Positions 1 through 64,000 of a stretch of 64,000 nucleotides of DNA are shown piece after piece. Both the position numbers and the translations under genes were made by a program. The notes under the pieces were generated by a model. That model worked only from the letters and a program-made list of their open reading frames with translations, searched no databases and was not told where the DNA came from. The stretch's first letter is position 1. Every line of letters starts with the position of its first letter. Where the stretch lies: the NCBI GenBank assembly GCA_000091205.1, contig AP006496.2; one strand, written 5' to 3'. This stretch comes from Cyanidioschyzon merolae (Eukaryota).

Positions 1-535
1 CTCCAGGAACGTCCTCGCCTACCGGCACAATGGAGTGTATTCGATTTCGAAAATAAGTGGATGCGCTGGGGTGCACACATCAGAACGTCGAAATGGAGGC
101 GAAAGTTCGAGGACTTCTTGAATTGATGAGTTCCACCACAGGTAACGGACACGTGGAGTGCGTGAACCGAGACTTGCACGCCACGAATTATATGAGGCGA
201 TGTGTTGTGCTGATGACGAGACTTAAAGAGCTGACGCCATCCAGCTTTGTGGAGCAGCCTCTCAGGCAGGAATTGCGCCTGGATGAACTGAAGCCGATAG
301 CAGGTGAGCGATCCAAAAAGGCTGGGTGGTGTCAGCACGAGGGTATCCATTTCATCCACATGACCGTAGAACATTTTGCGTTTGACTTACATACATAGGT
401 TCTATTCTGGAGTGACAGAAAGAGCTTGTGGTTGGCGATAACTCTATCCCAGTTCGTGGCAGACGTTATCTTCGGGCACCCGTGCTTGGTACGCGTCTTG
501 CGACGTTCTAGTTGATCTTGAAAGCGCTGCTTGCA
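1..535 (+). mobile_element. Copy C of the Fanzor/TnpB-like element; 3' portion only, truncated by the window start. It holds the C-terminal RuvC-III region and the conserved 3' tail.
   Basis: ORF 57..398 aligns to the C-termini of copies A and B (VEME...AKVRGLL...VNRDLHATNY versus VNRDFNAAINI; tail FVEQPLRQELRLDEL versus FMGQPLKVELYDTKL). The conserved tail motif ttgatcttgaaagcgctgcttg at 512-533 matches B 28219-28243. Confidence 0.6.
57..398 (+). pseudogene. Degenerate TnpB/Fanzor C-terminal remnant. RuvC-III has decayed to NRDLHATNY, and about 40 aa are deleted relative to copies A and B.
   Basis: Amino-acid alignment to copies A and B across the zinc-finger and RuvC-III region. Confidence 0.55.
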
Positions 536-587
536 CTGAATGGAGTGCGCCCCTGCGGATGCAAACGTGTACCTGTGCATGCATCGA

Positions 588-790
588 CGTTCATACAGTG
601 CACGCATCGCTATGCATACGTTCATACAGTGCACACATCGCTATGCATACGTGTCCGTGCACGCATCGCTATGCATACGTTCATACAGTGCACGCATCGC
701 TATGCATACGTTCATACAGTGCACGCATCGCTATGCATACGTGTCCGTGCACGCATCGCTATGCATACGTGTCCGTGCACGCATCGCTGT
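588..790. repeat. Minisatellite of alternating 31-bp and 28-bp units (gcacgcatcgctatgcatacg + ttcatacagt or tgtccgt), about 7 copies.
   Basis: Direct reading: the unit starts at 600, 631, 659, 690, 721, 749 and 777. Confidence 0.85.
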
Positions 791-1044
791 TCGGCGCCCT
801 GCGTGCTCGCCCGAAATCGTCACTGCGCTGCCTTGGCGCGCACGCGGGGTCCGGAAGCGGCAGTGCGCAGCGCACCGTTTTGGCTCCTCTTCGGGAGCGC
901 GCTCTCGGCTACCAGTGCCGTTCTCTACCAAAAGTCATAGGGAAATAGGTGTGGTTGTTGATTTTGAAGAGGTTACCGAAGCAGTTGCAGTGAAAGAGCA
1001 CGTTGATTGGATATAACTTGTAGCAACGGGAAGCGCGCCTATGC

Positions 1045-4000
1045 ATGCAGTCAAGCGCTAGCGCCGCGGTGTGCGGTTCAGCAACCGTTGGGGATCCCAG
1101 TTCGCGGCGAATCAGTTTCATTCTTACACGAAGAGGATCCCTGGGACTTCAGGAACTCTGTACGGCGTGGGTAGGAACGGCACGCTCTATCCACGGAACG
1201 TGGATCTATCCTGACGGGAGCGGATCGAGCGTCACGGAGCGAGCCTCAGCGGACCGACGGAAAACCGGAGCGGTCAGCGAAAGTGCTGTTCACAGCAACG
1301 ACTGGTTTGAAGAAGCCACCCAGGTCACCCATACAATCGTCACTGAGCTTCTACCCGCGCGCTTTGAGATAGCACACGGCGCTCGCTTATTGTGTGCGAT
1401 AGCGACTGGCCACTGGATCCTGCGGGCATCATACCTGCGGGCATCCGCGAGTGCGGGCTGTTGGCTCGACAATGAGATCGACCATGAATGGGCAGCTTCA
1501 CTAGAGTCGCTGAGCGATGCAGAACGCAGCGTCGCGTCTGCCGCACGATGGTGGCGTGAGTCATTACAGAGCGGTCGGTGCAAACGCCTGTTGCAAGATT
1601 TGCGGGTTTATTTGCTCTGCCCAGCTGTCAACGGAGCATCTAATGAATCGCGGGGGAGGACGTGTGCCTCATGGATGGTCGCTGTTGCTTCCAATGCGCG
1701 CGCCGTTGCTGCCATTGTTCGGGCTACCGGTGCCGAGCTCTGCGGCGTCGGGTCAACCTGCACAGCGTCTGATCACTCGATCGATGTCGTTGTCGAAGTG
1801 TACAGCGAGAATGGGCAAAACAGAATTCCACCAAATACCAGTTGCCTTGAGATGCAACAAGGCCGATGGCTTAGCGCTCTGGATATTGTAGTGGGCCTCA
1901 TTGGCTGCGCTGACGAGCAGCTTCGCTTTGCTCAATTGCGAACGACTCGAAACATCCCAGGTTCGGAGAGTCATCATGCTACAAATAGTTGCAGATTCGG
2001 CTCTTCTGGCGGTGAGAATTCCACGTGCGTATCCGCGCTGGCATGGACGGAGACGGCGACTTCCACGAAGAACGAGGCGGTTCCGTCCAGTGACCCGTCG
2101 CCGTCTGCGGGTCGCCTGCGACAAAGTCCGGGTGAGCGGCAGGAATTGTCGGATGCGCCAGCGCCGGCGACCGTGCTTGCGGCTCAACGCGCTGAATGCC
2201 TCCAGCAGCGACCAAGCGGAGCGTTATCCGGCACGCTATCTCCAGATGGGAGCGTGCTCGAGTCAGCTTGCCATGATGATGATGCACTGGGAGAGGTACG
2301 GCACGGGGTCGGTGCACAGAGGCTCCCTTCAAACTCATTACTTTCGCAAGACGAGACGCATGCTGTCACTCTGAAGCATCCCGACACAACTGGCAACACC
2401 GGAATTTTTACATCATATGGCTCGACGCCCGTTGCTTCCAGCAACAACAGCAGCAGCGGCAGCTCTACCCGATCCGCTCGAATCGTGGCGACAAAATTCG
2501 CCGCGGCTCACGCTCTAGGTGAGTCAGAATCCCGAAGTAGCGGCGAGATTGCGCTGTTGCCTGCAGCAGATTCTGGGACTCTCACGGCACTCGAGGACGA
2601 GGCCCCCCTCGAGCAGCTGTCTGGCATTCGCCGGGACGGGATCACTCGGCAAGACCCAGACAACTCATGCAGCGCGTCGTTCACACGAGTCCTGGGTACG
2701 CTCAGCGAAGACAACCGCTCCTGCGCGCCGCTGAGCGACCACTCTCCGAGCGGGTCTATTGAGAACGCTTGCTGGCCACCGTACCGTCAGACTCCAGATG
2801 ATGCAGCTGCAGACGGGTCGGCAAGTCCCTTTGATGAGTTCGATCTCAAAGGCCTTTGGCAAGCGCGCGAACGAGCCACGGCTGCTTTGCCGGCGCACGG
2901 TACGCGGACGCTGTCGCCACGTAAGCGCCAACGTATTCATCAATCGATAGAAACGCACGACGGCACTTCACGCTGCACCACCAGAAGGGTTTTATTCGGC
3001 TCGATAGCGTCCCCGACGACGCCAGAGGGAGTGGCATCTCATTCAGTCGAAGCGCAGACAGCGGGAGCGTCTTCGCACCGGGCGCTTCCAGAGTCTCGAG
3101 CGCGCGTCGAAACTCGAGTGGAATCGCCCGAACGAATTCCTGTGGACAGCAAAGCGTCTCCGCGATCCTCGCTAGACTGTGATGATGTCTCCACAAGTTC
3201 CAGTCCGATGATGGCAAGTGTCTGCGGCAAGCGCATCAAGCATGAGCCATGTTCATGGCCAGAAACGCGCTCCCCTGGGACCACTCCAAAGACGGATACT
3301 CGCGTAACTGGCGCTTCCACCGCAACGAAATTGGAGACGGGTTCGATTTCCTCACCGGATGCCAAGTTCGGAACGTATGGCTCAACAGCGTGGGATGCGG
3401 TGCAACCGCTGCCCCGAACACACCTGGAGAAGAGAGTCTCGCCAGGGCCGCCACGGCGCCAAGCGCCCGCCCTGAGCCCGAAGTTCCACGTTGCAGCCTC
3501 TGATGCTCCAAGTGTCCTGAATCTTTCCCATTTGCTAGACCTGATCCAGGAATTCGAGAGCGCCGTTCAGCGTGATACGAACGAATGGCGACGTGCAGTT
3601 CTGACGCTTGGGTATTCACGAGCGACAAAAGCTCCGCTGTTTCTCCGGGTGGCGGCGCGGAACTTGCGCCGTCTTCGCTTGTTGATGGAGTCGGGTTGTG
3701 TGCGGGTGCCCATGTCGTACGGCAGACGACTGTGGTATGACAGCGGCGCTACAGACGCGCATCGACTGCAGGCAGCATCGTGGCTCTCGTTTGATGATGC
3801 AGCATGGTGCTTGCGTCGCTCGTCGCTGTTGCCGCCCAGGGATATGGGGCAATTCCGGGAGCGTCTCGTGCAGAGTGCCCGCATCCGGGCTCGCGGGCGC
3901 AGCGAGCTTCACCGCCTTGAACCTGTTCAGGCGATTGTCGGACTCGCTCGCGTTCCGCATCGACAACTATTGCGTCTGGCTCCGGATGCGCAACGACGCG

Positions 4001-7000
4001 TGCACACCCTGCGCCGCGTTGTGAGTCGCCAGTGGACTCGTGAGGCCGTTGCCTCCTGGTCAGAAGCGGCCCTCAAAGCGTGGCGAGATCGCCACGAGAA
4101 CGCAAATGCCTACTACTACCGGCATACCGATCCTGGTGAATTTGAGGGCGAGGAGACGCAGTCGCTCCACACGTGGACGCCTGCGGAACGGCGCCTATTT
4201 TTCGCTGAACTAGATCGCTGGCGTGCCAACCAATGGCGCCTAGGCACCTGCTGGGGCATTTTCAGCAAAGCGATTCCGTCACGATGCGGCTACCAGTGTT
4301 CCAATTTTTACCGGGCATGTATCCGCAGCGGCGAGATCCACGATCCAACGTACGGCTTCAATGCCCGAGGAGAGCTGAAGCGACTTTATCCGGAGCGCGA
4401 GGACCCGAACACGCGCGCTCCGCCTGACGCGCTGAATTGTCTCAGCGAGGTCTGGCAGTGGCCCGAGATCCAGTCCATGGAGCGGCAAGTCGATACGTGG
4501 ATTCGGGAACTGCATCCGAGCCTGGCTCTGAATGCAAATTGGTATCGACAGCAGCGCCCTGCAGGCGAACCGCAACGACGCAACGTGCGCGCTGCCTCTG
4601 GTGGACAGCGACAGGCGCGCAGTATTCGCCGCTCACTGCCAGCGACACACATCGACCTGCTTGGGTCGTACCCCGACGCATACATCACCACAACTGATGC
4701 AGCATACGAAGAAGCGGATGTGCGGCATCGACGCGAACGCAGACTCGCGTATCGTTCCGCCTCCGTCGCCTCGACAGGATGCTGTGTGGTCGCACCTGCA
4801 CCTGATCAGCGACGCCTTGAGTCGCGCACTGGCAGCCGCCAAACTTTGCGTTCTCGATCGCAAGCGGAAACGCCCGAACTGGCCTTTGTTGAGGTCGACG
4901 GAGGCGCGCTGATGGAAGTGATGCAAGCGCCCGCCGCAGACCCAGTGGCTGTACCGCAGCGGCGCCGTCTTCGACGTCTCGCCTCACCAGAATCCGACCT
5001 TGTTGACCAGGATGCATTTGGAGTCGATGACGCGCGCTGTCCTACTGTGGCATCTCCAGAGAGCCATAATGCAACAGCGATGCGGTATCAGCAGCGCCCG
5101 AATCGTATCGTTCTTGAGGCAGAGCATGCTGGCACCTCGCTGGGTGCACCATCAGGCCAGAGAAGCGACCGCTGCAATGCAAACCTCGACAAGGTTGCTA
5201 TTGGTGTCGTTCGCTCCATGCGCTCTATGACTGCCCGCAGGCAGCGACTAGAAAGCATTCTGGAACGGATTCGGGCAGGCAAGGCGTCCACGCGGGGACC
5301 AGCACCTGCGCCGGTGCATTCGCTGTTGCAGGCGTCCATGTCAGATGGCAAAGAAGCGTCCTTGTCGGGCAGCACTTCACCAGTGCATGAAGCTCCCGAC
5401 TGGCGCGTACAGCGCCTGCGTCACCTGGTTGGGGCAGCTGATCAGCCTCAGCGCACCGCGCTACTCCCAGCGTTGGAGGCATCTTCTGGAGCGGTCGGCG
5501 GAACATCGCAGAGGTTACCGGCACCGTTGGCGACAGCAGAGGGGCATTCTGGCCGCAAACGCCGCCAACCACAACGACTACTCATTGCTGGACAGACGGC
5601 GGCGACGACGACGACGACAGGAGCAGCAGCAGCAGCAGCAGCAGCGATGAACGCATCTGGTGCAATAGTGCCGCCGATGGAAACGGAGACCCGCTCTGCA
5701 CAGAGGTCAGCAGTCGCACAGCATTGTTACACGGAACAGATTGTACAAGAGACAGGAAACGACTTGCCGGGTGATGAAGGCGACGCTGCGCATCAGCGTA
5801 CAAGTCGATTCTGGGCGCACCAGCATCAGCAGCGTTCACCCGCGAGCATCGTACCTGCGTTCAGAGCCAGTAAGCAACAGACACGCCTCCCGGAATGGCG
5901 TCCGCAGACGCTTTCGGACCATTTGTTGCGACTTTGTCGATTGCTGGACTTGTCGTCGTCGTCGTCGTCGTCGTTATCGAATGCGTGGTGCGATAATGCG
6001 CTCGGGCTTCCACCAGCCGGGGTGCCGCTCGAACGGGCGACACTCGCGCACCCCGAGTGCTTCGACGCTGGCAGATCACACCCTCTACCGCTGATTGTCG
6101 CGGAACGTTCGACTGTGACGGCAGCAGGGACGCGCTCGCAGGCTACAGATTCGTGGAATGCTGCTGACGCTTTTATTGACGGCTTGGACGGTGTGGATGC
6201 GTCGTCGTCGTTGTTGCAGCAGGACAGCGCGCCGCCAGCAACCGCTACAGACGCAGCTGGACGCAGCCGGTATGCTGGCGATAACCCAGACTCTAGCTTC
6301 TACGCAGCCTGGAGTGGCTACTTGAATCAAATGTTGCAGAGAATCCTTCAACGGCGCTGCGGGGATGCTCCTGCAGATCCGCATGCGGAAACGAATGTGA
6401 GCGGTGCGTGGAACGCGCACGACGAGCATGCTTCTGGAACCGGTGCGTCGCAAGCGTGGAGCTGTTCGCTTTCGACACGCGACACGAGCTGCCAGTTCAC
6501 GCTCTGGCCGATGTTGCAAACGCTGTTGGAACGGCTGGCGAACGACGTGGTGCTCTTGTACACGGACGCGGACCCAGTGCTAGGACAGTGGCTGCGACAA
6601 TCGGGTTCTCGCTTCGCCGATGGTCAAGAGGGAGCGGAGCCCGCTCTCCCGCACCTCATACAGCTGGTGATGCGATTGACGGCGCTGCATGCCGACACGC
6701 AAGTCGTTGTGGCGGCGCATTCGCTGGCGACGTGTGTGCACGAGGCGCTCGACGGCACCAGTGCCTCGTCGTCGGGAATATGTTGCGCGCGAGACGCCCT
6801 GTGGATAGCCGTCGCTGTTGGTCTTGAGCGAGCATCGGCAGCGCATGTTCGTCTCCCGACGTTACCGTTGACGATTCCGCAAACGATACCGGTAACCGCT
6901 GCAAACGCGGCGGAAAGCGTGAATGAGCAAGCAAATGCCCAGCAGCAGCTACGTTCGGCACTACGTCTTTTCTGCTGGCACCTGCTTTGTAGCGAAGCGC

Positions 7001-8588
7001 TTCATTGTGCGCCCGTGTTGCTGACAAGTCCGATGTGCTGGCGCCTTGGAGCATCGGCGCTGGCCGAAAGCCTCCAAGGATGGCGGACACTGCGTCAGGA
7101 ATGCACGTCGTCGTCGTCGTCGTCGTCGTCGTCGGGGTCAGCAACGTTGACGATGCCTGCGTTGGCGGCGCTTCTCGCACGCTGGCATGAGCGGGTGCTT
7201 GCGTGCTGCACCCGACACTGGCGCCAGGTTGTGAATGCGGCATGTACGCATCATACTGGCGGCTTCTCGTTGGACACCTGTGCTCCGCTGCTGGAGCAGG
7301 CGCTTCACCTCGGCGCTGAGGCCGCGACCTGGATCGCTTTTCCGCTAGCAACCACCACGAACGCTGAAACAACACTAGGACATGCTGCTCAGCGTCGGCT
7401 TGGTCGTCATGATTGGCGTCTGCAGGCACAGGCGCTGGACGAATGGGCCACGGAGCTGATGCGACCGTTCAGTCCCGAAAGTGACGCGCTTGGCTGCACG
7501 GTGCTGCGTCCTGCTGCTGCTGCTGCTGCTGCTGCTGCCGCCGCCGCCGATTATGATGGTAATCATAACGACGGTCATGATGATCACGGTACACCCGCAT
7601 CGCTCCAAAATATCTGCAATGTTGACTCGTCAACCGCTGTAGTTGCCCTGGCGGGCGTACCCAATGCATGGCATTCGAATACGCTGGGTGCGCCGTTTTC
7701 GCAGCCGTCCACATCAGTCGACGGATTCTATGTCCAGGGCGCTGCGGCGCTGAGCGCACCTGTCACTCTTGGCGCGTTATTTGGCGTGCTACGCTCTGCT
7801 CTGGAGATGTTGGCCGTCTGGAGAACAAGCTGCTGGCAGCGTTTCATCACCAATGCATCGAGTCCGGTGGCAGCATGCAGCGTGGTGGTGGACGACGCGA
7901 ACGCCACCCATGCTGGAGCGCGCTTGCTAGCCAGCACACTCGAACGACGCTGGCTGCAGTTGCTACGCGCGTCGTTGGCACGTCTCTGGCAGGTCAGCGG
8001 GCCCGCAGACGACACAGCAGGCGATGGTGTCTGCCACTGGATCGACCGTAGCTACGGCCCATATGTGTTCTACCTGTACGGGACAGCGCTGCTGGCGCAG
8101 ATGCTCCCTGATCCAGAACGGCAGGCACTCTACAGACAGGTGCGGCATCGCTGCCCTAACTGGATACTGCCGACGCTCCTGCGTCTACACGGGGCGTTTA
8201 TGATATGGTGCTGCACTCGTGTGCGATTCCTCGAGACGTCGCAGCATGCGGCATCATCTGCAAACGAAACGGCGATGGCGTCTCCAGGCAGTGCAACGCC
8301 GCCGCTGCTGCTGCTGCTGCTGCATGGACTTGTCCATGTGCATGCGACGGAATGGGTGACGCTTTCGCAGCAATTGCTGCGCTGGCTGGAGACGGCTGGT
8401 GCGGCACCAGCCGGATTGCTTCCGTCAGCGGGTATGGCGTATGCATCGGAACGCGCGCCCCTGCCGGCAGTCTTGGCGCAACGCGTCCTTGCGCAGCGGC
8501 TCGAGACCAACCGCGTGATGCTTGGACAGATTCCAGCGCTCGATCATGTGACCGCATGGGTCGAGCGTTGCGTGGCAAGCAGCAGCAA

Positions 8589-8620
<32 letters not shown>

Positions 8621-11559
8621 ACAACACCATCCCGAGTGTCGGCAAATGTGCGATTGGCGCGTCCACTTGGACGTGCTGGGAGACGCTGTGGCAAGCGCTG
8701 CCTTGGTACTGGACATGGCTGACGCGAGTCTTGGAAAACGCTGCGCTTGGGAGCAGCGGATCGACTGCGCCCAGCACGCGGTACGCGATCACGCCTGCAC
8801 TAAGCATGGTCACCAGCGGTGTCGTTGTACGCGTCGCCCGTTTCATTCAAGTGGTACTGGCGAGTGCGCTGCTCGAGCTGACGCCCTGTGCAGAGAGCGC
8901 AGGCGCCCAGTCGGATGATGCGCGGGATCCACCGCGTGACCCAGACGCATGGATATGGGCACCAGAAATGACGGCAACGACAACGGTCGACTGGTGGGCA
9001 GCACACACCCAGCGCGCACTGCTGTTACACGCGATTGGCCCGTCGAGTGAGCGCCTCGCCGCGTTTCTCGAGCTGGTGCTTCCGCAAAACCAGTCTGGTG
9101 CTGCTGGTAACTCGACTGGTCTGCTCTGGTTTGTTCCAGCGTCACTGCAGGAGGCACACGCGCACCTCGTTGCCGATATGGTGCGTCTCTTGCATCAGGT
9201 CGAAGGCGCTGCGACGGTCCATCGTTTCTTGACGCGGCTGACGCCTCTCCTTGGAGGACGCTCTGAATACCTGGAAAGCTGGACGGGCATTCGGGCCTGT
9301 CAACGGCGTTGGTCGATCGGATTTCTCACTCGACTGGTGTTTTTGGCGAAACTGCAAGAGCCGGTACGCATACCTGGCAACGTGCACGCTCCCAGAGGCG
9401 TATCAGCGTCCGAAATCCACTGCTGCGGCAGCGACGAATGCAGCGAGACTGCTGACGCTTACGGAGCGCTGGGCGAGTCGTCGGCAAACGCTCTGTGTAG
9501 CGACCAGGAGGCAGCACTGCGACTGGCGGCCGCGTTGCAGCATCTTCTGACACAGACGCTGCTGCATGGACTGGTAGCCTCGCCGCTGCTTTGGGCCTCG
9601 GAACAGGCCGGCGCTCGTGAACGACCGGCCAGTCGCCTATGGTCGAGCATGGAGCCGCTTGTGCGCGCCCTTTGCCAGAGCGGCGATGTTGAAGACGAGG
9701 ATGCAGGAGCAGCAGCAGCAGCAGCAATGCCGTCGTGGCCGCTCTTTCTGGCGCGGTATGCAGCACGCTTCTGCAACGGGCTGGTGCGGCATCCAGCGAC
9801 AAGCGTAGCAACATCGACAACAATAGCGGCTGCAGCACCGCTGACGCATGTGCGGCACCTCTGGCTACCGTTGCTGGCGCGTTTGCGGCAGCTGGTGCCT
9901 ACAGCTTCGGCTGCGACGGTTAACAGCGAAACAAGCTGGCGCCGGCACCAGGTGTCGACGCTGCTGGCCAAGCTGGTAGACGAGCTGGAGGCGCTGCTGA
10001 CAAGTGCGCTCGCCTGGAATCATATGTGGTTGCAGGGGCGGCGTGCGGCAGTCACGGGTGATGAAACACCTGCTCTGTCGCGAGCTGCTCTGCAACTGTT
10101 CCAGTACCTCGTGGAGTTTGCTGGTATTCTTTTGGTGTTGTGTGCGCGCCTTTTGCGGGTACCAGGGCGCGCTCCGTTCTGGTCGCGAGTGATTCGTCTT
10201 GGTCGTCGAGCGCTGGAGGAGTACGCAAACATCGTTGCTGGTCAACGGCGGCAACTGCTACAGACAGAAACGTCCTATGCGCCTGGTAGGTCGCGTTCCC
10301 TGGAACACTTGCGTTGTGTCTGGATCGCTACGGTATTGCGAGGTCTCGCCCAGATGGATCTAGTGCCTAACGATAGCTACTATGCGAGTTTTCGGCGACA
10401 CTTGATTGCGGCAAGCCTCGCCCAGGATGCCCTGGATGCGCTTGTACTGGGTCTATGGCCTGGTTTGTCACCGACTTTGTTGCAGCAGCCGGTCGGCGAG
10501 AGCACGGCTGCCAGGTCCGAACGACCAGCGGTTGGTGCTTGTGTTCGCGAGTCGGATGCCGCTGCTGAGGCGACTGCGTTGCTCGCCCTGCTCGATTGGT
10601 ACTGTCGACCGGAGACGCTGTTCCCTGCAGGCACTGCTGCTCTGCAGCGACTGGAACGTTTTCAACAGGAGTGGCTAAGCGATCTGTGCAGCCGGTGCCT
10701 AGCCCAGGCGCAGTCCGAGCGTTGTGTGAACCTGTTGCAGCGCTGGCTCCAAGGTCGGCTTTTGACGTGTACCCGTCAGTCGTGCTTGTCGCATCTCAGC
10801 GGTGCTGTGTATTACGCAACGATGGCGAGAACGCTTGCCGTTGCCTGGTGGTCCGGTTGCATGCGCCACGTTGCTGTGCGTCTGAATCACGCAGGTTCAC
10901 CATCGATGACGACGACGACGACGACGACGCCAGAACAGCAACAACAACAACAACAACACAGGGCGGCGTTGCGCCCTGCAGACCGAGTGGCGACGGAAGT
11001 GATCAGCGACCAGTGCTCGGGCCGACGATTTGCACAGCGTTTTCGCAACAGCGTCGACTTGGCTGCTGCTCTAATGGAGTGGCTCGCGGCAAGCACCCGA
11101 GTGGATGCCCCCGCTCAAGCGACATGCGAGGAGACGTTGGCATTGCTGCTGGAAGCGCTAGCTGCACATGTCAGTGCCGGTTCATGTCCACATTGCGGTG
11201 ACGATCCAAGTCCGGCATCGATATCGTCTGACGAGCGCGTGCAGTTGCTACGTCGTCGACTGGCGGAACAGCGAGCACGCTCTGCCTGCGCAGCGGTACA
11301 CGCGGTATGGACGGATCATCTGGAGCGACTCGCTCGCAAGGAAGCGATGGACGCCAAGTTGTTTACCCATCCTAGTTGTTGTCGAAACTGGCTGGTGATA
11401 CAAGTCAATGACGTAGTGGAGAGAGCGGCTTGCTGGCGTCGGCGACCCGGTGATATCTGGCGGACCGCTGGACCTAGCGTCTTCGATGGAATGAAAGACG
11501 CTACGACGACGACGAGGACGCCACCGCCATGGTTGTGCTGGTCTGTACCTGAACGCTAA
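1045..11559 (+). CDS. Giant low-complexity protein of 3,504 aa, rich in Ala/Ser/Leu/Arg, with a SANT/Myb-like domain. No other recognisable catalytic domain.
   Basis: Uninterrupted 10.5-kb ORF starting at a true ATG. SANT signature WTPAERRLFFAELDRW...W...IFSKAIPSRCGYQCSNFY near 4.17-4.35 kb. In-frame homopolymer runs: polyT (aa), polyQ, polyA and polyS. Confidence 0.6.
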
Positions 11560-11910
11560 CCGGATCAGAATGGATGTTGAGAACGGGAACGTTGGCTTCG
11601 ATGCTCATTTCCTGTACTTGACGGAGACTCGCGGGGTTTTTCTCGCTGTCATGGTGGCACAAGGCGACGTGTACAGCGCGTCCAAGGTGATTCTTGTAAA
11701 TAGACTGTGTGTTCTGGGATCAGTCGTGCAACGCTGCGTAGACGCCGGAACGCTAGTCCAGATTCAAGACTAGACTCGTGAAGCAGTAACGCCAAAGACG
11801 CGGGCATTGATCCTGAACTCTGAGTCCGAGCTCTTTCCCGGTTTTGTGTTACCAAAGCGAGAATAGATTAGGAGGAACTGGTGTTTGTTTGAGTAGATGT
11901 ACTGGAATTC

Positions 11911-12490
11911 TCTTCTCGCATGCAATAGATCGTGTTGCTAGATAGTTGCTCCTTATCAAAGAATGCGGGAAACGGATCCAAGTACTGAATAAAGTGTACT
12001 AGTCAAGGTGGACTTGCCAGTAACAGATCCTCTCTAACCCCAACGTGCTGACCTCTTTCTTCTCGCATGCAATAGATCGTGTTGCTAGATAGTTGCTCCT
12101 TATCAAAGAATGCTGGAAACGGATCCAAGTACTGAATAAAGTGTACTAGTCAAGGTGGACTTGCCAGTAACAGATCCTCTCTAACCCCAACGTGCTGACC
12201 TCTTTCTTCTCGCATGCAATAGATCGTGTTGCTAGATAGTTGCTCCTTATCAAAGAATGCTGGAAACGGATCCAAGTACTGAATAAAGTGTACTAGTCAA
12301 GGTGGACTTGCCAGTAACAGATCCTCTCTAACCCCAACGTGCTGACCTCTTTCTTCTCGCATGCAATAGATCGTGTTGCTAGATAGTTGCTCCTTATCAA
12401 AGAATGCTGGAAACGGATCCAAGTACTGAATAAAGTGTACTAGTCAAGGTGGACTTGCCAGTAACAGATCCTCTCTAACCCCAACGTCGA
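11911..12490. repeat. Intergenic satellite with a 146-147-bp unit, 4 tandem copies.
   Basis: The unit tctcgcatgcaatagatcgtgttgctagatagttgctccttatcaaagaatgctggaaacggatccaagtactgaataaagtgtactagtcaaggtggacttgccagtaacagatcctctctaaccccaacgtgctgacctctttctt repeats at 11914, 12061, 12207 and 12353. Confidence 0.9.
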
Positions 12491-12745
12491 CATCGCAATA
12501 GCGCAAAAACGACCCGCCACCGACGTCGGCGCTTCTGTTGGACGCGAACTGAACGTTGACAACGCTTATTGGCCATTTGAGTTTGTTTTCGTGTCGAATA
12601 CCGGAGTGGTAAAGTGTTCAGCCGCTCTTTTGGATCTTAGAAGACTGCTGCTGCTGCTGCTGCTAGTTGAGTTCCACAACGTGCCCAAGGGCGTAGCGTG
12701 GGCGTGTGCAGAAGCACCGAAGAAGGGGTGCTCGTGGCAGAGGGC

Positions 12746-14731
12746 ATGCTCACCGGCTGGACCGTGCACTCGCCGACGGTTCTGAGCTGGGTTCTCGTCG
12801 GGTTTCACGCCAAACATGGACACCAAATTGAATGTGCAGAGTTAGCGGATGAGCTGTCGGTGAACTGGCAAGTGAACCAGCCAGAAGAACGCTCCGGAGC
12901 TTCAGCGCAGAACCTCAGCAATGACTGGCTTCGCGAGGTGGCCGTGCGAGCGCTTCCCGACGGTGCCCATGAACGCGACCACGACATCGTGTACTTCACC
13001 GTTCGACACTGCGTCACTGTCGACACGTTGTACGGTGTAGCTTGCTACCGACAGCGTCAGGTGGACTGCAGTCGCATCGCTAGCGCTGAGGAGGCTGCTG
13101 CAACAGCCCGAGGTCTCGTCCAAAAGTCTGTGGTATTGTTGAGTCGCTGGCCTCTGTATGCGCTTCTAGCGAGTCGACTAGAGCCGGTGGTTGCCAGTTA
13201 CTTTGCGAAACATAACTTTGGGCAGGTAGACTGCTTCCGGACCTTGGTTACGACGCTGAATGAAGAGGTAGCGGCTGCATTGGGCGACCCTGAAGTGCAA
13301 CGACTGCCGGTATCGACACCAGTGCCAGTGCAGCGACTACCAGCGTGCCTGGATCGCTACGTCTTTGGCGACACGTGTCTCCAACAGCTGGTGACGCGGC
13401 TTCGACGGGACTTGTTGCGCCTGATCAAACTCGTTTTATTAGAAAGGCGCGTTTTGGTCGTTGGGTCACCAGTCGAGCTCGTGGCTAAGGCAGTGCTTTC
13501 GCTGGTCAGCGTTTTCCCGGCCGAGTGTCTGGAGCCGCCACCGAACTCGGGGCGGGACGCTGCACTTGACCTAGCGACGTGCTGTACACTAGCACAACTT
13601 CCTTTTGGTCTGTTCGACCTGTATGGAAGCACGGGCGTGATTCGTGTTGAACCGTATGTGCCGCTGGCGTCTCTACAACCAACGTTAGCCGAACGAGACG
13701 CTGATACTGCTGCTGCCACAACAACGCGCTGGATCGTTGGGGTATCTACACCTGTCGGTCGACTATTTGCGGATGCTTGTCGGTCTGCTGGGGTCTTTGA
13801 ACGCTCACCGGTGCGATCCCTATTCGTAACAGGGCGCTCGGCGTCTGCGCAGACACCACACTCGGTACCTGAGTCGATGTCTCCGGAGCGCAGCGACACC
13901 AGGCCAGCCAAGGCTTCGTGGCGGCCGATGAACGCCTTCCCGCAGCCGCCAGATGCACTGGTGCACCTTGAGCGAGGTCGGGTCTATTTCACGCCGGAAC
14001 TCGCGTCACTTTTAGAGCTAACTCGTTCAGAGAAACGTTTCATAGATGAGCTGGTCCATGCGACTGCACGCGGAGCACTGAACGAGTCAGCAGTGCGAGC
14101 ACGCCTTCAATGGTACATCGTGAAGCTTGCCTTGATAGCTGCAGTGGCTGGTGATGATGCCCCCATGCCCGCTGAACAGCAACCTGCTCTGATCGATGAA
14201 CTAGGTCTCCCGTTTTTCCAGCACTGGAATCGTCATACAACGCATTTTCGACGCTGGCACGCTTCATTGCATAGGGCACATGCGACGCTGCGACGCAACG
14301 CACTGGGACATGTGTTGCGGTACGCGTCGAGCATGCCGACTGCCGTCGATGAACAACAGCAACAACAACATTCGATGCGCGCCTCCTTCGAGGAGCTGGA
14401 CGCGGGGCTGGGGCTGCATTCGCTTCGCCAGGCTTGGATGCGCTGGTGGCGCTCCGCTACCTCCACGGACGATACTCGACGGCAGTCGTCGTGGAGAGTG
14501 CATCACGGAACTGCGGTCACTCGAGTCGAGAGCCGTGGAGCCAGCGATGCTTGGCAGCGCTCCTGGGCACTGCCGTCCATCTCCGCGGGTACCATTGCCG
14601 ACGAAGCATGGGCGTCATCTGGCGAAGCGTCAACGATTCCGCAGGCGAAAGCGCACCTGATGACGCCAGCGGTTGCCGCTGCCTTCACGTCGACGGATAT
14701 CACGTTATTGCGGGATCGCTTGTCGCCCTGA
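12746..14731 (+). CDS. AVL9/DENN-domain protein, with uDENN and cDENN regions.
   Basis: VLVGFHAKHGHQIE (uDENN-like) and KLVLLERRVLVVGSPVELVAKAVLSLVSVFP (cDENN-like). First in-frame ATG is at 12746; the ORF track's M at 12698 is GTG. Confidence 0.6.
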   Translation: MLTGWTVHSPTVLSWVLVGFHAKHGHQIECAELADELSVNWQVNQPEERSGASAQNLSNDWLREVAVRALPDGAHERDHDIVYFTVRHCVTVDTLYGVACYRQRQVDCSRIASAEEAAATARGLVQKSVVLLSRWPLYALLASRLEPVVASYFAKHNFGQVDCFRTLVTTLNEEVAAALGDPEVQRLPVSTPVPVQRLPACLDRYVFGDTCLQQLVTRLRRDLLRLIKLVLLERRVLVVGSPVELVAKAVLSLVSVFPAECLEPPPNSGRDAALDLATCCTLAQLPFGLFDLYGSTGVIRVEPYVPLASLQPTLAERDADTAAATTTRWIVGVSTPVGRLFADACRSAGVFERSPVRSLFVTGRSASAQTPHSVPESMSPERSDTRPAKASWRPMNAFPQPPDALVHLERGRVYFTPELASLLELTRSEKRFIDELVHATARGALNESAVRARLQWYIVKLALIAAVAGDDAPMPAEQQPALIDELGLPFFQHWNRHTTHFRRWHASLHRAHATLRRNALGHVLRYASSMPTAVDEQQQQQHSMRASFEELDAGLGLHSLRQAWMRWWRSATSTDDTRRQSSWRVHHGTAVTRVESRGASDAWQRSWALPSISAGTIADEAWASSGEASTIPQAKAHLMTPAVAAAFTSTDITLLRDRLSP

Positions 14732-15953
14732 TAGCAATGACGACACTCATCGCGCGGGAGAGGCGGTGGAGGTGGCGCTCTATGAGCAGCACAGATATTT
14801 CTCGATGTATCATTGTAAACGCGGGACTTGTAGATTCGTGTCTTTGGCACCAACGGACACCTCTTCTGTACAGAGCGGTGCATGCTGGAATGCTTGTACC
14901 AGTTTATCCTTATTGTTTTCGTTTGTTTCTCGTGCAAGGAGTTCAATAAAAGGAATGTGTCTCGTGGACTGGACAGAGATCGCGGAAAGCTTTGATGTTG
15001 TGGTCGCTATTGGCTTGCGATAATGAGCGACCTGACTATCCCAGGGCTCGGTATTGTCGAGCGTTGGGCATGCGCGCTCTCAGGGCCGTATCGAGAAGCG
15101 CGGAATACCTGGCACACTTCATGCCGTGAGCACACGAGCGATCCAGTGGCACACGCGGACGATCTTTGGTAGGTGTACATGGTGCTGCACTGGGGTTGCA
15201 AAGCGTTTCTTCTGCATGAAGGCAAGAGGCGTGCATTCGCTAACTTGTTCAATGCGTTGGAAAATAAAAAATGACTCCCAATTCGCGTCATGTGGTGGTA
15301 GCCTCCAGCGATGGATGTGCGGTTGCGCGCAAGAGCTGCCTGGTCTCTGCTGCTTCGAGGAGCGCGTAGAACGAGTGCAGGAATCGATGCTGCAAGATTC
15401 ACGTCAACTCATTCAGGACGACGTACAGGCATCACGAGCTCTGGTCAAAATTGAAATACGTAGAGAAGAAGAGAGCGCAACAGAGACGGATGCATGAAAT
15501 GGTGTACGGTATGCTGAGCGTACGTCAGCATGGGTTCCAAGTGAATCCAACGGGCTTGCACAGGTGTGTGTGTGTGTATGTGTTTGTGTGATTCCATCAG
15601 CTACGAAGCACCCATGTACGTTCTATATGGGGAATCGCATGCCCCGACGAACACCGGAAATGTATTGTGCTTCGAGAGCGCCCGTCGGTTTTGTGTGGAG
15701 CGAACTGGCGAGTGAATCGTTTAGTACTCAGTTTGGGCCCTGCGCTGAAACGCTGCAGAGTTTCGATGCAAAGTATCAGTTGCCAGAATCGAGGCGTTGA
15801 AATCTCGCTTGGATCGAGGCACTCTTCTGGTGCGGTCAACAGCCAAGCAAGGCTGGGGCACCATACAGATACACCGGCAACGGAGTTCCTGGAATTTTCG
15901 TGAACAAAAATGGTGTCCCGTGATCCCATGCTCCAGAGTCCAGATCGTTGGGG

Positions 15954-16436
15954 TTAGGATACAGGCTCCACGCTGGCCATGATGCCCTCTGCTAGCAGAC
16001 GTCCACAGCAGCACTCGGCGAGCCGCTCACTCGGCATGAGCACCTCGGCTCGTCCGCACCGCTCCAGTATTCGAGCGGTCGCCACGGCCGTGCCAAAGCC
16101 CATTTGCGGGACATGGCTTACGAGAGCGCGCACAACGTGCTCCGTGGAGTGGCCCTGCTCGAGCGTCTGTGCTCGGAAGAGCACAACTCGATAGACCGGC
16201 GCGCGTATCGTCCAGTTTTCGGGGCCTGTGGTCGACGGCTGGGCGCTGCTGGCTCCAGCGGCGCTGGGCGCAGCGGCGACAGCAGCGTTCGCCGGAGCGC
16301 TGCGACTGGACTCTCCCTTAGTATCACGGAAGAAAGACGGCAAGCGTTGGACGCGTTCCAACTCGCGAGCAGAGGCGCGCGGAGCGCCTCGTCGTCGGGC
16401 AGCAAGCCACGCTGCCGTGGTCTCCAACAGCACCAT
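15954..16436 (-). CDS. clpS: ClpS-like ATP-dependent Clp protease adaptor with an N-terminal presequence. The ORF stays open upstream to 16742.
   Basis: C-terminal core YRVVLFRAQTLEQGHSTEHVVRALVSHVPQMGFGTAVATARILERCGRAEVL...RLLAEGIMASVEP matches the ClpS fold consensus. ATG at 16436. Confidence 0.55.
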   Translation of the reverse strand: MVLLETTAAWLAARRRGAPRASARELERVQRLPSFFRDTKGESSRSAPANAAVAAAPSAAGASSAQPSTTGPENWTIRAPVYRVVLFRAQTLEQGHSTEHVVRALVSHVPQMGFGTAVATARILERCGRAEVLMPSERLAECCCGRLLAEGIMASVEPVS

Positions 16437-16851
16437 CAGCTGCACGCGAACAACTGCAGGCGCAGGTCGAGCCGGTTGTGCGTTTCCGTGAGGACTCCCA
16501 TTGGGCGTTGCTGCGTGCTGCTCAGGAGGTTGCCCAAAACGACGCTCCTCATCAACACCGTCGTCACTGCTGCCGCTCGCCGCTGTACTAGCGTAACACG
16601 AACAGCGCCGACGCTTCGGAGCAACCACGCCCGCGGGCGCTCCGCTGACGCTCCAACGGTGCCCAGGTTGTAGGCGTTGCAAGGTACACACGACGAAAAC
16701 CATACCGGTGTTTACGCCAGAGTCGAGCGTCACGATGTGCAACTTTCAGCAACACTTATGCGCAGTAGATAGTACGTACGGGCGCCGCAGCCAAACGCCT
16801 TTCGAAAGTCGAACGACGTCGGGCGTGTACAGTAGCGGCGACCGGCGGCCT

Positions 16852-19189
16852 AGACGTAACGCTTCCAGCTGGTGTGCAGACGCCTCCCAGCGTTTCTCGG
16901 CGGGCCACGTACTATTTCTTCTAATTTCGTCTCATATACTTCTACTTTTCGAGATTGTCCAACAAAATTCCCTCTTGTCTACTCTGGAGGTCTGTTCTCC
17001 AGCACTGCCCATCTCCGGATATTGATAGCGGCGTTAAAGTCACGATTCACAAAATCCATACGTCTCCTGCAATCTCTGGTTGTACTTTCTGATGCAAGTA
17101 GTCCACGAACTTTCGCTCTCCTTTCAATTTGCTCTTCCGTCAGCGGTTCGTGCTTTGCTATTTCCGAACGGCTCGTTGGCACTTTTCCATCTCCACTGTC
17201 TGAAGTGTACAACCCATTTCATGGTGTGTATAGGACGTTCGGAACTCATGTACAGGTATCGTGAAGAAACGCCTTGCGCACTCTTTGTATGTTCTTGCCG
17301 TTGGAACTGGCGCAGTCCCTTTTTTCGACGCCGAGCACCCTGCTCTGTACGCTACTACGAGCCTCTGACTTTCATCCTCCTTCAGGGCGCTCAACTGATT
17401 GAAAAAATTCGCGAACGCCCGCTGCTTCCCACAATACAAGTTCATTCACAAACGAGCCCACCGGGGCTTGGTATACTCCTCCCACAGCGCCTCCCAATGA
17501 GCAGCGCGAACTTTCATGAATTTCCGAAAAGCTTCAAAGTCCGCTCCTCGGCTAGTCACCTCGCTCAAAGCTTCCATGTGATCCTTCACTCCTGAATTCC
17601 ATTTCTCGATTTTCTTCCTTGCATTCATTATACCGGATTCTCGATAGTATCTTGGTCTCGAGAACCTCAAAAGACGCATGTCTCTCTAACGAAAGTTACC
17701 ACCAGTACTATCTTCCGCACGCTTCGGTGCTGCGATGGTGATGATATTCGTATTCCCGGGGTCCGCGCCAACGACAAAGTCGTTATCTTGTACTTTCTGT
17801 GCCGCAGGATCCGCCTTCTTGTTTTCTTCATGCTTCGTCGCGCCAACGACAAAGTCGTTATCTTCCACTTTCTGGGTCGCAGGATCCTCCTCTTTCTTTT
17901 CTTCATGCTCCGCCGCGTCAACGACAATGTGGTTATCCTCCACCTCCTGCGTCGCAGGATCCTCCTCTTTCTTTTCTTCATGCTCCGCCGCGTCAACGAC
18001 AAAGTCGTTATCCTCCGTCTCCTGCGTAGCAGGGTGCGCCTCCTTCTCATCTTCATGCCTCGCCGCATCAACGACATGGTCGTTATCTTCCACCTCCTGC
18101 ATGAGAGGATCCTCCTCTTTGTTTTCTTCATCCTTCGTCATGGGCGCAGTCGAGGGCGGAATTGGACGATCTTTCTTCAACCGCCGATAGTGTATACACA
18201 TGGCTACTCCATCGGTTTCGATCAACCCAGTAAATACCTTTTGTTTGGTCTCTTTGAGACGTTTGAAATTGAAGATATTCTTCCAGTACGTCTCCCGGTT
18301 ATCACCGGAGAACTCCTTGTTGCTAACATTGAACTCCGGACAGATCTCCTTCATGATGCCATGAAGGATCCTGGAGTCGATACTCACAAAATGTGACTTG
18401 ATGTTGCACAACGGAACCACGTTGAACCGCTTACCCATTAGGAAAGCCTTCTGTCTCTCCCACTCTTCATTTTTCCTCACTCAGCTTCATCTCCGCCTTG
18501 CGTTCGAGTTCTCGATTCAGGAATACGAAATAGAGCAGGATGAGTTGATAGCATCTTTTTTCATCTTTTTTGAACTCTGATATTTTTTCTGTTGGATTCG
18601 CCAGCCCCATGACTGCACGGTGCTCTTGTATAACCGCACGGATTACAGAAGCCTCATTCGTGCTCTCGTTTGGCGCCTTCTTGTCGACAAATTCGACCTC
18701 ATCTTCATACTTTCGATCGTTCGTGATGCCATTGATAATCGCCCATATTCCTTTGCGAGACAGGCCCGGGTAGAGTGGAAACACGGTGCGTATTATGAAA
18801 CGTTCGAGGTTCATTGTCAAATGGTTCTTCAGGTTCGTGATGTGCTTCATCGCCCCGTAGCCGTAAATACCCCGGTCACCCTTGTATCGAGTACCGTTGA
18901 AGCTGTAAAAGGGATGTTTTTCGTGGGGGCCATGCACTAGCACATTTTCCCTCCGCGTTTTCTCTCCACCAAGCATCAGGTGTCGAATAAAGGTGATGTC
19001 GAAAAACTCGTCTGGAATCTCGACCGTTTCGATGTGCGTCACGTCTTTGTACATCTCCCTCGCCAAATGCATCAGCCCTGACGACGCCTTGACAATACTC
19101 TTGGAGTACGAGTCGACGCGTTTTTCGATAGCGTCTCGCAACTTTTCCCTGTACGGATCCTTGATATGGCCAAGAAGAAAGGCTCTCAT
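16852..19189 (-). pseudogene. Fanzor1-like (TnpB-like) RuvC nuclease gene, disrupted. Ruv[18 protein letters not shown], RuvC-II region IPVHEFRTSYTHHE, zinc finger, RuvC-III VNRDFNAAINI.
   Basis: Main ATG at 19189. One frameshift near KAEMKLSEEK/EWERQ. Nonsense TAG where B has CAG (GGNFR*RDMRLL). Frameshifts at PRWARL/MNLYCG and after MEKCQR. Nonsense TAG where B has TTG (RPPE*TRGNF). The coding tail ...RGNFVGQSRKVEVYETKLEEIVRGPPRNAGRRLHTSWKRYV* is conserved with B at the amino-acid level. Confidence 0.75.
17745..18125 (-). repeat. In-frame 75-bp coding tandem repeat, about 5 copies, encoding roughly [25 protein letters not shown], inside the Fanzor-like ORF just upstream of RuvC-I.
   Basis: Period 75 nt (for example 17877 and 17952). 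Copy B has about 2 units (27.16-27.26 kb). Confidence 0.85.
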
Positions 19190-19399
19190 CACCTTCTCGT
19201 CGTACAGTCGTCTTTCTTGCCGCCTTCGACGTAGGACCTCTCCCCTTCGGTTCTTTTTCTTCTCCTTTTCTTCTGGGCTCGGCACTGTTTTTCGTTTTTT
19301 CTGGCAGCCAGCGATACTGGGCCTCCAGGATCGTCGACTTGCTTTTTCATAGCTTTCCTTTTTCAGTTTTTTTAAATGAACCCGCTGTGAATGCTTCGG

Positions 19400-19406
19400 T
19401 TATATA
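19400..19406 (-). promoter_or_regulatory. Conserved TATATAA box about 50 bp upstream of the uORF ATG (19350) of element copy A.
   Basis: cgcagTATATAAccgaagc in A aligns to cgcggTATATAAcagaagc in B (25857-25863) within the conserved 5' end. Confidence 0.45.
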
Positions 19407-20799
19407 CTGCGAAAAAACACTTGGCCAGACTTGTTTGAGGGTTGAAACACCAATGAACTGAAAACTATATTTTTGTTCGACTCCGACGCAAATACAACTT
19501 TTACAGCTGAACAACACGCTCCTGGTCAGCATCGCGGTTCCTTTCAACGGCGGCATGTGCATCGCGTCAGTTGACTGCCTGATCTCCGAGATGCGTTCAT
19601 TAAGCGCAATGCGTCCATCGCACGAGACGCCACTCCAGTCGATGAAGGACACGTGTCCGACACCCCGCATTGGCACATGCGTGTTCGCATCGCATTGCAG
19701 CCAAACTAAAGTATCGTAGATAGGAAACTCACGTAGAACGATCTCTTGCTATAGACGCTGTCGCTGGTGCCGAAGCTACTGCCCATCGCAGTACCGCCTG
19801 GACATACATGGAAATGTTGGGACCTAACGCGATACCTCGTGATGCTTCTATCAAAAGCGTAGCGTTCTCTGCGGCTTACCGTTGTGTGGATGACGTATGC
19901 ATCACTCTTCTCACTAGGAATTTCGTTAGTTTTATTCATCGTAACCAAACTAGGTACGGTGGGATTCCTGAACACGGACATACGTTTAATGCCGATGCTT
20001 GTCACGCATGCTACACTGACGCTGGAATGAGGAACTGACCTGAATTGTGCTTCTATCCTGCGTCATAGGCTGGTACTGATGACCGTTCAAGTCATTTCCA
20101 TGCTGCTGTCGTTGTCTAACTTATGGTGCCTGCTTCGTCCTCCGGATCCGGTGATCTTGGCAGAGGCATAGCACACTCGACCGGCCCCCTGCTATCGGTT
20201 TCAGCTTCTCCTTGTTCACCTCTGGCCTGGGAGGTTCCCCCAGAAAGTTGGACCGCGTCAGCTCCGCCGGTCGCGCGTTCATCACCATTCATCATCTGAT
20301 ATTGATGGCGTTTTGTCTGAAACGCTCGTGATAGAGCTGAGGTCAAGAAGCGATCAATCTTGACCGACGCTATCAAACGAGCGGTACCAGAAGCTGAGGG
20401 CTGCAGCCGGCACCAGGTGCTCTGATGCCTACATGCTGGCCGTGAATAGTGCGTGACGAAGTCGCACAGCATGCCACGGTTTCCTAGTACGTAAACCAAG
20501 CACGTATTCGAAACGTTCGGGTTCAGTGTGATGACGAGTCGCCGCTACGGCATTCTGGGAAAATCATCCGAGTGCGCTATGGTTGTTCGAACATCGAGCA
20601 TCATCACGTGTATGGGTGCGTTTCACTGCACGAGTTGCAACGATCATCGAATCCACCATCATCCAAAAGTGACGAAAATTTACAAGCGTACCGGGCTCGC
20701 ACCTCCAGGTCAGGACGTGCCCACCAGCACGCAAACAAATTTCGTGCCCTGCTGTGCTTTCACCAAAAACGAAAGGAAACATGCGTTTCCTCGACCAGG

Positions 20800-21079
20800 G
20801 ATAGAGGGTTCCGAATTCCTTCAGATACTGCCGATGTTTCGTCCGAACCCAGACCAGCATCTGCAGTGTGCCCACGAGCATACACAGGATGCCTGCGATT
20901 GTTCGCATCATCGAGATCAATCCTACCCACGCCAGTACCTCAAATATGCAGTTCGGATACGACACGAACTCGAAAAGCAAGCCGAATGGGATCCGCCACC
21001 AGCAGCGGCCGCGAAACCCGATTGCAAACCGCTCCCGCAAGCCATTTGGGCAAACGAGTGGTGCAGCGCGCATATTCAT
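20800..21079 (-). CDS. Exon encoding the C-terminal domain of a 3-oxo-5-alpha-steroid 4-dehydrogenase-family protein (SRD5A/TECR/polyprenol reductase-like). Gene structure is incomplete.
   Basis: GLLFEFVSYPNCIFEVLAWVGLISMM...LVWVRTKHRQYLKEFGTLYPWSRKRMFPFVF matches PF02544. The ORF has no stop after the conserved end, so either an intron or a C-terminal extension follows. Confidence 0.45.
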
Positions 21080-21664
21080 ATAATGCAGCAGCAGTAGCAG
21101 CAGCAGAGTGCATCTAGGGGTGTGCGTGGATGGTGAGCATGCGTTGCGCAGCTACGATGTGCTTTCGTTGAATGCGGCAGATAGCTGCATGGATCGTTGC
21201 GTGCGGTGCGCTGCTGTGATGCGCTTTACGGGCGGCGTTCGGGAAACCTGCTTTTGCCTCACGGGAGCGCGCGTCAGTGTCGAGTAGCCCGTCGGCAGGG
21301 CCGGACAGCATCTCTTGCAAACGAGTCCGCTGGCAGCGAATCGAGCAGGCGATACGACGTTGCGCTCGTCATCGGATATCGGCACTGCAAGGCACACGGA
21401 TACCTGTAGAGCTCGTAGTTGATCGGTCTGCAACACGGTTCGGCATGCGCCTCGCCAGGGAACTGCAGAGCAAGTGTGTGCGTGCACAAACGATGCGCGC
21501 TCTGGGCTGGAAAACGACGCTGCGTCGCAGCTTGTGTCCGCAAAATATACGTACTCCTCTGGTTCGGTATCGGAAACCGCAGTAGCTACTCGCGCAGGTG
21601 CTGCTGACACAGGTATCGATTGCGCGGCGCCTGAGCGCAATATCCAACCGCCGCGACTCTGCGC

Positions 21665-21994
21665 TCACATGTGCGCTTCGATGCCACGGAGGATTTCTTC
21701 GGCCTTGGCGCCGTTAATCGTGAGCACGCGGTCACCATTCTTGTAGAAATGAAAGCTCGGTACGCTGCGAATACCAGCGGCCTTCATCATCATAGATGTT
21801 TCCTTGGACTTATCCCCCACCACTTTTAAGAACACCACGTCGGTGTACTCCTCACTCCATGATTCCATCTTCGGTTCCATGAGTTTGCACGGCCCGCACC
21901 AGGTGGTCCCGTAATCGACAACAATGAGCTTGTTCCCCGCTTCCGACAGGATGCGTTCCATTTCCTCTTGTGAATCAACTTCCCGAACCGCCAT
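21665..21994 (-). CDS. trx: Thioredoxin (h-type fold). The ORF extends upstream to 22240, with a His7 tract.
   Basis: WCGPC active site. Full thioredoxin fold alignment: LIVVDYGTTWCGPCKLMEPKMESWSEEY...VVFLKVVGDKS. ATG at 21994. Confidence 0.8.
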   Translation of the reverse strand: MAVREVDSQEEMERILSEAGNKLIVVDYGTTWCGPCKLMEPKMESWSEEYTDVVFLKVVGDKSKETSMMMKAAGIRSVPSFHFYKNGDRVLTINGAKAEEILRGIEAHM

Positions 21995-22428
21995 CCTAGG
22001 CCGAAGCGAACCCAGAGGCCTGCGGCGGCTGTAGCTGTAGCTGCAGCGGTGGTGGTGGTGGTGGTGGTGTCCAGACCCAACGCCCTGCTGCACCGTTCCG
22101 AGGGCGTGTCGGCGCCATAGCGGCGCTTTACTGCCACTAGCAAGCAAGGCCCGTGTACACACCGCGCCACTACCGAGGTCAGCGCGTTTCCCGACCGATC
22201 CCGCAACAGGTACTGATACAAAGCAACTGATTCCTACCATTTCCGTCTCTCAGGGTCCTGCTTGTGTGGAGTACACGTTGCCCAGCAAAGCACCAGCGTA
22301 GAGCAGTCGCCACAACGATCTCCGCGCCTGTGCGCTGCGGCTGGCGCACTGCCGCATCTCATCGAGGCGAGATCGCGGCGCCTGGAAGTGGACATCAGCG
22401 GCGGCAGCGGCGGCAGCGGCAGCAGGTG

Positions 22429-22630
22429 TCACGAGCACGGGGTGCGGACATATACCAACGAACATACGGTGTGTCGATGGGTGCTGCTTTGGGTGTCACG
22501 CGCACGGGGTTCCGAAGTATATCAGTGAACATACGATGTGTCGATGGGCGCTGCTTTGGGTGTCACGCGCACGGGGTGCGGACGTATATCAGTGAACATA
22601 CGGTGTGTCGATGGGCGCTGCATTGGATGA
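22429..22630. repeat. Tandem repeat with a 67-bp unit, 3 copies.
   Basis: gtcacg(c)gcacggggtgcggacgtatatcagtgaacatacggtgtgtcgatgggcgctgctttgggt at 22429, 22496 and 22563. Confidence 0.85.
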
Positions 22631-24406
22631 GCGTCGATTGCGATCGTTTGCCAGATGAAGCATTTCTAGAAGCGGATGTACACCTCCTAACGCATGATAT
22701 TTCCTGTATGGATGCGTCCGTTGCTTGACAAGGCCAGGGTGATCTCGACTTCGGATCGGATGCTGTTGATGATACGCCAATGATCGAGAGATCATTCGGG
22801 TATCGAAAGCATGATCGGTCTCGTGTACCAGATAGATTGCAATCGCGAATACTGGAACCGAGGAGCACCCCAGTACGCGAGCGCTCGCAACACGTGTCCC
22901 CACTGAGCGAGCGCCTCACTGGGCGACATCGGCCTCGTGGTGAAGCGTCGCAGCGTGCCCCTATTCATAAGCAACGACGATGCTGCAGTCCTGGCGCTGC
23001 GATTGTGCCGTTTGTGGTCTGCTAGTATTATTTTGACACGGTTCGACACCTGATACCGAGGGCTCGCGCTGCCGCGGGATGCCCAGCTCCGGTTTTCGAT
23101 CCCCGCCTTCGAGCGCTGCCTTTCGGATTCAACGACCGGCTCAGCAGCGAGACTAGTGACGAATCGTCTGAAAGCGCTGCTAGGACGCTGCGCACTGCCT
23201 CTGTGTACACGCGTAGGCGGTGGGTATCTGGATGCGACGCGCTCGGCTTTGCTCAGCGGAGCGCTTTTGTGCAACCATTGCGCATGTTGCTGCTCGGTTG
23301 CGACTTGGTCTGGATGGCAGTCTATTCGAGTCTGAAAGTCACGCATTAGGTCATGAGGGTCATTTTCACTTTAGTGACATGCAAAACGGAAAGCAGGTAC
23401 TCAATGTTCCAATGGGGTTTGCTTGCGTGCATCCATAGACGGCCCGCATCAAGCTTCCGCTCGATGCTGTTTCTGGCGCTGAGCATCGCGGGCACGCGGC
23501 ACTCGGCACTGTGAGGTGAGCAGCGACCTGCGCGAGCGCAACACATTACGGCCGCAGGAAGAGGTGTCGATCAAAGGGGTCGAACGGATTCCACTGCCCA
23601 TGGGTCACTCGGTGAAGCCGTTCGCATGTACCCGTTCCCAGTCATCATCAGCGTGTTGGGTATCGATCAGCGTTTGCGTTTCGCGCTTGAAGCAACTGCC
23701 TCTCTTCATATACCACGGATGCATCCGTATGCTCGGCTTGTATGGACCACGAACTGGATCCCATGTCAAGCAGGCAAACGGACGCGCTCTTTCGTGACCA
23801 ATACACAGCATCTGCTGAGCGTCGCTCGATCGCTTTCTTCCTTCCAGTCCGCGAATGCTCCGATGCGTGCTCGTTCGACGCGAAGTCGCACCAGAGAAAC
23901 TGCATCGAACAGAGTCCGTCATGCATCGTCGCAGGAAACACAGCATTATCATAAACACGCACGCTGCCTCGGGTCTTTTGAGCCTTGCGCACATCAAAAG
24001 TCAACAGGCCCGCTGCCGGGTGCATCGCGACGATCGTCAGCGATCAGTGCGTACCGTCCGAGATCGTGATTCCCTAACCAGCATGAGCGCGTCGTTCCTT
24101 GTACATCATCCACACTATAGTGCTGCGTCATCCACGCTCAGTGCTCACACGACGCGCCCAGCTCTAACAGATGCGCCGCCTGACTATTGCGCAGACAACC
24201 GGAGGCACACATCCGCGAAACCAGACATCGCCGGTATTTCCCCAGGCAAGTCATTTGCTGAACGCGCGGTCATTCAAGGGAGCCTATCGGGAAATGCCTA
24301 GAAATGACGAGCCCCTATGGCAGGTGCATGAGCCTTCACTGCCACCGTTCTATGCCTTCTGTCCTGAGACGCGCCGGCGCTGTCGCGGCCGTCGGTAAGC
24401 CAGCGC

Positions 24407-25065
24407 TCAAGCACCAGCGCTGTAACAATGCTGGCTGGGATCCGAGCCCAAGATGACGTAGGTGTAAATTTCGTCGTTCAGCATTTGTGCGGTATACGAT
24501 GCGATAAACTTGTACCGACCAGAGGTCAGCGCTGAACGGAATACCCGTTCCATCTCTGGAACCACCAGCATTGCAGCTTCAAAGGCCTCCCGTCCAAAGA
24601 GGCCCTCGCCGCCGTATGCATACGGACTCGACCAGTTGAAATAGTGCGCTGGCAACTTTGTGGCATGCGCAGCGCCCATATAGTCGGTGCTGGTCCAGCC
24701 GCCCACGGCGAGCGCTGACTCGACAGCTGCCCGTCCGAGCGCACTGCAGTTGCCAGCGGCCACGTCTGCTATCGGACACTCCACCATGTTATCCACGACG
24801 TTCGCAGCACCAATGATCAGTCCCTTGTTCAGACACAGGTCATGATCAAGGTCTGCAAGCGCATTCATGATGGTAAAGTCGTATTGCGACACGTTCAGGG
24901 CCATAGCGTCGGTCTCGTTGATGTAGATGCCACCGAGCGCCCTGCTCGGCACCCGCAGGATACTCTCTTCGAGCGTCTCGAGGTTCAGCGGCGTAACCAC
25001 TGTCGCAGCACAACGAGACAAACATCCCGCAAGCCCCCACAGGCTAAGAAAAGCGAAAAGAAGCC
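24407..25065 (-). CDS. Secreted Cys-containing protein with a signal peptide and N-glycosylation sites; unknown family. Paralog of the gene at 30544..31191.
   Basis: Signal peptide MRAWLLFAFLSLWGLAGC. Shared C-terminal motif LGSDPSQHCY and overall about 40% identity with the paralog. ATG at 25065. Confidence 0.55.
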
Positions 25066-25856
25066 ACGCTCGCATATTAATCAGAACAGAGCCACGTTCC
25101 AGGAAAAACAGCAATGTCTCTATCGTGGGTGGTGCTGCATTGGGGATCAAGGCGCACCGCGTGTGCGTGCGTCTGTGCGCGGAGCGCCCTGCGGCGAACA
25201 GGCCCCGGTGCAGGCCCTGCGAGACGCCGCGGTGGCACCACCGGCGCACGCCTCGGGAGCCGGCACACTCGATCCGTGGCGATCGAACAGGCCCAGCGGC
25301 AGCGCCAAAATGGGCGTTCGGGACGTCGGCGGCGCCACCAGCATCAGCGATCGGCGCCAGATTAGGAAGCGATGCGTGCCGGCGCGCGCTGTTTCCGACG
25401 TTCCAGGCGTCGACGCGTCGATGTCGGTGGTGGTGGCTGCGGGCGCCTGCATCTCCACTTAGGTGAGGGCGGTACTGAGATGGGCAGGAGCGTCGGCACC
25501 AGCGACATAGCATAGAGCAGGAGTGCATTCTACGTGAATTTCCAATCTAGGACACCTGATTTCAGCTGCAGTGCGATGCGAACACGCATGTGCCAATGCG
25601 GCTTCGGACACGTGTGCTTCATCGATCGGAGCAGCGTCTCGTGCAGTGCACGCATCGCGCTCGGTGAGCGCACCCCGGAGATCAGGCAGTCCATTGACGC
25701 GACGCGTATGTCGCCAATGAGGGGAAACGTGATCTTGATCAGTAACGTGTAGCCGCAATGTAAAATTGTAATTTCATTGAGTTCGTATCCAGGTATAGTT
25801 TTTATTTCAATTGTGCTTCACCCTTAAAACAAGCGTAGTCAAGTGTTTTCTCGCGG

Positions 25857-25863
25857 TATATAA
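25857..25863 (+). promoter_or_regulatory. Conserved TATATAA box 56 bp upstream of the uORF ATG (25919) of element copy B.
   Basis: Aligned with the copy A TATA box within the conserved 5' end. Confidence 0.45.
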
Positions 25864-26079
25864 CAGAAGCGTTCAAAGAACGTTCTTTTTCAAAAAAAAA
25901 TCTAAAAAAAGGAAAGTTATGAAAAAGCAAGTCGACGATCCTGGAGGCCCAGTGTCGCTGGCTGCCAGAAAAAACGAAAAACAGTGCCGTGCCCAGAAGA
26001 AAAGGAGAAGAAAAAGAACCGAAGGGGAGAGGTCCTACGTCGAAGGCGGCAAGAAAGACGACTGTACGACGAGAAGGTG

Positions 26080-28177
26080 ATGAGAGCCTTTCTTCTTGGC
26101 CATATCAGGGATCCGTACAGGGAAAAGTTGCGAGACGCTATCGAAAAACGCGTCGACTCGTACCCCAAGAGTATTGTCAAGGCGTCGTCAGGGCTCATGC
26201 ATTTGGCGAGGGAGATGTATCGCGACGTGACGCACATCGAAACGGTCGAGCTTCCGGACGAGTTTTTCGACATCACCTTTATTCGACACCTGATGCTTGG
26301 CACAGGGGAAGCGCGGAGGGAAAATGTGCTAGTGCATGGCCCCCACGAAAAACATCCCTTTTACAGCTTCCAGGGTAATCGATACAGCGATGACGGAAAT
26401 ATTTACACATGCGGGGTAATGAAGTACATCACGAACCCGAAGAACCATTTTACAGTGAACCTCGAACGTTTCATGATACGCGCCGTGTTTCCACTCTACC
26501 CGGGCCTGTCTCGCAAAGAAATACGGGCGATTATCAATGGCATCACGAAGGATCGTAAGCATAAAGATGAGGTCGAATTCGTCGACAAGAAGCCGTCACG
26601 CAGGAGCACGAATGAGGATTCTGTAATCCGTGCGGTTGTACAAGAGCACCGTGCGGTACTGGGGCTGGCGAGTCCAACGGAAAAGATATCAGATTTAAAA
26701 AAAGATAAGGAAAGATACTATCGCCTCGTCCCGCGATATTTTGTGTTTCTGGACCGAGAGCTCGAACGCAAGGCAGAGGTGAAGCTGAATGGGAAAAATG
26801 ACGAGTGGGAGAGACGGAGGGCTTTCCTAATGGGAAGCGCTTCAACCTCGTTCCAATGTGCAACATCAAGTCACATTTTGTGAGTATCGACTCCAGGATC
26901 CTTCATGGCATCATCAGGGAGATCTGTCCGGAGTTCGATATAAGGGAGACAGAGTTCACCGGTGAAAACCGGGAGACATACTGGAAGAATATCTTCAATT
27001 TCAAACGTCTCAAAGTGACCAAACAAAAGGTATTTACTGGGTTGATCGAAACCGATGGAGTAGCCATGTGTATACACTATCAGCGTTTGAAGAAAGATCG
27101 TCCTGGTCCGCCCTCGGCGAACCACGAAGATGAGACGGAGGCGGTTCCTGCCACGTAGAAAGTGCAGGAAAACGACTTTGTCGTTGGTGCGGCGAAGCAT
27201 AAAGATGAGGAGGAGGAGGATCCTGCGACGCATGAGGTGGAGGATAACGACTTTGTGGTAGGCGTGAACCCCGGGAACACGAATATCATAACCATCGCTG
27301 TATCCAAGCGTGCAGAAGATGGTACTGACGGCAACTTGCGTCAGAAGACATGCGACTTTTGAGGTGCTCGAGAGCAAAATGCTATCGAGAATCCGGTATC
27401 ATGAATGCAAGGAAGAAAATTGAGACATGGAATGCAGTAATGAAGGATCACCCGGAAGCTTTGAGCGAGGTGACGAGCCGCGGCGGGGACTTTAACGCTT
27501 TTCTGAAAATCATGAAACTTCGCGTTGCTCGTTGGGATGCGCTGTGGGAGGAGTATACAAAGCCTCGGTGGGCTCGTCAACGTATGAAACTATACTGTGG
27601 TAAGCGGCGCGCGTTCGCGAATTTTTTCAATCAGTTGAGCGCCCTCAAAGAGGATGAAAGTCAGAGGCTCGTAGTAGCATACGGAGCAGGGCGCTGGAAG
27701 ATCCAAAAAAGGACTACGCCAGCTCCATCGACAAGAACGTATAAGGAGTGTGCACGGCGTTTTGCTACAATACCTGTTGATGAGTTCCGAACATCGTATA
27801 CACACCATGAACGGTGATGTACGCTCCAGAGAGTCGAGATGAAAAAGCGCCAGAGGAGCCCTGAGGATATAAAAAAGTACGGAGCGCAAACGGAAGAGCA
27901 AATGGAAAGGAAAGCGAAAGTTCGTGGACTGATCGCATTGGCGAGTACAATCAATGGCAAGAAACGTATCGAATTCGTGAACCGAGACTTTAACGCCGCC
28001 ATCAATAGAAGGAGATGTGCGGCGATGGAGACGAGACCTGCGGAGTTGACAAGAGAGAATTTTATGGGGCAACCTCTCAAGGTGGAATTATACGATACGA
28101 AGCTGAAGTCAGTAGTAGGTGGCCGGTCGAGAAAGACGGGGAGGCGTCTGCATTTCAGTTGGAGACGTCTCGTCTAG
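26080..28177 (+). pseudogene. Fanzor1-like (TnpB-like) RuvC nuclease gene, disrupted. RuvC-I has mutated to GVNPG (D to N). RuvC-II IPVDEFRTS, RuvC-III VNRDFNAAINRRRC.
   Basis: Main ATG at 26080, overlapping the stop of a 53-codon basic uORF (25919..26080, TGATG). A 1-bp indel at AFLMG/KRFNLV. Nonsense TAG at VPAT*KVQ where A has CAG. A 1-bp deletion at RQKT/MRLL. TGA at HHER*C where A has ATGGGT. Elsewhere continuous where A is broken. Confidence 0.75.
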
Positions 28178-28724
28178 GACGAGTTCGCCGCCACTGCTGT
28201 ACACCGCTGGCGGCAGCGTTGTTCTTTTGGAAAGCGTTTGTTGTTCGTGGTGCTCTTGCCGTTTGTCTCATGCGCGTTTGAAGGTGCGAATTTAGCAAGT
28301 CGAGTTGGGCTCGTCACGGGTGTGTGTGCACCGCAGGCGCGGGCAACGTGGTACACGACGCTCGTACCTCCACGGATGCTTCCAAGTGAACCACTGGTGC
28401 CGGACTGGTGTTCCTCTCAGAGATAGTGGTTTAACCGTTTCCGTTTCCCCGCGGTTGCTGAGCGCAGAAGGGACAGCTTTGCTGTACGAATGGACGAATA
28501 TCGCTTCGAGGTGCACTGTCCAGCATACCGGGCATAGAGGCTGATAGATCGGGCGCTTTGGTATCGGTGCGTTGCGAAACCGCGCAAGGTTCAAGAAGCA
28601 TGCAGTCCGCTTTACTTTCTGGATTTTTGGCACCAGTGCCCATATACGGTTGCTCGAACCGAATACAGTGCTTTCGCTAGGCGCTAGCGGCAACGGAGCT
28701 CAATGATCATGCGCTGCTCCAGTG

Positions 28725-29156
28725 TCAGAGAGAAATGGAGCTGGTGTGCTGATTCGGGTGTATTCGCTGAAGTTTTGATTTCTTTCCCTTGTGATGCGCA
28801 CCAGCTTTTGCGGACATCTTCCGCGCCCGCTTCCTTTTCGTATCTCGCATATCGGCCTCGGAATACGCCGGTGCCGTGTCTCGCCTCAGCTGCGGTGTCA
28901 GCAGCGGAAGGATGTTGATGACAGCGTTGGAGCCCGCGTTTCGTTGTTTCCCACTGCTGTTGGAGCATTTTACGCAGAGGCGCAAGTTCCTATCTACGAT
29001 TCGCTTTCCTTTTTCTGCTTCATTGTATGGAGCGTCGGTGTGCTCTTCACAGCCGTCATACGTGACTGTGGTGAGGTGTTTTCGTATATCCATCACTAGA
29101 CCCTTTCTCCTCCTCCTCCAAGGTTTTTTTGCGATGTGGCGCATGAACGCTTGCAT
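28725..29156 (-). pseudogene. Relic of a second, divergent TnpB-like family: zinc finger plus degenerate RuvC-III. Possibly extends to about 29.85 kb.
   Basis: RIVDRNLRLCVKCSNSSGKQRNAGSNAVINI follows the C..C-(x)-NAAxNI layout. It is 17/30 identical to the relic at 60.7 kb. Weaker upstream similarity LLAVVYEKKSHTC...GTAPAGSRP to Fanzor LVVAYGAG...RTTPAPSTR. Confidence 0.4.
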
Positions 29157-30543
29157 CAGCGCTCGGTACGTGTCCTCGACTGGTACAGATGGCTCTTTTC
29201 GATGTTTTCATCAGGCGCCGCGCCCGGTGCTGTGCCCAGTGATCACGGCTCGCGTCAGACGATTCCCTCGGCGAGTACTCTGTCCACCGCACATGCAAGC
29301 GAAGGCTGTTCCACTCGATACGGGATTAGCGGCACCCGATATCGTCCGTAATCAAACAAGTGCGGGAAGGGTAATCCAGTTTAGAGAAAAGTTGAGAACA
29401 TTCGATCCGTCTCCGTTCCCTTCGCGCACAGCAATGACGCACTCTCTAAAGGGAGCGGTCGCTTCGATGACGCAAGTCGCACTCTGAATCCAAGACGATT
29501 TTCCATGCGAACACACGGGACGAGAGCCCGCTGGAGCAGTTCCCGCAAAATGTTTCGTACAGGTGTGAGATTTCTTTTCGTAGACGACCGCTAAAAGAGG
29601 CGGATTTGTGTTTTTCGAACGGAATCGATAAATTGACATGACAAGTTCAGTGGTCTTTTGGCAAGAGTTTTTGATCAAGAGGTCATGGTGCGACGTCGAG
29701 GATGCTTCTGCGTCATTCCAGCGGGGCGAGTTGCCGCGCGCACGAGTTTCCATGCAGGATATTGATCGAAAACTTGAAGAATACATGGTTTGAGCGTGGG
29801 GCACGTAGGGATCGGAAAAGGACGGAGGAACACAGGTATGCATTGGATAACGATATCGGTTATTTCACGAACCCTCGCTCGAGGGCGTCGCAAATCATCG
29901 CGATTCAACGGACGTCACGAATTCCAGCTCTGTACTGTATCGAAAGAGCCTCCCAAAGTAAATATGGCCGAGAATCACTGACCTACATATCCATCCGTAC
30001 GCCCGTATTGTTGCGCTTAGAATACCGCGGTTGTAGACCCAAGAACGCGTTCGGAATAGAGTCGGAAAGCAGGAGCAGAGTGAGCAGTTCAGTGCTCCAG
30101 TTGAGAGCCTGGCACGCGTATGAGCTCGACGCGCGCATCCATCGCCTGCCGCCGTGCACGGCAATTTGCCAGCGGCGGAAATCATCGCGCCATCGACAGG
30201 AGCCACTGTGCGCGCTGAACGACGTCGCCTTGCTGTGGGCGCGCCTCGACCCGAACGCGTCGGTGTTTGCTTCACAAAATCGCGTGCAGCAAAGGCATCG
30301 AAAGACGGGGATTCGGAGCGGCTCATGAGCGCGCGCACCATGGAATGCGTGACACGTGTCCCACAGCGGCGCGGTGACGTGCACGTGCCGAATTTGGCAG
30401 CGCTGTGTGTTGTATTGGGATGTGGATGCGGTGCGAAACGCTCGGTGTGTATCGACACGAACGCATTTGCATGTTTTTTTGCGACTGTAGCAGATACTTC
30501 AAGGCTAACCTGTGTCTTCGACTACAAGTCGTTTATTATTCCG

Positions 30544-31191
30544 ATGGTTTCGAACAGGTCTGCGTTTAGGCTAGCCGTGCTCGCTCTTGCGCTGATACTC
30601 TTTACTATGATCTGGGACGCTGCTGTCTATCGGGGAACCTCAGCGCTGCCGCTGAGCACCCAGGTACGCGCTGCAGAGAACAGAACGCACCACCTCCCCG
30701 ATGCCGTTGCAGCGGCGCTCAACTACACGCAGTTCGAGTACACGCTCGCAAACTCACTGTATAAAATCAACCCGCATATATGCCTGAACTATGCCTTGTC
30801 AGTTGCGGCAGCGAACCTGGCGGATCTCCTCACCTACTGCACGCCAGATCAGGTTGGGAATAACAGCTGTAGCGCTCTGACGCCCGGTGCTATCGCTCGG
30901 ACGCTGCTCGCTGCGGGATGGACCAGCACGAATATCCAGCTCGTGGACCTCGCAGCCAAGGTGCCAGCAAGGTATTTCAATTGGTCGACCAGTGACGGGC
31001 TCTCGGGTCTGCAAGCGTACCACGTCGGTCTTCAAGCTGCACCATACGTTGTGAACCAACTGCGGCCTTACCTACATAGTGGACAACTCAACCTGGTTGG
31101 GGTAGGTGCAGTGGCTCTCCGCACAGACTACGTGTACGCGATGGTTGCCCTGGGCGGGGATCCATCGCAACACTGCTACGAAGCGAGCTAG
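30544..31191 (+). CDS. Secreted or membrane-anchored Cys-containing protein; paralog of 24407..25065.
   Basis: N-terminal hydrophobic segment AFRLAVLALALILFTMIW. C-terminus LGGDPSQHCYEAS. ATG at 30544. Confidence 0.5.
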   Translation: MVSNRSAFRLAVLALALILFTMIWDAAVYRGTSALPLSTQVRAAENRTHHLPDAVAAALNYTQFEYTLANSLYKINPHICLNYALSVAAANLADLLTYCTPDQVGNNSCSALTPGAIARTLLAAGWTSTNIQLVDLAAKVPARYFNWSTSDGLSGLQAYHVGLQAAPYVVNQLRPYLHSGQLNLVGVGAVALRTDYVYAMVALGGDPSQHCYEAS

Positions 31192-31974
31192 TGAACGGCG
31201 TATCGTGGCATGCAGGCATCGGGCTTGCGAACGGGCGCATGGTGTCGATCTGCACGGTGAGCGGGATGTACGAGGCGCTGCCCATCACTGCGCACAGCGG
31301 TACCCCATGGGAATGCTCGCTCCGCGCTGTGACGCAGCGAGTGCCGGCGACAGACACCGTGCCATGCCGTGCTGTGCTTTGCTGCCTGTGTATTGGAAAC
31401 GTGTATGGTTGGAATCCTCGGTGCTGGAGCACCGACAAACTCGACACCTTGGAGTATCGCCATGTGAGCTATGCGGATACGGGACACGCGTGCGTGCAGA
31501 CGTGTCCGTGCATCGACGCTTGTGACAGCGCCACGAAGGCTAGCGTGCGATCCTTGGTATCTTGGCGCCTTCTGCAGGCACCAGGCGCCGCCGACGGAAA
31601 GCGCATCGGGGCATGTTCTGCACGCAATGGTGCTCGCTCTCGAGAGCGTGCTGCGGGAGATACGGACGGCATTCGAGTGCAAACCAGCGGTGGACGTGAC
31701 GTGGGATCCGCATCGTGTGTTTATTAGCTTTTGTCTGCTGCAGTCGGATGTCGTTTCTATGTCGTCGACGCGAATGCTCCCTATCACATTTCTGGGGTAT
31801 TTTTGGGACACCCACTTTTACTAGCAGCCCACTGATGCGCACCGTCTCTCGGCAGGATGAGGCAGCATCGATTCCGAGGCGTGCGCGTCGCGACTCGGCT
31901 GCACGCACTGGCGGGCATGCAGCTCGATGCATGCATGCATGCGGTCAAGTTGAAGCGGCTGCTGAACGCATTTT

Positions 31975-32150
31975 ACGGGATGATCATATCGACTGCCTGT
32001 GCGTCTTCCCCGTAAACATACTCTATTTTGGTGAAAACCCTGACATACTGCAGAACGCATTTTGCATGATGATCATATCGACTGCCTGTGCGTTTCCCCA
32101 CAAACATACTCTATTTTTGTGAAAACCCTGACGTATGCTGGATACCTTCG
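31975..32150. repeat. Direct repeat of 88 bp, 2 copies.
   Basis: gatgatcatatcgactgcctgtgcgt...aaacatactctattttggtgaaaaccctgac at 31990 and 32078. Confidence 0.8.
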
Positions 32151-32996
32151 TCGAATCCATTGCTTGCGCCTGTGAATCGGAACAGGAATCGCAGAAACAG
32201 AGTTGCGATCCAGTGAAGCGATCCCGACGGCTTTGCAATGAATCCCGTGTCTGTGCGGCCTTCTCGTGGACTGTACATGCGCATCCGAGGGGTGCAGCTC
32301 CGTCGCATGCGTCCCGCGCCATCCAAAAATGACACTACGGGGTATCGCCCTCGTCGATCGTTGTCAGGAAAGCGACAGCGCTTCTGATTTTGCAAAGCGC
32401 GCATACCTAGGTCCTTGAATTCCAGACGCGGTCCACGAGGTCTACCCCAGTCAGGTCCATGTGCGAACGCGTTTATCGACGGTCGCACCGCATCGATGCA
32501 GTGATGATGGGAGCGGCGACGAAGGCGCTGCACTTCGGGTCGATAGCCGCAACGGCACCGCAATACTGTGCGATCTGCGGTTGGCGACTTTTATCTCAGG
32601 CACGGCATCTCGAGGTCTTTTATTGCTTGGTCAATCAAAGGTCAAAGCCCGACGACGAGACCGGTCTCGGGTTCGTAGCACATAGAAGCGTCTGCGGCTG
32701 ATGCGAGATCGCTTCCGTGGTAACAGGCACCACTCGCACATCCTAAGAATCCTGATTAGGCGGATCCAGCTTGTTTCACAGACAAAGAATGTAGTGCATG
32801 CTGCGCCCTGCGCGGGCGCAGAGGTCTCGTTGCTCGAGTTTTGCAGCGTGAACCGCTGCGCAAACGCGCTACCGACCGCGTCGCGTTGCTGACCCAGCTC
32901 GCTTATGCAAAGAGCGCCGCTTTCCCGCAGGCAAAGATCATTTCCGGGATGCCAACACTGCCACCGCCTTCGCCATTATCACCATTACCACGAAAA

Positions 32997-34091
32997 CTAG
33001 CGCTGCAACGGAACCAGGCCATCCGCAATCATCTGCTGAACATGCTCTCGAATCGTCAGATCGACACCGCGATACTCCATGCCAAGAAGCGTCTTCGATT
33101 TCGCGACATTGAAGCAAATCGGAATACCAACTCGATGACGAATCATCTCCCACGGCAGTCCGATAAATGGACCCGCCAAGTACATGAGCCACTTGGGAAG
33201 CTCTCGTTGTGGTAATCGGAAGCGCTGACCCCATTCGGCTCGCACCGCAGACGCCACTTCCAGAATGGACTTGTACCCAGCAACGACAATATACCGGCCA
33301 CTGGGGACGCGCTTCTTATCGCTGCCAGCACGGAGATGCGCCAGCGCAACGTCCCGAACGTCCACGATGGACTGCTGCCAGGCGGGCACACCCAATGCCA
33401 AGCGGCCGCCAAGCAGCTCTCGCATGAACTCGACTGAACCGGACTCGGTCTCCGTGGTTAACGAAGGCCCCAGGACGAATCCCGGCAGGATGGTGACCAA
33501 GTCCCAGCTCTTGTCCCGGTTCTCAGGGGCATGCGCGAGTTCCCAAGCGCGCCGCTCTGCTGCCGTCTTGCTGAAGCTGTACGGATCATTCTGCGGCGTT
33601 GATGTGGTGTTCCAGTCGGTCTCGTCATAGGTAGGCACCGGGTTGCCGTGCTTCTGATCATAGAAGCCGGTGACGGCAGCGATGGACGACGTCACCACAA
33701 CGCGACGGAGAGTCCGGCGCGTCTCAGGCCGCAAACAAGCACGCAACACGTTCTCCGTTCCCCGGACAGCCGGGTCGATAAAGCGTTTCTGACCACTTTC
33801 TCGAGACTTGCTGATTTGGAAAGGTGACGCAGTATGGTAGACCACTGAGCACTGCTTGATTGGTTCATTGAAGCTTTCCGCGTCCAGCAGGTTCGCTTGG
33901 TGAAGGACGAGTTGTCCGCCCTGCGAAGCGTGCTCCTCTGCGAGCCTCTTCAGGGGCTCTGTTTTCCGGTTCAAGTCCCGAACTGTGGCGTGAACGGTGT
34001 ATCCCTGCTCTAGAAGGTACTTTACGAGCCAGCATCCGATGTAACCGCTTGCACCTGTGACACAGACCGATTTATCTGCAGAAGAAGTCAT
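32997..34091 (-). CDS. NAD(P)-dependent epimerase/dehydratase-family reductase (cinnamoyl-CoA reductase/DFR-like).
   Basis: VTGASGYIG Rossmann motif and catalytic YSFSK (YxxxK). First ATG at 34091; the upstream M in the ORF track is GTG. Confidence 0.75.
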   Translation of the reverse strand: MTSSADKSVCVTGASGYIGCWLVKYLLEQGYTVHATVRDLNRKTEPLKRLAEEHASQGGQLVLHQANLLDAESFNEPIKQCSVVYHTASPFQISKSRESGQKRFIDPAVRGTENVLRACLRPETRRTLRRVVVTSSIAAVTGFYDQKHGNPVPTYDETDWNTTSTPQNDPYSFSKTAAERRAWELAHAPENRDKSWDLVTILPGFVLGPSLTTETESGSVEFMRELLGGRLALGVPAWQQSIVDVRDVALAHLRAGSDKKRVPSGRYIVVAGYKSILEVASAVRAEWGQRFRLPQRELPKWLMYLAGPFIGLPWEMIRHRVGIPICFNVAKSKTLLGMEYRGVDLTIREHVQQMIADGLVPLQR

Positions 34092-34894
34092 CTGGAGCAA
34101 ACATAGGTGCACGACTCGAGCGCGTGGGTACTGCCGTCTGGGGTGCAGCAGCGTTCGGCGGCGGGTTGCCGCCCTACACGCGGCAGATTTGTTGTGCGGT
34201 GCGCGTCACTCGGGGTTACGCAAACGCGTTAGGCTGTGCACTCACTGAGGCACGTTACCCAGCACAGAAAAGACTGACCCAGTGGTCGCGGAGGTCGAGC
34301 TCGGACCCGGGCGCAAGCGCTCGCGCCGCCAGCAGCCTTGCGCCTTGCCTCTTTGCCCGACGGGTAGACCAGTGTCGGGGAACTAGGCTTTGCGCGTTTT
34401 TAACGGGGCGCTGTGCCCAGCGCGCTTGGCTTGCGGCGATGGATCAACGGAACGCTATGAGTGAAGTGCTTCTGCATATGCTGGTAGCATCTCCGAGTCT
34501 CATGCGCTAGGCGTGTGCGTGTTTTGTCGGGATTCTAGTATGCAGCAGCTATCGGTGCTGTGGCGCCGGCGTACATCCAGTGACATCGCCCATCTTCCTG
34601 TTGTTGTTCCTGCAATGCATCGCTGGATTCTCGGTCACAGGAGCGAGGAGATGCTTTACAGCCGGGAATACGCGCTAGTGTGGCGACACACAGCTTTTGC
34701 GCCGCCTGTTCGCCGCATCAGCGACGACGTGCACACCAGACCTCAGAGACCGACACAAGTCCTTTGACGCGCCGTTGATAAAAGCTGCCCAAAATCTGGA
34801 CAGTGCTCCATGGCCAACCCGCGTTGAATCACTGCAGCACCGTTGCGGCCAACGTGAAAACACCACAGTTGTCGACTATCTTTTATCAACAGAC

Positions 34895-35827
34895 CTAGTT
34901 TGCCTGCGTTCCCCGATGACTCGCCAATCTGGAGGGCCAAAGTGGCCCACCAGCCGCCCATTCTGGATTGTAACCTTTCCGCAGATACTCGGCATGCATG
35001 CGTTCCGCGAGATAGCGCGCGCGTTGTTCGTAGAGGCGCGCATCTGCCCAGTAGGTAGCCGGGTGCAGAAGGCGCGAATCGAGCCCGGGAATCGCACGCG
35101 GCACCCGCAATCCGAAAATCGGATCTGGCGCGGACACCTGACTCGTAGGGATCGCATCCGTGGCGATGGCACGCACGATTGCCCGCGAAACCTCCAGGTC
35201 CATGCGTGCGGCACCGTCGGCAGCGCCGCCGCCCGCCCAACCGGTATTCACCAGGTACACCTGGGTGCCGTGACGCTCCAGTTTCTCATTGAGCAATTGT
35301 GCATAGACTTGACCATTCAACGGCATGAACGCTGCTCCAAAACAGGTGCTGAAAGTGGCGGTCGGCCTCAGCACACCACGCTCCGTTCCAGCAACCTTGG
35401 CAGTGTACGCTAGAATAAAATGATAAGCAGCCTGGAGTGGTGTCAACACAGACACCGGGGGCAAGACGCCAAAAGCATCGCATACGAGGAAAATGAATGC
35501 CTTGGGCGGTGGACCCTGGCGTGATGCCTCCCACTGCGGTATATTGTGGATTGGGCAGGTCGCTCGGGTGTTCTCGGTTTTGGAAGCGTCATCAAACTGG
35601 ACAACGCCGTGTCCATCCACGACGACGTTTTCGAGAATCGTGGACGGCTTTCGAATTGCACTGTAAAGAATCGGTTCCTTCTCCGGCGACAGGCGGATCA
35701 CTTTGACGTATATACCACCCTCCATGTTGCGGATCGCCGTTTCGTCCCAGGAGTGCTCGTCGTCCCCGATGAGTTTCCGCTCGGGGTCCGCGGATAACGT
35801 TGATTTTCCGGTTCCCGACAAGCCGCT
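34895..35827 (-). CDS. pckA: Phosphoenolpyruvate carboxykinase (ATP), exon 2.
   Basis: GLSGTGKSTLSADPERKLIGDDEH kinase-1a and downstream PEPCK-ATP motifs: ENTRATCPI, DAFGVLPPVS, TAKVAGTE, NTGWAGG. Confidence 0.85.
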   Translation of the reverse strand, partial: SGLSGTGKSTLSADPERKLIGDDEHSWDETAIRNMEGGIYVKVIRLSPEKEPILYSAIRKPSTILENVVVDGHGVVQFDDASKTENTRATCPIHNIPQWEASRQGPPPKAFIFLVCDAFGVLPPVSVLTPLQAAYHFILAYTAKVAGTERGVLRPTATFSTCFGAAFMPLNGQVYAQLLNEKLERHGTQVYLVNTGWAGGGAADGAARMDLEVSRAIVRAIATDAIPTSQVSAPDPIFGLRVPRAIPGLDSRLLHPATYWADARLYEQRARYLAERMHAEYLRKGYNPEWAAGGPLWPSRLASHRGTQAN

Positions 35828-35901
35828 AGATTTCACGCAATGGTTAGTGTTCCGTTTTGCTGAATCGGCCTGCTGCGTGCTTCTGCGATGTTCCAAACTT
35901 A

Positions 35902-36720
35902 CGCAAAACAAATAGTGTCCGGATTCGTGTCCGATAGGGAGCGCGTCGCTGCGCAGTGTAACGGCAAAATGCCTTTCAGCGGCAGCATTCCGTTCATGAT
36001 GGTGAACACCGATTTTTTCATTTCACCCGCGTAGCTCGTGCCAGCGATAAGCGCCAAGCGACGCTCGAAACCGAGCACAATAAATATATCCGAGTTCAGT
36101 CCCATTGCCCGATAATGTCGATTGCGCAAGCCGCTAGCGTAAACCACGGTAAAGTCCGGCTCGCCGAAGCTCGCTGCCTCCGCCGGACTCGATAGCGGTA
36201 TAAATATGTTGCTGGCGAAGGCATGATGCCAGGCGAGTTCGGTCACGACGCGGAGCTTGAGACGGTTCGGTCCGCTGGATACGAGCCCGTCGAAGACGAA
36301 CAGCTCAGGCAAGGCTGATAAATAGTTGGCAACCTGTTTCTGAAGTTCGTCGACGATTGTTCGCTCTATTGGCTGGTTGACCTCGCCCCAGTCGATGCGT
36401 TCCGCTAGGGGCGAGCCCTCGCGACGTTCGATGTAGCGGTCACGCGGCGACCGGCCCGTGAACTCTCCGGTATCCACGCAAAGTGCACCCGGTGGGTCTC
36501 TCGCTTCAACGCCCTCACGTCGTTGTAACGCCAGTGCTTTCGCCTCGGAGAACGGCAGGTTCCGGTGAATGGCACCAGGCGCACGCTGGAAGCCTAGCTG
36601 CCTCACCAAGAACTGCTCTACGGTTTCCGGAGACGTTCCGCCGCTGCTTAGGCGGCGTTGCCAAGTGCGAAGCAACCGTGGACCGCTTCTCAAGCTGGTT
36701 CGAAGGCGAGGAAACCACAT
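35902..36720 (-). CDS. pckA: Phosphoenolpyruvate carboxykinase (ATP), exon 1, with an Arg-rich N-terminal presequence. The intron is 35828..35901.
   Basis: GEFTGRSPRDRY, TSYAGEMKK and LPLHCAA motifs. The donor gc|GTAAGT at 35901 and acceptor tctAG| at 35828 restore the frame, giving ...ICFA-GLSGTGKST. Confidence 0.8.
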
Positions 36721-37258
36721 TATATTCTATTGAGCTCCTGGATAGCGTCCGTGTCCAGCGAGCGCTCTAGGTCGATGGAGGCGGCCATAACGATGTTCGC
36801 GCCTCAGATTGCTCAATTGGCGAAACGTTTACCAAGGCCAGCGTTCTCCGATTGTGTGCTTTTCTTTTTTTTTTGTTTTTCTTCAGTGCGCGATGACGTA
36901 TCTATCAGGTCCCCTACTTCCCAGTTGCATTACACATACTTCTTCTCGGATGTACTGGTCGTTCATCGCAATGCATGCAACGCATGCGCGATGTCGCACG
37001 TGGAATCCGCCGAACAGCCATACAGTGCGCTGGCGCGCATTGATCGCACTGCCTCCGTCTATATTGTCGCAAAACATTTAATATTATATAGTTCTGTACC
37101 GTTGGTGCAAGAGGTCCATGGAAGCGCGCAGCGCAGTGCGCCATCCCCAGCGAAAAGCGACTACATCTTCCAGACGATAGCTGAATGACCTCGCCTGCTG
37201 GACGGTATTTTCGGACTGCAGCGTCAGCCACAGAGACGAACGCGCCACGCACACCATC

Positions 37259-39550
37259 ATGGACTTGTCTAAAAGGGCAACAATAGCGCAACAACTTGAG
37301 TCTGCTGGAAGTGTACGGCGTAAAGAGCGGTCAAAGGACGTCGCTGTCTACAGGAGACGCTGCTTCCCAGTGCTGGTGACACTCCTGATGGGCTTGGCGC
37401 TTGGCCAGTTCCTGGTCTGCTTACATTCAGTGCAGGAAGCAGTTGCAAATGGGCCTCCTGAAGCGCAGAACGTTGTGTCACGGCCGGAAGAGGCGGTACC
37501 GGCCGCAATGCTGGGTTCTGGCGGTGCGGCCGCTGGCAGCTGGGGTGGTGTAGCGTCGCTGGCCGAGACGGTCACGGCGGATGAGGCCAAGGCGGCTGGG
37601 TCGGCGTCGTCTCCAGAGCATCCGCCGGACACCAGTGCTGCTGACGGGGCAACGGGGCCACCGCGCACGGATCCGCACGCGGAGAAGCACCTTGGCCTCG
37701 GTCTCTTCTACTCGATAGTGGCGCTCCTGATAGGCATCTTGCTCTCTTATCTTCTGCTGCAATACGGGTTTCACGCTCTACCAGACTGCATCGTGTATGT
37801 GATCATTGGTCTGACTGTTGGCGGGTTTTTGCGGCTCGCTGGAGACGACTACGCAGCGGTATCGCGAGCGCTCCCGAACCAGGAACAGTTTATGCTCTTC
37901 ATATTGCCCCCTGTGATCTTCGAAGCTGGGTATTCGCTGAACAAAGGCGACTTTTTTGCACAGGCTGGTTCCATTATTAGCTTCGCGGTGTTTGGAACCA
38001 TCATTTCCGCTCTAGCGTTTGGACTGGGCATGTGGTTCCTAGGCGTGCTCCACCTCTCGTACCGGTTGTATTTATTTGAGGCACTCGCTTTCGGATCTCT
38101 GATATCGGCTGTGGACCCGGTGGCCACCATTGCGATCTTCAATGCCCTCAAGGTGAACCGTACACTTCATTACTTGGTTTTCGGCGAGTCGGTGCTCAAT
38201 GACGCGGTCGCGATTGTGTTGTTCCAGACTTTTGGGGGCATGGTTGGCAGCGAGAGCGCAACCTCCTGGTGGCAACCAGTTGGTCATTTCGTGTATATTT
38301 TTCTGGGGAGCACAGCGATCGGCGCCGCGGTTGGCATGCTTTCAGCGCTCATGTTCAAGTACACCCGCCTCTACCGCTATCCAGTCCTGGAACTGAGTAC
38401 GTTGCTTCTGGTAGCGTACTTGCCTTATACATTTTGCGAGGGACTCGGCTTGAGCGGCATCATGAGCATTTTGGCAAATGGTGTCATGATGGCCCACTAC
38501 ACGCACCACAACCTTTCCTCAGTGACCAAACTGACTTCACAGCAATCGTTTAAGATGATCGCTTTCATTACGGAGACGTTTATTTTCATCTACCTGGGTC
38601 TCGCGCTGACGCTCTTCGCCCACTCTTGGCATTTCATGACTGTTTTCTGGGGTATCCTGTTGACGCTTCTGTCCCGGTTTGTGAACGTGTTCCCTTTATC
38701 GGCGATTCTCAACCGATATCGCCGTGAGAAGATCAACGCCACGAATCAGTTCGTGCTGTGGTTCTCCGGGCTCCGAGGCGCGATCGCTTTCGCGCTGTCG
38801 TTGAACTTTCCGTCGGCGGACTCGGGAGACCCTGCCCGAGATCTGGAAACCCGGCGAGCGATTATCTCCACAACGCTGGCTATTGTGATCTTCACAGTGA
38901 TCGTGCTGGGCGGTGGAACTTTGCCCCTACTTCGATTGCTTCGCGTCGAGCAAGCAGAGTCCGCAGACAACTATGAAATGTCCCGGGTGCACGCCGACGC
39001 CGTAAGTTCAACGGATCAGGCGGCAGCGACCACGGTGAGCTTTGCGGACGCTGATGCTGCTGGCCAAAGAACCGCTATCTTTGTGGGCTTTGAAACAGAC
39101 TCGCCTGTTTTTCGTCCGGCACAAGACGCGACAACGACAGGGGACGGCTCGGCGACATGGAACGCCCCGACGATACAAACATCCATGGACGCGCACCGAG
39201 AAGCGGCGGCGAGTGCTTCGTCTTTGCAGCACCCCGTTGCGTCTGGGCATGCTGCATCGATGACTGCTGAGGAGAGCATGTCGTGGCTGCAGCGCCTGGA
39301 TGAACGAATCCTCCAGCCATTCTTCCGAGCGCAGCATCGACAAGTTGGGCGCCAAGGTATAGAGCGGTTTCTCAAGGACGGGGAACGTCGGCTTTTGTCG
39401 CCCACGGAACTTGCCCAGATCGTCTCCCGAGCTGCTTGGGATGAGAGCGACGAGGATACCGGATCGTCCCTGCCCGAGACCGCAGAACATGCGGAAATGG
39501 GTCAACTGGGGCAACAGACACTGGAAGATGGCTCGACATCGGGTCGGTAA
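37259..39550 (+). CDS. nhx: Na+/H+ exchanger (CPA1/NHE family).
   Basis: FMLFILPPVIFEAGYSL, ISAVDPVATIAIFNALKV, VFGESVLNDAVAIVLFQTF, WFSGLRGAIAFALS. Confidence 0.9.
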   Translation: MDLSKRATIAQQLESAGSVRRKERSKDVAVYRRRCFPVLVTLLMGLALGQFLVCLHSVQEAVANGPPEAQNVVSRPEEAVPAAMLGSGGAAAGSWGGVASLAETVTADEAKAAGSASSPEHPPDTSAADGATGPPRTDPHAEKHLGLGLFYSIVALLIGILLSYLLLQYGFHALPDCIVYVIIGLTVGGFLRLAGDDYAAVSRALPNQEQFMLFILPPVIFEAGYSLNKGDFFAQAGSIISFAVFGTIISALAFGLGMWFLGVLHLSYRLYLFEALAFGSLISAVDPVATIAIFNALKVNRTLHYLVFGESVLNDAVAIVLFQTFGGMVGSESATSWWQPVGHFVYIFLGSTAIGAAVGMLSALMFKYTRLYRYPVLELSTLLLVAYLPYTFCEGLGLSGIMSILANGVMMAHYTHHNLSSVTKLTSQQSFKMIAFITETFIFIYLGLALTLFAHSWHFMTVFWGILLTLLSRFVNVFPLSAILNRYRREKINATNQFVLWFSGLRGAIAFALSLNFPSADSGDPARDLETRRAIISTTLAIVIFTVIVLGGGTLPLLRLLRVEQAESADNYEMSRVHADAVSSTDQAAATTVSFADADAAGQRTAIFVGFETDSPVFRPAQDATTTGDGSATWNAPTIQTSMDAHREAAASASSLQHPVASGHAASMTAEESMSWLQRLDERILQPFFRAQHRQVGRQGIERFLKDGERRLLSPTELAQIVSRAAWDESDEDTGSSLPETAEHAEMGQLGQQTLEDGSTSGR

Positions 39551-40451
39551 CCGCGCGCACTCGCTTGTGCGCAATCCTTGCGGTTTAGCGGGCACATGAT
39601 GCTGCATATATACATTTGTTCACGAGTTTGCTCGTTATTGTTGGTGTTCGGCGTTCTCGTGTGTGGCCCTGACGACCAGCGACAGGGCACGCGGCATGCC
39701 GGGAGCAGCATTGGACTCATCGTATAAACGCAATGCTTGCACTGTTTCTCCCGAGCGATCCGTCACAGTTTACGAGCTGCCCAGGTAATTCCAGAGACAA
39801 TGCGTCTCTGGTGACGGCGGTCTCTAGTGCTCACAGAGACGCTATGGAACTCGCGCTGCGCTTCATGTTCTGGGCGATAGGTACACAGCAGGAAACCGGC
39901 ATCGCAAGAGCATGCACGTGCCGTCGAGGTCGGGTCGTTCAGGCAAACCCCTTGGGGCCTGTTCGCAACAAGCGCGGCGCCTGCGTTCCCCTCGAGACAA
40001 GTCAGCGCCCGTCTGCAGCCGGTACGTCGGCTTGCGGCAGCTCGGCTGCATGCAACGCTGAACAGCGATGATCAACCTAACAACAACAACAACAACGTCA
40101 TCATCGACTGGAGAGGTGGATGCGCAGCACTCGGATGCCGCCTGCGAAACACATCATACGTCGTTGCGTTGTGCTTACTGAGCACGAAAGCGTCGCTGTT
40201 CCACGTTGCAAGGTGCTTCATCGTCGACTTTAAGAGTACGTCCCATTGCTTCGCTGGCCGCACGCTGTAACCCGTCGAGCCAGTGTTGTACCCAGTGCAG
40301 TATGGAGCACAGCATAACCGAGAGGCCGCGCGTTGCGTCCACTAGTCGGTTTCCTGAACGCCACACCCGCCTGGGACCCCGTGTAGACGCTGCGTACTCG
40401 AAGGCACCTCTCGCGGCCAGGTGCAAGCACTGCAGTATAAGTGAGGAGCGT

Positions 40452-40682
40452 TCAGTTTGATTGAGAGGAGGCTGGTGAACGTGGTCGTCGTGCTTCACTT
40501 GCGAGATAGTTCAGCTCACGTTTCACCAGCAGTTCTTTTGCAAGACATTGATCCAGTTCACGCTTGCAAGCGTTGCACTTACCGAAGAATTTGAGGACCT
40601 TGTGATGATAGTGGCAATCTTCCAACTGCTTGATCAGCTCCCGACACAACGGGTGATCACTGGCTTTCAACACGGGATGCAT
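40452..40682 (-). CDS. Twin Cx9C (CHCH) small protein, Cmc1/COX-assembly-like.
   Basis: CRELIKQLEDC and CNACKRELDQC form two Cx9C pairs. ATG at 40682. Confidence 0.55.
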   Translation of the reverse strand: MHPVLKASDHPLCRELIKQLEDCHYHHKVLKFFGKCNACKRELDQCLAKELLVKRELNYLASEARRPRSPASSQSN

Positions 40683-40775
40683 GTGCACGGCTGCAAATCC
40701 AGCAACAAAATTTAAACTCAACAAACAGTGATAATAACCTGCACAACGCTGCAAGCGTTGACTACGAACGTCTCT

Positions 40776-40803
40776 GACTGACCGACCGACTGACTGACTG
40801 ACT
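40776..40803. repeat. (GACT/GACC)n tetranucleotide microsatellite.
   Basis: ctgactgaccgaccgactgactgactgact. Confidence 0.9.
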
Positions 40804-40942
40804 AGTTGCAGCCCGCGCAACGGCATCACAAACGCGCTTGCTGCGGGGCGTTACGGGAGCGGCACTGCTAGAGAGTCGCGGACGGCGTTTTGGTGGCAGT
40901 TTGAAACCGAAAAACCTCTCTGTCACGATAAAGCAGTCTAGG

Positions 40943-42604
40943 ATGAAGCTCGGGCGGCTAGGAACACCAGTCATGCGACCCGCTTTGCACGTGTGGTGTC
41001 TCTTGTGGCTCTGCGCACTCTTGACGGAGTTCGTTGCTGCAGGCACGATTCAGCGGGTTATTGGCGCTGACCCTGAAACCGAGAGACGTTTCATCGCCCA
41101 GATCGCTTCGTTGGGAGGATTCCGGTGTTCGAACGACAGCGGAACGCTGCTGCCGCCTTCTTTTTTAAACGATGACTACTGCGACTGCCCGAACGGTGCT
41201 GATGAACCGGGCACGGCAGCCTGTGCTGGCCTCGCTCCGCTCTCCCAAAAGTTCTTCTGCCCCGGAGAAGACAACGATAAGCAGACGCTGCCGCTCTCCT
41301 GGGTGAACGACGGCCAGTGCGACTGCTGCGACGGCTCGGACGAGTGGCTCTCAGGTGTCCAATGTGAGAACGTTTGCGACGTGCTGCGCTCGGAACGCCT
41401 TCGGGAGCTCGAGCTGCAGTTAGCTCGTTACCGACAAGGCCTAGAGAAGCGAGCCGAGCTTGTTGAAGAGGCAGCTCGGATCCGACAGGCGGAAGGCAAC
41501 CAGCTCGTAGTGACGAAGCGACAACGACTCGCCGAAGCGGAACGCACCCTAGCCGCCATCGAACAGAAGCGAAGGTTCTTTGAAACCTGGCTCCGCTGGT
41601 TCGATACTTCTACGGAAGCGCTTGCTGACGCTGGAGAACGACCACCTGCACAGCAACAGGATGCACAGCAGCAGGCATCGCCTTCTGGGCTGGCAGAAAT
41701 GGTCACTTCCGAAGTCGAGCGCGAGTTGGCGGCAGTTCCGAGCGAGCGCGACCTTACCACCGCACCCCAGGCGAAGCCTCTCTGGCGACGGTGGTGGTGG
41801 TGGTCGTGGCGGCGGCACCACTTCTGGGAACGCTTCATCGGGGCGTCCGACTCGAGCGCACCCATCGTTGAACTGGATGAGCCGGTCGATCTCGAGAGCA
41901 CTGCTTGTATGCGACTGATGCGACTGCAGGCGCCCATCTGGGTCGTGCAGCGCTTCGAAAGACTCTGGGGACAACACCTGGCACCAATGGAACGCATTCG
42001 ACGAAGCGTTGGGCGCTTTGCAGCTCCGCTGCTGAAACGCAGTGTTCAGCATCGGCACATCCGCACTTGTCTGCGTCTAGCGCAGGGGGGCGTTGCACGC
42101 GCCCACCGAGAGCGCGAGGAGGCTGCGCGGGCGCTCGAGGAAGCGCAGCGCCTCGAAGATGCTTATCTGGGCCCTCAGGATGTATTGTTGGGTATGCGGG
42201 ATCATCCTTGCTTACGGAAGACTGTTGGACAGTACGACTACGAAGTGTGTCTTTTGCAACACGTGAAACAGTATGAACGAGTGAGCAGAGGGAGCCACAC
42301 CGGCATCGTGCTGGGAAGTTTTGCGTACGCGGAGCACGTTTCGGTGAACTGGAGCGGTTCACCTGATAAACTGGCCCTCCAGTACCTGGGCGGGGATATG
42401 TGTTGGAATGGACCCCAGCGCGAAGCTACCGTGATCGTCGAGTGTGACCCGAACCTGAGCATCCTGACCGTAACAGAGACTGAACGATGCAAGTACCGCG
42501 TGACACTCCAGGGGCCTCTGGGTTGCTTCGAGGAGGCGCTAGCGGAGCTGGAGCGGCAACGAGCTCGCCTCTCAGTTCAACAGCAGCCCGCTAGCTCATC
42601 CTGA
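40943..42604 (+). CDS. Glucosidase II beta subunit (PRKCSH-like) with LDLa-type Cys repeats and a C-terminal MRH domain.
   Basis: NDDYCDCPNGADEPG and VNDGQCDCCDGSDEW. MRH region CLRKTVGQYDYEVCLL...DMCWNGPQREATVIVECD...CKYRVTLQGPLGC. Signal peptide MKLGRLGTPVMRPALHVWCLLWLCALL. Confidence 0.8.
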   Translation: MKLGRLGTPVMRPALHVWCLLWLCALLTEFVAAGTIQRVIGADPETERRFIAQIASLGGFRCSNDSGTLLPPSFLNDDYCDCPNGADEPGTAACAGLAPLSQKFFCPGEDNDKQTLPLSWVNDGQCDCCDGSDEWLSGVQCENVCDVLRSERLRELELQLARYRQGLEKRAELVEEAARIRQAEGNQLVVTKRQRLAEAERTLAAIEQKRRFFETWLRWFDTSTEALADAGERPPAQQQDAQQQASPSGLAEMVTSEVERELAAVPSERDLTTAPQAKPLWRRWWWWSWRRHHFWERFIGASDSSAPIVELDEPVDLESTACMRLMRLQAPIWVVQRFERLWGQHLAPMERIRRSVGRFAAPLLKRSVQHRHIRTCLRLAQGGVARAHREREEAARALEEAQRLEDAYLGPQDVLLGMRDHPCLRKTVGQYDYEVCLLQHVKQYERVSRGSHTGIVLGSFAYAEHVSVNWSGSPDKLALQYLGGDMCWNGPQREATVIVECDPNLSILTVTETERCKYRVTLQGPLGCFEEALAELERQRARLSVQQQPASSS

Positions 42605-44062
42605 GCGTTTTGCACGGGTCCAGGGCAATGAGTGCTCCGCTCTCTACCGATGGGAACGGTGGCAATGGTGACGATAACCGTGAAACGCGCAACCAAGCGC
42701 TGCACTTGGCGTTTTCGGAAAGGTTGGCGATGAGGTCGTGCGCAACAGACCTGGTTGCTGGCTTGTAGGTACAGGATCGTTTTCGAACGCAAGCTACTGG
42801 ATGCAGTGCAATGACGAGCGGGGTATTGACTCCCGACGGCACGCTAACTGCTAGAAGTTTTGGACGCTGTCATACCGATGTGTATCATGAGATTTCTGCG
42901 GATACAAGAGAGCGACCAGACATCGCTGAAGCGATTTGAGATCATATACAGACGCTTCTGTATGGTGCGAATTCCGGACCGGTCTCCGCGTCGGGAATAG
43001 CGCTTCGATAGAGCAGAAAACAAAAGACCCCCGAATGCCGAGCTTGACCCAAAAGTCGCCGAGCACAGTCAGCACTGCTTTGCGATGCTTTTATGGGTAT
43101 CGGATCGCAGGAGGCTGGCATCTTCCACGTTGATCGCTGATCACCCGAGCGTGTTTCCCGGCGGCTGGTTCTCGTCTGCATTGCAAGCGGTATCGAATCT
43201 CCAAGGATTTATCCCGGTTACCAGGATAGCTTGTGTTCCAAGCGCACCTAGTATCTACAGCTCGTCGAGCGCATGGAATGCCGCCTTGTATTCAATTTGG
43301 GCACAGGGGAATGGAATCCCAGAACAGACATCCAATGATGATGATGATGATGATGGTGATGATGACGCGAACCCGTCGGATTATAGGCTAATGATGCTAG
43401 AGGTTTCTACGATCGCGCTACGCAAGAGCGTCCTAAAGACATGGACGACTTTGGGTCTGTTCTGGATTTCGTGCGGATACCCGTCCATTCCAGTGCGCCA
43501 CTTTTCACGTACTTGAATGGGCATCCTTCGGAACAGCCTCTTTGCAGTGGATCCACGGTCTTCGAAGCGTCCGAATTCCCCACGATGCCCCGAACGCCAA
43601 GTCATGCGCATCAGGAGCTGCCTCGCCACTTTGGCGGTATCATCGGACGACGTTTCCGACGCTCAAGAATCGAGAACCCGTCGCCGCAGCATAGATCACG
43701 TGCGATCCATCGTTTCAGACCAAGTCGCGAACGAGAAGCGAGTGCGACACCGCAAATCGTGCACTTGCCCCTGGAATAAACGCCTGCGTGCGCGCTCAGA
43801 GAAAAGGTTTCATAAGATTCGTCCCCGAGGAGCGGCACCTTCTCGATACCGCACGCTCTCTGTCTGGTACGAACAAGGTTCTGGAACCGCGATTCCAGTG
43901 GATTCATCATAGCGCGCGGGTGTTGCTTTTGGTTCAACAACGTCAGAGGCATCGGGCTCATTATCGAATGAACCCAGGGCTTTGCTGCGGATCGTGAACG
44001 TCCTCACTCGTATGCGCTATCGTGACGAGCGTCGCTGGTCTCTGAAAGGCCTTGGGCAATAT

Positions 44063-44063
<1 letters not shown>

Positions 44064-44102
<39 letters not shown>
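44064..44102. repeat. (CTG)13 microsatellite.
   Basis: Direct reading. Confidence 0.95.
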
Positions 44103-44581
44103 GTGCAGCCGGTTTCTGCGTTTTCCAGGGAGCGACTTGTATACAGACACAGGATTTTATGTCGCACACGGCTGCATCGTCGTTCTCCGTGACGCATTTC
44201 CGCCCAGATGGCGACTGGCGTGCCCTCCAGGCACCAAGACGCGCGACAGCTCGCAGGGGATTCGTCCCCCCCGGCCCTGAGAACGTATCCTCAACGAACG
44301 GTCTGCGCCCCTGTTCATCTATCCATGCGTTTCTACATCTGTACATCGATGAGTTCTGGGGTATGCTCGAACACGCGAGCAGGCACCTGGTCACACAATG
44401 CCAGGTCGGGAGGCCGTCGACGCAGCGCACCGATGACCGCAAGTGAACGATACATTATGGATGCATAGCGACCATGCTGTGCATTCATGTACAATAAAAC
44501 GTTCCTGAGTCTTTCATGGCGGGATCACGGGCTCAGACCAATACCAATATTGAAGCGCTGCCGGTTTCCAGCGCCCTTTCG

Positions 44582-44950
44582 TCACAGCTCGGTAAACGCA
44601 CGCTTCAACGAGCCCCAGTACTCGAGCTTGCCGTTGCTCTGCAGATAGGCCTGCTCCTTCAGCAGATACCCCACATCCGCGCGTCCGATACTATCAAAGT
44701 GCGCTGCTAGCACCAACCAGTTAAAAGGGTCGTTGCGAGCCGTGGCAGCCGCAACCTGCAGACTTCCGTAATACCGTTGGTTCCTGGGATCCAGCAGAGA
44801 CTCAATGACCCGATCTAAGCGGGAGTATCGCCTATCTCCATGAAAAACGTAGGGATCTGGCACGTATATATTACCAAGGAAGGCAAATGCTAGAAAAAAA
44901 CCGCTCCCAAAAGCGATCCATGGACTCCAACGGGAGACCGGTGCAGCCAT
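44582..44950 (-). CDS. Small single-pass membrane protein, unknown function.
   Basis: Real ATG. Hydrophobic segment WIAFGSGFFLAFAFLG. No clean stop-free alternative frames. Confidence 0.35.
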   Translation of the reverse strand: MAAPVSRWSPWIAFGSGFFLAFAFLGNIYVPDPYVFHGDRRYSRLDRVIESLLDPRNQRYYGSLQVAAATARNDPFNWLVLAAHFDSIGRADVGYLLKEQAYLQSNGKLEYWGSLKRAFTEL

Positions 44951-45533
44951 ATACTCGGCTGAGGTGGCTGCACACTAGACGCCGCGCCGAACGAACGACC
45001 GCTCCGAGCGCAGACGTGCCACTGCACCGGGAGCTCGAAGCCCGGCAACGGATCAGGAGGGTTCCGGGTGTCCTTCTAGGTTCAGAAGCTGGTCCGCTGA
45101 GAGACGCGATACGCGGGCCAGTGTCTCGTGCGTCTACGACAGTGCGCTTCGCGGGGCGTCTCGGTTAGGAGCCAGGTACGCACACTGCGCAGCAGCAGGC
45201 ATGTTTCTAATCTGGAACTTTATGTACTTTATGCGACTAAAGAGACATCCCAACTAGAAAGCGCTCTGCACCACCAGAAACAATGACAAACACCGAGTTC
45301 CTGTGGATGCTTTGCAGACGTGGCAGCACGCTCATTCGAACGCTGCATAGCATGATTACTCGCTATTGGAGCTATGCACGATGTCGAGCAGTATGCACCG
45401 GGAGCAGCAACTGCTGGTGGCGACGCCTGCGCGCGCCCCAGCCGATGAATGAGCGCCATGCTGCGTATCGTGCGCCATTTGTACGCAGTCGCAGTACTGG
45501 CGTGAACTGGTTTCGTTTTTGGAGGCCGAACCC

Positions 45534-46295
45534 ATGTTTTTGGCCCAGACAAGTCCGGCGCCAAGTCGTGTGGCTGCCCTGCGTCCTTCAACCAGTTCAG
45601 AGAGGAAGCAGCATTCCTGGGTGGCTGCGGGAGCACCTTCTCAGAGGCTGTTCAGCAGCTGCAGCGGCGAACGCACGGAACGGCCTGCGTCTGCGCTTCC
45701 GTCGTCTGGTGCAACGACTGGAGCGCTGCACTGGACCCGGCGCTCGCTGATTCAAACAACGCTGTTGTTGGCTGCGGGCTGTGTGGCGGGTTCACCTGCT
45801 CTCGCGGAGAAGGCGACAGCGGAAGCACCAGCAGTTCCGCGGGACGTTCGCAACCAGCTCGAGCTGTACGTGGATCTTCAGCGCGGTTACAAGATGTATC
45901 GCCCGAAGGGCTGGAACGAGTTTGACGGAGACCCAGGGAATACGAAATACGAGAAAAAATTCCAAGACATCATTCAGCCCCTGGAGTTTGTGACCGTGTT
46001 CTCGATCCCTGTGAAACCGGGTAAAACGCTGGCGAGCCTCGGCGATGCGGAAGCTGTCGGGAAGCGTCTTGCGGAGCAGCGCGGCGCAACGCTTGTCGCT
46101 GCCAACCAGAAGGAGTCGGACGGTATTCTTTACTACGTGTTCGAGTACGTGCGAGAGCCTGCACATCAGCTGAGTCTGCTAACGATCAACCGCGGCCGCT
46201 TGTTCAGCGTGAACGCCTGTGCGAGTGAGGCGAGATGGAAAAGGCTGGAAAAGCTCCTGCGAGCAGTTGTTGATAGCTTCGTCCCACAGCTCTAG
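45534..46295 (+). CDS. PsbP-domain protein (PSII oxygen-evolving-complex PsbP-like) with a transit peptide and a twin-arginine thylakoid-lumen signal.
   Basis: LELYVDLQRGYKMYRPKGWNEFDGDPGNTKYEKKFQDIIQPLEFVTVF...GILYYVFEY. RR motif TRRSLIQTTLLLAAGCVAGSPALA. First ATG at 45534. Confidence 0.7.
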   Translation: MFLAQTSPAPSRVAALRPSTSSERKQHSWVAAGAPSQRLFSSCSGERTERPASALPSSGATTGALHWTRRSLIQTTLLLAAGCVAGSPALAEKATAEAPAVPRDVRNQLELYVDLQRGYKMYRPKGWNEFDGDPGNTKYEKKFQDIIQPLEFVTVFSIPVKPGKTLASLGDAEAVGKRLAEQRGATLVAANQKESDGILYYVFEYVREPAHQLSLLTINRGRLFSVNACASEARWKRLEKLLRAVVDSFVPQL

Positions 46296-46452
46296 GTCGT
46301 AACAGAGAGCTGTGGCTTCTATCGTAGACTGATCCACGCGGCAGCGTCTAAGATCCGAGGGGTTTAGGATTGGCGTCTAAACGGTATCCAGGGGTCGTTC
46401 GTCAGCGCCTATGGACTAGATTGTGGTTGTTTGTGGCAGGCGCGAAAACGTC

Positions 46453-46758
46453 TCAGTCCTCAGATCCGATCCGTGCCAGGGTGCTGTCCGTTGTCCCCAG
46501 GGAGGCGGCAGCGAGTGAGCGCTCATTGGCGCCGCTGGCGAGCCGCTGAAACTCCCGACGAGCGTCAGCATACGCCATACCCATACCGATGCCGCTGCCG
46601 AGTCCAGCGATGCCGGCGCGGGCGTGTCCACCGCGAAAGAGAAGCAGTCCAAGCGCACCGCCAGCGGCGAGCCCGTACACCGCCCACTTGATGCCAGTCT
46701 CGAGCGCACGGTCCCATGCATCCGCGAGAACCTGCTCTGAAGGTGAATAGTCTCGCAT
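46453..46758 (-). CDS. MICOS subunit Mic10-like small membrane protein.
   Basis: GxGxGxG-type glycine motif GIAGLGSGIGMGMAY after a first TM segment WAVYGLAAGGALGLLLF. About 100 aa. Confidence 0.5.
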   Translation of the reverse strand: MRDYSPSEQVLADAWDRALETGIKWAVYGLAAGGALGLLLFRGGHARAGIAGLGSGIGMGMAYADARREFQRLASGANERSLAAASLGTTDSTLARIGSED

Positions 46759-49537
46759 GGCGACTTAAAAGCCTTGCCTCTGAACCAGTGCTTGTCCAGG
46801 TTTTACGAAATGCACTGCAAGCACTCGAACAGCGTTCGCACACACACACACACACACAAGCGCTGACACGCGCTGGTGAGGCAGCACGTCGCTCGTACGA
46901 CGCGTTCGCCGGGCGCCGCCTGCAGCGCGTTCGGCGGCAGCCTGCCACGGAGGCAGTCATCGATGAGGTCGTCGACACCCTGGTCAATGTGAAATGGAAC
47001 AGGTCTTCTCATTGTTACGTACGTACCATAGGCATGTGTCTTTTTAAAGGGTCATTCACATCAACGTTCGTGGGCATAGTGTGTGATTGTTTCCTTCTTC
47101 TCCTTCTGATCCGCGGTTTTGCCTCCAGCTCTGGTGTCAGCGGTCTGAGGATATTGATGAAGGCCGTAGTCGGGTCCCGATTTCACGGTATGCAGTTCAT
47201 GTCAACGCATTTCATGCACACATGGTCGTTGTGGTCGACGCTCCTCTTGCCGTTATCATTTTCATTGTATGAAGCATCGGTGCGCGCATCGTTGCGCTGG
47301 CACCATGCTGTGGTCGTCTGCTTTCATATACAGCCACGACACTGGATGCATCGAGATTCACGCTGTGGTGGATGACGGCTTCAGCAAACGCTTGGTTCAT
47401 GCCCTTGACAGGTAAAGCTGGCGCTCATCGATACCGTCATCTGTTTCCGGGCCGGGTATCATTCGCCAGGAACACAGGCTCGTGCTGGGCGACGCAGTTG
47501 GCGCGTACGCTGTCTGCTGCTCACGCATGCAGATGCTGCTCCATTCGAGGGAGGATTTTTGGAATGCGATGTTGCTCATAATGACATAGGTACCGGAAGG
47601 AAAATTCGGGCTGTAGCACAAGCCGGGAAATTTGAATCCGCCTAATTTCCATTGGAAAAGATCGCTACAATGACTGAAATCCGTGTTCAAGCCCCCTTTT
47701 CCATGCAAACAGAAGAGGTGGCAGCCTCTGAGCGTATATCCAGTCAGAGGATTCTTGCTAATGCAGTCGAATGGCGTTTCTCTCGTAGCCGCAAAGCGAG
47801 ACGGATTTGTCTTTCGATTCAAAATCGATTCAGTGGCGTGACAATTTCAGTGAACATACGACATGAGCAGCTGGCCAAGTCGTCCGGGGACAGCGTCGAG
47901 GATTTTTCGTCGCCAGGCCGGCAGCTCGAATTGTTGCGCCCACGAGATGCCCTGGAACAGACAGATCGGAAACTTGAAGAACATGTGATTCAAGCATCTG
48001 GTATCGAAGATACGGCGAAGAATGGAGCGTTCTGAATATGAATTGGGCCACGATATGGGTCGCTGGAGAGAGCCAGGTTCGCGTGCGTCGCGAATCATGC
48101 TGATCACGACGACGTACCGTGTGGTAGCGGCAAAGTGTCGCACGAACGGGCCACTCCGATAACACGACCGAGAATTCTCAGGCTACGTGCGAGTCCGTAA
48201 AGCGTCATTCGCGAACCAAGAATGTCAACGGTGTACATATAGAAAAAAGTACGAGGAAATTCGCCTGGCAGGTACAGAGCGAACAGTTCAGTTTTCCATT
48301 TTAATCTGGCACAGGTGCAGCACTGGATAATCGATGAGCCTGATTGAACTTTTTCAGCTGCGCGCACCAAGTCCTCGACTCTTTTGCAAGCACTTGTACG
48401 TTCTACCATCTTCAGCGCAGTGTTCCGCGATGGACTAACAACCCGGTCTATGGAACTCTAGCGCCCGAAACCTCTGCGCATAGCGTTCCGCGCGATCACC
48501 ATATCCTTCTGGAGCTGGCGGGCAGTGCATGTGCTCCTCGCGTTCTACCAGAGCGTCTCTGCTGCTATGCAAGCGAATTCGCAACACAAACATGAACAAA
48601 ATCAAAACACAACTTTACTTGTAGCTCCATACCGAATACCAACATACGGGGTCTTTCGGCGGCATTTCACAAGCCAGTTCGAAGCGTAGACGTACAAGAC
48701 TGATGTCGACGAGCGTCGCCGCTCGTTGCAGCGCCCACATTACCAACGCACTGGATCACCTTAGCGCGTCGGTTGTGACGCCCCTCGGGGTAAACCAGAA
48801 ATGGTTTCTCGACTAGAATCACGAGACATAGCAGCGAAGTGACGGATGTTGGGATTCAGCAGCGCGCCCCACCTGAGCACGGTACCCGCACGCGATCGTG
48901 CACCCCAAGCCGCGGCGACTCGCAGCACATCAGGGCTAGTGCTCGTTCGAGGCGTGATTTGCTTACGGGCTTGCAAGCCATACTCATATCCTACCAGTTG
49001 TCTCCGTTCATCTCATGTGTTTATGGTTGGTTAGGTTTCGCAAGTATTGCTGCGAACGCGAGCAGAGCGCCTCATTCGCATATGTGCCTGCTCTAGTCTG
49101 CGACACCGAGGATCGGCACAGATATGGGAAAAGATTCACGATCGACTGGCCCGACTGCCAGACTCGCAAACGACATGGCATTCGACATTAGTGCACTGGA
49201 ATCTCTTCACCGGTTACCGAACATATCCGAGCTACCTCGTAAACCAGGTTCATTTCATCATGAGTACACCAGCATCGAAAAGCGCCTGCGTGAACGAATC
49301 AGGTCGTTCGGGTGTCCAGCGCGACGATCGCCGTACCGGCGTTGCGAGGCGTTCCTTGCGTCGCCGCGACCGCAACAGCAACAGCAAAAGCAAACAACCT
49401 TACGTCTGCCTAGGGGCCTACGCTAGGGCCATTGATAGGGAACCGCGAGCCTCCCTTACCGTGACGCTGCCGCTCGACGTGTACGTGTGCGCAAACTCTG
49501 CCTTGCCGCGTGGTCGAGACCCTGATCCCTGTTCGGA

Positions 49538-49924
49538 ATGGTCGCGGATCGGTGCCCTGTCGGGGCGTCGCTAATGCGCAAGCTCGGTTGGTCAGAGGGC
49601 AAGGGTCTCGGTGCTCTCGAACAGGGCCGCCAGAAACCTTTATTGGCACAGCCGAAGTTCGATACCTGTGGCATTGGCGCCAAGGCCTCGGACGCAGCAC
49701 CCGCAGACCTGAGCATCGTTTTGTCCCAGCTGCCAACCTGGGTAGAACCGCTCCAGACAGAGGTTATGGACGACACGAGTAAGCTCTCGCTCGATGACGT
49801 TTTTCGCAAGCTCCACGAGAGACGTCACAGAATGAAGAAAACGAAACGGGACAGACGGAAACGGGATAAGCTGGGAACGCACCAAGCAGCGACACCTGCC
49901 AAGCGACCAAAGAGCGAACGATAG
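49538..49924 (+). CDS. G-patch domain protein with a C-terminal basic (KR-rich) tail.
   Basis: LMRKLGWSEGKGLGALEQGRQKPLLAQPKFDTCGIG matches the G-patch consensus. Confidence 0.65.
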   Translation: MVADRCPVGASLMRKLGWSEGKGLGALEQGRQKPLLAQPKFDTCGIGAKASDAAPADLSIVLSQLPTWVEPLQTEVMDDTSKLSLDDVFRKLHERRHRMKKTKRDRRKRDKLGTHQAATPAKRPKSER

Positions 49925-51192
49925 CACCCGCGCGCGCTTCGGTGCCCTAAACATAAAGCGATTGATAGGACGCTGAGGTGACTGGCCTCTGGTACGCGCG
50001 AAGCCTATGCACGACTTGGCCTTGAAGGGCGTAGCGAGGACGCGCCGACGAATCATCATGCCTGAACGAGCGACACGAGGCTTTGCGCGGCTTTGCTGGT
50101 GGACGCGACGTCGACCAGGAGCGCACGGTCTGCACCCGAGCCATGCGGTCGTCGCTCAAGGGGGATCAGCGGGAGGTTTCCGAACATCACTGGTCTGTGT
50201 ATGCGGAAGCAGGAAAGTCGCGTGGTCGATCGGGGTCTGCTGCAGGGCGTGGAGTGCATCTCGCAGTGGGCAGGCGTCTCGATGACGGCGCCGGCGTCGA
50301 ATACCGGTGCAGCGGCACATCGGCAAGCGTTCTCGCAAAAGCACCGCTGTACACCTGCCCAGGAGCATCGCTTCATCCATTCAGGATTTGCTTCCACCGC
50401 TGATTGTAAAACAACGAGCAATGGTATCAAGTGACGCACTAGGCCTTGCGAGGCTTTCGAATCGGCGCTCGTATGGAAGATGCGGCGGGGCGTCGGGCTC
50501 ACGATTCGAAGGGGTGGTACGACTTCGGCACATGTCCAGCTTGAACATGTACCTGTCGCTATTCTCGGCCGCCGCGGGGTCGTTATAGTAAGGAAACTTC
50601 TGAAGCGGGTCCTCGTGGTGCTCGACGGCGCACAGTTTTGACTGATTTTCTACCGTCGACTTGGCACGGATAGCGTTGCAGAGCGCAGAGGTGTCCCTGG
50701 ACAGATGCTGCGTTGCTGATCGGTTACGGATTCCCGAGCACGCGAACGTTAAACAACCGAATCGGTTCGCTGTTGAGAGTCTGTGGAAAAACGACACGTC
50801 CTTGGAACTTTAGCGCGCTCATCAATATGCCCGCAGGGCGTGAAGCGCGTTCATCTGAGCAAAAGCACGGGGGCAATCGACGCCTGTTTGCTGCGTTACC
50901 ACATCTCTGTTTGAGCTGACGATTCCTCTGCTCGTGATGCTTGCAAGGCGTCGCGCTTCGCACTCGGGATAGGATTGCCCTGGGGCAAACACCGCATCGT
51001 GCAGCATAACAATACCAAAGCATGTTGCCTCTAGAGCAGCTGGCTATTGCGCGTACGTATCGCACGGTGCTCAGTACAGCTAGGATTTCACGTCGGAGCG
51101 TATGCCTTGAGTGCGCTGCATCATGGCTCTGAGCCTTCTCCGACTGTGCACTCCAGGGACCTGACCGTATGGATAACCTGGTCACGCAGCGC

Positions 51193-51909
51193 TCATGTGC
51201 ACTCGTTGTCGTTAGCGTCGGCCTTGGTGGTGTCTCGCGACGTGGTTTGTGGTTCGTTTCGTGGTACGCGGCCGGCGCGCGGGCTCCGTTTCGGGGCTGC
51301 AGTCCGCCGAAGATGCACAACCCTTCCAGATACCAGGGCCACAACCGGCGTTCGATGCCTGTTTACCGCCTCTTGCAGGGCTTTCAGCAACTCCTCATTC
51401 TCATACGTTTCGTCGTCGTCGTCGTCGTTATCATCATCATCGCCTTCGAGTTCCTCGTCGAGCTCGTCGCGAAGGGCGTCCAAGCTCAGCTCCGGCCAGC
51501 CGCTCGTCTCGTCGCGGATCTGCGCCAGCCATGCTTCCAGGGCGGCTCGGTCGCCGTCGACGTCGGAGCCCAACTCCCCGGTTTTGAAGGACGGCAGCTC
51601 CCGCCCGCCAGTTTCCGTAGAGTGGTGCTCGTGGTCGCTCCCGTCGACGACGTCGCTGGTGGACAGCCCCCAGTGCCAACGTCCGCGTCCTTCACCGAAC
51701 AGCGGTGCGGAGCTCGTGTGCCACTCGGAGCGACCGAGCGTGCTACGTTGAAGATGTCCCACAGCGGCGATGCGTCCAAGTGTCAGTTGACCTTGAAGGT
51801 ACGGCAGGTGCCGCGCCGTCAACATCGTCCACTCGCGCAGTGCGTAGCCTGTAGCCCGCTGTGACTCTCGGCGCAGGAGCGCCCGCACAACAGCGGCGAG
51901 GGAAGCCAT
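51193..51909 (-). CDS. Hypothetical protein with an acidic D/E tract.
   Basis: ORF of 238 aa with a real ATG. No recognised domain. Confidence 0.3.
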   Translation of the reverse strand: MASLAAVVRALLRRESQRATGYALREWTMLTARHLPYLQGQLTLGRIAAVGHLQRSTLGRSEWHTSSAPLFGEGRGRWHWGLSTSDVVDGSDHEHHSTETGGRELPSFKTGELGSDVDGDRAALEAWLAQIRDETSGWPELSLDALRDELDEELEGDDDDNDDDDDETYENEELLKALQEAVNRHRTPVVALVSGRVVHLRRTAAPKRSPRAGRVPRNEPQTTSRDTTKADANDNECT

Positions 51910-52791
51910 GTGAAAAAAGCGCCCCCGTTGCTGTACCGGGCGTCAAGCAGGTTCTAGCCCGGCCTCGAGCTTGGCTATCAGGTACTAGACAACGCTTCTG
52001 CGAACGTTTGTTCCAACCACACGCCACCAACCGGACGGAATGGTGTGAGAATTTGGGCGCTGCGATTCTCGCTCTGCGCCTCGCATCGGTATACGGTCCC
52101 GCTGCTGCTCGCGTACGCGTTCGAGTGGTACGGTATTGGATAGATTATTCTTATTTGTACAGTTATGTACCTCACGGATGGAGCGAACGTGCATGCGTGC
52201 CGAATTTCTGTGGTGCGCAGGCTGGTTGAGAGCGCAAGCGGTTATCCTTAGGTGCGCGATGTTTACCGGCATCCAGGGAAGCATACATCATGCCGCATCA
52301 GACCTCCAAGTAGCGCTAGGTACCAGCGTCTCGGACGGAACCTAGGGATCGTGTTTCACTCAAAAGAATTTACGGGCGCCGAACTTGGCTTGAGTCCCTT
52401 GAACAGCGCGTGTACGATGGACGTGAATGCCGAACGGAAACAGAACGTCTCTGTGGTACCCCTGCGGGTGCCCGCTCGCCGAGTCGTGTCACCGCTGCCG
52501 CGACCTGGTCGGAGCCGCGACGCATCGCTCTGTTGGCATTCACAGGGATTTTACGGATCCCTTTTCAGAGGCTAGGTTTCGTCAAACCAAACAACAGCAC
52601 AGGAGGTATGGATCCTTGTTCCGTGTCAACGTTTTTCCAAACTAAAAAACAGCATGGCGTCGCGGCAATCGCCCTCGTTCGAGACGCCCGCATTCCCCCG
52701 TCACGTACGTCAGTGCGCGCGACGCGCCGCTCCAGACACATCTTGCGCCTTTTGCCATCAAGGGTGAAACGTGAAGGGGGTATTGTATTTT

Positions 52792-55317
52792 ATGGCGGAT
52801 ACATCAGATAACATCGGAAGAGAAGCTTCAATTTCGTTGCATCAGGGCATTCAGACAAGAGAGGGCGCCCAAGAGCTGCCTTTTTCAGCGGAAGACTTGC
52901 TTCAAGGACGTACAAGGGGCACTAGCCCCGGCACTGGGTCGCTGGAGAGCAATTCACCCGACGTGACGCCGGACGACGCGGACGACAAAAAGGACCGTAA
53001 CCACGCGAAACTTTTCACGGGTGCATCCACAAGGACGCAACTGAGGCTAGCTCGTTGCCGCAAGGCAATTAGTTTGGAGTTTCACAACATCCACTACAAG
53101 GTTCCTCTCCGGCGACCGCCGCCGCCACGGAGCCGTTGGGAGCGCTACGTCACCCGGCCGTTGCGTTCCTTCTTGCCCGCATCCATCTCCGAGCGTACGT
53201 ACGGAAGCGTTGAGCTTCTGCACGGCATCAGCGGCATCGTTCGACCCGGAGAATTTTGCGCTATTCTGGGCGGCTCGGGGGCAGGGAAAACCACGCTGTT
53301 GAACGCTCTCGCCGGTCGATCGGCGGTACCCATATCGGAAGGCTCGATCCTGTTTAATGGGAGACCGCGAACCCATGCGACGAGACGCCTTATCGGCTAT
53401 GTCATGCAGGACGACATTTTCTTCAGCAATCTGACTGTTGGACAGACGCTCCAGTTCACGGCCGACATCCGGTTGCCACGAACCATGTCTGCCCAGGAGA
53501 AGCGGGAACGCGTCGATGAGGTGCTGCAGTTCCTTAATTTATCAAAGGCAAAAGACACGATCATTGGTGACCAGCAGTTCCGCAAAGGCATCAGCGGTGG
53601 TGAGCGGAAGCGAACCAATATTGCGGAAACGCTGCTGACGAATCCATCGCTTCTGCTTCTGGATGAGCCGACCAGCGGTCTCGATTCAACAACTGCGCTG
53701 GCAGTAGTGCGGCTGCTAAAGGATCTAGCGATCACTGAAGGGCGCACCGTCATCGCGACAATCCACCAGCCGAGCTCCATCATGTGGGCTGAATTCGACA
53801 AGGTTCTGCTTCTCGCGGAAGGCAGTGTGGTCTACTTTGGACAAGCCAGAGATGCGACGGATTATTTTGAGAAGCAAGGTTTCCGTCTGCCCTACGGGTA
53901 CAACCCGGCGGATTACCTGCTGGACTTGCTCGTGAGCGGCGTGCACAGTGGAGGTCGGATGACCGAGGAGCGGTGGACCACAGTTCCGGATCAGGTTCGG
54001 TGGGAGACTCGACGCCTTTTCGGTGGTCTCGATCAGTTCGAAGACCCGTCCATGTATCCAGTAGAGAACGACTATAACTTAACTGCATCGATGGTGCTCC
54101 GAGCGGCTTGGCGGCTGCACGAGGAGGAAATGCTTGCACGCGAACGGAAACTGTACGAGGAAAGAATTCGCGAGCATTCCACAATCGCTCGAGCTGCAGA
54201 TGCCTCCAAACGAGAAATGGAACGCGCAGCAAACGACGTTGAGCGGACGCGACCAACAGAGTCGCTGCGCAATGTGCTGCACAGAATCCGCTCGCACCTT
54301 CCAACAGGTCCGGATCGTCAAACAGCGCGCACCAACGACGACGACGAGAACAACCACGTCGTAATCAAGCTAGATTCAGCTATCAATGAGTTCGATGAAG
54401 ACGATACCGCGGAACTGGAAGAGATCGAACGACACAAGTATCCAGTTTCATGGCTGCAGCAGTTCCGCGCACTAGCTATCCGCGCTATGCATCAGCGAAA
54501 GGGTGTCTTGTTTACGTTCCCAACGCTTATCCAGTGCGTCATTATATCGGTGCTAGTGATGCTAATCTGGATCAATTCACCGAACAACGCGAATGGCATT
54601 CATCAGCGTTTCGGTCTGGCGTTCTTTTCGGGAATATTCTGGGCGTTCTTCGCGCTCTTCAACAGCATCACCTCGTTCCCGTCAGAGCGGGCGGTGCTCG
54701 CCAAAGACCGATCCTCCGGTAGCTACATGCTGTCCGCGTATTTTCTCGCCAAGACATCCGTGGAGAGCCCACTCGAGCTCATCTACCCATACCTATACAT
54801 ACTCATTGTTTATTTCGCCACGGATCTGCAACGAACGGCCCGAGCGTTCTTCCTTTTCGTGATCCTGCTCTCGCTCTTGACGCTCGTTGCGCAGTCCATG
54901 GGCTACTGGATCAGCAGCATGGTGATGGAGTTCAAACAAGCTCAGGTTATCGCGTCCATCTGGATGCTGGCTTCGATGCTGGTCGCTGGTTTCTATATCA
55001 GCGAATCGCAGATTCCGGTGTGGATCCGATGGATTCGTTATGTGTCCTTTGTATACTACGGTTACGTGGGTCTTGTGATGAATGAATTCCAGGGCTCGAC
55101 GTACGCATGTGTTAGCGACAGCTCCACGGCCAAGTCGTACCCGTCATGCGCGCAATCGCCGCCGCAACCCATCACCCCGCACGAGGTCTATCAGGCATAC
55201 AGTGTGAACACAGTGTTCGGCATCGGAGGGAGTATCGGCATGTTGATCATGTTTCTCGTCGTTTTGCGATTTTTCGCGTATTTGAGTTTGAAGTACATTC
55301 AAGCTGTACGCAAGTGA
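52792..55317 (+). CDS. ABC transporter, G subfamily (White/ABCG half-transporter: NBD followed by ABC-2 TMD).
   Basis: Walker A GGSGAGKTTL, signature ISGGERKR, Walker B LLLLDEPTSGLD. C-terminal 6-TM ABC2 domain. An insert of about 200 aa lies between NBD and TMD. First ATG at 52792. Confidence 0.9.
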   Translation: MADTSDNIGREASISLHQGIQTREGAQELPFSAEDLLQGRTRGTSPGTGSLESNSPDVTPDDADDKKDRNHAKLFTGASTRTQLRLARCRKAISLEFHNIHYKVPLRRPPPPRSRWERYVTRPLRSFLPASISERTYGSVELLHGISGIVRPGEFCAILGGSGAGKTTLLNALAGRSAVPISEGSILFNGRPRTHATRRLIGYVMQDDIFFSNLTVGQTLQFTADIRLPRTMSAQEKRERVDEVLQFLNLSKAKDTIIGDQQFRKGISGGERKRTNIAETLLTNPSLLLLDEPTSGLDSTTALAVVRLLKDLAITEGRTVIATIHQPSSIMWAEFDKVLLLAEGSVVYFGQARDATDYFEKQGFRLPYGYNPADYLLDLLVSGVHSGGRMTEERWTTVPDQVRWETRRLFGGLDQFEDPSMYPVENDYNLTASMVLRAAWRLHEEEMLARERKLYEERIREHSTIARAADASKREMERAANDVERTRPTESLRNVLHRIRSHLPTGPDRQTARTNDDDENNHVVIKLDSAINEFDEDDTAELEEIERHKYPVSWLQQFRALAIRAMHQRKGVLFTFPTLIQCVIISVLVMLIWINSPNNANGIHQRFGLAFFSGIFWAFFALFNSITSFPSERAVLAKDRSSGSYMLSAYFLAKTSVESPLELIYPYLYILIVYFATDLQRTARAFFLFVILLSLLTLVAQSMGYWISSMVMEFKQAQVIASIWMLASMLVAGFYISESQIPVWIRWIRYVSFVYYGYVGLVMNEFQGSTYACVSDSSTAKSYPSCAQSPPQPITPHEVYQAYSVNTVFGIGGSIGMLIMFLVVLRFFAYLSLKYIQAVRK

Positions 55318-55765
55318 GGCCGCAGCATTTGGCGCCATCATTGCTGGTCTAGCGGCCATGCTCCCCGCGCCTGAACCCTATAGCACTGTACTGACTCGTG
55401 CACTGCCGGATATTGGAACGCATCCTAGATCATCGATAAAAGACACGGATATAGTGAGGAGTCGCAAGCGTTCCTTCAAGGGCATGACGCTGGAGCGATG
55501 CCCCATCGCGCGGCAGCGGGTATGCGCTCAGCGAGCGTTCGCAGCGGCAGCCGCACGACCACGGGCAGCGTTCCATCACCAGGTCGTTTCCAGTGCTCCC
55601 TTTCCACGGCTTTCATACCCAAGCGCACTTGATCAAGGCCCTGTCTCGCGTTGGCATCACCCGGTTAACCGAGAGCTTGGCTGGGGCGTCTCCGACTGAT
55701 GGCCTATTCCCGGCGTCAAGGCGCCGGCGCGCGTCGAAGATAGCGTCTTACTATCGAAAAGCCGC

Positions 55766-56041
55766 CTAGTCAGACGAAACCCAGCTCTCTTCCGATTTCT
55801 TTGATCCTGCGTTTGCATCTGAAGTAGTGGGTGCCGCTTCTTTCACATCTAGTGCGCGTTGTTTTTTCCGTTGCCGCCACGCACGCAGATGCGTCAGCTC
55901 GTCGGTAGTACTCCACAAGTCTGGCTCCTTCGTGTCCTGATTTTGGGCTCGACGCTTCAACAGCTCCCGTTTAAGCCTTTTCTGCTTAAACGGTAAACGC
56001 CCTGTGCGAGAAACTTTACTGATCTTTGCGGACTTTCCCAT
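55766..56041 (-). CDS. Small Lys/Arg-rich protein, unknown; nuclear or nucleolar type.
   Basis: MGKSAKISKVSRTGRLPFKQKRLKRELLKRR... from a real ATG. Confidence 0.3.
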   Translation of the reverse strand: MGKSAKISKVSRTGRLPFKQKRLKRELLKRRAQNQDTKEPDLWSTTDELTHLRAWRQRKKQRALDVKEAAPTTSDANAGSKKSEESWVSSD

Positions 56042-56984
56042 GAACGAAACGCAGCGGATAATTGCGTTGGGCGTGCGCTGCTGTCGCCGCATGCACGCCA
56101 TGTGCTCTGCGATACAGAAGAAACGTAAGAAAAGAAAAATGCGCATCATCGGAGAACGCTGGCCTAAGTAACCGTTTTGTCCATGAAAAAAAATGCCCTC
56201 TGCGATATGCCTTCGATGCCGCGCTGCTGTTCGATTTTCACCGCGTACACACAAACAAACAAACATACACACACACGTGTGGATACAGGGACCATGCGCG
56301 TTTGCCTGTTCTTCGCTTCAGTCTATGCATGAGAGGAACGATATCGTCCAGCATGGGTCCTGACAGATGGTTCCTGGAAGCGATAAGCGGTGGCAAGGAA
56401 CTGATGACCGCTGAACTCTTTATTGTCCTGCAAATGGCATTCCAGATTGCGCATCGCCTCGTGCGTGCTATGCCGCATGGATGCTACTGTTCGGGAGATG
56501 TGCCGTGCTACGCGCTGCAATGAAAGGTCTTCTCGTGATCGGTGTTTGTCCGGTACCAGCAATGCTTTCATGAATCGTTGATACAAGTTGCAGTCCAGTG
56601 CACAGAGGTTCTGCCGCCTCTGATCGTTTCCGCTTGTATCTCTCGGGAGTGCGACGTGGAGGCGCACAGCCCGGGTCTCCGAGCGCTCATCGAGATTCCC
56701 GCCAGTAGCGTCCAGGGAAACGCGACTCTCCCGACCAAGCGACCACCCCGCTGCATGCCCGCTTGTATATCTGGACGGCATATCAATGCACAGGACGGCG
56801 TGATCGAAGAGGCAGCGTCGAAAGCCGTGCCCGCTTTCACGCTGAGATCACTCGAGGCGCCGGGGAACATACGGCCTCGTGCCGATGCCCCTAGAAGCAC
56901 CACAATGCCGTTCTGGCTCGGTGCAGCGACCACAGCTGCACATCCAGTATCGTCGCAAGCGCCTGCGATACGCCCAGCACGTGC

Positions 56985-57110
56985 AAAATGACCGGAACGG
57001 ACGGATCTCTATACCTATGGAGAAACGTGGCGCGGGGCCTCACGTGGAAAATGACCGGAACGCACAGATCTCTATACCTATGGAGAAACGTGGCGCGGGC
57101 CCTCTAGACT
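56985..57110. repeat. Direct repeat of 63 bp, 2 copies.
   Basis: aaaatgaccggaacg(g/c)ac(g/a)gatctctatacctatggagaaacgtggcgcggg. Confidence 0.85.
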
Positions 57111-57220
57111 GCAGCAGCGCCCGTGCGTGTACGGAGATCCTTTTCCTGGGTGAGCGCAGCATGTGCGTATCCGCGGCATCCAGTATGTTCCGTGGATCTC
57201 GCACTACCAGGAATCACCCA

Positions 57221-58402
57221 TCACATTGACGGGCATTCGCTGGACCTTTGACTGTCCCGTAACCGATCACAGACACCACTGCACCCGCCCGGAGATTCAT
57301 TGGGCTCTACGCTAGCACCTGCAGGTGCATGCAACTTAGAGGTGTTCTCACGTTCCCGTCGTTCCTCGACCCGAATCAGGAAGAAGAGAAAGACTGCGCA
57401 GAGCCCGTCCGGAACATTGTTCGCCCAGACGCTGAAGGGAACCCCCAGCGCAGCCAAATACAAGCTATAGACAACGTCCGATATGAACGTGAAGAGAACC
57501 CACAACGTGGACAAACTTCCACGATGTCCGTAGGTGTAAGTGGTAATAATCTGGGGTATCCACATCACTGTACACAAAAGCGTCGCCAGGTAGCCGCACA
57601 CATCAGCGAACAGGACGGTGAGCCAGCCCGACCCAGTGTCGTAGCCGCCAATCAGACCGGCAGCAGGGACCGCCACCAGCACCACTACCAGCAAGAATAT
57701 CTTGAAAAAGAGCGCCGCATGTGCGGAATCGTCGAAATAATAGCGGTGGTGACGATAGTGCGCGTGCCGACGGTGCTCGCGCGGGACTGCATGCCACCAC
57801 TGCGGGTCGGGGGTCGCGTCGGCCTCGGGGTCGCTGGCCGAGTTCTCATCGGTGCTCAGCAGAGGCGTCGACGGCCCTGGACGCGGACTCGTCAACTTGG
57901 AGACGGTTTCCGTCCGTGGGCTCTTCCAGTGAGCGTCCGCTGGAGAGTCAGAGAACACGATGCCGGCTCGGATTCGCTGCAATTCGCGCGCCTCATCCAG
58001 TTTCTCGTAACGTAGGTACCAGAACCAGAGCAGGCTCACGAGCAGCCACGAACCAACGACCTGCACAAACGGCTGGATCTCAGTGAAGCACACCAGCCAA
58101 CCTCGGGTGCACGCTCGGAGCCATACTCCGCGGCTCTGCACGAGGTAGTCGATCATGGTCAGGTACGTGTACAGGGAGCCGAAAAAGATCGTCCACGCAG
58201 AAAGCCCTACAACACTCTTGCGTTGATATAACTCAATATGTTGCGGTATAAACTGCCCCAGTTGCACGAGTGTCACCAGCGCCGATGCCGCAGACGAGAC
58301 CCACGGGCGCACCGCACTCCAGGCTGCACCGCTCAACTCGTCCGTGCGCATAGTTCCCAGAACGACTGCCCAGGTCGGCGCGTTTGCCATTATCCGGGCC
58401 AT
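57221..58402 (-). CDS. PQ-loop repeat membrane transporter (LCT/cystinosin-like family).
   Basis: Two PQ motifs: QLGQFIPQHIELYQRK... and MWIPQIITTYTYGHRGSLS.... Multiple TM segments. Confidence 0.7.
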   Translation of the reverse strand: MARIMANAPTWAVVLGTMRTDELSGAAWSAVRPWVSSAASALVTLVQLGQFIPQHIELYQRKSVVGLSAWTIFFGSLYTYLTMIDYLVQSRGVWLRACTRGWLVCFTEIQPFVQVVGSWLLVSLLWFWYLRYEKLDEARELQRIRAGIVFSDSPADAHWKSPRTETVSKLTSPRPGPSTPLLSTDENSASDPEADATPDPQWWHAVPREHRRHAHYRHHRYYFDDSAHAALFFKIFLLVVVLVAVPAAGLIGGYDTGSGWLTVLFADVCGYLATLLCTVMWIPQIITTYTYGHRGSLSTLWVLFTFISDVVYSLYLAALGVPFSVWANNVPDGLCAVFLFFLIRVEERRERENTSKLHAPAGASVEPNESPGGCSGVCDRLRDSQRSSECPSM

Positions 58403-58617
58403 AGACAGGAATGGAAGGAAGCATGCAACCCGGTTCAGGTTTCCGCTGGCTCGCAGTATAACGCCGCAGTCCCTTGCTGGAGCAGCATGTCGGTTGACGT
58501 TGGATCGCCGGTGCGCAGCTGGCGCTGGAGTCGGGCAACGCGTTGCTGCTGCGGCTGCTGCAGTCGTTTCTGGTGCGGGCCTTGCGGTGCCTAGTTGCGC
58601 TCAGCGCGCTGCGGTGC

Positions 58618-58692
58618 TGAGTAGGAGGAGGAGTAGGAGGAGTAGGAGTAGGAGGAGGAGGAGTAGGAGGAGTAGGAGTAGGAGGATGCCGC
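58618..58692. repeat. (GGAGTAGGAGGA)n-type microsatellite.
   Basis: Direct reading. Confidence 0.9.
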
Positions 58693-60519
58693 ACGGGCCC
58701 GAGATCACTGCGTCAGTGTGATGCATCTGGGAACGGGAAACAGCGCAGACGGTTGGAGCAGGTGCTGGTGTTTCTGTCCGGCTGGGGTGTACTCGATGGG
58801 TCAAGTGTGCATCGGGTGCACAGCCGCTGCGTGCTTGTTTCTGATAGTGCGTGAAGGACACTGGGGATTTTGCTCGCGCCGATGCCCACTGCTATATATG
58901 GCAAAGCGTTCTGTCTCCGTGATGCATTGGTATCAGCGGCAGAGGCGCCGTTGCGGATGCAGCAGGACAAGCATTCGGCGAACGATAGAACGTATGAAGC
59001 GACCAGTATATCCGAGAAGAAGTTTGGGATATGCAACTTGGGAGCAGGGCGTAGAACGTTGGTTGCTTCACCGCGTGCCGATCATAAGCGCACAGGCGGG
59101 GAACGTGGGTCTGTGTTCAGGTTTTTTCCATGAAAAAGAGAACTGGATTATCTCGGCTGTGCATGCAGGTTGGGGATTGGGCTGGCACTGAGGGCGGCGG
59201 CGGCGGCGGCTTCTCGTGCATCTCGGGGCGTCGGAGTGCCAGAAGAGCATTTGTTCAGGCTCGAGCGTTGCCCAGGAGGATATACTGCAGCGATCGCGCA
59301 GCATCCGTGCCCGACTAGGATTCAGGTTCTGCCAAGCACCAAGTCCTGGTCGAAGAACGACCGACACCCGCGTGCCTCATCATTGTTCGGATCGTGCGAG
59401 CAACCCTTCGTTGTAGTGACGCGAGGCAGGGCGGCGCGAGACAGGCCCAGAGGGCAGTCTCGGGTTCCAGAAGGGCCACCCTCCGAAGACCATTCTCTGC
59501 AAAAGCCGCCACTTGACGTAACAGTCATTCGCATGCGTCCAGCGTTCGAGGCAGGCATTTGCGTCGCTCGGGGCGCGTACTCGATGCCGGTACGCTTCGC
59601 ATGCCGACGGATTCTCTAATGGCTGAGGTGCGGGTCATCGTTGGCAGATTCCAGTCCGTCGCCGAAGCCGAGAGTCGCTTGTCGTTTGCCTCATTCCGTG
59701 TCGAAAACGGGCGCCGAACCACATGTACCACAAGATGACGCCCAAGTCCAGTCGATTAGGCCAATGCCCCGGCACGATCACTACGGATACACCAACTGCA
59801 TTCATGTCATGCGTCTGGTGCCGCAGGCAGCAGGCACTAGCTACAAACGGGTCCTCGCCCGCATCCAGGGCTAGAGACTTGACGCCAAATGCTCGCGACG
59901 CCACGCGTTCCAGTTCCGTGCCTCTCATCCGATGGCACTTGGATGCACGCGCATCTGAGAATAGGGTAACGCTGAGTCGCAAACGGGTGTTCCGCAGCGG
60001 ATGCTGGGCTCCGTGGGAAACGCGTCGCACGTCCGACAGGGTCAGGAGCCTACGCAGACTCGACATCGCCTGGTGATCAGAGACCGCGACCTCGGATCGA
60101 TGTACAGAGCTCCGGAGCCGTTCACGTAACGAAAGACAAATCCTCCTCTCTTTGAGGCCATCAAAGAAAAGGCACTCCAAAGCGGATTGTCATCCATCCT
60201 GGGATATGATTGCAGAGGAACCCGTCTCTTCTGGTTGCATGGAAAAAGGTCAGGTGCACGGGCTTGCGTCATGGTAGCGATCGCGTCCGGTACATGGTGC
60301 CGCACCGCGTTGCGCGAATGGAGTAGAGACGGGTCGATATTTATCGACTCGTGCGTCAGTGTGGATTTTCCTCCCTGCACTTGTTTCATCATGAACAATA
60401 TCGTGCGCCACAAGTCCTCTATTGAATGGAACAGCGTGCGTTTGCGTGTCTAGCGGACAGATAACTTGGCCAGGGCATCGCCCAGAGCGAGCCCCTGATC
60501 GTAGGCGGAGGCATCAGGC

Positions 60520-60846
60520 ATGGAAACGGAGCAGGGCATCGATCGAAGCCTTCACCACCCGCCAGAGGCATGCACCGAGCGCTGGGGCAAGCGTTCACGC
60601 GCCACAGGGCGCGCCCCTCGATGGGGAAGCGGTATGTTGAATATCCAGCACCAACAGAACACAGTCGAGTGTGGGCGCTGCAAACAGCACATCGAGGCTG
60701 AATGCAAGGAAGATGAAAATCGGCAGCGAAGCGTTGATCGCAACGTGCGCGTGTGCATGTCGTGCGCGAACTACAGCTGGAAGCAGCGAAATCGGGACTT
60801 GAAAGCCACCATCACGATCCGTCGAGCGCCAAAAGCGTATCAGTAG
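60520..60846 (+). pseudogene. Isolated TnpB-superfamily C-terminal relic: CxxC...CxxC zinc finger plus RuvC-III. Same divergent family as 28725..29156.
   Basis: ECGRCKQHIEAECKEDENRQRSVDRNVRVCMSCANYSWKQRNRDLKATITIRRA follows the canonical C..C-x20-C..C-x8-RD.xA.I.I layout. Confidence 0.5.
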
Positions 60847-61028
60847 GACAAAGACAAAAGACTGGTTCATGGAAAACCGGAAATAAGAGATACGGACAGG
60901 AAGCAGACGCAGAAAACTAGCCCGTAAAGACCTACATTCACGACACTGGAACACCACCAAATTTTAGCGTGTGCGCCCGAGTCACAAAACCTGTTCCACT
61001 TTTTATTCTTACGCGGCTATAGCACTAT

Positions 61029-62522
61029 TCAGTTGGATTGCAACGGGGCCAGAACACCTCCGGAAAGGTGCCTGATGGCAGCGTACATCCCTACCAGCGC
61101 CCGAGCATATGGATGAAGGCCCTGCCTCGGCGGCGTCACGAGGAAGCGTTCGCGCCCAATGCCCAGCGTGCCCGCAAACCTGCTTATATACAAGTTCCAT
61201 ATCCATTCGAGGACACGCAGCGGTACGAACGCAGCATGAGCGATTTCATGCGACTCCAAGTTCCCATAACACGACACCAGCACGCCGTTCACCAGCAGCG
61301 TTCCCGCCTCCGTCAGCGGCGCATAGGCATCTGCGTGCCGCACGCGCGTCATCGACTCGATGCGCTCGAGGTGTCCGTTCGCGCTGCGCACGTACACGCC
61401 CGGGTGCAGGCGCCGGGCCAGTCGATACCCCCCAGCCCCCAGAGGTGCATCTGTAGCCCATATTAAATGATTTTCCGTGATCTCGAGCAGCTGCCTCGTC
61501 GTCGTGATGCGCAAATACGGAATTGCGCTACCGTGTGGGATACGATCTACGAAGCCGTAGACGCGAGTGGCTACTCGCCTGGGCGTCCCCGATGGGTGCT
61601 CACCCGCGCTCAGGGTCATGACTTGGTCTCCGACGCGAAGTTCGCGCATACGCACAGCGCTGCCGTCGGGGCGCTCGACCAGCGCATCACCCGGGAAACA
61701 GACAAATCCGGATCCACTCGAATACGAGGGCTGGAACGCACCCGCTGCCTTACCGCTGTGCGGCTGATACAGCGGAATTTCGGTTTGTACCGGATTTGGG
61801 GGACATTTCGAGTTTCCGTTGAACTCTCGACACTGGTTTTGAGTGTCATAGGCGATCGTCATGTTGATATTGGAAACAAATCGCAGGTCGAGAAGTGCGG
61901 TGCACTGTGGCGAGATGCCAACGAAACCTGCCTCCGGCAAGTCATAGCTCTCACCGGGATTCAGTGTGAATACAAAGCATATGACTCGACTATCCTGGCC
62001 TATGGCAGCAATTGGTAAACTCGCACTCGAGCCTGTCAACGCAGGGTACGGTCCCGCGGCGATGAAAGCGAGGTTGTCCTCCAGGTACGCGGGCCAGAAC
62101 GCATCACCGAGACAATACGTTGACCCCGGCTGCTGGAGAATGCCGCGGTTGAGAGCAACAGCACCGCTCTCGTTCGTCGGGTTTTCGAAGGTCCACATGA
62201 CAACGCCCTCGTTCTGGTTGAGCCACTTCCAGCTCACACGCAGCCCCTGGTCGCTCACACACTCCTGACCGTCTTCGAGCGGAGCCGGTGGCGGGCTTAC
62301 CGGAGACGGCGCCGGCGCTGATCTCCCAAGGGTTTCCAGCTCCGCGTCTACATTCAATACGAGCCGGCTTGCACAGCCCCGCCCGGTACGCCCTCGGCCA
62401 CTTTCGGGTTGCGTCGCCGCACCGAACACTTCACGACGAGTAACGACAGCACTACTGACGAGGCTGCTGAGGCTCAGAACCAGTACTATCGCCAGTACTA
62501 TTTGCGTACCGTTTCTAGTCAT
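61029..62522 (-). CDS. Secreted Hedgehog-type Hint (Hog) domain protein.
   Basis: N-terminal signal peptide. C-terminal Hint module CFPGDALVERPDGSAVRMRELRVGDQV...ITENHLIWA...YAPLTEAGTLLVNGVLVSCYGNLESHEIAHAAF. Confidence 0.75.
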   Translation of the reverse strand: MTRNGTQIVLAIVLVLSLSSLVSSAVVTRREVFGAATQPESGRGRTGRGCASRLVLNVDAELETLGRSAPAPSPVSPPPAPLEDGQECVSDQGLRVSWKWLNQNEGVVMWTFENPTNESGAVALNRGILQQPGSTYCLGDAFWPAYLEDNLAFIAAGPYPALTGSSASLPIAAIGQDSRVICFVFTLNPGESYDLPEAGFVGISPQCTALLDLRFVSNINMTIAYDTQNQCREFNGNSKCPPNPVQTEIPLYQPHSGKAAGAFQPSYSSGSGFVCFPGDALVERPDGSAVRMRELRVGDQVMTLSAGEHPSGTPRRVATRVYGFVDRIPHGSAIPYLRITTTRQLLEITENHLIWATDAPLGAGGYRLARRLHPGVYVRSANGHLERIESMTRVRHADAYAPLTEAGTLLVNGVLVSCYGNLESHEIAHAAFVPLRVLEWIWNLYISRFAGTLGIGRERFLVTPPRQGLHPYARALVGMYAAIRHLSGGVLAPLQSN

Positions 62523-64000
62523 GAAGTGAAAGAAGCCGCTGAGGCCCTAAAGTTACAATCCAATTTTTTGCCTACACGAGTGACACGTAGCCACAAGCTG
62601 TCGAGGCGACGGTCGAGAATCTGACGCGTGTCCATTGAGGAGAAAACTCTTCACGCGTGTGATGGCTAGTGCGCCGCCAGCCAGCGCGCTCGCCTGGCGT
62701 GGATGAAGCAGCGACATTTCATCATGTTCAGATTTTGTCCGAAGATGGTATACGGGTATATCGTGGAGTGCTGCTCGGATATGTATTTGCCGTTCTCGAT
62801 CAGAGAAGCGCCTGCAGTTTCTCAATGGGCGCTTCTACGATCCACAATGCCCATACTAGTCCAGTCCAGTCCAGTCCATTCTTTCTACGGCGAGTAGACG
62901 CCGGATCGATGTAGTGATTCAGCGGGTGCTCTCCTTTGGTGCAAGTTGTCCGAGTCTACCTGAGTTCCTCTGCAGGCGCGAATGCTATGTAACACGATAG
63001 AAGCGACCACCACTCGTCTCGACGCACCGCGACGTACACGTTACCCGCACCAGACTTGCTGTCTGCATCAATAATTGGAACTATCCAGGGGCTCGCAGGC
63101 ATCGGAGCCTGATATACTTGCCTACCGTATTCTCGGATCGTGCGCTGTTGCTGTTGATGCTGCCGCTGCAACGGTCTTCTGATACAGATACAACGGCTTT
63201 GGGGTGCTTCTCAGGGCGTCAGCTCGAGGCTCTTGTCCGTTGAAGTACGCACTCGCGTTTCGAGTCATGGAAGACGGCACTCTCGACGCCTGCTGCGCCA
63301 TCAGCGTGACTGCAGACTGCAAGCACGTTCGCTTCCATATGACGAGTTCGCTGAAGCGCTCTGCGGACGCGCACCCTGGAGCACGCTCTTCAAGTCGTTC
63401 ATCGGATCCTCGGTCTGCAGAGCGGAAACCGTTTTGCTTTGTCGTACTGGGGGCATGAGGCGAACACCACGCGGCCTTCGCGGCTGACACGCGTACCAGC
63501 ACTGCAGCTCGGGCAGCGACATATGCAGTACTGTTTCCGTCGACCAAATGGAATACGCCTGCCTTGATGCATCAGAAGCGTTCCAGGCGAGTGTTTCGAT
63601 CGAGTCTTGATGGTCTTGGCTCATAGCACCTACACTTTTGGAAAGCATGTCCGTGTGCCGAGCACCTTGAACCTTTACGAAAGTCTGGGACCGGGGTCGG
63701 GACCTCTGCCGTGCGGCTTCCGGGAGCGCCTGCCGTTTCCCTGGAACGCGTAATCGTTATAGCGCCTTGCTATGCGCTAGACAATCCCTCTTCAATAGAT
63801 CACAGAACAGCGGTCTCACACTTGTGTTTATGGTCTCTGCATGCCAGTATTCTCGTGGAATCGAAGCAAAATCAGAGGCCGTAAACGCATTGCTGCAGAC
63901 GCAGCGCTACGACTGGCCGGAGATACGTACAGCCTCGATGCAAGAACCAGTCCACGCGTCCAATCCGTACCGATCAAGAAGACATGAGAGCTGGTTCTAG

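Follow-up and report, generated by a model that had tools for sequence, protein, structure and literature searches.

The question raised by this locus is what the segment at 27990-28245 encodes within our window, a stretch of 64,000 nucleotides from Cyanidioschyzon merolae (contig AP006496.2). The sequence-only reading had seen in it the conserved 3' tail of a transposon nuclease gene, and had proposed it as a candidate scaffold for a guide RNA (omegaRNA or fRNA). The segment is the 3' end of a dead Fanzor1 copy, here called copy B, and with moderate confidence we favor the view that its ancestral tail was an omegaRNA scaffold that has since decayed. The gene content of the window is eukaryotic (Avl9, glucosidase II beta, ABCG, Hint and PQ-loop), and the following copies of the element lie within it:

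25650..28238, + strand: copy B, a decayed Fanzor1 element (self-blast, blast against 80 loci and both junction alignments)
25984..28177, + strand: nuclease reading frame of copy B (three-frame translation and ORF list)
28175..28177, + strand: stop codon of copy B, TAG
16794..19613, - strand: copy A, a decayed Fanzor1 element (self-blast and translation)
16852-16850, - strand: stop codon of copy A
90..337, + strand: copy C, a C-terminal piece of a nuclease of this family, old and divergent (67.6% nucleotide identity)
20176..20310, - strand: copy D, a short, divergent C-terminal fragment of the nuclease, directly upstream of copy A

Copies A and B are both pseudogenes. Homology common to all copies begins at 25650 in copy B, and the right end of this copy follows ...AGCGTT. 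Its nuclease frame carries at least two frameshifts and two in-frame stops, and its RuvC-I motif has become GVNPG (D to N), with VDEFRTS and NRDFNAAIN kept. Copy A contains several frameshifts and stops as well as approximately five acidic repeats; though frameshifted, it retains all three parts of the RuvC triad (GADPG, EFRTS and NRDFNAAINI). Since the ORFs are broken and the helices described below are partly eroded, neither copy can work. No fully intact copy was found among the matches listed. The consensus ORF of the family, of about 790 aa, is intact, and its codon-position pattern is that of purifying selection in the source lineages.

Profile comparisons show that the nuclease of copies A and B is a Fanzor1, a eukaryotic relative of the transposon nuclease TnpB. 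An HMM was built from 35 family members, including two proteins of the window's family (P0001 and P0004), and was compared with PDB chains. It matched the Fanzor1 proteins of Parasitella (PpFz1, 9cf0; E 7e-15), Spizellomyces (SpuFz1, 8gkh; E 1.3e-11) and Guillardia (GtFz1, 9cer; E 8e-4). A single-sequence phmmer search of the PDB gave no match, so that the profile search alone succeeded, and Pfam and NCBIfam searches with fragments from the window returned nothing useful. PF07282 was matched by seven of the 35 family members (best E 1e-5), while the window's family itself reached E 0.23. The family consensus holds a split RuvC triad (GADPG, VDEFRTS and NRDFNAAINI), in which D398, E569 and D636 are invariant (alignment A4). 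Between RuvC-II and RuvC-III, the window's family has the motif THHELGCx10C, with two histidines and two cysteines, in the position expected for the zinc-finger/TNB domain (OrfB_Zn_ribbon).

For the tail alignments, 80 related loci from metagenomes were reduced to 38 distinct, independent copies. The features around the right end are as follows:

28178..28192, + strand: post-stop segment GGCGNN-loop-NNCGCC (degenerate in copy B: GACGAGTTCGCCGCC)
28190..28204, + strand: most conserved tail motif, GCCACTACTGTACAC (in copy B, GCCACTGCTGTACAC), from diversity and motif search
28239..28250, + strand: first flank bases, G/T-rich and partly alike between copies, the putative guide start position
16794..16849, - strand: tail of copy A after the stop, with the core GCCGCTACTGTACAC at 16839-16825

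Homology continues past the stop codon for about 61 nt in the 38 copies, ending at ...GGCGTT (28238 in copy B and 16794 in copy A), and this sharing lies far beyond chance. The claim that all three copies in the window continue past the stop thus holds for A and B, and is weak for copy C, where coding homology ends at 337 and the stretch 476-534 lies about 2.8 standard deviations above shuffled sequences and below the best shuffle. Blastn matches between copy A and other copies stop within a narrow band (16791-16795), and those of copy B mostly stop at 28240-28244 or 28212. Across the multiple alignment, the tail has a per-site diversity of 0.14-0.40, and past ...GGCGTT this climbs to the random level of 0.65-0.75. 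An abrupt end had been described; unrelated flank does follow, and likeness fades over 6-12 G/T-rich bases. Positions +1 to +6 of the flank are TGKTGT-like (84% G+T) with a pairwise identity of 0.43, which drops to 0.31 at +7 to +12 and to 0.24 (random) further out; beyond +12 the flanks are unrelated. The post-stop segment at 28178..28192 could form a local hairpin or, alternatively, pair back to GGTGGCCGGTCC inside the ORF.

The fold was examined on the last 130 nt of the family consensus, a stretch that opens with GCAGUAGU, some 22 codons upstream of the stop, and closes with ...GGCGUU, 61 nt downstream. In the sense orientation this stretch reached -60.4 kcal/mol (z -5.08), the MFE and centroid structures were identical, and none of 200 shuffles was as stable; its reverse complement gave -38.3 (z -1.83). 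Though unusual, this terminal value has a near match at z -4.6 in a single other 130-nt window of the consensus ORF. The sense tail was the more stable strand in 23 of 28 copies (Wilcoxon p 1.4e-4), and 81% of cells were paired across copies as compared with 36-54% in slid controls. In the predicted structure, a long stem is closed by GCAGUAGU, within the ORF, pairing with ACUACUGU, which belongs to the most conserved tail motif; ACTACTG at 28190..28204 forms the 3' arm of this closing helix. The tip of the long stem is the hairpin AGGCGUCU/AGACGUCU in the consensus. After the stem come a linker of 9-14 nt (ACACCGYUG) and a terminal hairpin of 10-12 bp that adjoins the flank; in the consensus fold the linker measures 9 nt and the hairpin 11-12 bp. 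The predicted parts map to the window as follows:

28110..28116, + strand: 5' arm of the closing helix, CAGTAGT (codons ..AVV..), in the consensus fold; 90.6% of cells paired in 38 copies
28141..28171, + strand: in-ORF hairpin GAGGCGTCT ... AGACGTCTC, tip of the long stem domain; 85% of cells paired
28215..28238, + strand: terminal hairpin of copy B, variant 2 (AGCGTTGTTC-TTTT-GGAAAGCGTT); 9/10 pairs kept, ending at the right end
16820-16794, - strand: terminal hairpin of copy A, variant 1 (GACGTCGTTCGA-CTT-TCGAAAGGCGTT)

Both tail variants keep the terminal hairpin, through a register shift and a G-C to U-A change, and locus L020 carries a compensatory pair in it (CGTTCTA/TAGAACG). The predicted helices also hold several G-U pairs, which are C-A mismatches on the opposite strand. 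The structural check proposed earlier came out divided: the consensus folds strongly, and covariation within the family did not exceed shuffle controls (the best measure, percent paired, gave 16/500; the others were not significant). RNAalifold on the 38 copies returned four pairs only, at -3.3 kcal/mol. The two window copies themselves, A and B, folded no better than shuffles (their z values being -1.76 and +0.45, in either order), and an Rfam scan of 25300-28500 matched no family. Another candidate helix, CGCCA/TGGCG around the core motif, was suggested by a few copies and rejected: the CCCGACG variant breaks it, and helices with better support compete for its bases.

Further evidence comes from Tc1/mariner (DDE_3) elements carrying Fanzor1. 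Bao & Jurka are said to have described the association of Tc1/mariner with Fanzor1 in 2013. Our metagenomic relatives (P0120-P0127; loci L083-L093) are of this type and belong to the same protein family as the window's, which is 38-47% identical to P0120. They have intact ORFs of 600-730 aa, and their identity is 40-65%. Carriage of a Fanzor1 gene by such transposons has been reported (PMC10530073). The tails of the relatives (n=7) form two helices with compensatory changes in 6/12 pairs and can be partly aligned with those of the window's family. A hairpin followed by ACUGUA...GGCGUCG is common to both, and both have tails that stop where the element does. The relatives differ in being intact, with an upstream DDE_3 transposase gene, a TA target site and tails of 170-215 nt that end in a 30-nt TIR (...GAGTATA), whereas the window's family lacks the transposase and the TIR, and has a tail of 61 nt and an ORF longer by 22 aa.

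This difference in ORF length bears on how the gene and the putative RNA overlap. The closing helix begins where the ORF of the relatives ends, and its 5' arm lies within the last 22-25 codons, which form a C-terminal extension of about 22 aa that is absent from the relatives. An overlap between ORF and RNA is therefore plausible. The sequence-only reading had gone further and described the last 40 codons as conserved in amino acids and in nucleotides, in keeping with a dual constraint, a claim that does not hold. Synonymous sites near the end of the ORF showed no excess constraint; over the final 190 nt, diversity at third codon positions was 0.24-0.25, inside the span of 0.24-0.36 seen elsewhere in the ORF. 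Copies A and B are less alike at the 3' end, with 76.5% identity over 27900-28196, than over the upstream stretch 25501-27259 (85%). Together with the pseudogene state of A and B, the absence of covariation and a variation among copies that mostly resembles neutral decay, this lower identity would fit a functionless tail, conserved merely through recent descent from one source and ending abruptly at the edge of a repeat. We regard this as improbable. Diversity along the tail is very uneven: the 15-nt ACUACUGUACAC core has a pi of 0.137 as compared with 0.28 at third-codon sites (P = 0.0002) and 0.34-0.40 beside the core, and its conservation is on a par with that of first and second codon positions. 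The strand-specific consensus fold (z -5.1) also argues against passive descent, as does the hairpin-ACUGUA-GGCGUCG module held in common with relatives that are only ~40-47% identical in protein.

A conserved core and a sharp shared boundary would equally suit a terminal recognition site. The tail could thus be a cis-acting right end plus 3' UTR, whose hairpins or DNA signals serve mobilization or whose sequence signals the 3' end of the mRNA, with no role as a guide RNA. The G/T-rich flank is reminiscent of an insertion-site preference, and a hairpin of the left junction (at 25657, GCGCTC-GGT-GAGCGC; its variants stay paired) recalls elements that are recognized through terminal hairpins; in addition, the RNA itself lacks proof from covariation. 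Against this stand the much stronger fold of the sense strand, with G-U pairs that the other strand would present as C-A mismatches, and the extension of the structure into the ORF. The compensatory changes in the tails of the relatives point the same way, and the window's family has no associated mobilizing enzyme or TIR. Moreover, the same region is the omegaRNA in every characterized Fanzor (PMC10432273, PMC10530073). We therefore consider a purely cis-acting end a serious alternative that is nevertheless rather unlikely.

In Fanzor systems, the stretch from the ORF end to the right end of the element encodes the omegaRNA/fRNA scaffold, and variable flank follows (PMC10432273, PMC10530073). 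In the ancestral active element, the last ~130 nt were most likely transcribed with the nuclease mRNA and formed an omegaRNA (fRNA) scaffold. Its layout would have been the long imperfect stem GCAGUAGU/ACUACUGU, the linker and the terminal hairpin adjoining the flank, and the first ~15-20 flank bases would have been read as the guide, which in this class of RNA measures about 15-21 nt. The RNA would have been bound by the nuclease and would have directed it. The scaffold proposal gains from the Fanzor1 identity of the nuclease, the position of the tail and the strand-specific consensus fold, and loses from the lack of covariation and of synonymous constraint. The suggestion that bases downstream of each copy might match other sites as guide and target proved uninformative. 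The flank 20-mer of copy B has one 17/20 match in the window (8607-8626, - strand), which adjoins a (CTG)n tract and is compositional, and the flank of copy A has none. Motif searches and nhmmer found no ORF-less 'ghost' scaffolds.

How the family spread is a separate matter. Three different kinds of 5' region meet the element at ~25650, and its left end is ambiguous. An upstream repeat of ~690 nt is common to most copies; it starts with a T-run, always at one point, and this T-run is the outer boundary of the majority-type 5' region. Some left flanks resemble right flanks (e.g., that of L024). Comparison of the left and right ends for a terminal inverted repeat gave scores at the level of shuffles; neither a consistent TAM motif at the left end nor TA at the right end was found. 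Searching the window's family by tblastn with three DDE_3 proteins was negative, and on this result the idea that the ~690-nt repeat is a decayed DDE_3 transposase gene was rejected. The repeat as the 3' end of a retroelement with zf-RVT-like motifs found no Pfam support.

The fixed T-run, the repeat shared by most copies, the occasional likeness of left and right flanks and the lack of a TIR or transposase might mean that the copies are fragments multiplied by retroposition or some other passive copying. In one version of this, the T-run could be the poly(A) of an antisense transcript whose 5' end is the right end of the element. Against this, a different 5' region adjoins that same point in several copies, and the upstream repeat yielded no domain, whether of a reverse transcriptase or of another kind. 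A test for target-site duplications, in which matched and mismatched flanks were compared, was negative (permutation p 0.29), and the consensus ORF bears the mark of selection noted above. Such copying is the least likely of the explanations considered here. Almost as doubtful is RNA-guided homing, in which the family would have spread without a transposase: guide-like sites would have been cleaved with the help of the omegaRNA, and the element would then have been copied. We mention it because the transposase and TIRs have been lost, yet at least 38 copies share a fixed right end and are alike in the flank from +1 to +6-12.

Comparison with characterized systems places the proposed scaffold in context. 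The closest parallel is SpuFz1 (Saito et al. 2023, PMC10432273; 8gkh), whose nuclease is homologous to that of the window's family by the profile match given above. Like the window's family, it is a single-ORF element of 2-3 kb with many decayed or partial copies. Its omegaRNA resembles the predicted fold in having two stem domains and a short linker, no pseudoknot and a variable flank directly in the guide position. However, the inverted repeats (30 nt) of SpuFz1 and the CA(TA) motif at its left end were not found in the window's family. Its scaffold lies entirely after the stop, whereas the first stem of the window's family reaches ~65 nt into the ORF. The ORF-less ghost omegaRNA loci of the SpuFz1 system have no counterpart seen here, and SpuFz1 is experimentally proven, while the window's family is known from sequence alone. 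TnpB of IS200/IS605 (ISDra2) shares the ancestry of an RuvC-type RNA-guided nuclease; its scaffold overlaps the 3' end of the nuclease gene and its guide comes from the right-end flank, as we propose for the family studied here. In contrast to TnpB, this family has a eukaryotic host, no TnpA and no predicted pseudoknot, and sequence similarity is seen via profiles only (PF07282, in the seven relatives mentioned).

In genome annotation, 16794-19613 and 25650-28238 should be treated as dead mobile-element copies and not as genes. If our preferred reading is right, the locus adds a Fanzor1 lineage from an intron-poor, GC-rich protist, one that no longer has the transposase or the inverted repeats its relatives carry, and whose nuclease ORF has lengthened by about 22 codons, into the sequence of its own guide-RNA scaffold. 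The intact relatives (600-730 aa, with structured tails of 170-215 nt) provide a ready comparative set. If homing were true, it would mean RNA-guided movement to new sites in a eukaryote. Finally, the consensus, with its intact ORF and 130-nt scaffold, could be resurrected and tried as a compact editor.

The candidate scaffold is the 3′ end of repeat copy B, which lies in a window of eukaryotic DNA with few introns, a G+C content of 57% and genes that include those for Avl9, glucosidase II beta, an ABCG transporter, and Hint and PQ-loop proteins. Three-frame translation shows that copies A and B are one gene and that both are ruined. The ORF of copy B is interrupted by in-frame stops and cannot be read through without two or more frame changes, and its RuvC-I motif reads GVNPG; copy A contains frameshifts and stops and retains GADPG, EFRTS and NRDFNAAINI. 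The nuclease has a K/R-rich N-terminus resembling a nuclear localisation signal and an acidic, tandemly repeated 25-aa unit (75 nt), with two units in B, about five in A and up to five or more in metagenome proteins.

Further copies and the acidic repeat
16794-19613, minus strand: copy A
90-337, plus strand: copy C, a short older fragment
20176-20310, minus strand: copy D, a short older fragment
27115-27267 in B and 17760-18140 (minus strand) in A: acidic tandem repeat, directly N-terminal of the RuvC-I motif

Several other features of the window were recorded. Immediately past the copy C remnant is a tandem array of ~30-60 nt units (GCATACGTTCATACAGTGCACGCATCGCTAT..., 560-790). Copy B is flanked by paralogous ORFs at 24407-25528 (minus) and 30154-31191 (plus), inverted to each other, which encode signal-peptide-like proteins of 373 and 345 aa without a Pfam match. 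The 540 nt at 28939-29476 match 60263-60791 in inverted orientation (66% identity). A PEPCK ORF at 34895-35911 (minus) matches the C-terminal half of the profile (positions 217-464 of 465) and lacks the N-terminal half, perhaps through a frameshift, an intron or truncation.

Pfam, NCBIfam and single-sequence PDB searches gave no match. A large protein search returned 194 relatives, almost all from JGI metagenomes, which bear the precomputed Pfam tag PF26935 (DUF8286), and a search from the most distant match, P0120, a relative with an intact ORF, gave 143 proteins, most of them intact and 600-730 aa long. Because a profile built from 35 relatives matches the Fanzor1 structures of Parasitella parasitica (9cf0, E 7e-15), Spizellomyces punctatus (8gkh, E 1.3e-11) and Guillardia theta (9cer, E 8e-4), because seven of the 35 members match PF07282, and because the alignment shows no variation at the catalytic D, E and D, these comparisons identify the window nuclease as a Fanzor1.

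A scan of metagenome contigs yielded 80 loci from ~7 samples, some of them the window's own at 98.5-99.6% identity (L006, L008, L014 and L017 are copy B; L077-L079 are copy A). Merging duplicates by their flanks left ~46 groups, and 38 copies were aligned. All 38 have the post-stop sequence in common, with the consensus TAG, GGCG(C/G)G-loop-C(N)CGCC, ACTACTGTACAC, CGYTGGCG and a terminal hairpin to GGCGTT, followed by unrelated DNA. The sequence-only reading had traced this homology through three copies to an abrupt end. It holds for A and B and is weak for copy C, where the claimed match (476-534) scores only ~2.8 sd over shuffles. The edge is slightly fuzzy: from +1 to +6 the flank resembles TGKTGT, with 84% G+T and a pairwise identity of 0.43, and identity is 0.31 at +7 to +12 and then 0.24, which is random.

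Mean pairwise diversity per site
ORF: 0.14-0.26
Tail, initial 15 bases: 0.34
GCCACTACTGTACAC core: 0.137
30 bases after the core: 0.40
Past the element end: 0.65-0.75

The proposal that the last 40 codons are under a dual coding and RNA constraint did not survive. Identity between A and B drops toward the 3′ end (85%, 80.5%, 76.5%), and third codon positions of the final 190 nt have a diversity of 0.24-0.25, within the 0.24-0.36 of other ORF parts. The low mean diversity of the core is matched by 15 random third-codon sites with P = 0.0002, and among coding windows of 15 nt just 11% show equal conservation. This pattern indicates that the tail, or at least its core, is under selection.

In ~29 copies the right flank is rich in G and T and follows a three-base rhythm (TGT TGT TCG TGG TGC.. 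or GTT GGT GCG TGC TGT..; in the window at 28239-28262 and, on the minus strand, 16793-16770), and several left flanks are similar; an insertion-site preference or some other cause could account for this. The sole 17/20 match to the copy B flank 20-mer was rejected as a guide target, being compositional: it falls in a (CTG)n/(TTG)n tract at 8575-8626 (minus), within a 3504-aa ORF. L036 (2374-2440) has, in place of the terminal hairpin, a perfect palindrome of 15 bp, CCGGCGAGCACGCGC-TCGT-GCGCGTGCTCGCCGG, which takes in element sequence, as after fold-back repair.

Structural evidence is mixed. Against shuffles, the individual folds score z -1.76 (B) and +0.45 (A), and RNAalifold finds four pairs across the 38 copies, at -3.3 kcal/mol. 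No covariation measure in these copies exceeds the shuffle control, as is to be expected where dead copies differ mostly through neutral decay. The family consensus, an approximation of the active ancestor with an intact reading frame, folds strongly: its last 130 nt reach -60.4 kcal/mol (z -5.08), a stability attained by 0 of 200 dinucleotide shuffles, with a centroid structure identical to the minimum-energy structure, and the reverse complement reaches -38.3 kcal/mol (z -1.83). In a sliding-window control on the consensus, one other 130-nt ORF window, the coding sequence just past the acidic repeats (equivalent to ~27268-27400), attains z -4.6, so that the terminal value is unusual (2 of 23 windows) but not unique. 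The sense tail is stabler than the antisense in 23 of 28 copies (Wilcoxon p 1.4e-4), consistent with the helices containing several G-U pairs. The prediction comprises a long rod, a linker and a terminal hairpin.

Predicted elements of the structure
Rod, closing helix: GCAGUAGU (codons E-A-V-V, B 28110-28116) pairs with ACUACUGU, the conserved core
Rod, inner helices: GGUG/CGCC, GCC/GGU, GUCC/GGGC, AGAC/GUCU; tip AGGCGUCU/AGACGUCU
Linker between rod and terminal hairpin: ACACCGYUG
Terminal hairpin, variant 1 (11-12 bp): GGCGU-CGUUCGA-CUU-UCGAACG-GCGUU
Terminal hairpin, variant 2 (10 bp): AACGUUUUUC-UUUU-GAAAGGCGUU

The hairpin is kept in both tail variants through a register-shifting 3-nt insertion and a G-C to U-A exchange, and in L020 it is fully compensated (CGUUCUA/UAGAACG). 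Across the 38 copies, standard pairs fill 81% of structure cells, against 36-54% with slid partners. The main rival explanation, that this tail is purely a cis-acting right end or a 3′ UTR, seems to us rather improbable. The scaffold reading itself is partly supported: the Fanzor1 identity, the position and the consensus fold speak for it, and the result on dual constraint speaks against it.

Intact relatives were studied at loci L083-L093 through eight protein look-ups. The proteins, all intact, share 44-65% identity with P0120, and P0120 shares 38-47% with the window's family. Seven of the eight look-ups show, upstream of the Fanzor gene and on the same strand, a gene for a DDE_3 (Tc1/mariner-type) transposase; L083 and L090 lack a DDE_3 call. 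The post-stop tail (170-215 nt) terminates in a 30-nt repeat, GGTGTTCCACAATTCATTTTCATGAGTATA, past which the flanks differ; in L084 and L085 its inverted partner lies beyond the transposase gene. These two loci also carry ~13 tandem 9-nt units (CGTCTCGAC / CATTTCGAC) at 1737-2033, between the two genes. RNAalifold on seven tails finds two helices, with six of 12 pairs changed on both sides, and an inner hairpin, judged by eye, occupies the same place with unrelated sequences (AAGGG/CCCUU, CAGGG/CCUCUG, UAGAG/CUCUA). The relatives and the window's family have one module in common, hairpin-ACUGUA-(6-9 nt)-GGCGUCG. In contrast to the relatives, the window's family has an ORF ~22 aa longer, with a closing helix that starts about where the relatives' ORFs end, a tail of only 61 nt, no transposase (tblastn negative) and no inverted repeat.

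On the left, homology common to all copies begins near B 25650, with a hairpin GCGCTC-GGT-GAGCGC (25657-25671; counterpart in A near 19607, minus) whose pairing is kept in other copies (GCGCG...CGCGC, GCGCA...TGCGC, GCTCG-AGA-CGAGC). Upstream, three situations occur: a ~690-nt repeat in most copies, with a fixed start of a T-run and ATGACAAAACGTTTAC (L081 8333-9020; equivalents in L004, L007, L018, L023, L034, L046, L052, L056, L070, L072 and L074); a different 200-450 nt segment in A, B and L001; and unique DNA in L002 and L028/L068. The 690-nt repeat contains no Pfam domain and does not resemble the DDE_3 genes of the relatives, and no target-site duplications were found for the family, including copies with this repeat. 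These two observations leave room for guide-directed spread, to which we assign a low probability. Truncated Fanzor pairs, head-to-head with both tails outward, were seen in L040/L044 (2580-3542) and L041 (1397-1685 and 3284-3559). Upstream of its Fanzor copy, L011 (228-743) has 92-93% identity to part of Avl9 (window 13500-13918) and then matches window 34323-34426 at 86%; either a related strain is rearranged here or the assembly is chimeric.

Among known systems, SpuFz1 is a single-ORF element of 2.1 kb with 30-nt inverted repeats, and its omegaRNA, which lacks a pseudoknot, precedes a guide of 14-15 nt (Saito et al., PMC10432273). Fanzors have been found associated with Mariner/Tc1 and other transposons, and fRNAs come from the 3′ non-coding region adjoining the right end, with conservation reaching into the ORF in some cases (Jiang et al., PMC10530073). 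Compared with these scaffolds, the window tail is without an inverted repeat or a recognisable TAM, and it is alike in position, orientation and predicted overall layout. The candidate region most likely represents the omegaRNA scaffold, now eroded, of a Fanzor1 element that is dead.

Follow-up and report, generated by a model that had tools for sequence, protein, structure and literature searches.

Two short cysteine-rich open reading frames (ORFs) in a 64,000-nucleotide stretch of chromosome 14 of Cyanidioschyzon merolae 10D (the window) raise the question of whether this genome once carried a second kind of TnpB-like nuclease, and of what these fragments were part of. The original prediction read them as C-terminal relics of a divergent TnpB-like family, distinct from that of copies A, B, and C in the same window. 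Both relics are genuine remnants of a second TnpB/Fanzor-type nuclease gene, but they are not independently truncated genes. Each forms the end of a ~1.4-kb cut-and-paste transposon, now decayed, and the first half of that transposon is a disrupted transposase gene of the IS630/mariner type. The two loci go back to a single non-autonomous transposon, now dead, of which each is a copy, and the ORFs themselves are chance open stretches that encode no functional product.

The first ORF (28725..29156, minus strand) is 143 aa long and the second (60520..60846, plus strand) 108 aa. BLASTP aligns the two with 25 of 62 residues identical (E 4e-14), and this alignment takes in the VDRN.R.C..C.N.S.KQRN motif and the N..xxA.I.I tail that they had been proposed to share, which bears out that part of the prediction. 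The resemblance is not due to chance, because the DNA of the two loci is itself 66% identical along a 542-bp alignment (E 3e-28). Two relics had been expected in the window, but there are three copies, the third with a Fanzor-motif stretch at 47174-47323 (minus strand) that contains an in-frame stop. Homology between the copies runs for ~1.4 kb, well beyond the limits of the ORFs.

The copy that holds the first ORF, c1, is full length at 1404 bp (28717..30120, minus strand; 1230 bits by nhmmer with the family DNA HMM) and is flanked by unique DNA. Its termini were placed by alignment to the consensus of the terminal inverted repeats (TIRs). The 5′ TIR (30095..30120, minus strand; 5′-end alignment of six copies and TIR mapping) is decayed and begins with TACGCGTGCCAGG, while the 3′ TIR (28717..28742, minus strand; 3′-end alignment of eight copies and TIR mapping) ends with CTCCATTTCTCTCTGACACTGGAG and was also recovered by a pattern search at 28720-28741 with three mismatches, against a chance expectation of 0. 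Between the TIRs lie two protein remnants. The first is a DDE transposase of the IS630/Tc1-mariner type (29269..29617, minus strand) in which the D1 region, D2, and finally an EYSP motif can be followed in turn, across stops and frameshifts. The second is the C-terminal ~150 aa of a Fanzor1 protein with its basic tail (28770..29252, minus strand), located by tblastx and by projection onto the consensus, and traceable through the segments AVITGHSTG, PSVPVEDTY, MDIRKHLTTVTYDGC, CVKC, NAGSNAVINIL, and APAY. The flagged ORF is an accidental open stretch of this Fanzor frame that runs into the 3′ TIR, within which its stop codon falls.

The other two copies have the same layout. Copy c2 (59912..61019, plus strand; 866 bits by nhmmer, HMM positions 271-1414) is 5′-truncated and lacks the first ~270 consensus positions; its 3′ TIR runs to 61019, with TA as the next dinucleotide. 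It retains a DDE transposase remnant (60130..60471, plus strand; RKTNPPLFEAIKEKAL..GYDCRGTRLF..FIMNNIVRHKSSIEWNS..) and a Fanzor1 C-terminal remnant (60489..60965, plus strand; PLIVGGG..PSPPARGMHRALGQAF..NTVECGRCKQH..VCMSC..NRDLKATITI) that encloses the second flagged ORF, and the two frames are joined here by a 4-nt insertion. Copy c3 (46976..48317, minus strand), identified by tblastn, nhmmer (1131 bits), and TIR mapping, is full length at 1342 bp, with a DDE transposase remnant at 47499..47816 (minus strand; RKTNPSRFAATRETPF..GYTLRGCHLF..VIMSNIAFQKSSLEWSS..TAYAP) and a Fanzor1 C-terminal remnant at 47030..47481 (minus strand; ..PALPVKGMNQAF..TTAWCQRN..VCMKC..*NRDP..INILRPL) interrupted by in-frame stops. 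The predicted series of CxxC...CxxC followed by RuvC-III holds for c2 and for the family consensus but not for c1. Among the window copies the first CxxC is whole only in c2 (CGRC), with YDGC as its equivalent in c1, and the RuvC-III RD that is kept in c2 (NRD) is AG in c1 (NAG).

Searches with the DNA HMM recovered these three copies and 11 more on related metagenome contigs (300-1230 bits), and from all 14 we built a family consensus, in which copies of C. merolae 10D thus stand beside those of related strains from hot-spring metagenomes. The copies share their ends and internal order, are 73-78% identical to the consensus, and all 14 carry stops and frameshifts. One of them (L006, 14944-14481) keeps only the two ends and is MITE-like. 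The TIRs are 26 bp long (consensus CACCCGTGTCAGAWTAAAATGGAACA), and the consensus 5′ end (ACCCGTGTCAGATTAAAATGGAACA) matches the reverse complement of the 3′ end (ACCCGTGTCAGAATAAAATGGAACA) at 24 of 25 positions. The flanking dinucleotide is TA at seven of 19 scorable ends, where about one would be expected, and 18 of the 19 are at most one substitution away from TA, on a boundary that was chosen after inspection of the data. No single old copy has an intact TA/TA pair (c1 has CA/CA), and the TA bias can be read only from the pooled ends.

The consensus also made the protein remnants legible. Its C-terminal piece matches the Pfam family Cas12f1-like_TNB (PF07282, formerly OrfB_Zn_ribbon) with 29.1 bits against a cut-off of 26.3, and the whole reconstruction reaches 26.2 bits; the score grew with the depth of the consensus, from 14.9 bits with three copies to 21.2 with 10 and 26.2/29.1 with 14. 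It reads LTTVKCHRC-x21-CMKC-x10-RD, and its RuvC-III stretch, NRDLNAAINIL, lies inside the aligned block of every profile test. Fanzor1 HMMs built from published sequences gave 40.1 and 48.8 bits, compared with 16.9 and 11.5 for the best shuffles; the higher score came from an HMM of 12 oomycete Fanzor1 proteins (E 6.5e-13; 20,000 shuffles). In agreement with this, hhalign aligned 130 columns with a CMe-1A-type Fanzor1 alignment at 95.3% probability (E 2.2e-8), corresponding to residues 597-746 of a 752-aa Fanzor1, and the NCBIfam model guided_TnpB was matched at positions 334-388 of 389 (E 0.003). The identification of the cysteine-rich motif as a TnpB/Fanzor C-terminus was therefore correct. 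The significance of the match comes only from the family consensus: each single ORF scores ~15 bits against the Fanzor C-terminus HMM, about the best of 20,000 shuffles, and neither the single ORFs (at E<=10) nor fragments of copy B had a match in Pfam. The profile check envisaged in the original prediction thus succeeded for the consensus and failed for the ORFs.

Several features point to Fanzor1 in particular. The consensus shows the tail pattern [TS][TS]xxCxxC, CxxC, RDxNAAxNIL, and RPxx, and a further ~55 aa of Fanzor sequence upstream of the zinc ribbon, proximal to RuvC-II, read VIVGYGTG..PSVPVKG. By its C-terminal profile (YG.G..P.PVK, the DE.RTS position, and the RPxx tail), the remnant is assigned to Fanzor1. 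The published TnpB/Fanzor signature is D-X(125,275)-[TS][TS]-X-X-[C4 zinc finger]-X(5,50)-RD (Bao & Jurka 2013, PMC3627910); its C4 zinc finger and RD are present here, but the RuvC-I aspartate 125-275 residues upstream is not. The C-terminal TNB zinc ribbon and the RuvC-III RDxNAAxNI are also found in prokaryotic TnpB of IS200/IS605 and IS607 and in Cas12f. In contrast to those systems, the element has no RuvC-I, WED/REC domain, or TnpA, and its RPxx tail and YG.G..PVKG segment are of the Fanzor1 type. Extension upstream of the ORFs had been proposed as a way to find remnants of RuvC-I and RuvC-II. It recovered the RuvC-II-proximal ~55 aa, but the consensus shows no trace of RuvC-I (GxDPG) in whichever frame it is read. 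Neither the Fanzor1 HMM nor hhalign extends its alignment beyond the last ~150 aa, and the sequence further upstream is DDE_3/IS630 in another frame.

The prediction that this lineage is separate from the A/B/C family was also confirmed. We identified the latter as CMe-1/CMe-1A (Bao & Jurka 2013), with 49 homologues found. CMe-1A is the sole Fanzor family listed for C. merolae, encodes a complete Fanzor1, and has no TIRs or known target-site duplication (TSD) (Bao & Jurka 2013, PMC3627910). The two lineages share a genome, a C-terminal signature (NRDFNAAINI in CMe-1A and NRDLNAAINIL here), an RPxEL tail, and a similar age, as CMe-1A is ~80% identical to its consensus. Their proteins, however, have no more than ~25-33% identity in the 130 columns that they share. 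The match to CMe-1 amounts to 13.7 bits (33% identity over 63 aa), whereas matches to oomycete Fanzor1 proteins reach up to 24 bits; CMe-1 has also lost the zinc-finger cysteines, while the TIR-element lineage keeps C4. At the DNA level blastn found no match to the CMe-1A copies in the window or on L001, either with the consensus against L001 or with the element flanks against all loci. A second, divergent Fanzor lineage, separate from CMe-1A, thus once existed in C. merolae. One relic had been thought to abut the 3′ end of copy B, which would have suggested nested insertions. Copy B (25450..28236, plus strand), which lies outside the element and forms inverted-repeat pairs with copy A (16797-19816, minus strand), ends 480 bp from c1; this gap, between 28236 and 28717, is unique DNA, the two elements are arranged tail to tail, and the gap is therefore no evidence of nesting in the window.

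The front half of the element is equally recognisable in the consensus. It matches Pfam DDE_3 (PF13358) with 41.5-43.8 bits against a cut-off of 28.6, and again the score rose with depth, from 17.1 bits with three copies to 35.7 with 10 and 41.5/43.8 with 14. The motifs AIDETAF (D1), GYAPRGSR, and FIMDNIAFHKS (with FIMDN as D2) are recovered, and the NCBIfam model transpos_IS630 (NF033545) is matched at E 1.7e-8, far under its equivalog cut-off of 100. The DDE_3 match extends only to position 117 of the 146-position profile, stopping short of the E. In the consensus no third catalytic residue can be recognised, a complete D,D,E/D triad is absent, and none of the 14 copies has an intact transposase ORF. 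The TIRs, the probable TA target, and the DDE_3 motifs (DE..GxxxRG..DNxxxHKS) are those of IS630/Tc1-mariner (ITm) elements and their MITE-like derivatives, as are the size of ~1.3-1.4 kb and the occurrence of further deleted, ends-only copies. The difference from ITm elements is that a Fanzor/TnpB tail takes the place of the transposase C-terminus.

This combination matches an already known composite type, and the element is no longer functional. Mariner/Tc1-type elements carrying Fanzor1 have been described as PUl-1 and PUl-2 in Pythium ultimum and PGv-1 in Phaeocystis globosa virus (Bao & Jurka 2013, PMC3627910), and elements of this kind have a TA TSD, TIRs of 24-33 bp, and a length of 3.4-4.4 kb (PMC3627910). 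As laid out from its published sequence, PUl-1 consists of a TIR, a short IS630-like transposase, Fanzor1, and a second TIR, and the C. merolae element has the same order and orientation. Its DDE remnant is collinear from D1 to D2 with the PUl-1 and PUl-2 transposases (phmmer, E ~1e-6 with two targets), a relationship for which BLASTP of the DDE consensus against the PUl transposases returned no match, and the best pairwise match of its Fanzor remnant is to PUl-2 (24 bits). Compared with the PUl type, however, the C. merolae element retains no more than the first ~2/3 of the transposase and the last ~20% of Fanzor1, out of frame with each other. It is 1.4 kb long, sits in a red alga, survives in dead copies only, and has TIRs without similarity to those of the PUl elements.

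We consider it likely that the relics are the 3′ parts of three decayed non-autonomous Tc1/mariner-IS630 copies whose founder was an internally deleted Mariner + Fanzor1 composite. The founder would have arisen by an internal deletion of ~2.2 kb in an element of the order TIR, transposase, Fanzor1, TIR, as in Pythium PUl-1/PUl-2. Such a deletion would have begun just after or around the YSP motif, so that the third catalytic residue was lost with the rest of the transposase gene, and would have extended across the first ~80% of the Fanzor1 gene, with RuvC-I in it, joining the two remnants out of frame. The length of PUl-1, 3620 bp, is about the sum of 1.4 kb and this presumed deletion. With both TIRs kept, the derivative could have been mobilised in trans by a transposase cutting at the TIRs and pasting into TA. 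The family amplified and later died.

The composite ancestor is hypothetical, since no full-length composite and no intact relative of either half was found. The three-copy consensus protein had no match at E<=10 among 5.8 billion sequences, and a nine-row profile searched against the same set retrieved only 10 decayed ORF fragments of the same lineage. This protein search gave no intact relative of either half. On metagenome contigs the consensus protein produced 86 pattern matches, none of which was confirmed, and the full-length composite was found in neither the protein nor the metagenome searches. Sequence searches of the PDB with single sequences and two family profiles returned only noise. 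We found no literature on Fanzor in Cyanidiales beyond Bao & Jurka 2013 (PMC3627910).

The same end product could also be reached if an IS630/mariner element of unrelated origin had received a Fanzor1 fragment, by nested insertion or by template switching, and the resulting hybrid had multiplied. Many chimeric Fanzor elements have been described (Bao & Jurka, PMC3627910), and on one contig (L014) a 3′ fragment of CMe-1A directly adjoins a 5′-truncated copy of the TIR-element family, so such juxtapositions do occur. We nevertheless regard this origin as unlikely, given that the Fanzor remnant ends beside the right TIR in the orientation of the transposase, exactly as a pre-existing composite predicts, and that the DDE half is similar to transposases of Mariner elements that carry Fanzor.

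Somewhat less credible still is a natural fusion, in which an autonomous 1.4-kb element would have encoded one ~370-aa transposase with a C-terminal DNA-binding domain recruited from the zinc ribbon and last helix of TnpB/Fanzor. The element has the length and the TIRs that are usual in autonomous elements of mariner size, the RD motif is followed by a basic, NLS-like tail, and in a three-copy consensus biased towards c1 the two parts do lie in one frame. This single fusion ORF was rejected by the spacing of motif anchors: the transposase and Fanzor frames are offset by 2 (mod 3) in nine of 11 copies, with a modal spacing of 80 nt, and the parts are also out of frame in the 14-copy consensus. 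The truncated DDE_3 match and the unrecognisable third catalytic residue likewise speak against a working transposase of this kind, the ~55 aa of VIVGYGTG..PVKG in the Fanzor frame overlap the very region where the transposase would have to end, and the protein search returned no protein combining DDE_3 and TNB. The junction can be placed only to within ~70 nt, as local alignments in both frames overlap there. Two candidate motifs, YSPRRSPRRSPW as SPxLNPxE..W and IDESHLYQSRACTERW as TS..C..C, were dropped, as each stretch reads as Fanzor1 (VIVGYGTG..PVKG) in another frame.

That the relics are independent C-terminal pieces of a second full-length TnpB/Fanzor family, each truncated or eroded in place, is very improbable, even though their Fanzor-type C-terminus is genuine and separate from CMe-1A. 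All 12 copies that span the region begin their Fanzor homology at the identical point, are preceded there by the same DDE_3-type sequence in the place of RuvC-I, and share the same TIRs. Independent erosion would give differing break points, so this common junction contradicts it, as does the lack of RuvC-I in every frame of the consensus. Finally, derivation of the motif from an unrelated cysteine-rich host gene, or by chance, can be dismissed: single copies have no match in Pfam or among PDB sequences, but the family-level profile matches refute it, and the loci are dispersed repeats with TIRs that are not conserved as ORFs.

Within the deletion model, ~70-90 nt separate the end of the Fanzor tail from the right TIR, a geometry that would fit the position of a 3′ omegaRNA/fRNA. 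One could speculate, though we give the idea little credence, that the derivative kept the Fanzor 3′ end and the right TIR because this segment encoded the guide RNA (fRNA), making it a guide-only element that a mariner-type transposase would mobilise and that Fanzor1 supplied in trans would retain or home. This would be a eukaryotic parallel to the guide-RNA-only TnpB satellites. Folding of the consensus 3′ region gave z = -1.23 against shuffles, of which 26 of 200 did as well, and no structured 3′ RNA is detectable there, a difference from prokaryotic TnpB and Cas12f.

The copies have no present function or engineering value, and their recognition carries a methodological lesson, namely that single decayed copies without any profile match can yield a consensus, here of 14 copies, that passes curated cut-offs for two domains. 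According to Nozaki et al. 2007, class II elements number only eight in the C. merolae genome, and the P-MITE survey reports it as the one plant or algal genome without any MITE. Very poor in TEs as this genome is, several old copies of a TIR element nonetheless persist in it. To a genome with one published Fanzor family, CMe-1A, whose transposon class is unknown, the element adds a second, extinct Fanzor1 lineage that is tied to an IS630/mariner-type transposase, TIRs, and a probable TA target. Bao & Jurka 2013 (PMC3627910) described the association of Mariner with Fanzor1 from oomycetes and from viruses of algae; it is hereby extended to red algae.

Both Cys-rich ORFs of the original prediction, at 28725..29156 on the minus strand (143 aa) and 60520..60846 on the plus strand (108 aa), are present as described, and they align with each other at 25/62 identities (E 4e-14). 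They had been taken for the only two relics in the window, but tblastn recovered a third copy at 47.17-47.32 kb on the minus strand, interrupted by an in-frame stop. The DNA of the three loci is 65-69% identical, with homology extending well past the ORF limits, and upstream of the ORFs tblastx detected similar conservation in all three frames, which means that the DNA has decayed and that no ORF is maintained there. Neither ORF alone matched Pfam at E<=10 or any PDB sequence, and the stop codon of the first lies inside a 3' TIR. Both flagged ORFs are open by accident.

The three loci are copies of a ~1.4-kb TIR element (the relic family), located at 30120-28717 (minus strand; c1), 48317-46976 (minus; c3) and, 5'-truncated, 59912-61019 (plus; c2). 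Using CMe-1A proteins and relic-family ORF fragments, we gathered contigs of related Cyanidioschyzon strains from hot-spring metagenomes, on which 11 additional copies were found. All 14 copies are degenerate, with 73-78% identity to the consensus. Boundaries are sharp in both the 5' (A3) and 3' (A4) alignments, the flanks beyond them are unique sequence, and the TIRs of the 14-copy consensus (CACCCGTGTCAGAWTAAAATGGAACA) match at 24/25 positions. The end-adjacent dinucleotide is TA at 7/19 scorable ends and at most one substitution from TA at 18/19. One 464-bp copy (L006 14944-14481) is internally deleted and MITE-like, consisting of both ends only; according to the abstract on the P-MITE database, C. 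merolae was the only genome to yield no MITEs. A (CA/TG)n microsatellite (46880-46930) lies just beyond the 3' end of c3, and a Hint-domain ('hedgehog-like') protein gene of the CMN298 region (61029-62522, minus) directly downstream of c2.

The 3' half of the consensus is a Fanzor1 remnant. The Zn-ribbon profile named in the original prediction (Pfam Cas12f1-like_TNB, previously OrfB_Zn_ribbon) scored 14.9 bits with three copies in the consensus, 21.2 with 10 and 26.2/29.1 with 14, against a cut-off of 26.3, and NCBIfam guided_TnpB matched at E 0.003, confined to the extreme end of the model. We also built two Fanzor1 HMMs from sequences in the supplement of Bao & Jurka (PMC3627910). With the short C-terminal HMM the consensus scored 40.1 bits, compared with 31.7 for the genuine CMe-1 tail, only ~15 for c1 and c2 singly and at most 16.9 among 20,000 shuffles; the longer HMM gave 48.8 bits (E 6.5e-13; best shuffle 11.5), with the alignment ..KKPVIVGYGTG..EPSVPVKGMYRAMKQ..VDIRKHLTTVKCHRC..CMKC..NRDLNAAINILRLL..ERPAYL. 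When 12 frame-corrected copies were compared, profile to profile, with a CMe-1A-type Fanzor1 alignment, 130 columns aligned (95.3% probability, E 2.2e-8). They correspond to residues 597-746 of a 752-aa Fanzor1 and therefore to its last ~20%; the wrong upstream frame gave only 39 columns and 45%. The remnant spans a RuvC-II-proximal segment, the [TS][TS]xxC4 finger, RuvC-III and the RPxx tail. Of the RuvC-I/II remnants to be sought upstream, the RuvC-II-proximal segment was thus recovered, but RuvC-I is absent from the consensus remnant and what lies upstream is a DDE_3 transposase remnant.

DDE_3 (Pfam) scored 17.1 bits with three copies, 35.7 with 10 and 41.5/43.8 with 14 (cut-off 28.6), and the NCBIfam IS630 transposase model matched at E 1.7e-8. 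That the DDE_3 and Zn-ribbon scores both rise with consensus depth is the behaviour expected of real ancestry. The consensus restores AIDETAF (D1), GYAPRGSR and FIMDNIAFHKS (D2), which are mutated in the window copies (e.g. FIMNNIVRHKS in c2); the alignment ends at profile position 117/146, at a YSP motif, short of the catalytic E. The junction between the halves falls within consensus nt ~790-860 (~29320-29250 in c1). Within each remnant, anchor spacings are multiples of three in nearly all copies; between transposase-frame and Fanzor-frame anchors, most often 80 nt apart, the offset is 2 (mod 3) in 9/11 copies. The two remnants do not form a single ORF.

The relic Fanzor lies at roughly the same distance from every Fanzor1 protein it was compared with (24 bits for PUl-2, the best; 13.7 bits for CMe-1); it is a separate lineage rather than a diverged form of CMe-1A. 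The relic family has the arrangement of Mariner-Fanzor1 composites, an already known kind to which it belongs. PUl-1 of Pythium, 3620 bp with TA TSDs, has the order TIR, 308-aa IS630-like transposase, 802-aa Fanzor1, TIR (Bao & Jurka 2013, PMC3627910). The PUl-1 and PUl-2 transposases are collinear with the relic DDE consensus from D1 to D2 (IDEtAF, QGSvD..F, DN..H; phmmer E about 1e-6 with two targets). A ~2.2-kb deletion in a PUl-1-type composite, running from the transposase end to Fanzor1 residue ~600-650, would yield the 1.4-kb family. Such a deletion is the best, partly inferred, explanation of the relic family; protein searches of 5.8 billion sequences and a metagenome contig scan found no full-length ancestor or intact relative.

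The window comes from C. merolae 10D. Its long ORFs lack introns and code for proteins of eukaryotic type (glucosidase II beta, Avl9, Na/H exchanger, ABCG transporter, Hint-domain protein), and five of these ORFs are identical to proteins in the CMN280C-CMN297C range of chromosome 14 (852,727 bp). Intergenic tandem repeats occur at 11911-12487, 587-766, 22425-22629 and 56978-57103, with unit types of 147 bp (identical, three or more copies), 28-31 bp, 67 bp and a 63-bp doublet. The other Fanzor family here, copies A/B/C (49 homologues of the reconstructed protein), is the published CMe-1/CMe-1A, the sole Fanzor family given for C. merolae by Bao & Jurka (2013, PMC3627910), with about 150 copies of the 3169-bp CMe-1A, which lacks TIRs. 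It forms an inverted ~3-kb pair (16797-19816, minus; 25450-28236, plus; 75-91% identical) separated by ~5.6 kb that includes CMN280C (24407-25528). Coding fragments at 75-338 (plus), 15146-15438 (plus) and 20178-20309 (minus), at 36-55% tblastn identity, bring the pieces in the window to at least five. A 75-bp tandem repeat within its ORF, coding for acidic units, is variable in number, with about five units in copy A (17763-18137), about one to two in copy B (27115-27345) and several in the related protein P0001. On related contigs L007/L008, a CMe-1A copy adjoins an RVT_1 (reverse-transcriptase) ORF pair (814-2710), presumably one of the reported C. merolae non-LTR retrotransposons. A relic had been described as abutting copy B, but a 480-bp gap separates c1 from the copy B 3' end. 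The two families are truly juxtaposed, unlike in the window, on contig L014 (10001-11415). There a 5'-truncated relic copy begins no more than ~70 nt after the 3' end of a CMe-1A Fanzor1, itself 5'-truncated and in the same orientation, and gene callers joined them as a single 342-aa ORF (P0050).

Any guide RNA of the Fanzor would be encoded in the 3' region, but the predicted folding of that region does not surpass that of shuffles (z = -1.23). The relic family is without present function, all copies being pseudogenic. The original interpretation is partly supported. A second, divergent Fanzor lineage distinct from CMe-1A does exist, as the original prediction held for a TnpB-like family, but its relics are not independently truncated TnpB genes: all that is left of it is the tail end of a mariner/IS630-type transposon that is dead and non-autonomous.

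Follow-up and report, generated by a model that had tools for sequence, protein, structure and literature searches.

A predicted Hog protein of Cyanidioschyzon merolae joins a Hedgehog-type Hint module to a cargo domain with archaeal and viral relatives

Introduction

Metazoan Hedgehogs, such as fly Hh and human Shh, are not the only proteins that carry a Hog module. Choanoflagellate Hoglet and the nematode warthog, groundhog and quahog proteins are examples of Hog proteins that are not Hedgehogs (non-Hh Hogs), and the study describing them also covers the Hog proteins of protists and red algae (PMC2362128). The red alga Cyanidioschyzon merolae has 17 Hog genes, which were counted and reclassified as encoding non-Hh Hog proteins in PMC13353863. 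Some of these belong to a subtelomeric family of the Cyanidiales in which kelch and Hog are combined (Nozaki 2007, PMC1955436; Cho 2023, PMC9812998; orthogroup OG0000014 in PMC13353863).

The C. merolae gene analysed here is itself not new. Its annotation as hedgehog-like goes back a long way, earlier work already annotates and describes the gene and its family as non-Hh Hogs (PMC13353863, PMC9812998, PMC1955436), and the Hog family has already been counted, mapped and expression-profiled. We found no functional study of this protein, of its locus or of its viral relative SIFV0066 in the literature. Our overall explanation, which we consider likely, is that the gene is nuclear and that its product is a secreted two-module “Hog” protein. 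The cargo module of this protein belongs to a family that it shares with archaea and archaeal viruses.

Results

A chromosome-internal Hog gene

The complete coding sequence occupies positions 61029..62522 on the minus strand of the 64-kb window (the whole stretch of DNA that was analysed). In the list of open reading frames it is a single-exon ORF of 497 aa with an ATG start, comprising 497 codons and a stop at 61029-61031. No Met precedes the ATG at 62522, as a stop lies only 8 in-frame codons upstream.

An exact-sequence look-up showed the product to be identical to BAM81371.1 / XP_005537407.1 of C. merolae 10D, which carries the database name “similar to hedgehog protein” and is encoded on an 852,727-bp chromosome. 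The gene is most likely locus CMN299C. This assignment is based on the order of the BAM accessions together with the chromosome lengths, on the Cyanidium ortholog, which matches CMN299C best, and on the synteny of the window with the CMN284C region. CMN300C, the expected tandem partner of CMN299C, is not inside the 64-kb window.

BAM81371.1 is conserved one-to-one in three genera, and its gene is chromosome-internal with housekeeping genes as neighbors. A subtelomeric location of the gene was considered and rejected, as we found neither the telomere repeat AATGGGGGG nor a second copy of the Hog module or of the N-terminal domain anywhere in the 64-kb window. According to the PMC13353863 data, the lineage of BAM81371.1 falls in orthogroup OG0000012; members of this orthogroup show haploid-biased expression, and the Cyanidium ortholog of CMN299C shows only a mild haploid bias (logFC -1.13).

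The Hint module and the Hedgehog-like tail

The C-terminal half of BAM81371.1 matched the Pfam Hint profile, PF01079, with E=5.4e-33 and a score of 114.8 bits, where the cut-off is 29.7. The match spans residues 273-480 of the protein and positions 11-208 of the 213 in the profile, and a score at this level against a curated profile is not attributable to chance. Solved Hedgehog proteins were also recovered by phmmer: human Shh (7e2i_G, 2.2e-11), fly Hh (6td6_B, 3.2e-8) and Hh-C17 (1at0, 7.9e-4). C275 of BAM81371.1 (VCFPGD, within GFVCFPGD) was aligned by phmmer to fly C258 and to the GCF of Hh/Shh. Likewise, D326 (FVDR) was aligned to fly D303, T349 and H352 (TENH) to fly T326 and H329, and C418 (SCY) to fly C400. 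None of these five residues varies among the four cyanidialean orthologs, which represent three genera and ~50% sequence divergence. PF01079 also matched each of four paralog lineages at E<=1e-35, and the Hint half is clearly constrained.

The first-pass annotation had proposed a complete Hedgehog-type Hint module in an alga, with the catalytic Cys of CFPGD and a TxxH-like core; it had suggested a Pfam search and had named failure of the alignment at the catalytic positions as the result that would speak against it. The Pfam search placed Hint well above its cut-off, the alignment holds at every one of these positions, including T349-E-N-H352, and the identity with the C. merolae 10D protein confirms the algal host.

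Based on PF01079, the PDB alignments and the invariant columns, we place the Hint module at aa 275-420 (61263..61700, minus strand), where it contains D326, T349-x-x-H352 and S417-C418-Y419 (motif J). Its first residue is the catalytic Cys275, aligned to fly C258, with its codon at 61698-61700 on the minus strand (aca on the plus strand, TGT coding). V274|C275 is the predicted site of cleavage and esterification. The residue before the catalytic Cys is thus Val274, not Gly; V, I, H, S, G and T are found here among the paralogs. In inteins, beta-branched residues at position -1 slow the N-S acyl shifts of Hint domains, which is a point against self-cleavage here.

Hint is followed by a putative adduct- or sterol-recognition-like tail (aa 421-497; 61032..61262, minus strand), delimited by the extent of the Pfam profile, the alignment of a K-like motif and conservation among the orthologs. 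The K-like motif reads H425-x-x-A-H-A-A-F-x-P-L-R, and the K-like region HEIAHAAFVPLR, which comes after S417-C418-Y419, aligned to Shh 355-384 and fly Hh 393-424. An L-like motif, G468-L-H-P-Y-A, is backed by the extent of the Pfam profile and by eye and was left unaligned by phmmer; G468, H470, Y472 and A473 are invariant among the orthologs. Helices in the tail were predicted at low confidence in the full-length AF2 model, which was built on only four orthologs and was unusable (pLDDT 35). Judged from these alignments, the Hog half is complete: it combines a Hint module with a Hh-like adduct-recognition tail and has every residue that Hedgehog is known to require.

A signal sequence and a cargo domain of an unnamed family

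The N-terminus of BAM81371.1 (MTRNGTQIVLAIVLVLSLSSLVSSA) has a 15-residue hydrophobic core, and scoring of this core places a candidate signal sequence at aa 1-24 (MTRNGTQIVLAIVLVLSLSSLVSS; 62451..62522, minus strand) with a likely SSA|V cleavage site. All red-algal members of the cargo family described below have a hydrophobic N-terminus, while the prokaryotic and viral members do not. In the PMC13353863 supplement, SignalP 6 calls the Cyanidium ortholog of the CMN299C type “SP(Sec/SPI)”. The hydrophobic core and the ortholog call point to a secretory signal sequence on the BAM81371.1 precursor.

The spacer that follows (aa 25-87; 62262..62450, minus strand) has a Pro-rich end (APAPSPVSPPPAP), is poorly conserved in the ortholog alignment and has a pLDDT <50 in the full-length model. 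After it come the cargo domain, at approximately aa 88-254 (61761..62261, minus strand), and a linker (aa 255-274, PHSGKAAGAFQPSYSSGSGFV; 61701..61760, minus strand) that ends at the predicted scissile V274 and is highly conserved among the orthologs. Because of its low model confidence the linker is probably flexible.

The N-terminal half contains six conserved Cys residues (88, 137, 182, 207, 231 and 240). Residues 1-272 gave no Pfam match at E<=1, no model in Pfam and NCBIfam recognises the cargo domain, and no solved relative emerged when the PDB was searched with a sequence profile from the family alignment (best E 0.55). An exhaustive profile search of 1.84 billion representatives, however, recovered 108 relatives of the cargo domain, 54 of them at E<=1e-10. 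Most of these are unnamed metagenomic proteins, and the following statements on distribution rest on the named members. The family ranges over Cyanidiophyceae, acidophilic archaea of the Thermoplasmata, Marsarchaeota, Parvarchaeum and Nitrososphaerota, a handful of bacteria, and lipothrix- and rudiviruses. Red-algal members include proteins of Galdieria partita, G. phlegrea and G. sulphuraria, and those Galdieria proteins that we examined have no Hint fusion. Archaeal and bacterial members include proteins of Ferroplasma acidiphilum, Ca. Parvarchaeum, Ca. Marsarchaeota, an Acidimicrobiales MAG and Paraburkholderia, and the viral members include Betalipothrixvirus proteins such as SIFV0066 (43 lipothrix-/rudivirus records).

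Several comparisons connect these groups. Residues 93-229 of BAM81371.1 matched phrog_6678 with E=5.7e-14. In non-circular hhalign comparisons, the profile built from red-algal cargo sequences only matched the archaeal-only profile (99.9%, E=2.6e-31) and the viral-only profile (96.6%, E=5.4e-10). N114, R126, Y146, F183, E197 and G199 are invariant in the family. A domain-only AF2 model, with 39 diverse sequences as input, replaced the full-length one and shows an all-beta, disulfide-type sandwich of ~170 aa (pLDDT 90.7). Foldseek matched this model to the BFVD entries for SFV1 A0A346LU67 (E=4.3e-11, TMq 0.68) and SBRV1 A0A3Q8Q407 (E=2.4e-9, TMq 0.68), both sides being predicted structures in each case; apart from these two proteins it returned nothing below E=0.07.

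The cargo domain is therefore not an orphan; it is a member of an unnamed beta-sandwich family (phrog_6678) of more than 100 proteins, and profile search, phrog_6678, hhalign, AF2 and Foldseek together define its extent. The first-pass annotation had described the N-terminal part as a signal-peptide-bearing, Cys-containing domain of unknown type, had recommended structure prediction and had suggested that the cargo may be novel. The hydrophobic core with the ortholog SignalP call, the six conserved Cys and the failure of Pfam and NCBIfam to recognise the domain agree with this description. As for novelty, the domain indeed has no Pfam family and no PDB relative, but it is not unique, given the archaeal and viral proteins in its family.

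We also compared the neighborhoods of the archaeal cargo genes. Across 14 loci, no neighbor was conserved beyond near-identical genomes, and the immediate neighbors are unrelated (a GT1 glycosyltransferase, TrmB, an aquaporin, an aminotransferase and a PLP enzyme). A glycosyltransferase lies near the cargo gene in both L008 and SIFV, which is at most a weak hint of glycans.

Discussion

Proposed processing of the precursor

By analogy with Hedgehog, BAM81371.1 very likely cleaves itself. In the ER, Cys275 would attack the carbonyl of Val274 in an N-to-S acyl shift assisted by T349 and H352. The thioester would then be resolved by a nucleophile that the tail recruits and D326 activates, most likely a membrane sterol, and the Hog fragment would be discarded after the transfer. 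We give about even chances to resolution by a sterol, in which case the cargo (aa ~25-274) would be sterol-ester-linked and held by this anchor on the outside of the plasma membrane. Cholesterol is the main red-algal sterol (PMC10817344). Our literature search found no report of cleavage or lipidation for any red-algal Hog protein.

It is also conceivable, although we consider it somewhat unlikely, that Hint cleaves and water or a small thiol resolves the thioester; the product would be a soluble secreted cargo, with the tail acting as an adduct recognition region of a generic kind and not as one for sterols. The failure of phmmer to align the second, L-like tail motif would fit such an outcome, as would the nematode Hh-related proteins, for which cholesterol as the adduct is not clear and which led to the renaming of this region as ARR (PMC2362128). 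On the other hand, motifs K and L are found primarily in true Hh proteins according to Burglin (PMC2362128). The tail of BAM81371.1 is unusually Hh-like, since both Shh and Hh align with its K-like motif and the Hedgehog-derived profile could be aligned as far as position 208 of 213. Moreover, D326 is invariant in the orthologs, and its fly counterpart, D303, is needed for cholesterol transfer and not for thioester formation.

Origin of the cargo domain

On balance, we favor the view that the cargo domain entered the cyanidiophycean lineage horizontally from thermoacidophilic archaea. In the lineage of Cyanidium, Cyanidiococcus and Cyanidioschyzon it would then have joined a eukaryotic Hog module that already existed, and duplication of the fused gene would have given two tandem pairs, CMN299C/300C and CMO184C/185C. 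The direction of transfer is suggested by three observations: the named eukaryotic members of the family are from Cyanidiophyceae only, in collections that include EukProt and NCBI eukaryotes; all 14 of the 14 confirmed GTDB cargo loci are archaeal; and the nearest outgroups of the red-algal sequences are acidophilic archaea, with which they have a QC...CPPNP Cys pair in common. This argument is one from distribution and a simple neighbor-joining (NJ) tree, in which the red-algal cargo sequences group together with a bootstrap of only 63% and the Cyanidiales subclade with 98%. Acquisition of prokaryotic genes by Cyanidiophyceae is documented (PMC6629376).

The opposite direction, in which an ancient eukaryotic or red-algal domain was passed out to archaea, bacteria and viruses, or else a very old common ancestry, appears unlikely. 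In its favor, the red algae form a separate branch of the NJ tree and are not nested in a specific archaeal clade, most homologs are unnamed metagenomic proteins, and the text of the published catalogue of horizontal gene transfers does not mention the family. However, such an origin would have to account for the Cyanidiophyceae being the sole eukaryotes among the named members, despite the eukaryotic collections searched, and for a prokaryotic and viral side that is far more diverse (several archaeal phyla, two virus families and bacteria). All partners have one type of habitat in common, hot and/or acidic, and the signal peptide, the extra Cys and the Hog fusion are derived additions specific to the eukaryotes.

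Combining archaeal acquisition with sterol transfer leads to a more tentative proposal: a beta-sandwich of thermoacidophilic archaea and their filamentous viruses may have been captured by the cyanidiophycean ancestor, provided with a signal peptide and later, in the Cyanidium/Cyanidioschyzon lineage, fused to a Hedgehog-type sterol-transferase module, so that gametes or haploid cells without a wall would display it at their surface through a sterol anchor. If true, this would be a domain-level chimera between domains of life and the first Hog cargo of traceable non-eukaryotic origin. Our best guess is that the cargo serves the wall-less haploid cell as a coat or binding module at its surface, possibly one that binds glycans.

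Other identities

Three further identities were weighed. It is highly improbable that Hint is a degenerate, non-catalytic remnant and that BAM81371.1 functions uncleaved: Val at -1 is atypical, but nothing specifically supports degeneration, the catalytic residues are all present and invariant over ~50% sequence divergence, and the Hint half is constrained in four paralog lineages (each E<=1e-35 against PF01079). We are equally doubtful that the cargo is a pherophorin-type domain of the algal extracellular matrix. One family member from Cyanidium, CDCA01G0095 (P0025), is named “Pherophorin domain-containing protein” in UniRef; however, a Pfam search at E<=10 with P0025, the domain from the window and eight others found no Pherophorin or other match in the N-terminal domain. 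The idea that Hint is a genuine intein or a mobile element of protein splicing is scarcely tenable in spite of the fold common to Hint and inteins, the label “intein-containing” that papers have given to C. merolae Hedgehog genes, their listing under “protein splicing” in PMC5405695 and weak sub-threshold matches to Hint_2 and Vint, because the Hedgehog-type profile scored 114.8 bits while Hint_2 (14.2), Vint (12.2) and an intein-containing radical-SAM family of NCBIfam (12.5) stayed far below their cut-offs, a C-extein is missing (no more than 77 residues follow motif J, and they form a Hh-like tail) and what precedes Hint is a whole domain in its own right rather than part of an interrupted host protein.

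Significance

The non-subtelomeric Hog lineage of CMN299C/300C and CMO184C/185C is unusually Hedgehog-like in that it has kept both the motif-J Cys and a K-type tail motif. C. merolae is genetically tractable, which makes this lineage a good test case for the long-open question of whether non-metazoan Hog modules attach sterols. We know of no other Hog cargo with clear homologs outside the eukaryotes, and that of BAM81371.1 would be the first. Through the cargo, a putative surface protein of a eukaryote is also connected to an uncharacterised family known from acidophilic archaea and archaeal viruses, which gives both research communities a handle on this family.

Comparison with known systems

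BAM81371.1 and the metazoan Hh-C proteins (fly Hh and human Shh) have in common PF01079, the Cys at the start of Hint, the Asp, TxxH, SCY and a K-type motif after SCY, as well as a secreted precursor with the cargo N-terminal of the scissile bond. Unlike the metazoan proteins, BAM81371.1 lacks the HhN “Hedge” domain and has Val in place of Gly before the Cys, nothing points to a pathway of the Patched/Smoothened type, and its sterol transfer is predicted by analogy. A bona fide Hedgehog ligand was rejected, since residues 1-272 have no Pfam match and the N-terminal domain belongs to another family; PMC13353863 made the same reclassification as non-Hh.

With the non-Hh Hogs of protists, nematodes and other red algae (PMC2362128), the protein shares a signal peptide, a lineage-specific Cys-containing cargo and the Hog module. 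In other red-algal and moss Hogs, however, the motif-J Cys is replaced by Ser, Thr or Asp (PMC2362128), whereas BAM81371.1 keeps C418. It also differs from the proteins in that survey in its Hh-like K motif and in a cargo with clear non-eukaryotic homologs.

The subtelomeric kelch+Hog family of the Cyanidiales occurs in the same genome, carries the same “similar to hedgehog protein” annotation and the same type of Hog module, and is likewise counted among the 17 Hog genes. In contrast to this family (OG0000014), BAM81371.1 belongs to OG0000012, has no kelch and is encoded at a chromosome-internal locus. Members of that family have a kelch (galactose-oxidase-like) N-terminal domain with a Thr/Pro/Ala linker and lie in a subtelomeric duplicated block. 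Membership was rejected on the grounds of the missing kelch match, the separate orthogroup, the housekeeping neighbors and the lack of a telomere repeat or second Hog in the 64-kb window.

Finally, the phrog_6678 or SIFV0066-like “conserved lipothrixviral protein” and its archaeal homologs (Ferroplasma AGO60202.1 and Marsarchaeota PSN90664.1 among others) match the cargo domain in profile and predicted fold. They share with the red-algal cargo the invariant N, R, Y, F, E and G and the motifs W.F.N, L.RG, Y.FG.AF.P.Y, F.FTL.PG..EGGF and PPNP. At ~200-280 aa, the proteins of prokaryotes and viruses have neither a signal peptide nor a Hint fusion, whereas the red-algal versions have gained a signal peptide, two further Cys pairs and, in the Cyanidiales, the Hog module.

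A known Hog protein with a complete Hint module

The 497-codon open reading frame of the Hog protein runs uninterrupted through 61029-62522 on the minus strand in the ORF listing, and just eight in-frame codons separate its ATG from an upstream stop. By exact-sequence look-up the product is identical to BAM81371.1/XP_005537407.1, from an 852,727-bp chromosome. Its nearest relatives belong to cyanidialean red algae, namely Cyanidiococcus yangmingshanensis F1559_000675 (59% identity, full length) and Cyanidium caldarium CDCA04G1190 (48%). The probable algal host suggested by the first-pass annotation is thus Cyanidioschyzon merolae.

Pfam assigned residues 273-480 to the Hedgehog-type Hint family PF01079 (E = 5.4e-33, profile positions 11-208 of 213) at 114.8 bits (gathering score, 29.7), and in Pfam and NCBIfam the Hint_2, Vint and intein-containing radical-SAM families all fell far under threshold. 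When all PDB sequences were searched with phmmer, only Hedgehog proteins were matched (human Shh, E = 2.2e-11; fly Hh, 3.2e-8; Hh-C17, 7.9e-4). In these alignments fly C258, D303, T326/H329 and C400 correspond to C275 (GFV-C-FPGD), D326 (FVDR), T349/H352 (TENH) and C418 (SCY), all confirmed in the translation; the C275 codon reads at 61698-61700 on the minus strand. The Pfam match and the aligned catalytic residues bear out the earlier description of a complete Hint module with the catalytic Cys of CFPGD and a TxxH core.

The presence of a Hog protein in this alga is already known, gene and class alike, since the C. merolae family is covered in the literature. Hedgehog-like genes were recorded in the complete genome, chiefly within subtelomeric elements (PMC1955436), and Cho et al. 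found kelch/trefoil/Hint combinations to be the commonest subtelomeric duplicated genes (PMC9812998). Mikulski et al. reported H3K27me3 on the Hedgehog-like genes (PMC5405695), and a 2026 Plant Cell paper explicitly moved these to the non-Hh Hog proteins as Burglin defined them, counted 17 in C. merolae and found their expression mostly haploid-biased (PMC13353863). Hog proteins of other red algae and many protists were described by Burglin in 2008 (PMC2362128).

Probable assignment to the CMN299C locus

The subtelomeric copies form orthogroup OG0000014, while a separate orthogroup, OG0000012, holds CMN299C, CMN300C, CMO184C and CMO185C together with four Cyanidiococcus, four Cyanidium and two Galdieria partita genes (PMC13353863, supplementary table). 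We rejected the possibility that the window gene is a subtelomeric kelch and Hog copy. The telomere repeat AATGGGGGG was not found anywhere in the 64-kb window, no second Hint or cargo-domain copy was detected there by phmmer on the six-frame translation or by tblastn with seven paralogs and orthologs, and the locus is surrounded by unremarkable genes (an ABCG transporter, a PQ-loop protein, PsbP, glucosidase II beta subunit, a Na+/H+ exchanger, PEPCK, an epimerase/dehydrogenase and Avl9).

We infer instead that the gene is CMN299C, because BAM accession numbers increase along the chromosomes, a paralog of the same architecture (BAM81542.1) sits on the next, 902,900-bp chromosome, the top C. 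merolae match of the Cyanidium ortholog is CMN299C, and the dehydrogenase and PEPCK of the window fit the synteny of the CMN284C region beside that ortholog. The expected tandem partner, CMN300C, would then have to lie past position 64000. In Cyanidium the tandem neighbor of CDCA04G1190 is CDCA04G1189, whose 338-aa gene model stops right after the cargo domain, without a Hint module; a 589-aa metagenomic relative (P0019) has one. This points either to a truncated gene model or to loss of the Hog module in Cyanidium.

An ABCG-type half-transporter (ABC_tran and ABC-2 membrane domains; 52771-55317, plus strand) lies ~6 kb from the Hog gene, and in Cyanidium the orthologous pair has a CMN301C-like gene for an oxysterol-binding protein nearby. 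That two genes for handling lipids or sterols occur close to a putative sterol transferase is probably coincidental. Elsewhere in the window, an uninterrupted 3504-aa ORF (1045-11559, plus) has no Pfam match at E<=1e-5. PEPCK_ATP (profile positions 217-464) falls in a 338-aa ORF (34895-35911, minus) overlapped by 13 bases by a 273-aa ORF (35899-36720, minus); a frameshift or small intron may interrupt PEPCK, or the arrangement may be artefactual and reflect which start codon was chosen. G+C content, about 0.57 elsewhere, dips to 0.483 at 18001-20000 and to 0.497 at 26001-28000, the latter also with strong GC and AT skew.

Sequence comparisons place the cargo domain in an archaeal and archaeal-virus family

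Among orthologs, aa ~124-274 are better conserved than the Hint module, and the N-terminal region has no match in Pfam or NCBIfam. When 1.84 billion cluster representatives were searched exhaustively with HMMER, using a four-sequence profile of the cargo domain (aa ~88-254), 108 relatives were returned at E<=1e-3, half of them (54) at E<=1e-10. These fall into three groups. Red-algal members carry signal peptides, as had been proposed for the window protein; some bear a Hint module (P0019 and P0021-P0024, our handles for family relatives) and others do not, including Galdieria partita GJQ09644.1, G. phlegrea, G. sulphuraria GJD09133.1 and CDCA04G1189 (P0018). A second set, ~200-280 aa long and devoid of signal peptides, comes from Ferroplasma acidiphilum, Ca. 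Parvarchaeum and Ca. Marsarchaeota, and from MAGs assigned to Thermoplasmataceae, Nitrososphaerota and Conexivisphaerales. The third group consists of a few long bacterial proteins (Paraburkholderia, Acidimicrobiales).

Searching again with a 39-sequence alignment brought in conserved betalipothrixvirus proteins (SIFV0066, AFV3, AFV7_gp54, AFV8_gp57, AFV9_gp63 and SIFV2), and tblastn located the gene in 43 lipothrix- or rudivirus records, always annotated as hypothetical. Three comparisons avoid circularity: the window protein alone matches the curated viral family phrog_6678 (E = 5.7e-14), and a profile of red-algal sequences only matches an archaeal-only profile (99.9% probability, E = 2.6e-31, 177 columns) and a betalipothrixvirus-only profile (96.6%, E = 5.4e-10). 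Invariant residues are N114, R126, Y146, F183, E197 and G199 (window numbering), within a family marked by the motifs W.F.N, L.RG, Y.FG.AF.P.Y, F.FTL.PG and EGGF.

AF2 gave a pLDDT of 35 on four sequences; with the 39-sequence alignment, the cargo domain was confidently predicted as a roughly 170-residue all-beta sandwich (pLDDT 90.7, pTM 0.87). Among predicted viral structures this model matched only Sulfolobus filamentous virus 1 (E = 4e-11) and Sulfolobales Beppu rod-shaped virus 1 (E = 2e-9), both at TMq 0.68, in agreement with the sequence evidence. The cargo domain has no Pfam or NCBIfam family but is not confined to this protein. Its placement in an unnamed archaeal and archaeal-virus family, solid as regards homology, is together with its probable horizontal acquisition the only new element here: the domain is real, widespread within one ecological guild and functionally uncharacterised.

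Many prokaryotic members lacking a signal peptide (among P0030-P0123; e.g. P0035, P0057, P0067, P0082, P0098 and P0107) start with M-x(2-8)-G-G-[ILV]-[LVI]-[PKR], 10-25 residues ahead of the beta-sandwich; this short conserved motif may act as a tag for targeting or processing. The domain is also fused to other unrecognised, Pfam-negative regions: Trp-rich tandem repeats of ~45 aa (WWWYWGIQPEDIQ) in P0050 (Acidimicrobiales MAG, 432 aa), a C-terminal extension of ~800 aa in P0078 and P0085 (Paraburkholderia-type, ~990 aa), and, in P0026 and P0029 (Galdieria, 563-641 aa), a Thr/Pro linker leading into repeated Cys-rich modules. SIFV0066 (4001-4711 of SIFV NC_003214.2) is annotated 'contains a putative calcium binding EF-hand motif', which no Pfam domain backs; it has a SAM-dependent methyltransferase gene on one side and unknown genes on the other, and a glycosyltransferase gene is two genes off.

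Origin of the cargo domain

Named eukaryotic members are confined to the Cyanidiophyceae. Prokaryotic and viral members represent several archaeal phyla, two families of viruses and some bacteria, and almost all come from places that are hot, acidic or both; all 14 loci confirmed in a scan of species-representative genomes were archaeal. In a tree built by a simple method (NJ), with moderate support and mostly unlabelled metagenomic homologs, the red-algal sequences grouped together (63% bootstrap), comprising a Cyanidium/Cyanidiococcus/Cyanidioschyzon subclade (98%) and a Galdieria branch. The closest outgroups by distance were Parvarchaeum, Ferroplasma and Marsarchaeota-type proteins, which share a QC...CPPNP cysteine pair with the algal proteins.

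The cargo was probably acquired horizontally, and the direction of transfer is tentative. The most economical history would be a single transfer from an acidophilic archaeon to the cyanidiophycean ancestor, after which the domain gained a signal peptide and additional cysteines; once Galdieria had split off, it would have been joined to a Hog module and then duplicated to give two tandem pairs. The published Cyanidiales HGT catalogue makes no mention of the family in its main text.

Proposed processing and role

By homology with Hedgehog, the precursor would enter the ER, where C275 would attack the V274 carbonyl to form a thioester; a nucleophile would then displace the Hint module. With a sterol in that role, the beta-sandwich would end up anchored C-terminally in the outer leaflet of the plasma membrane. 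Expression of OG0000012 members is haploid-biased: the Cyanidiococcus CMO185C ortholog has a logFC of -10.2 and was also far more abundant in the haploid proteome, and the Cyanidium CMN299C ortholog shows mild bias only (logFC -1.13) (PMC13353863). This fits a surface role of the cargo in the wall-less haploid cell without establishing one. No conservation was found among archaeal cargo-gene neighborhoods; the one recurrent clue to the cargo ligand, a glycosyltransferase close to the gene in SIFV and one Thermoplasmatales contig, is weak. Any function for the cargo is tentative.

By analogy with Hedgehog, we favour a sterol as the displacing nucleophile because the protein retains both the Asp corresponding to fly D303 and the cysteine of motif J, and because its tail has a Hh-like K motif, HEIAHAAFVPLR, and a GLHPYA motif. 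The K motif aligns to Shh and Hh, and GLHPYA lies within the Pfam profile span. Cholesterol is the main red-algal sterol (PMC10817344). In contrast to the window protein, other red-algal Hogs and those of moss have the motif-J cysteine replaced (Burglin, PMC2362128).
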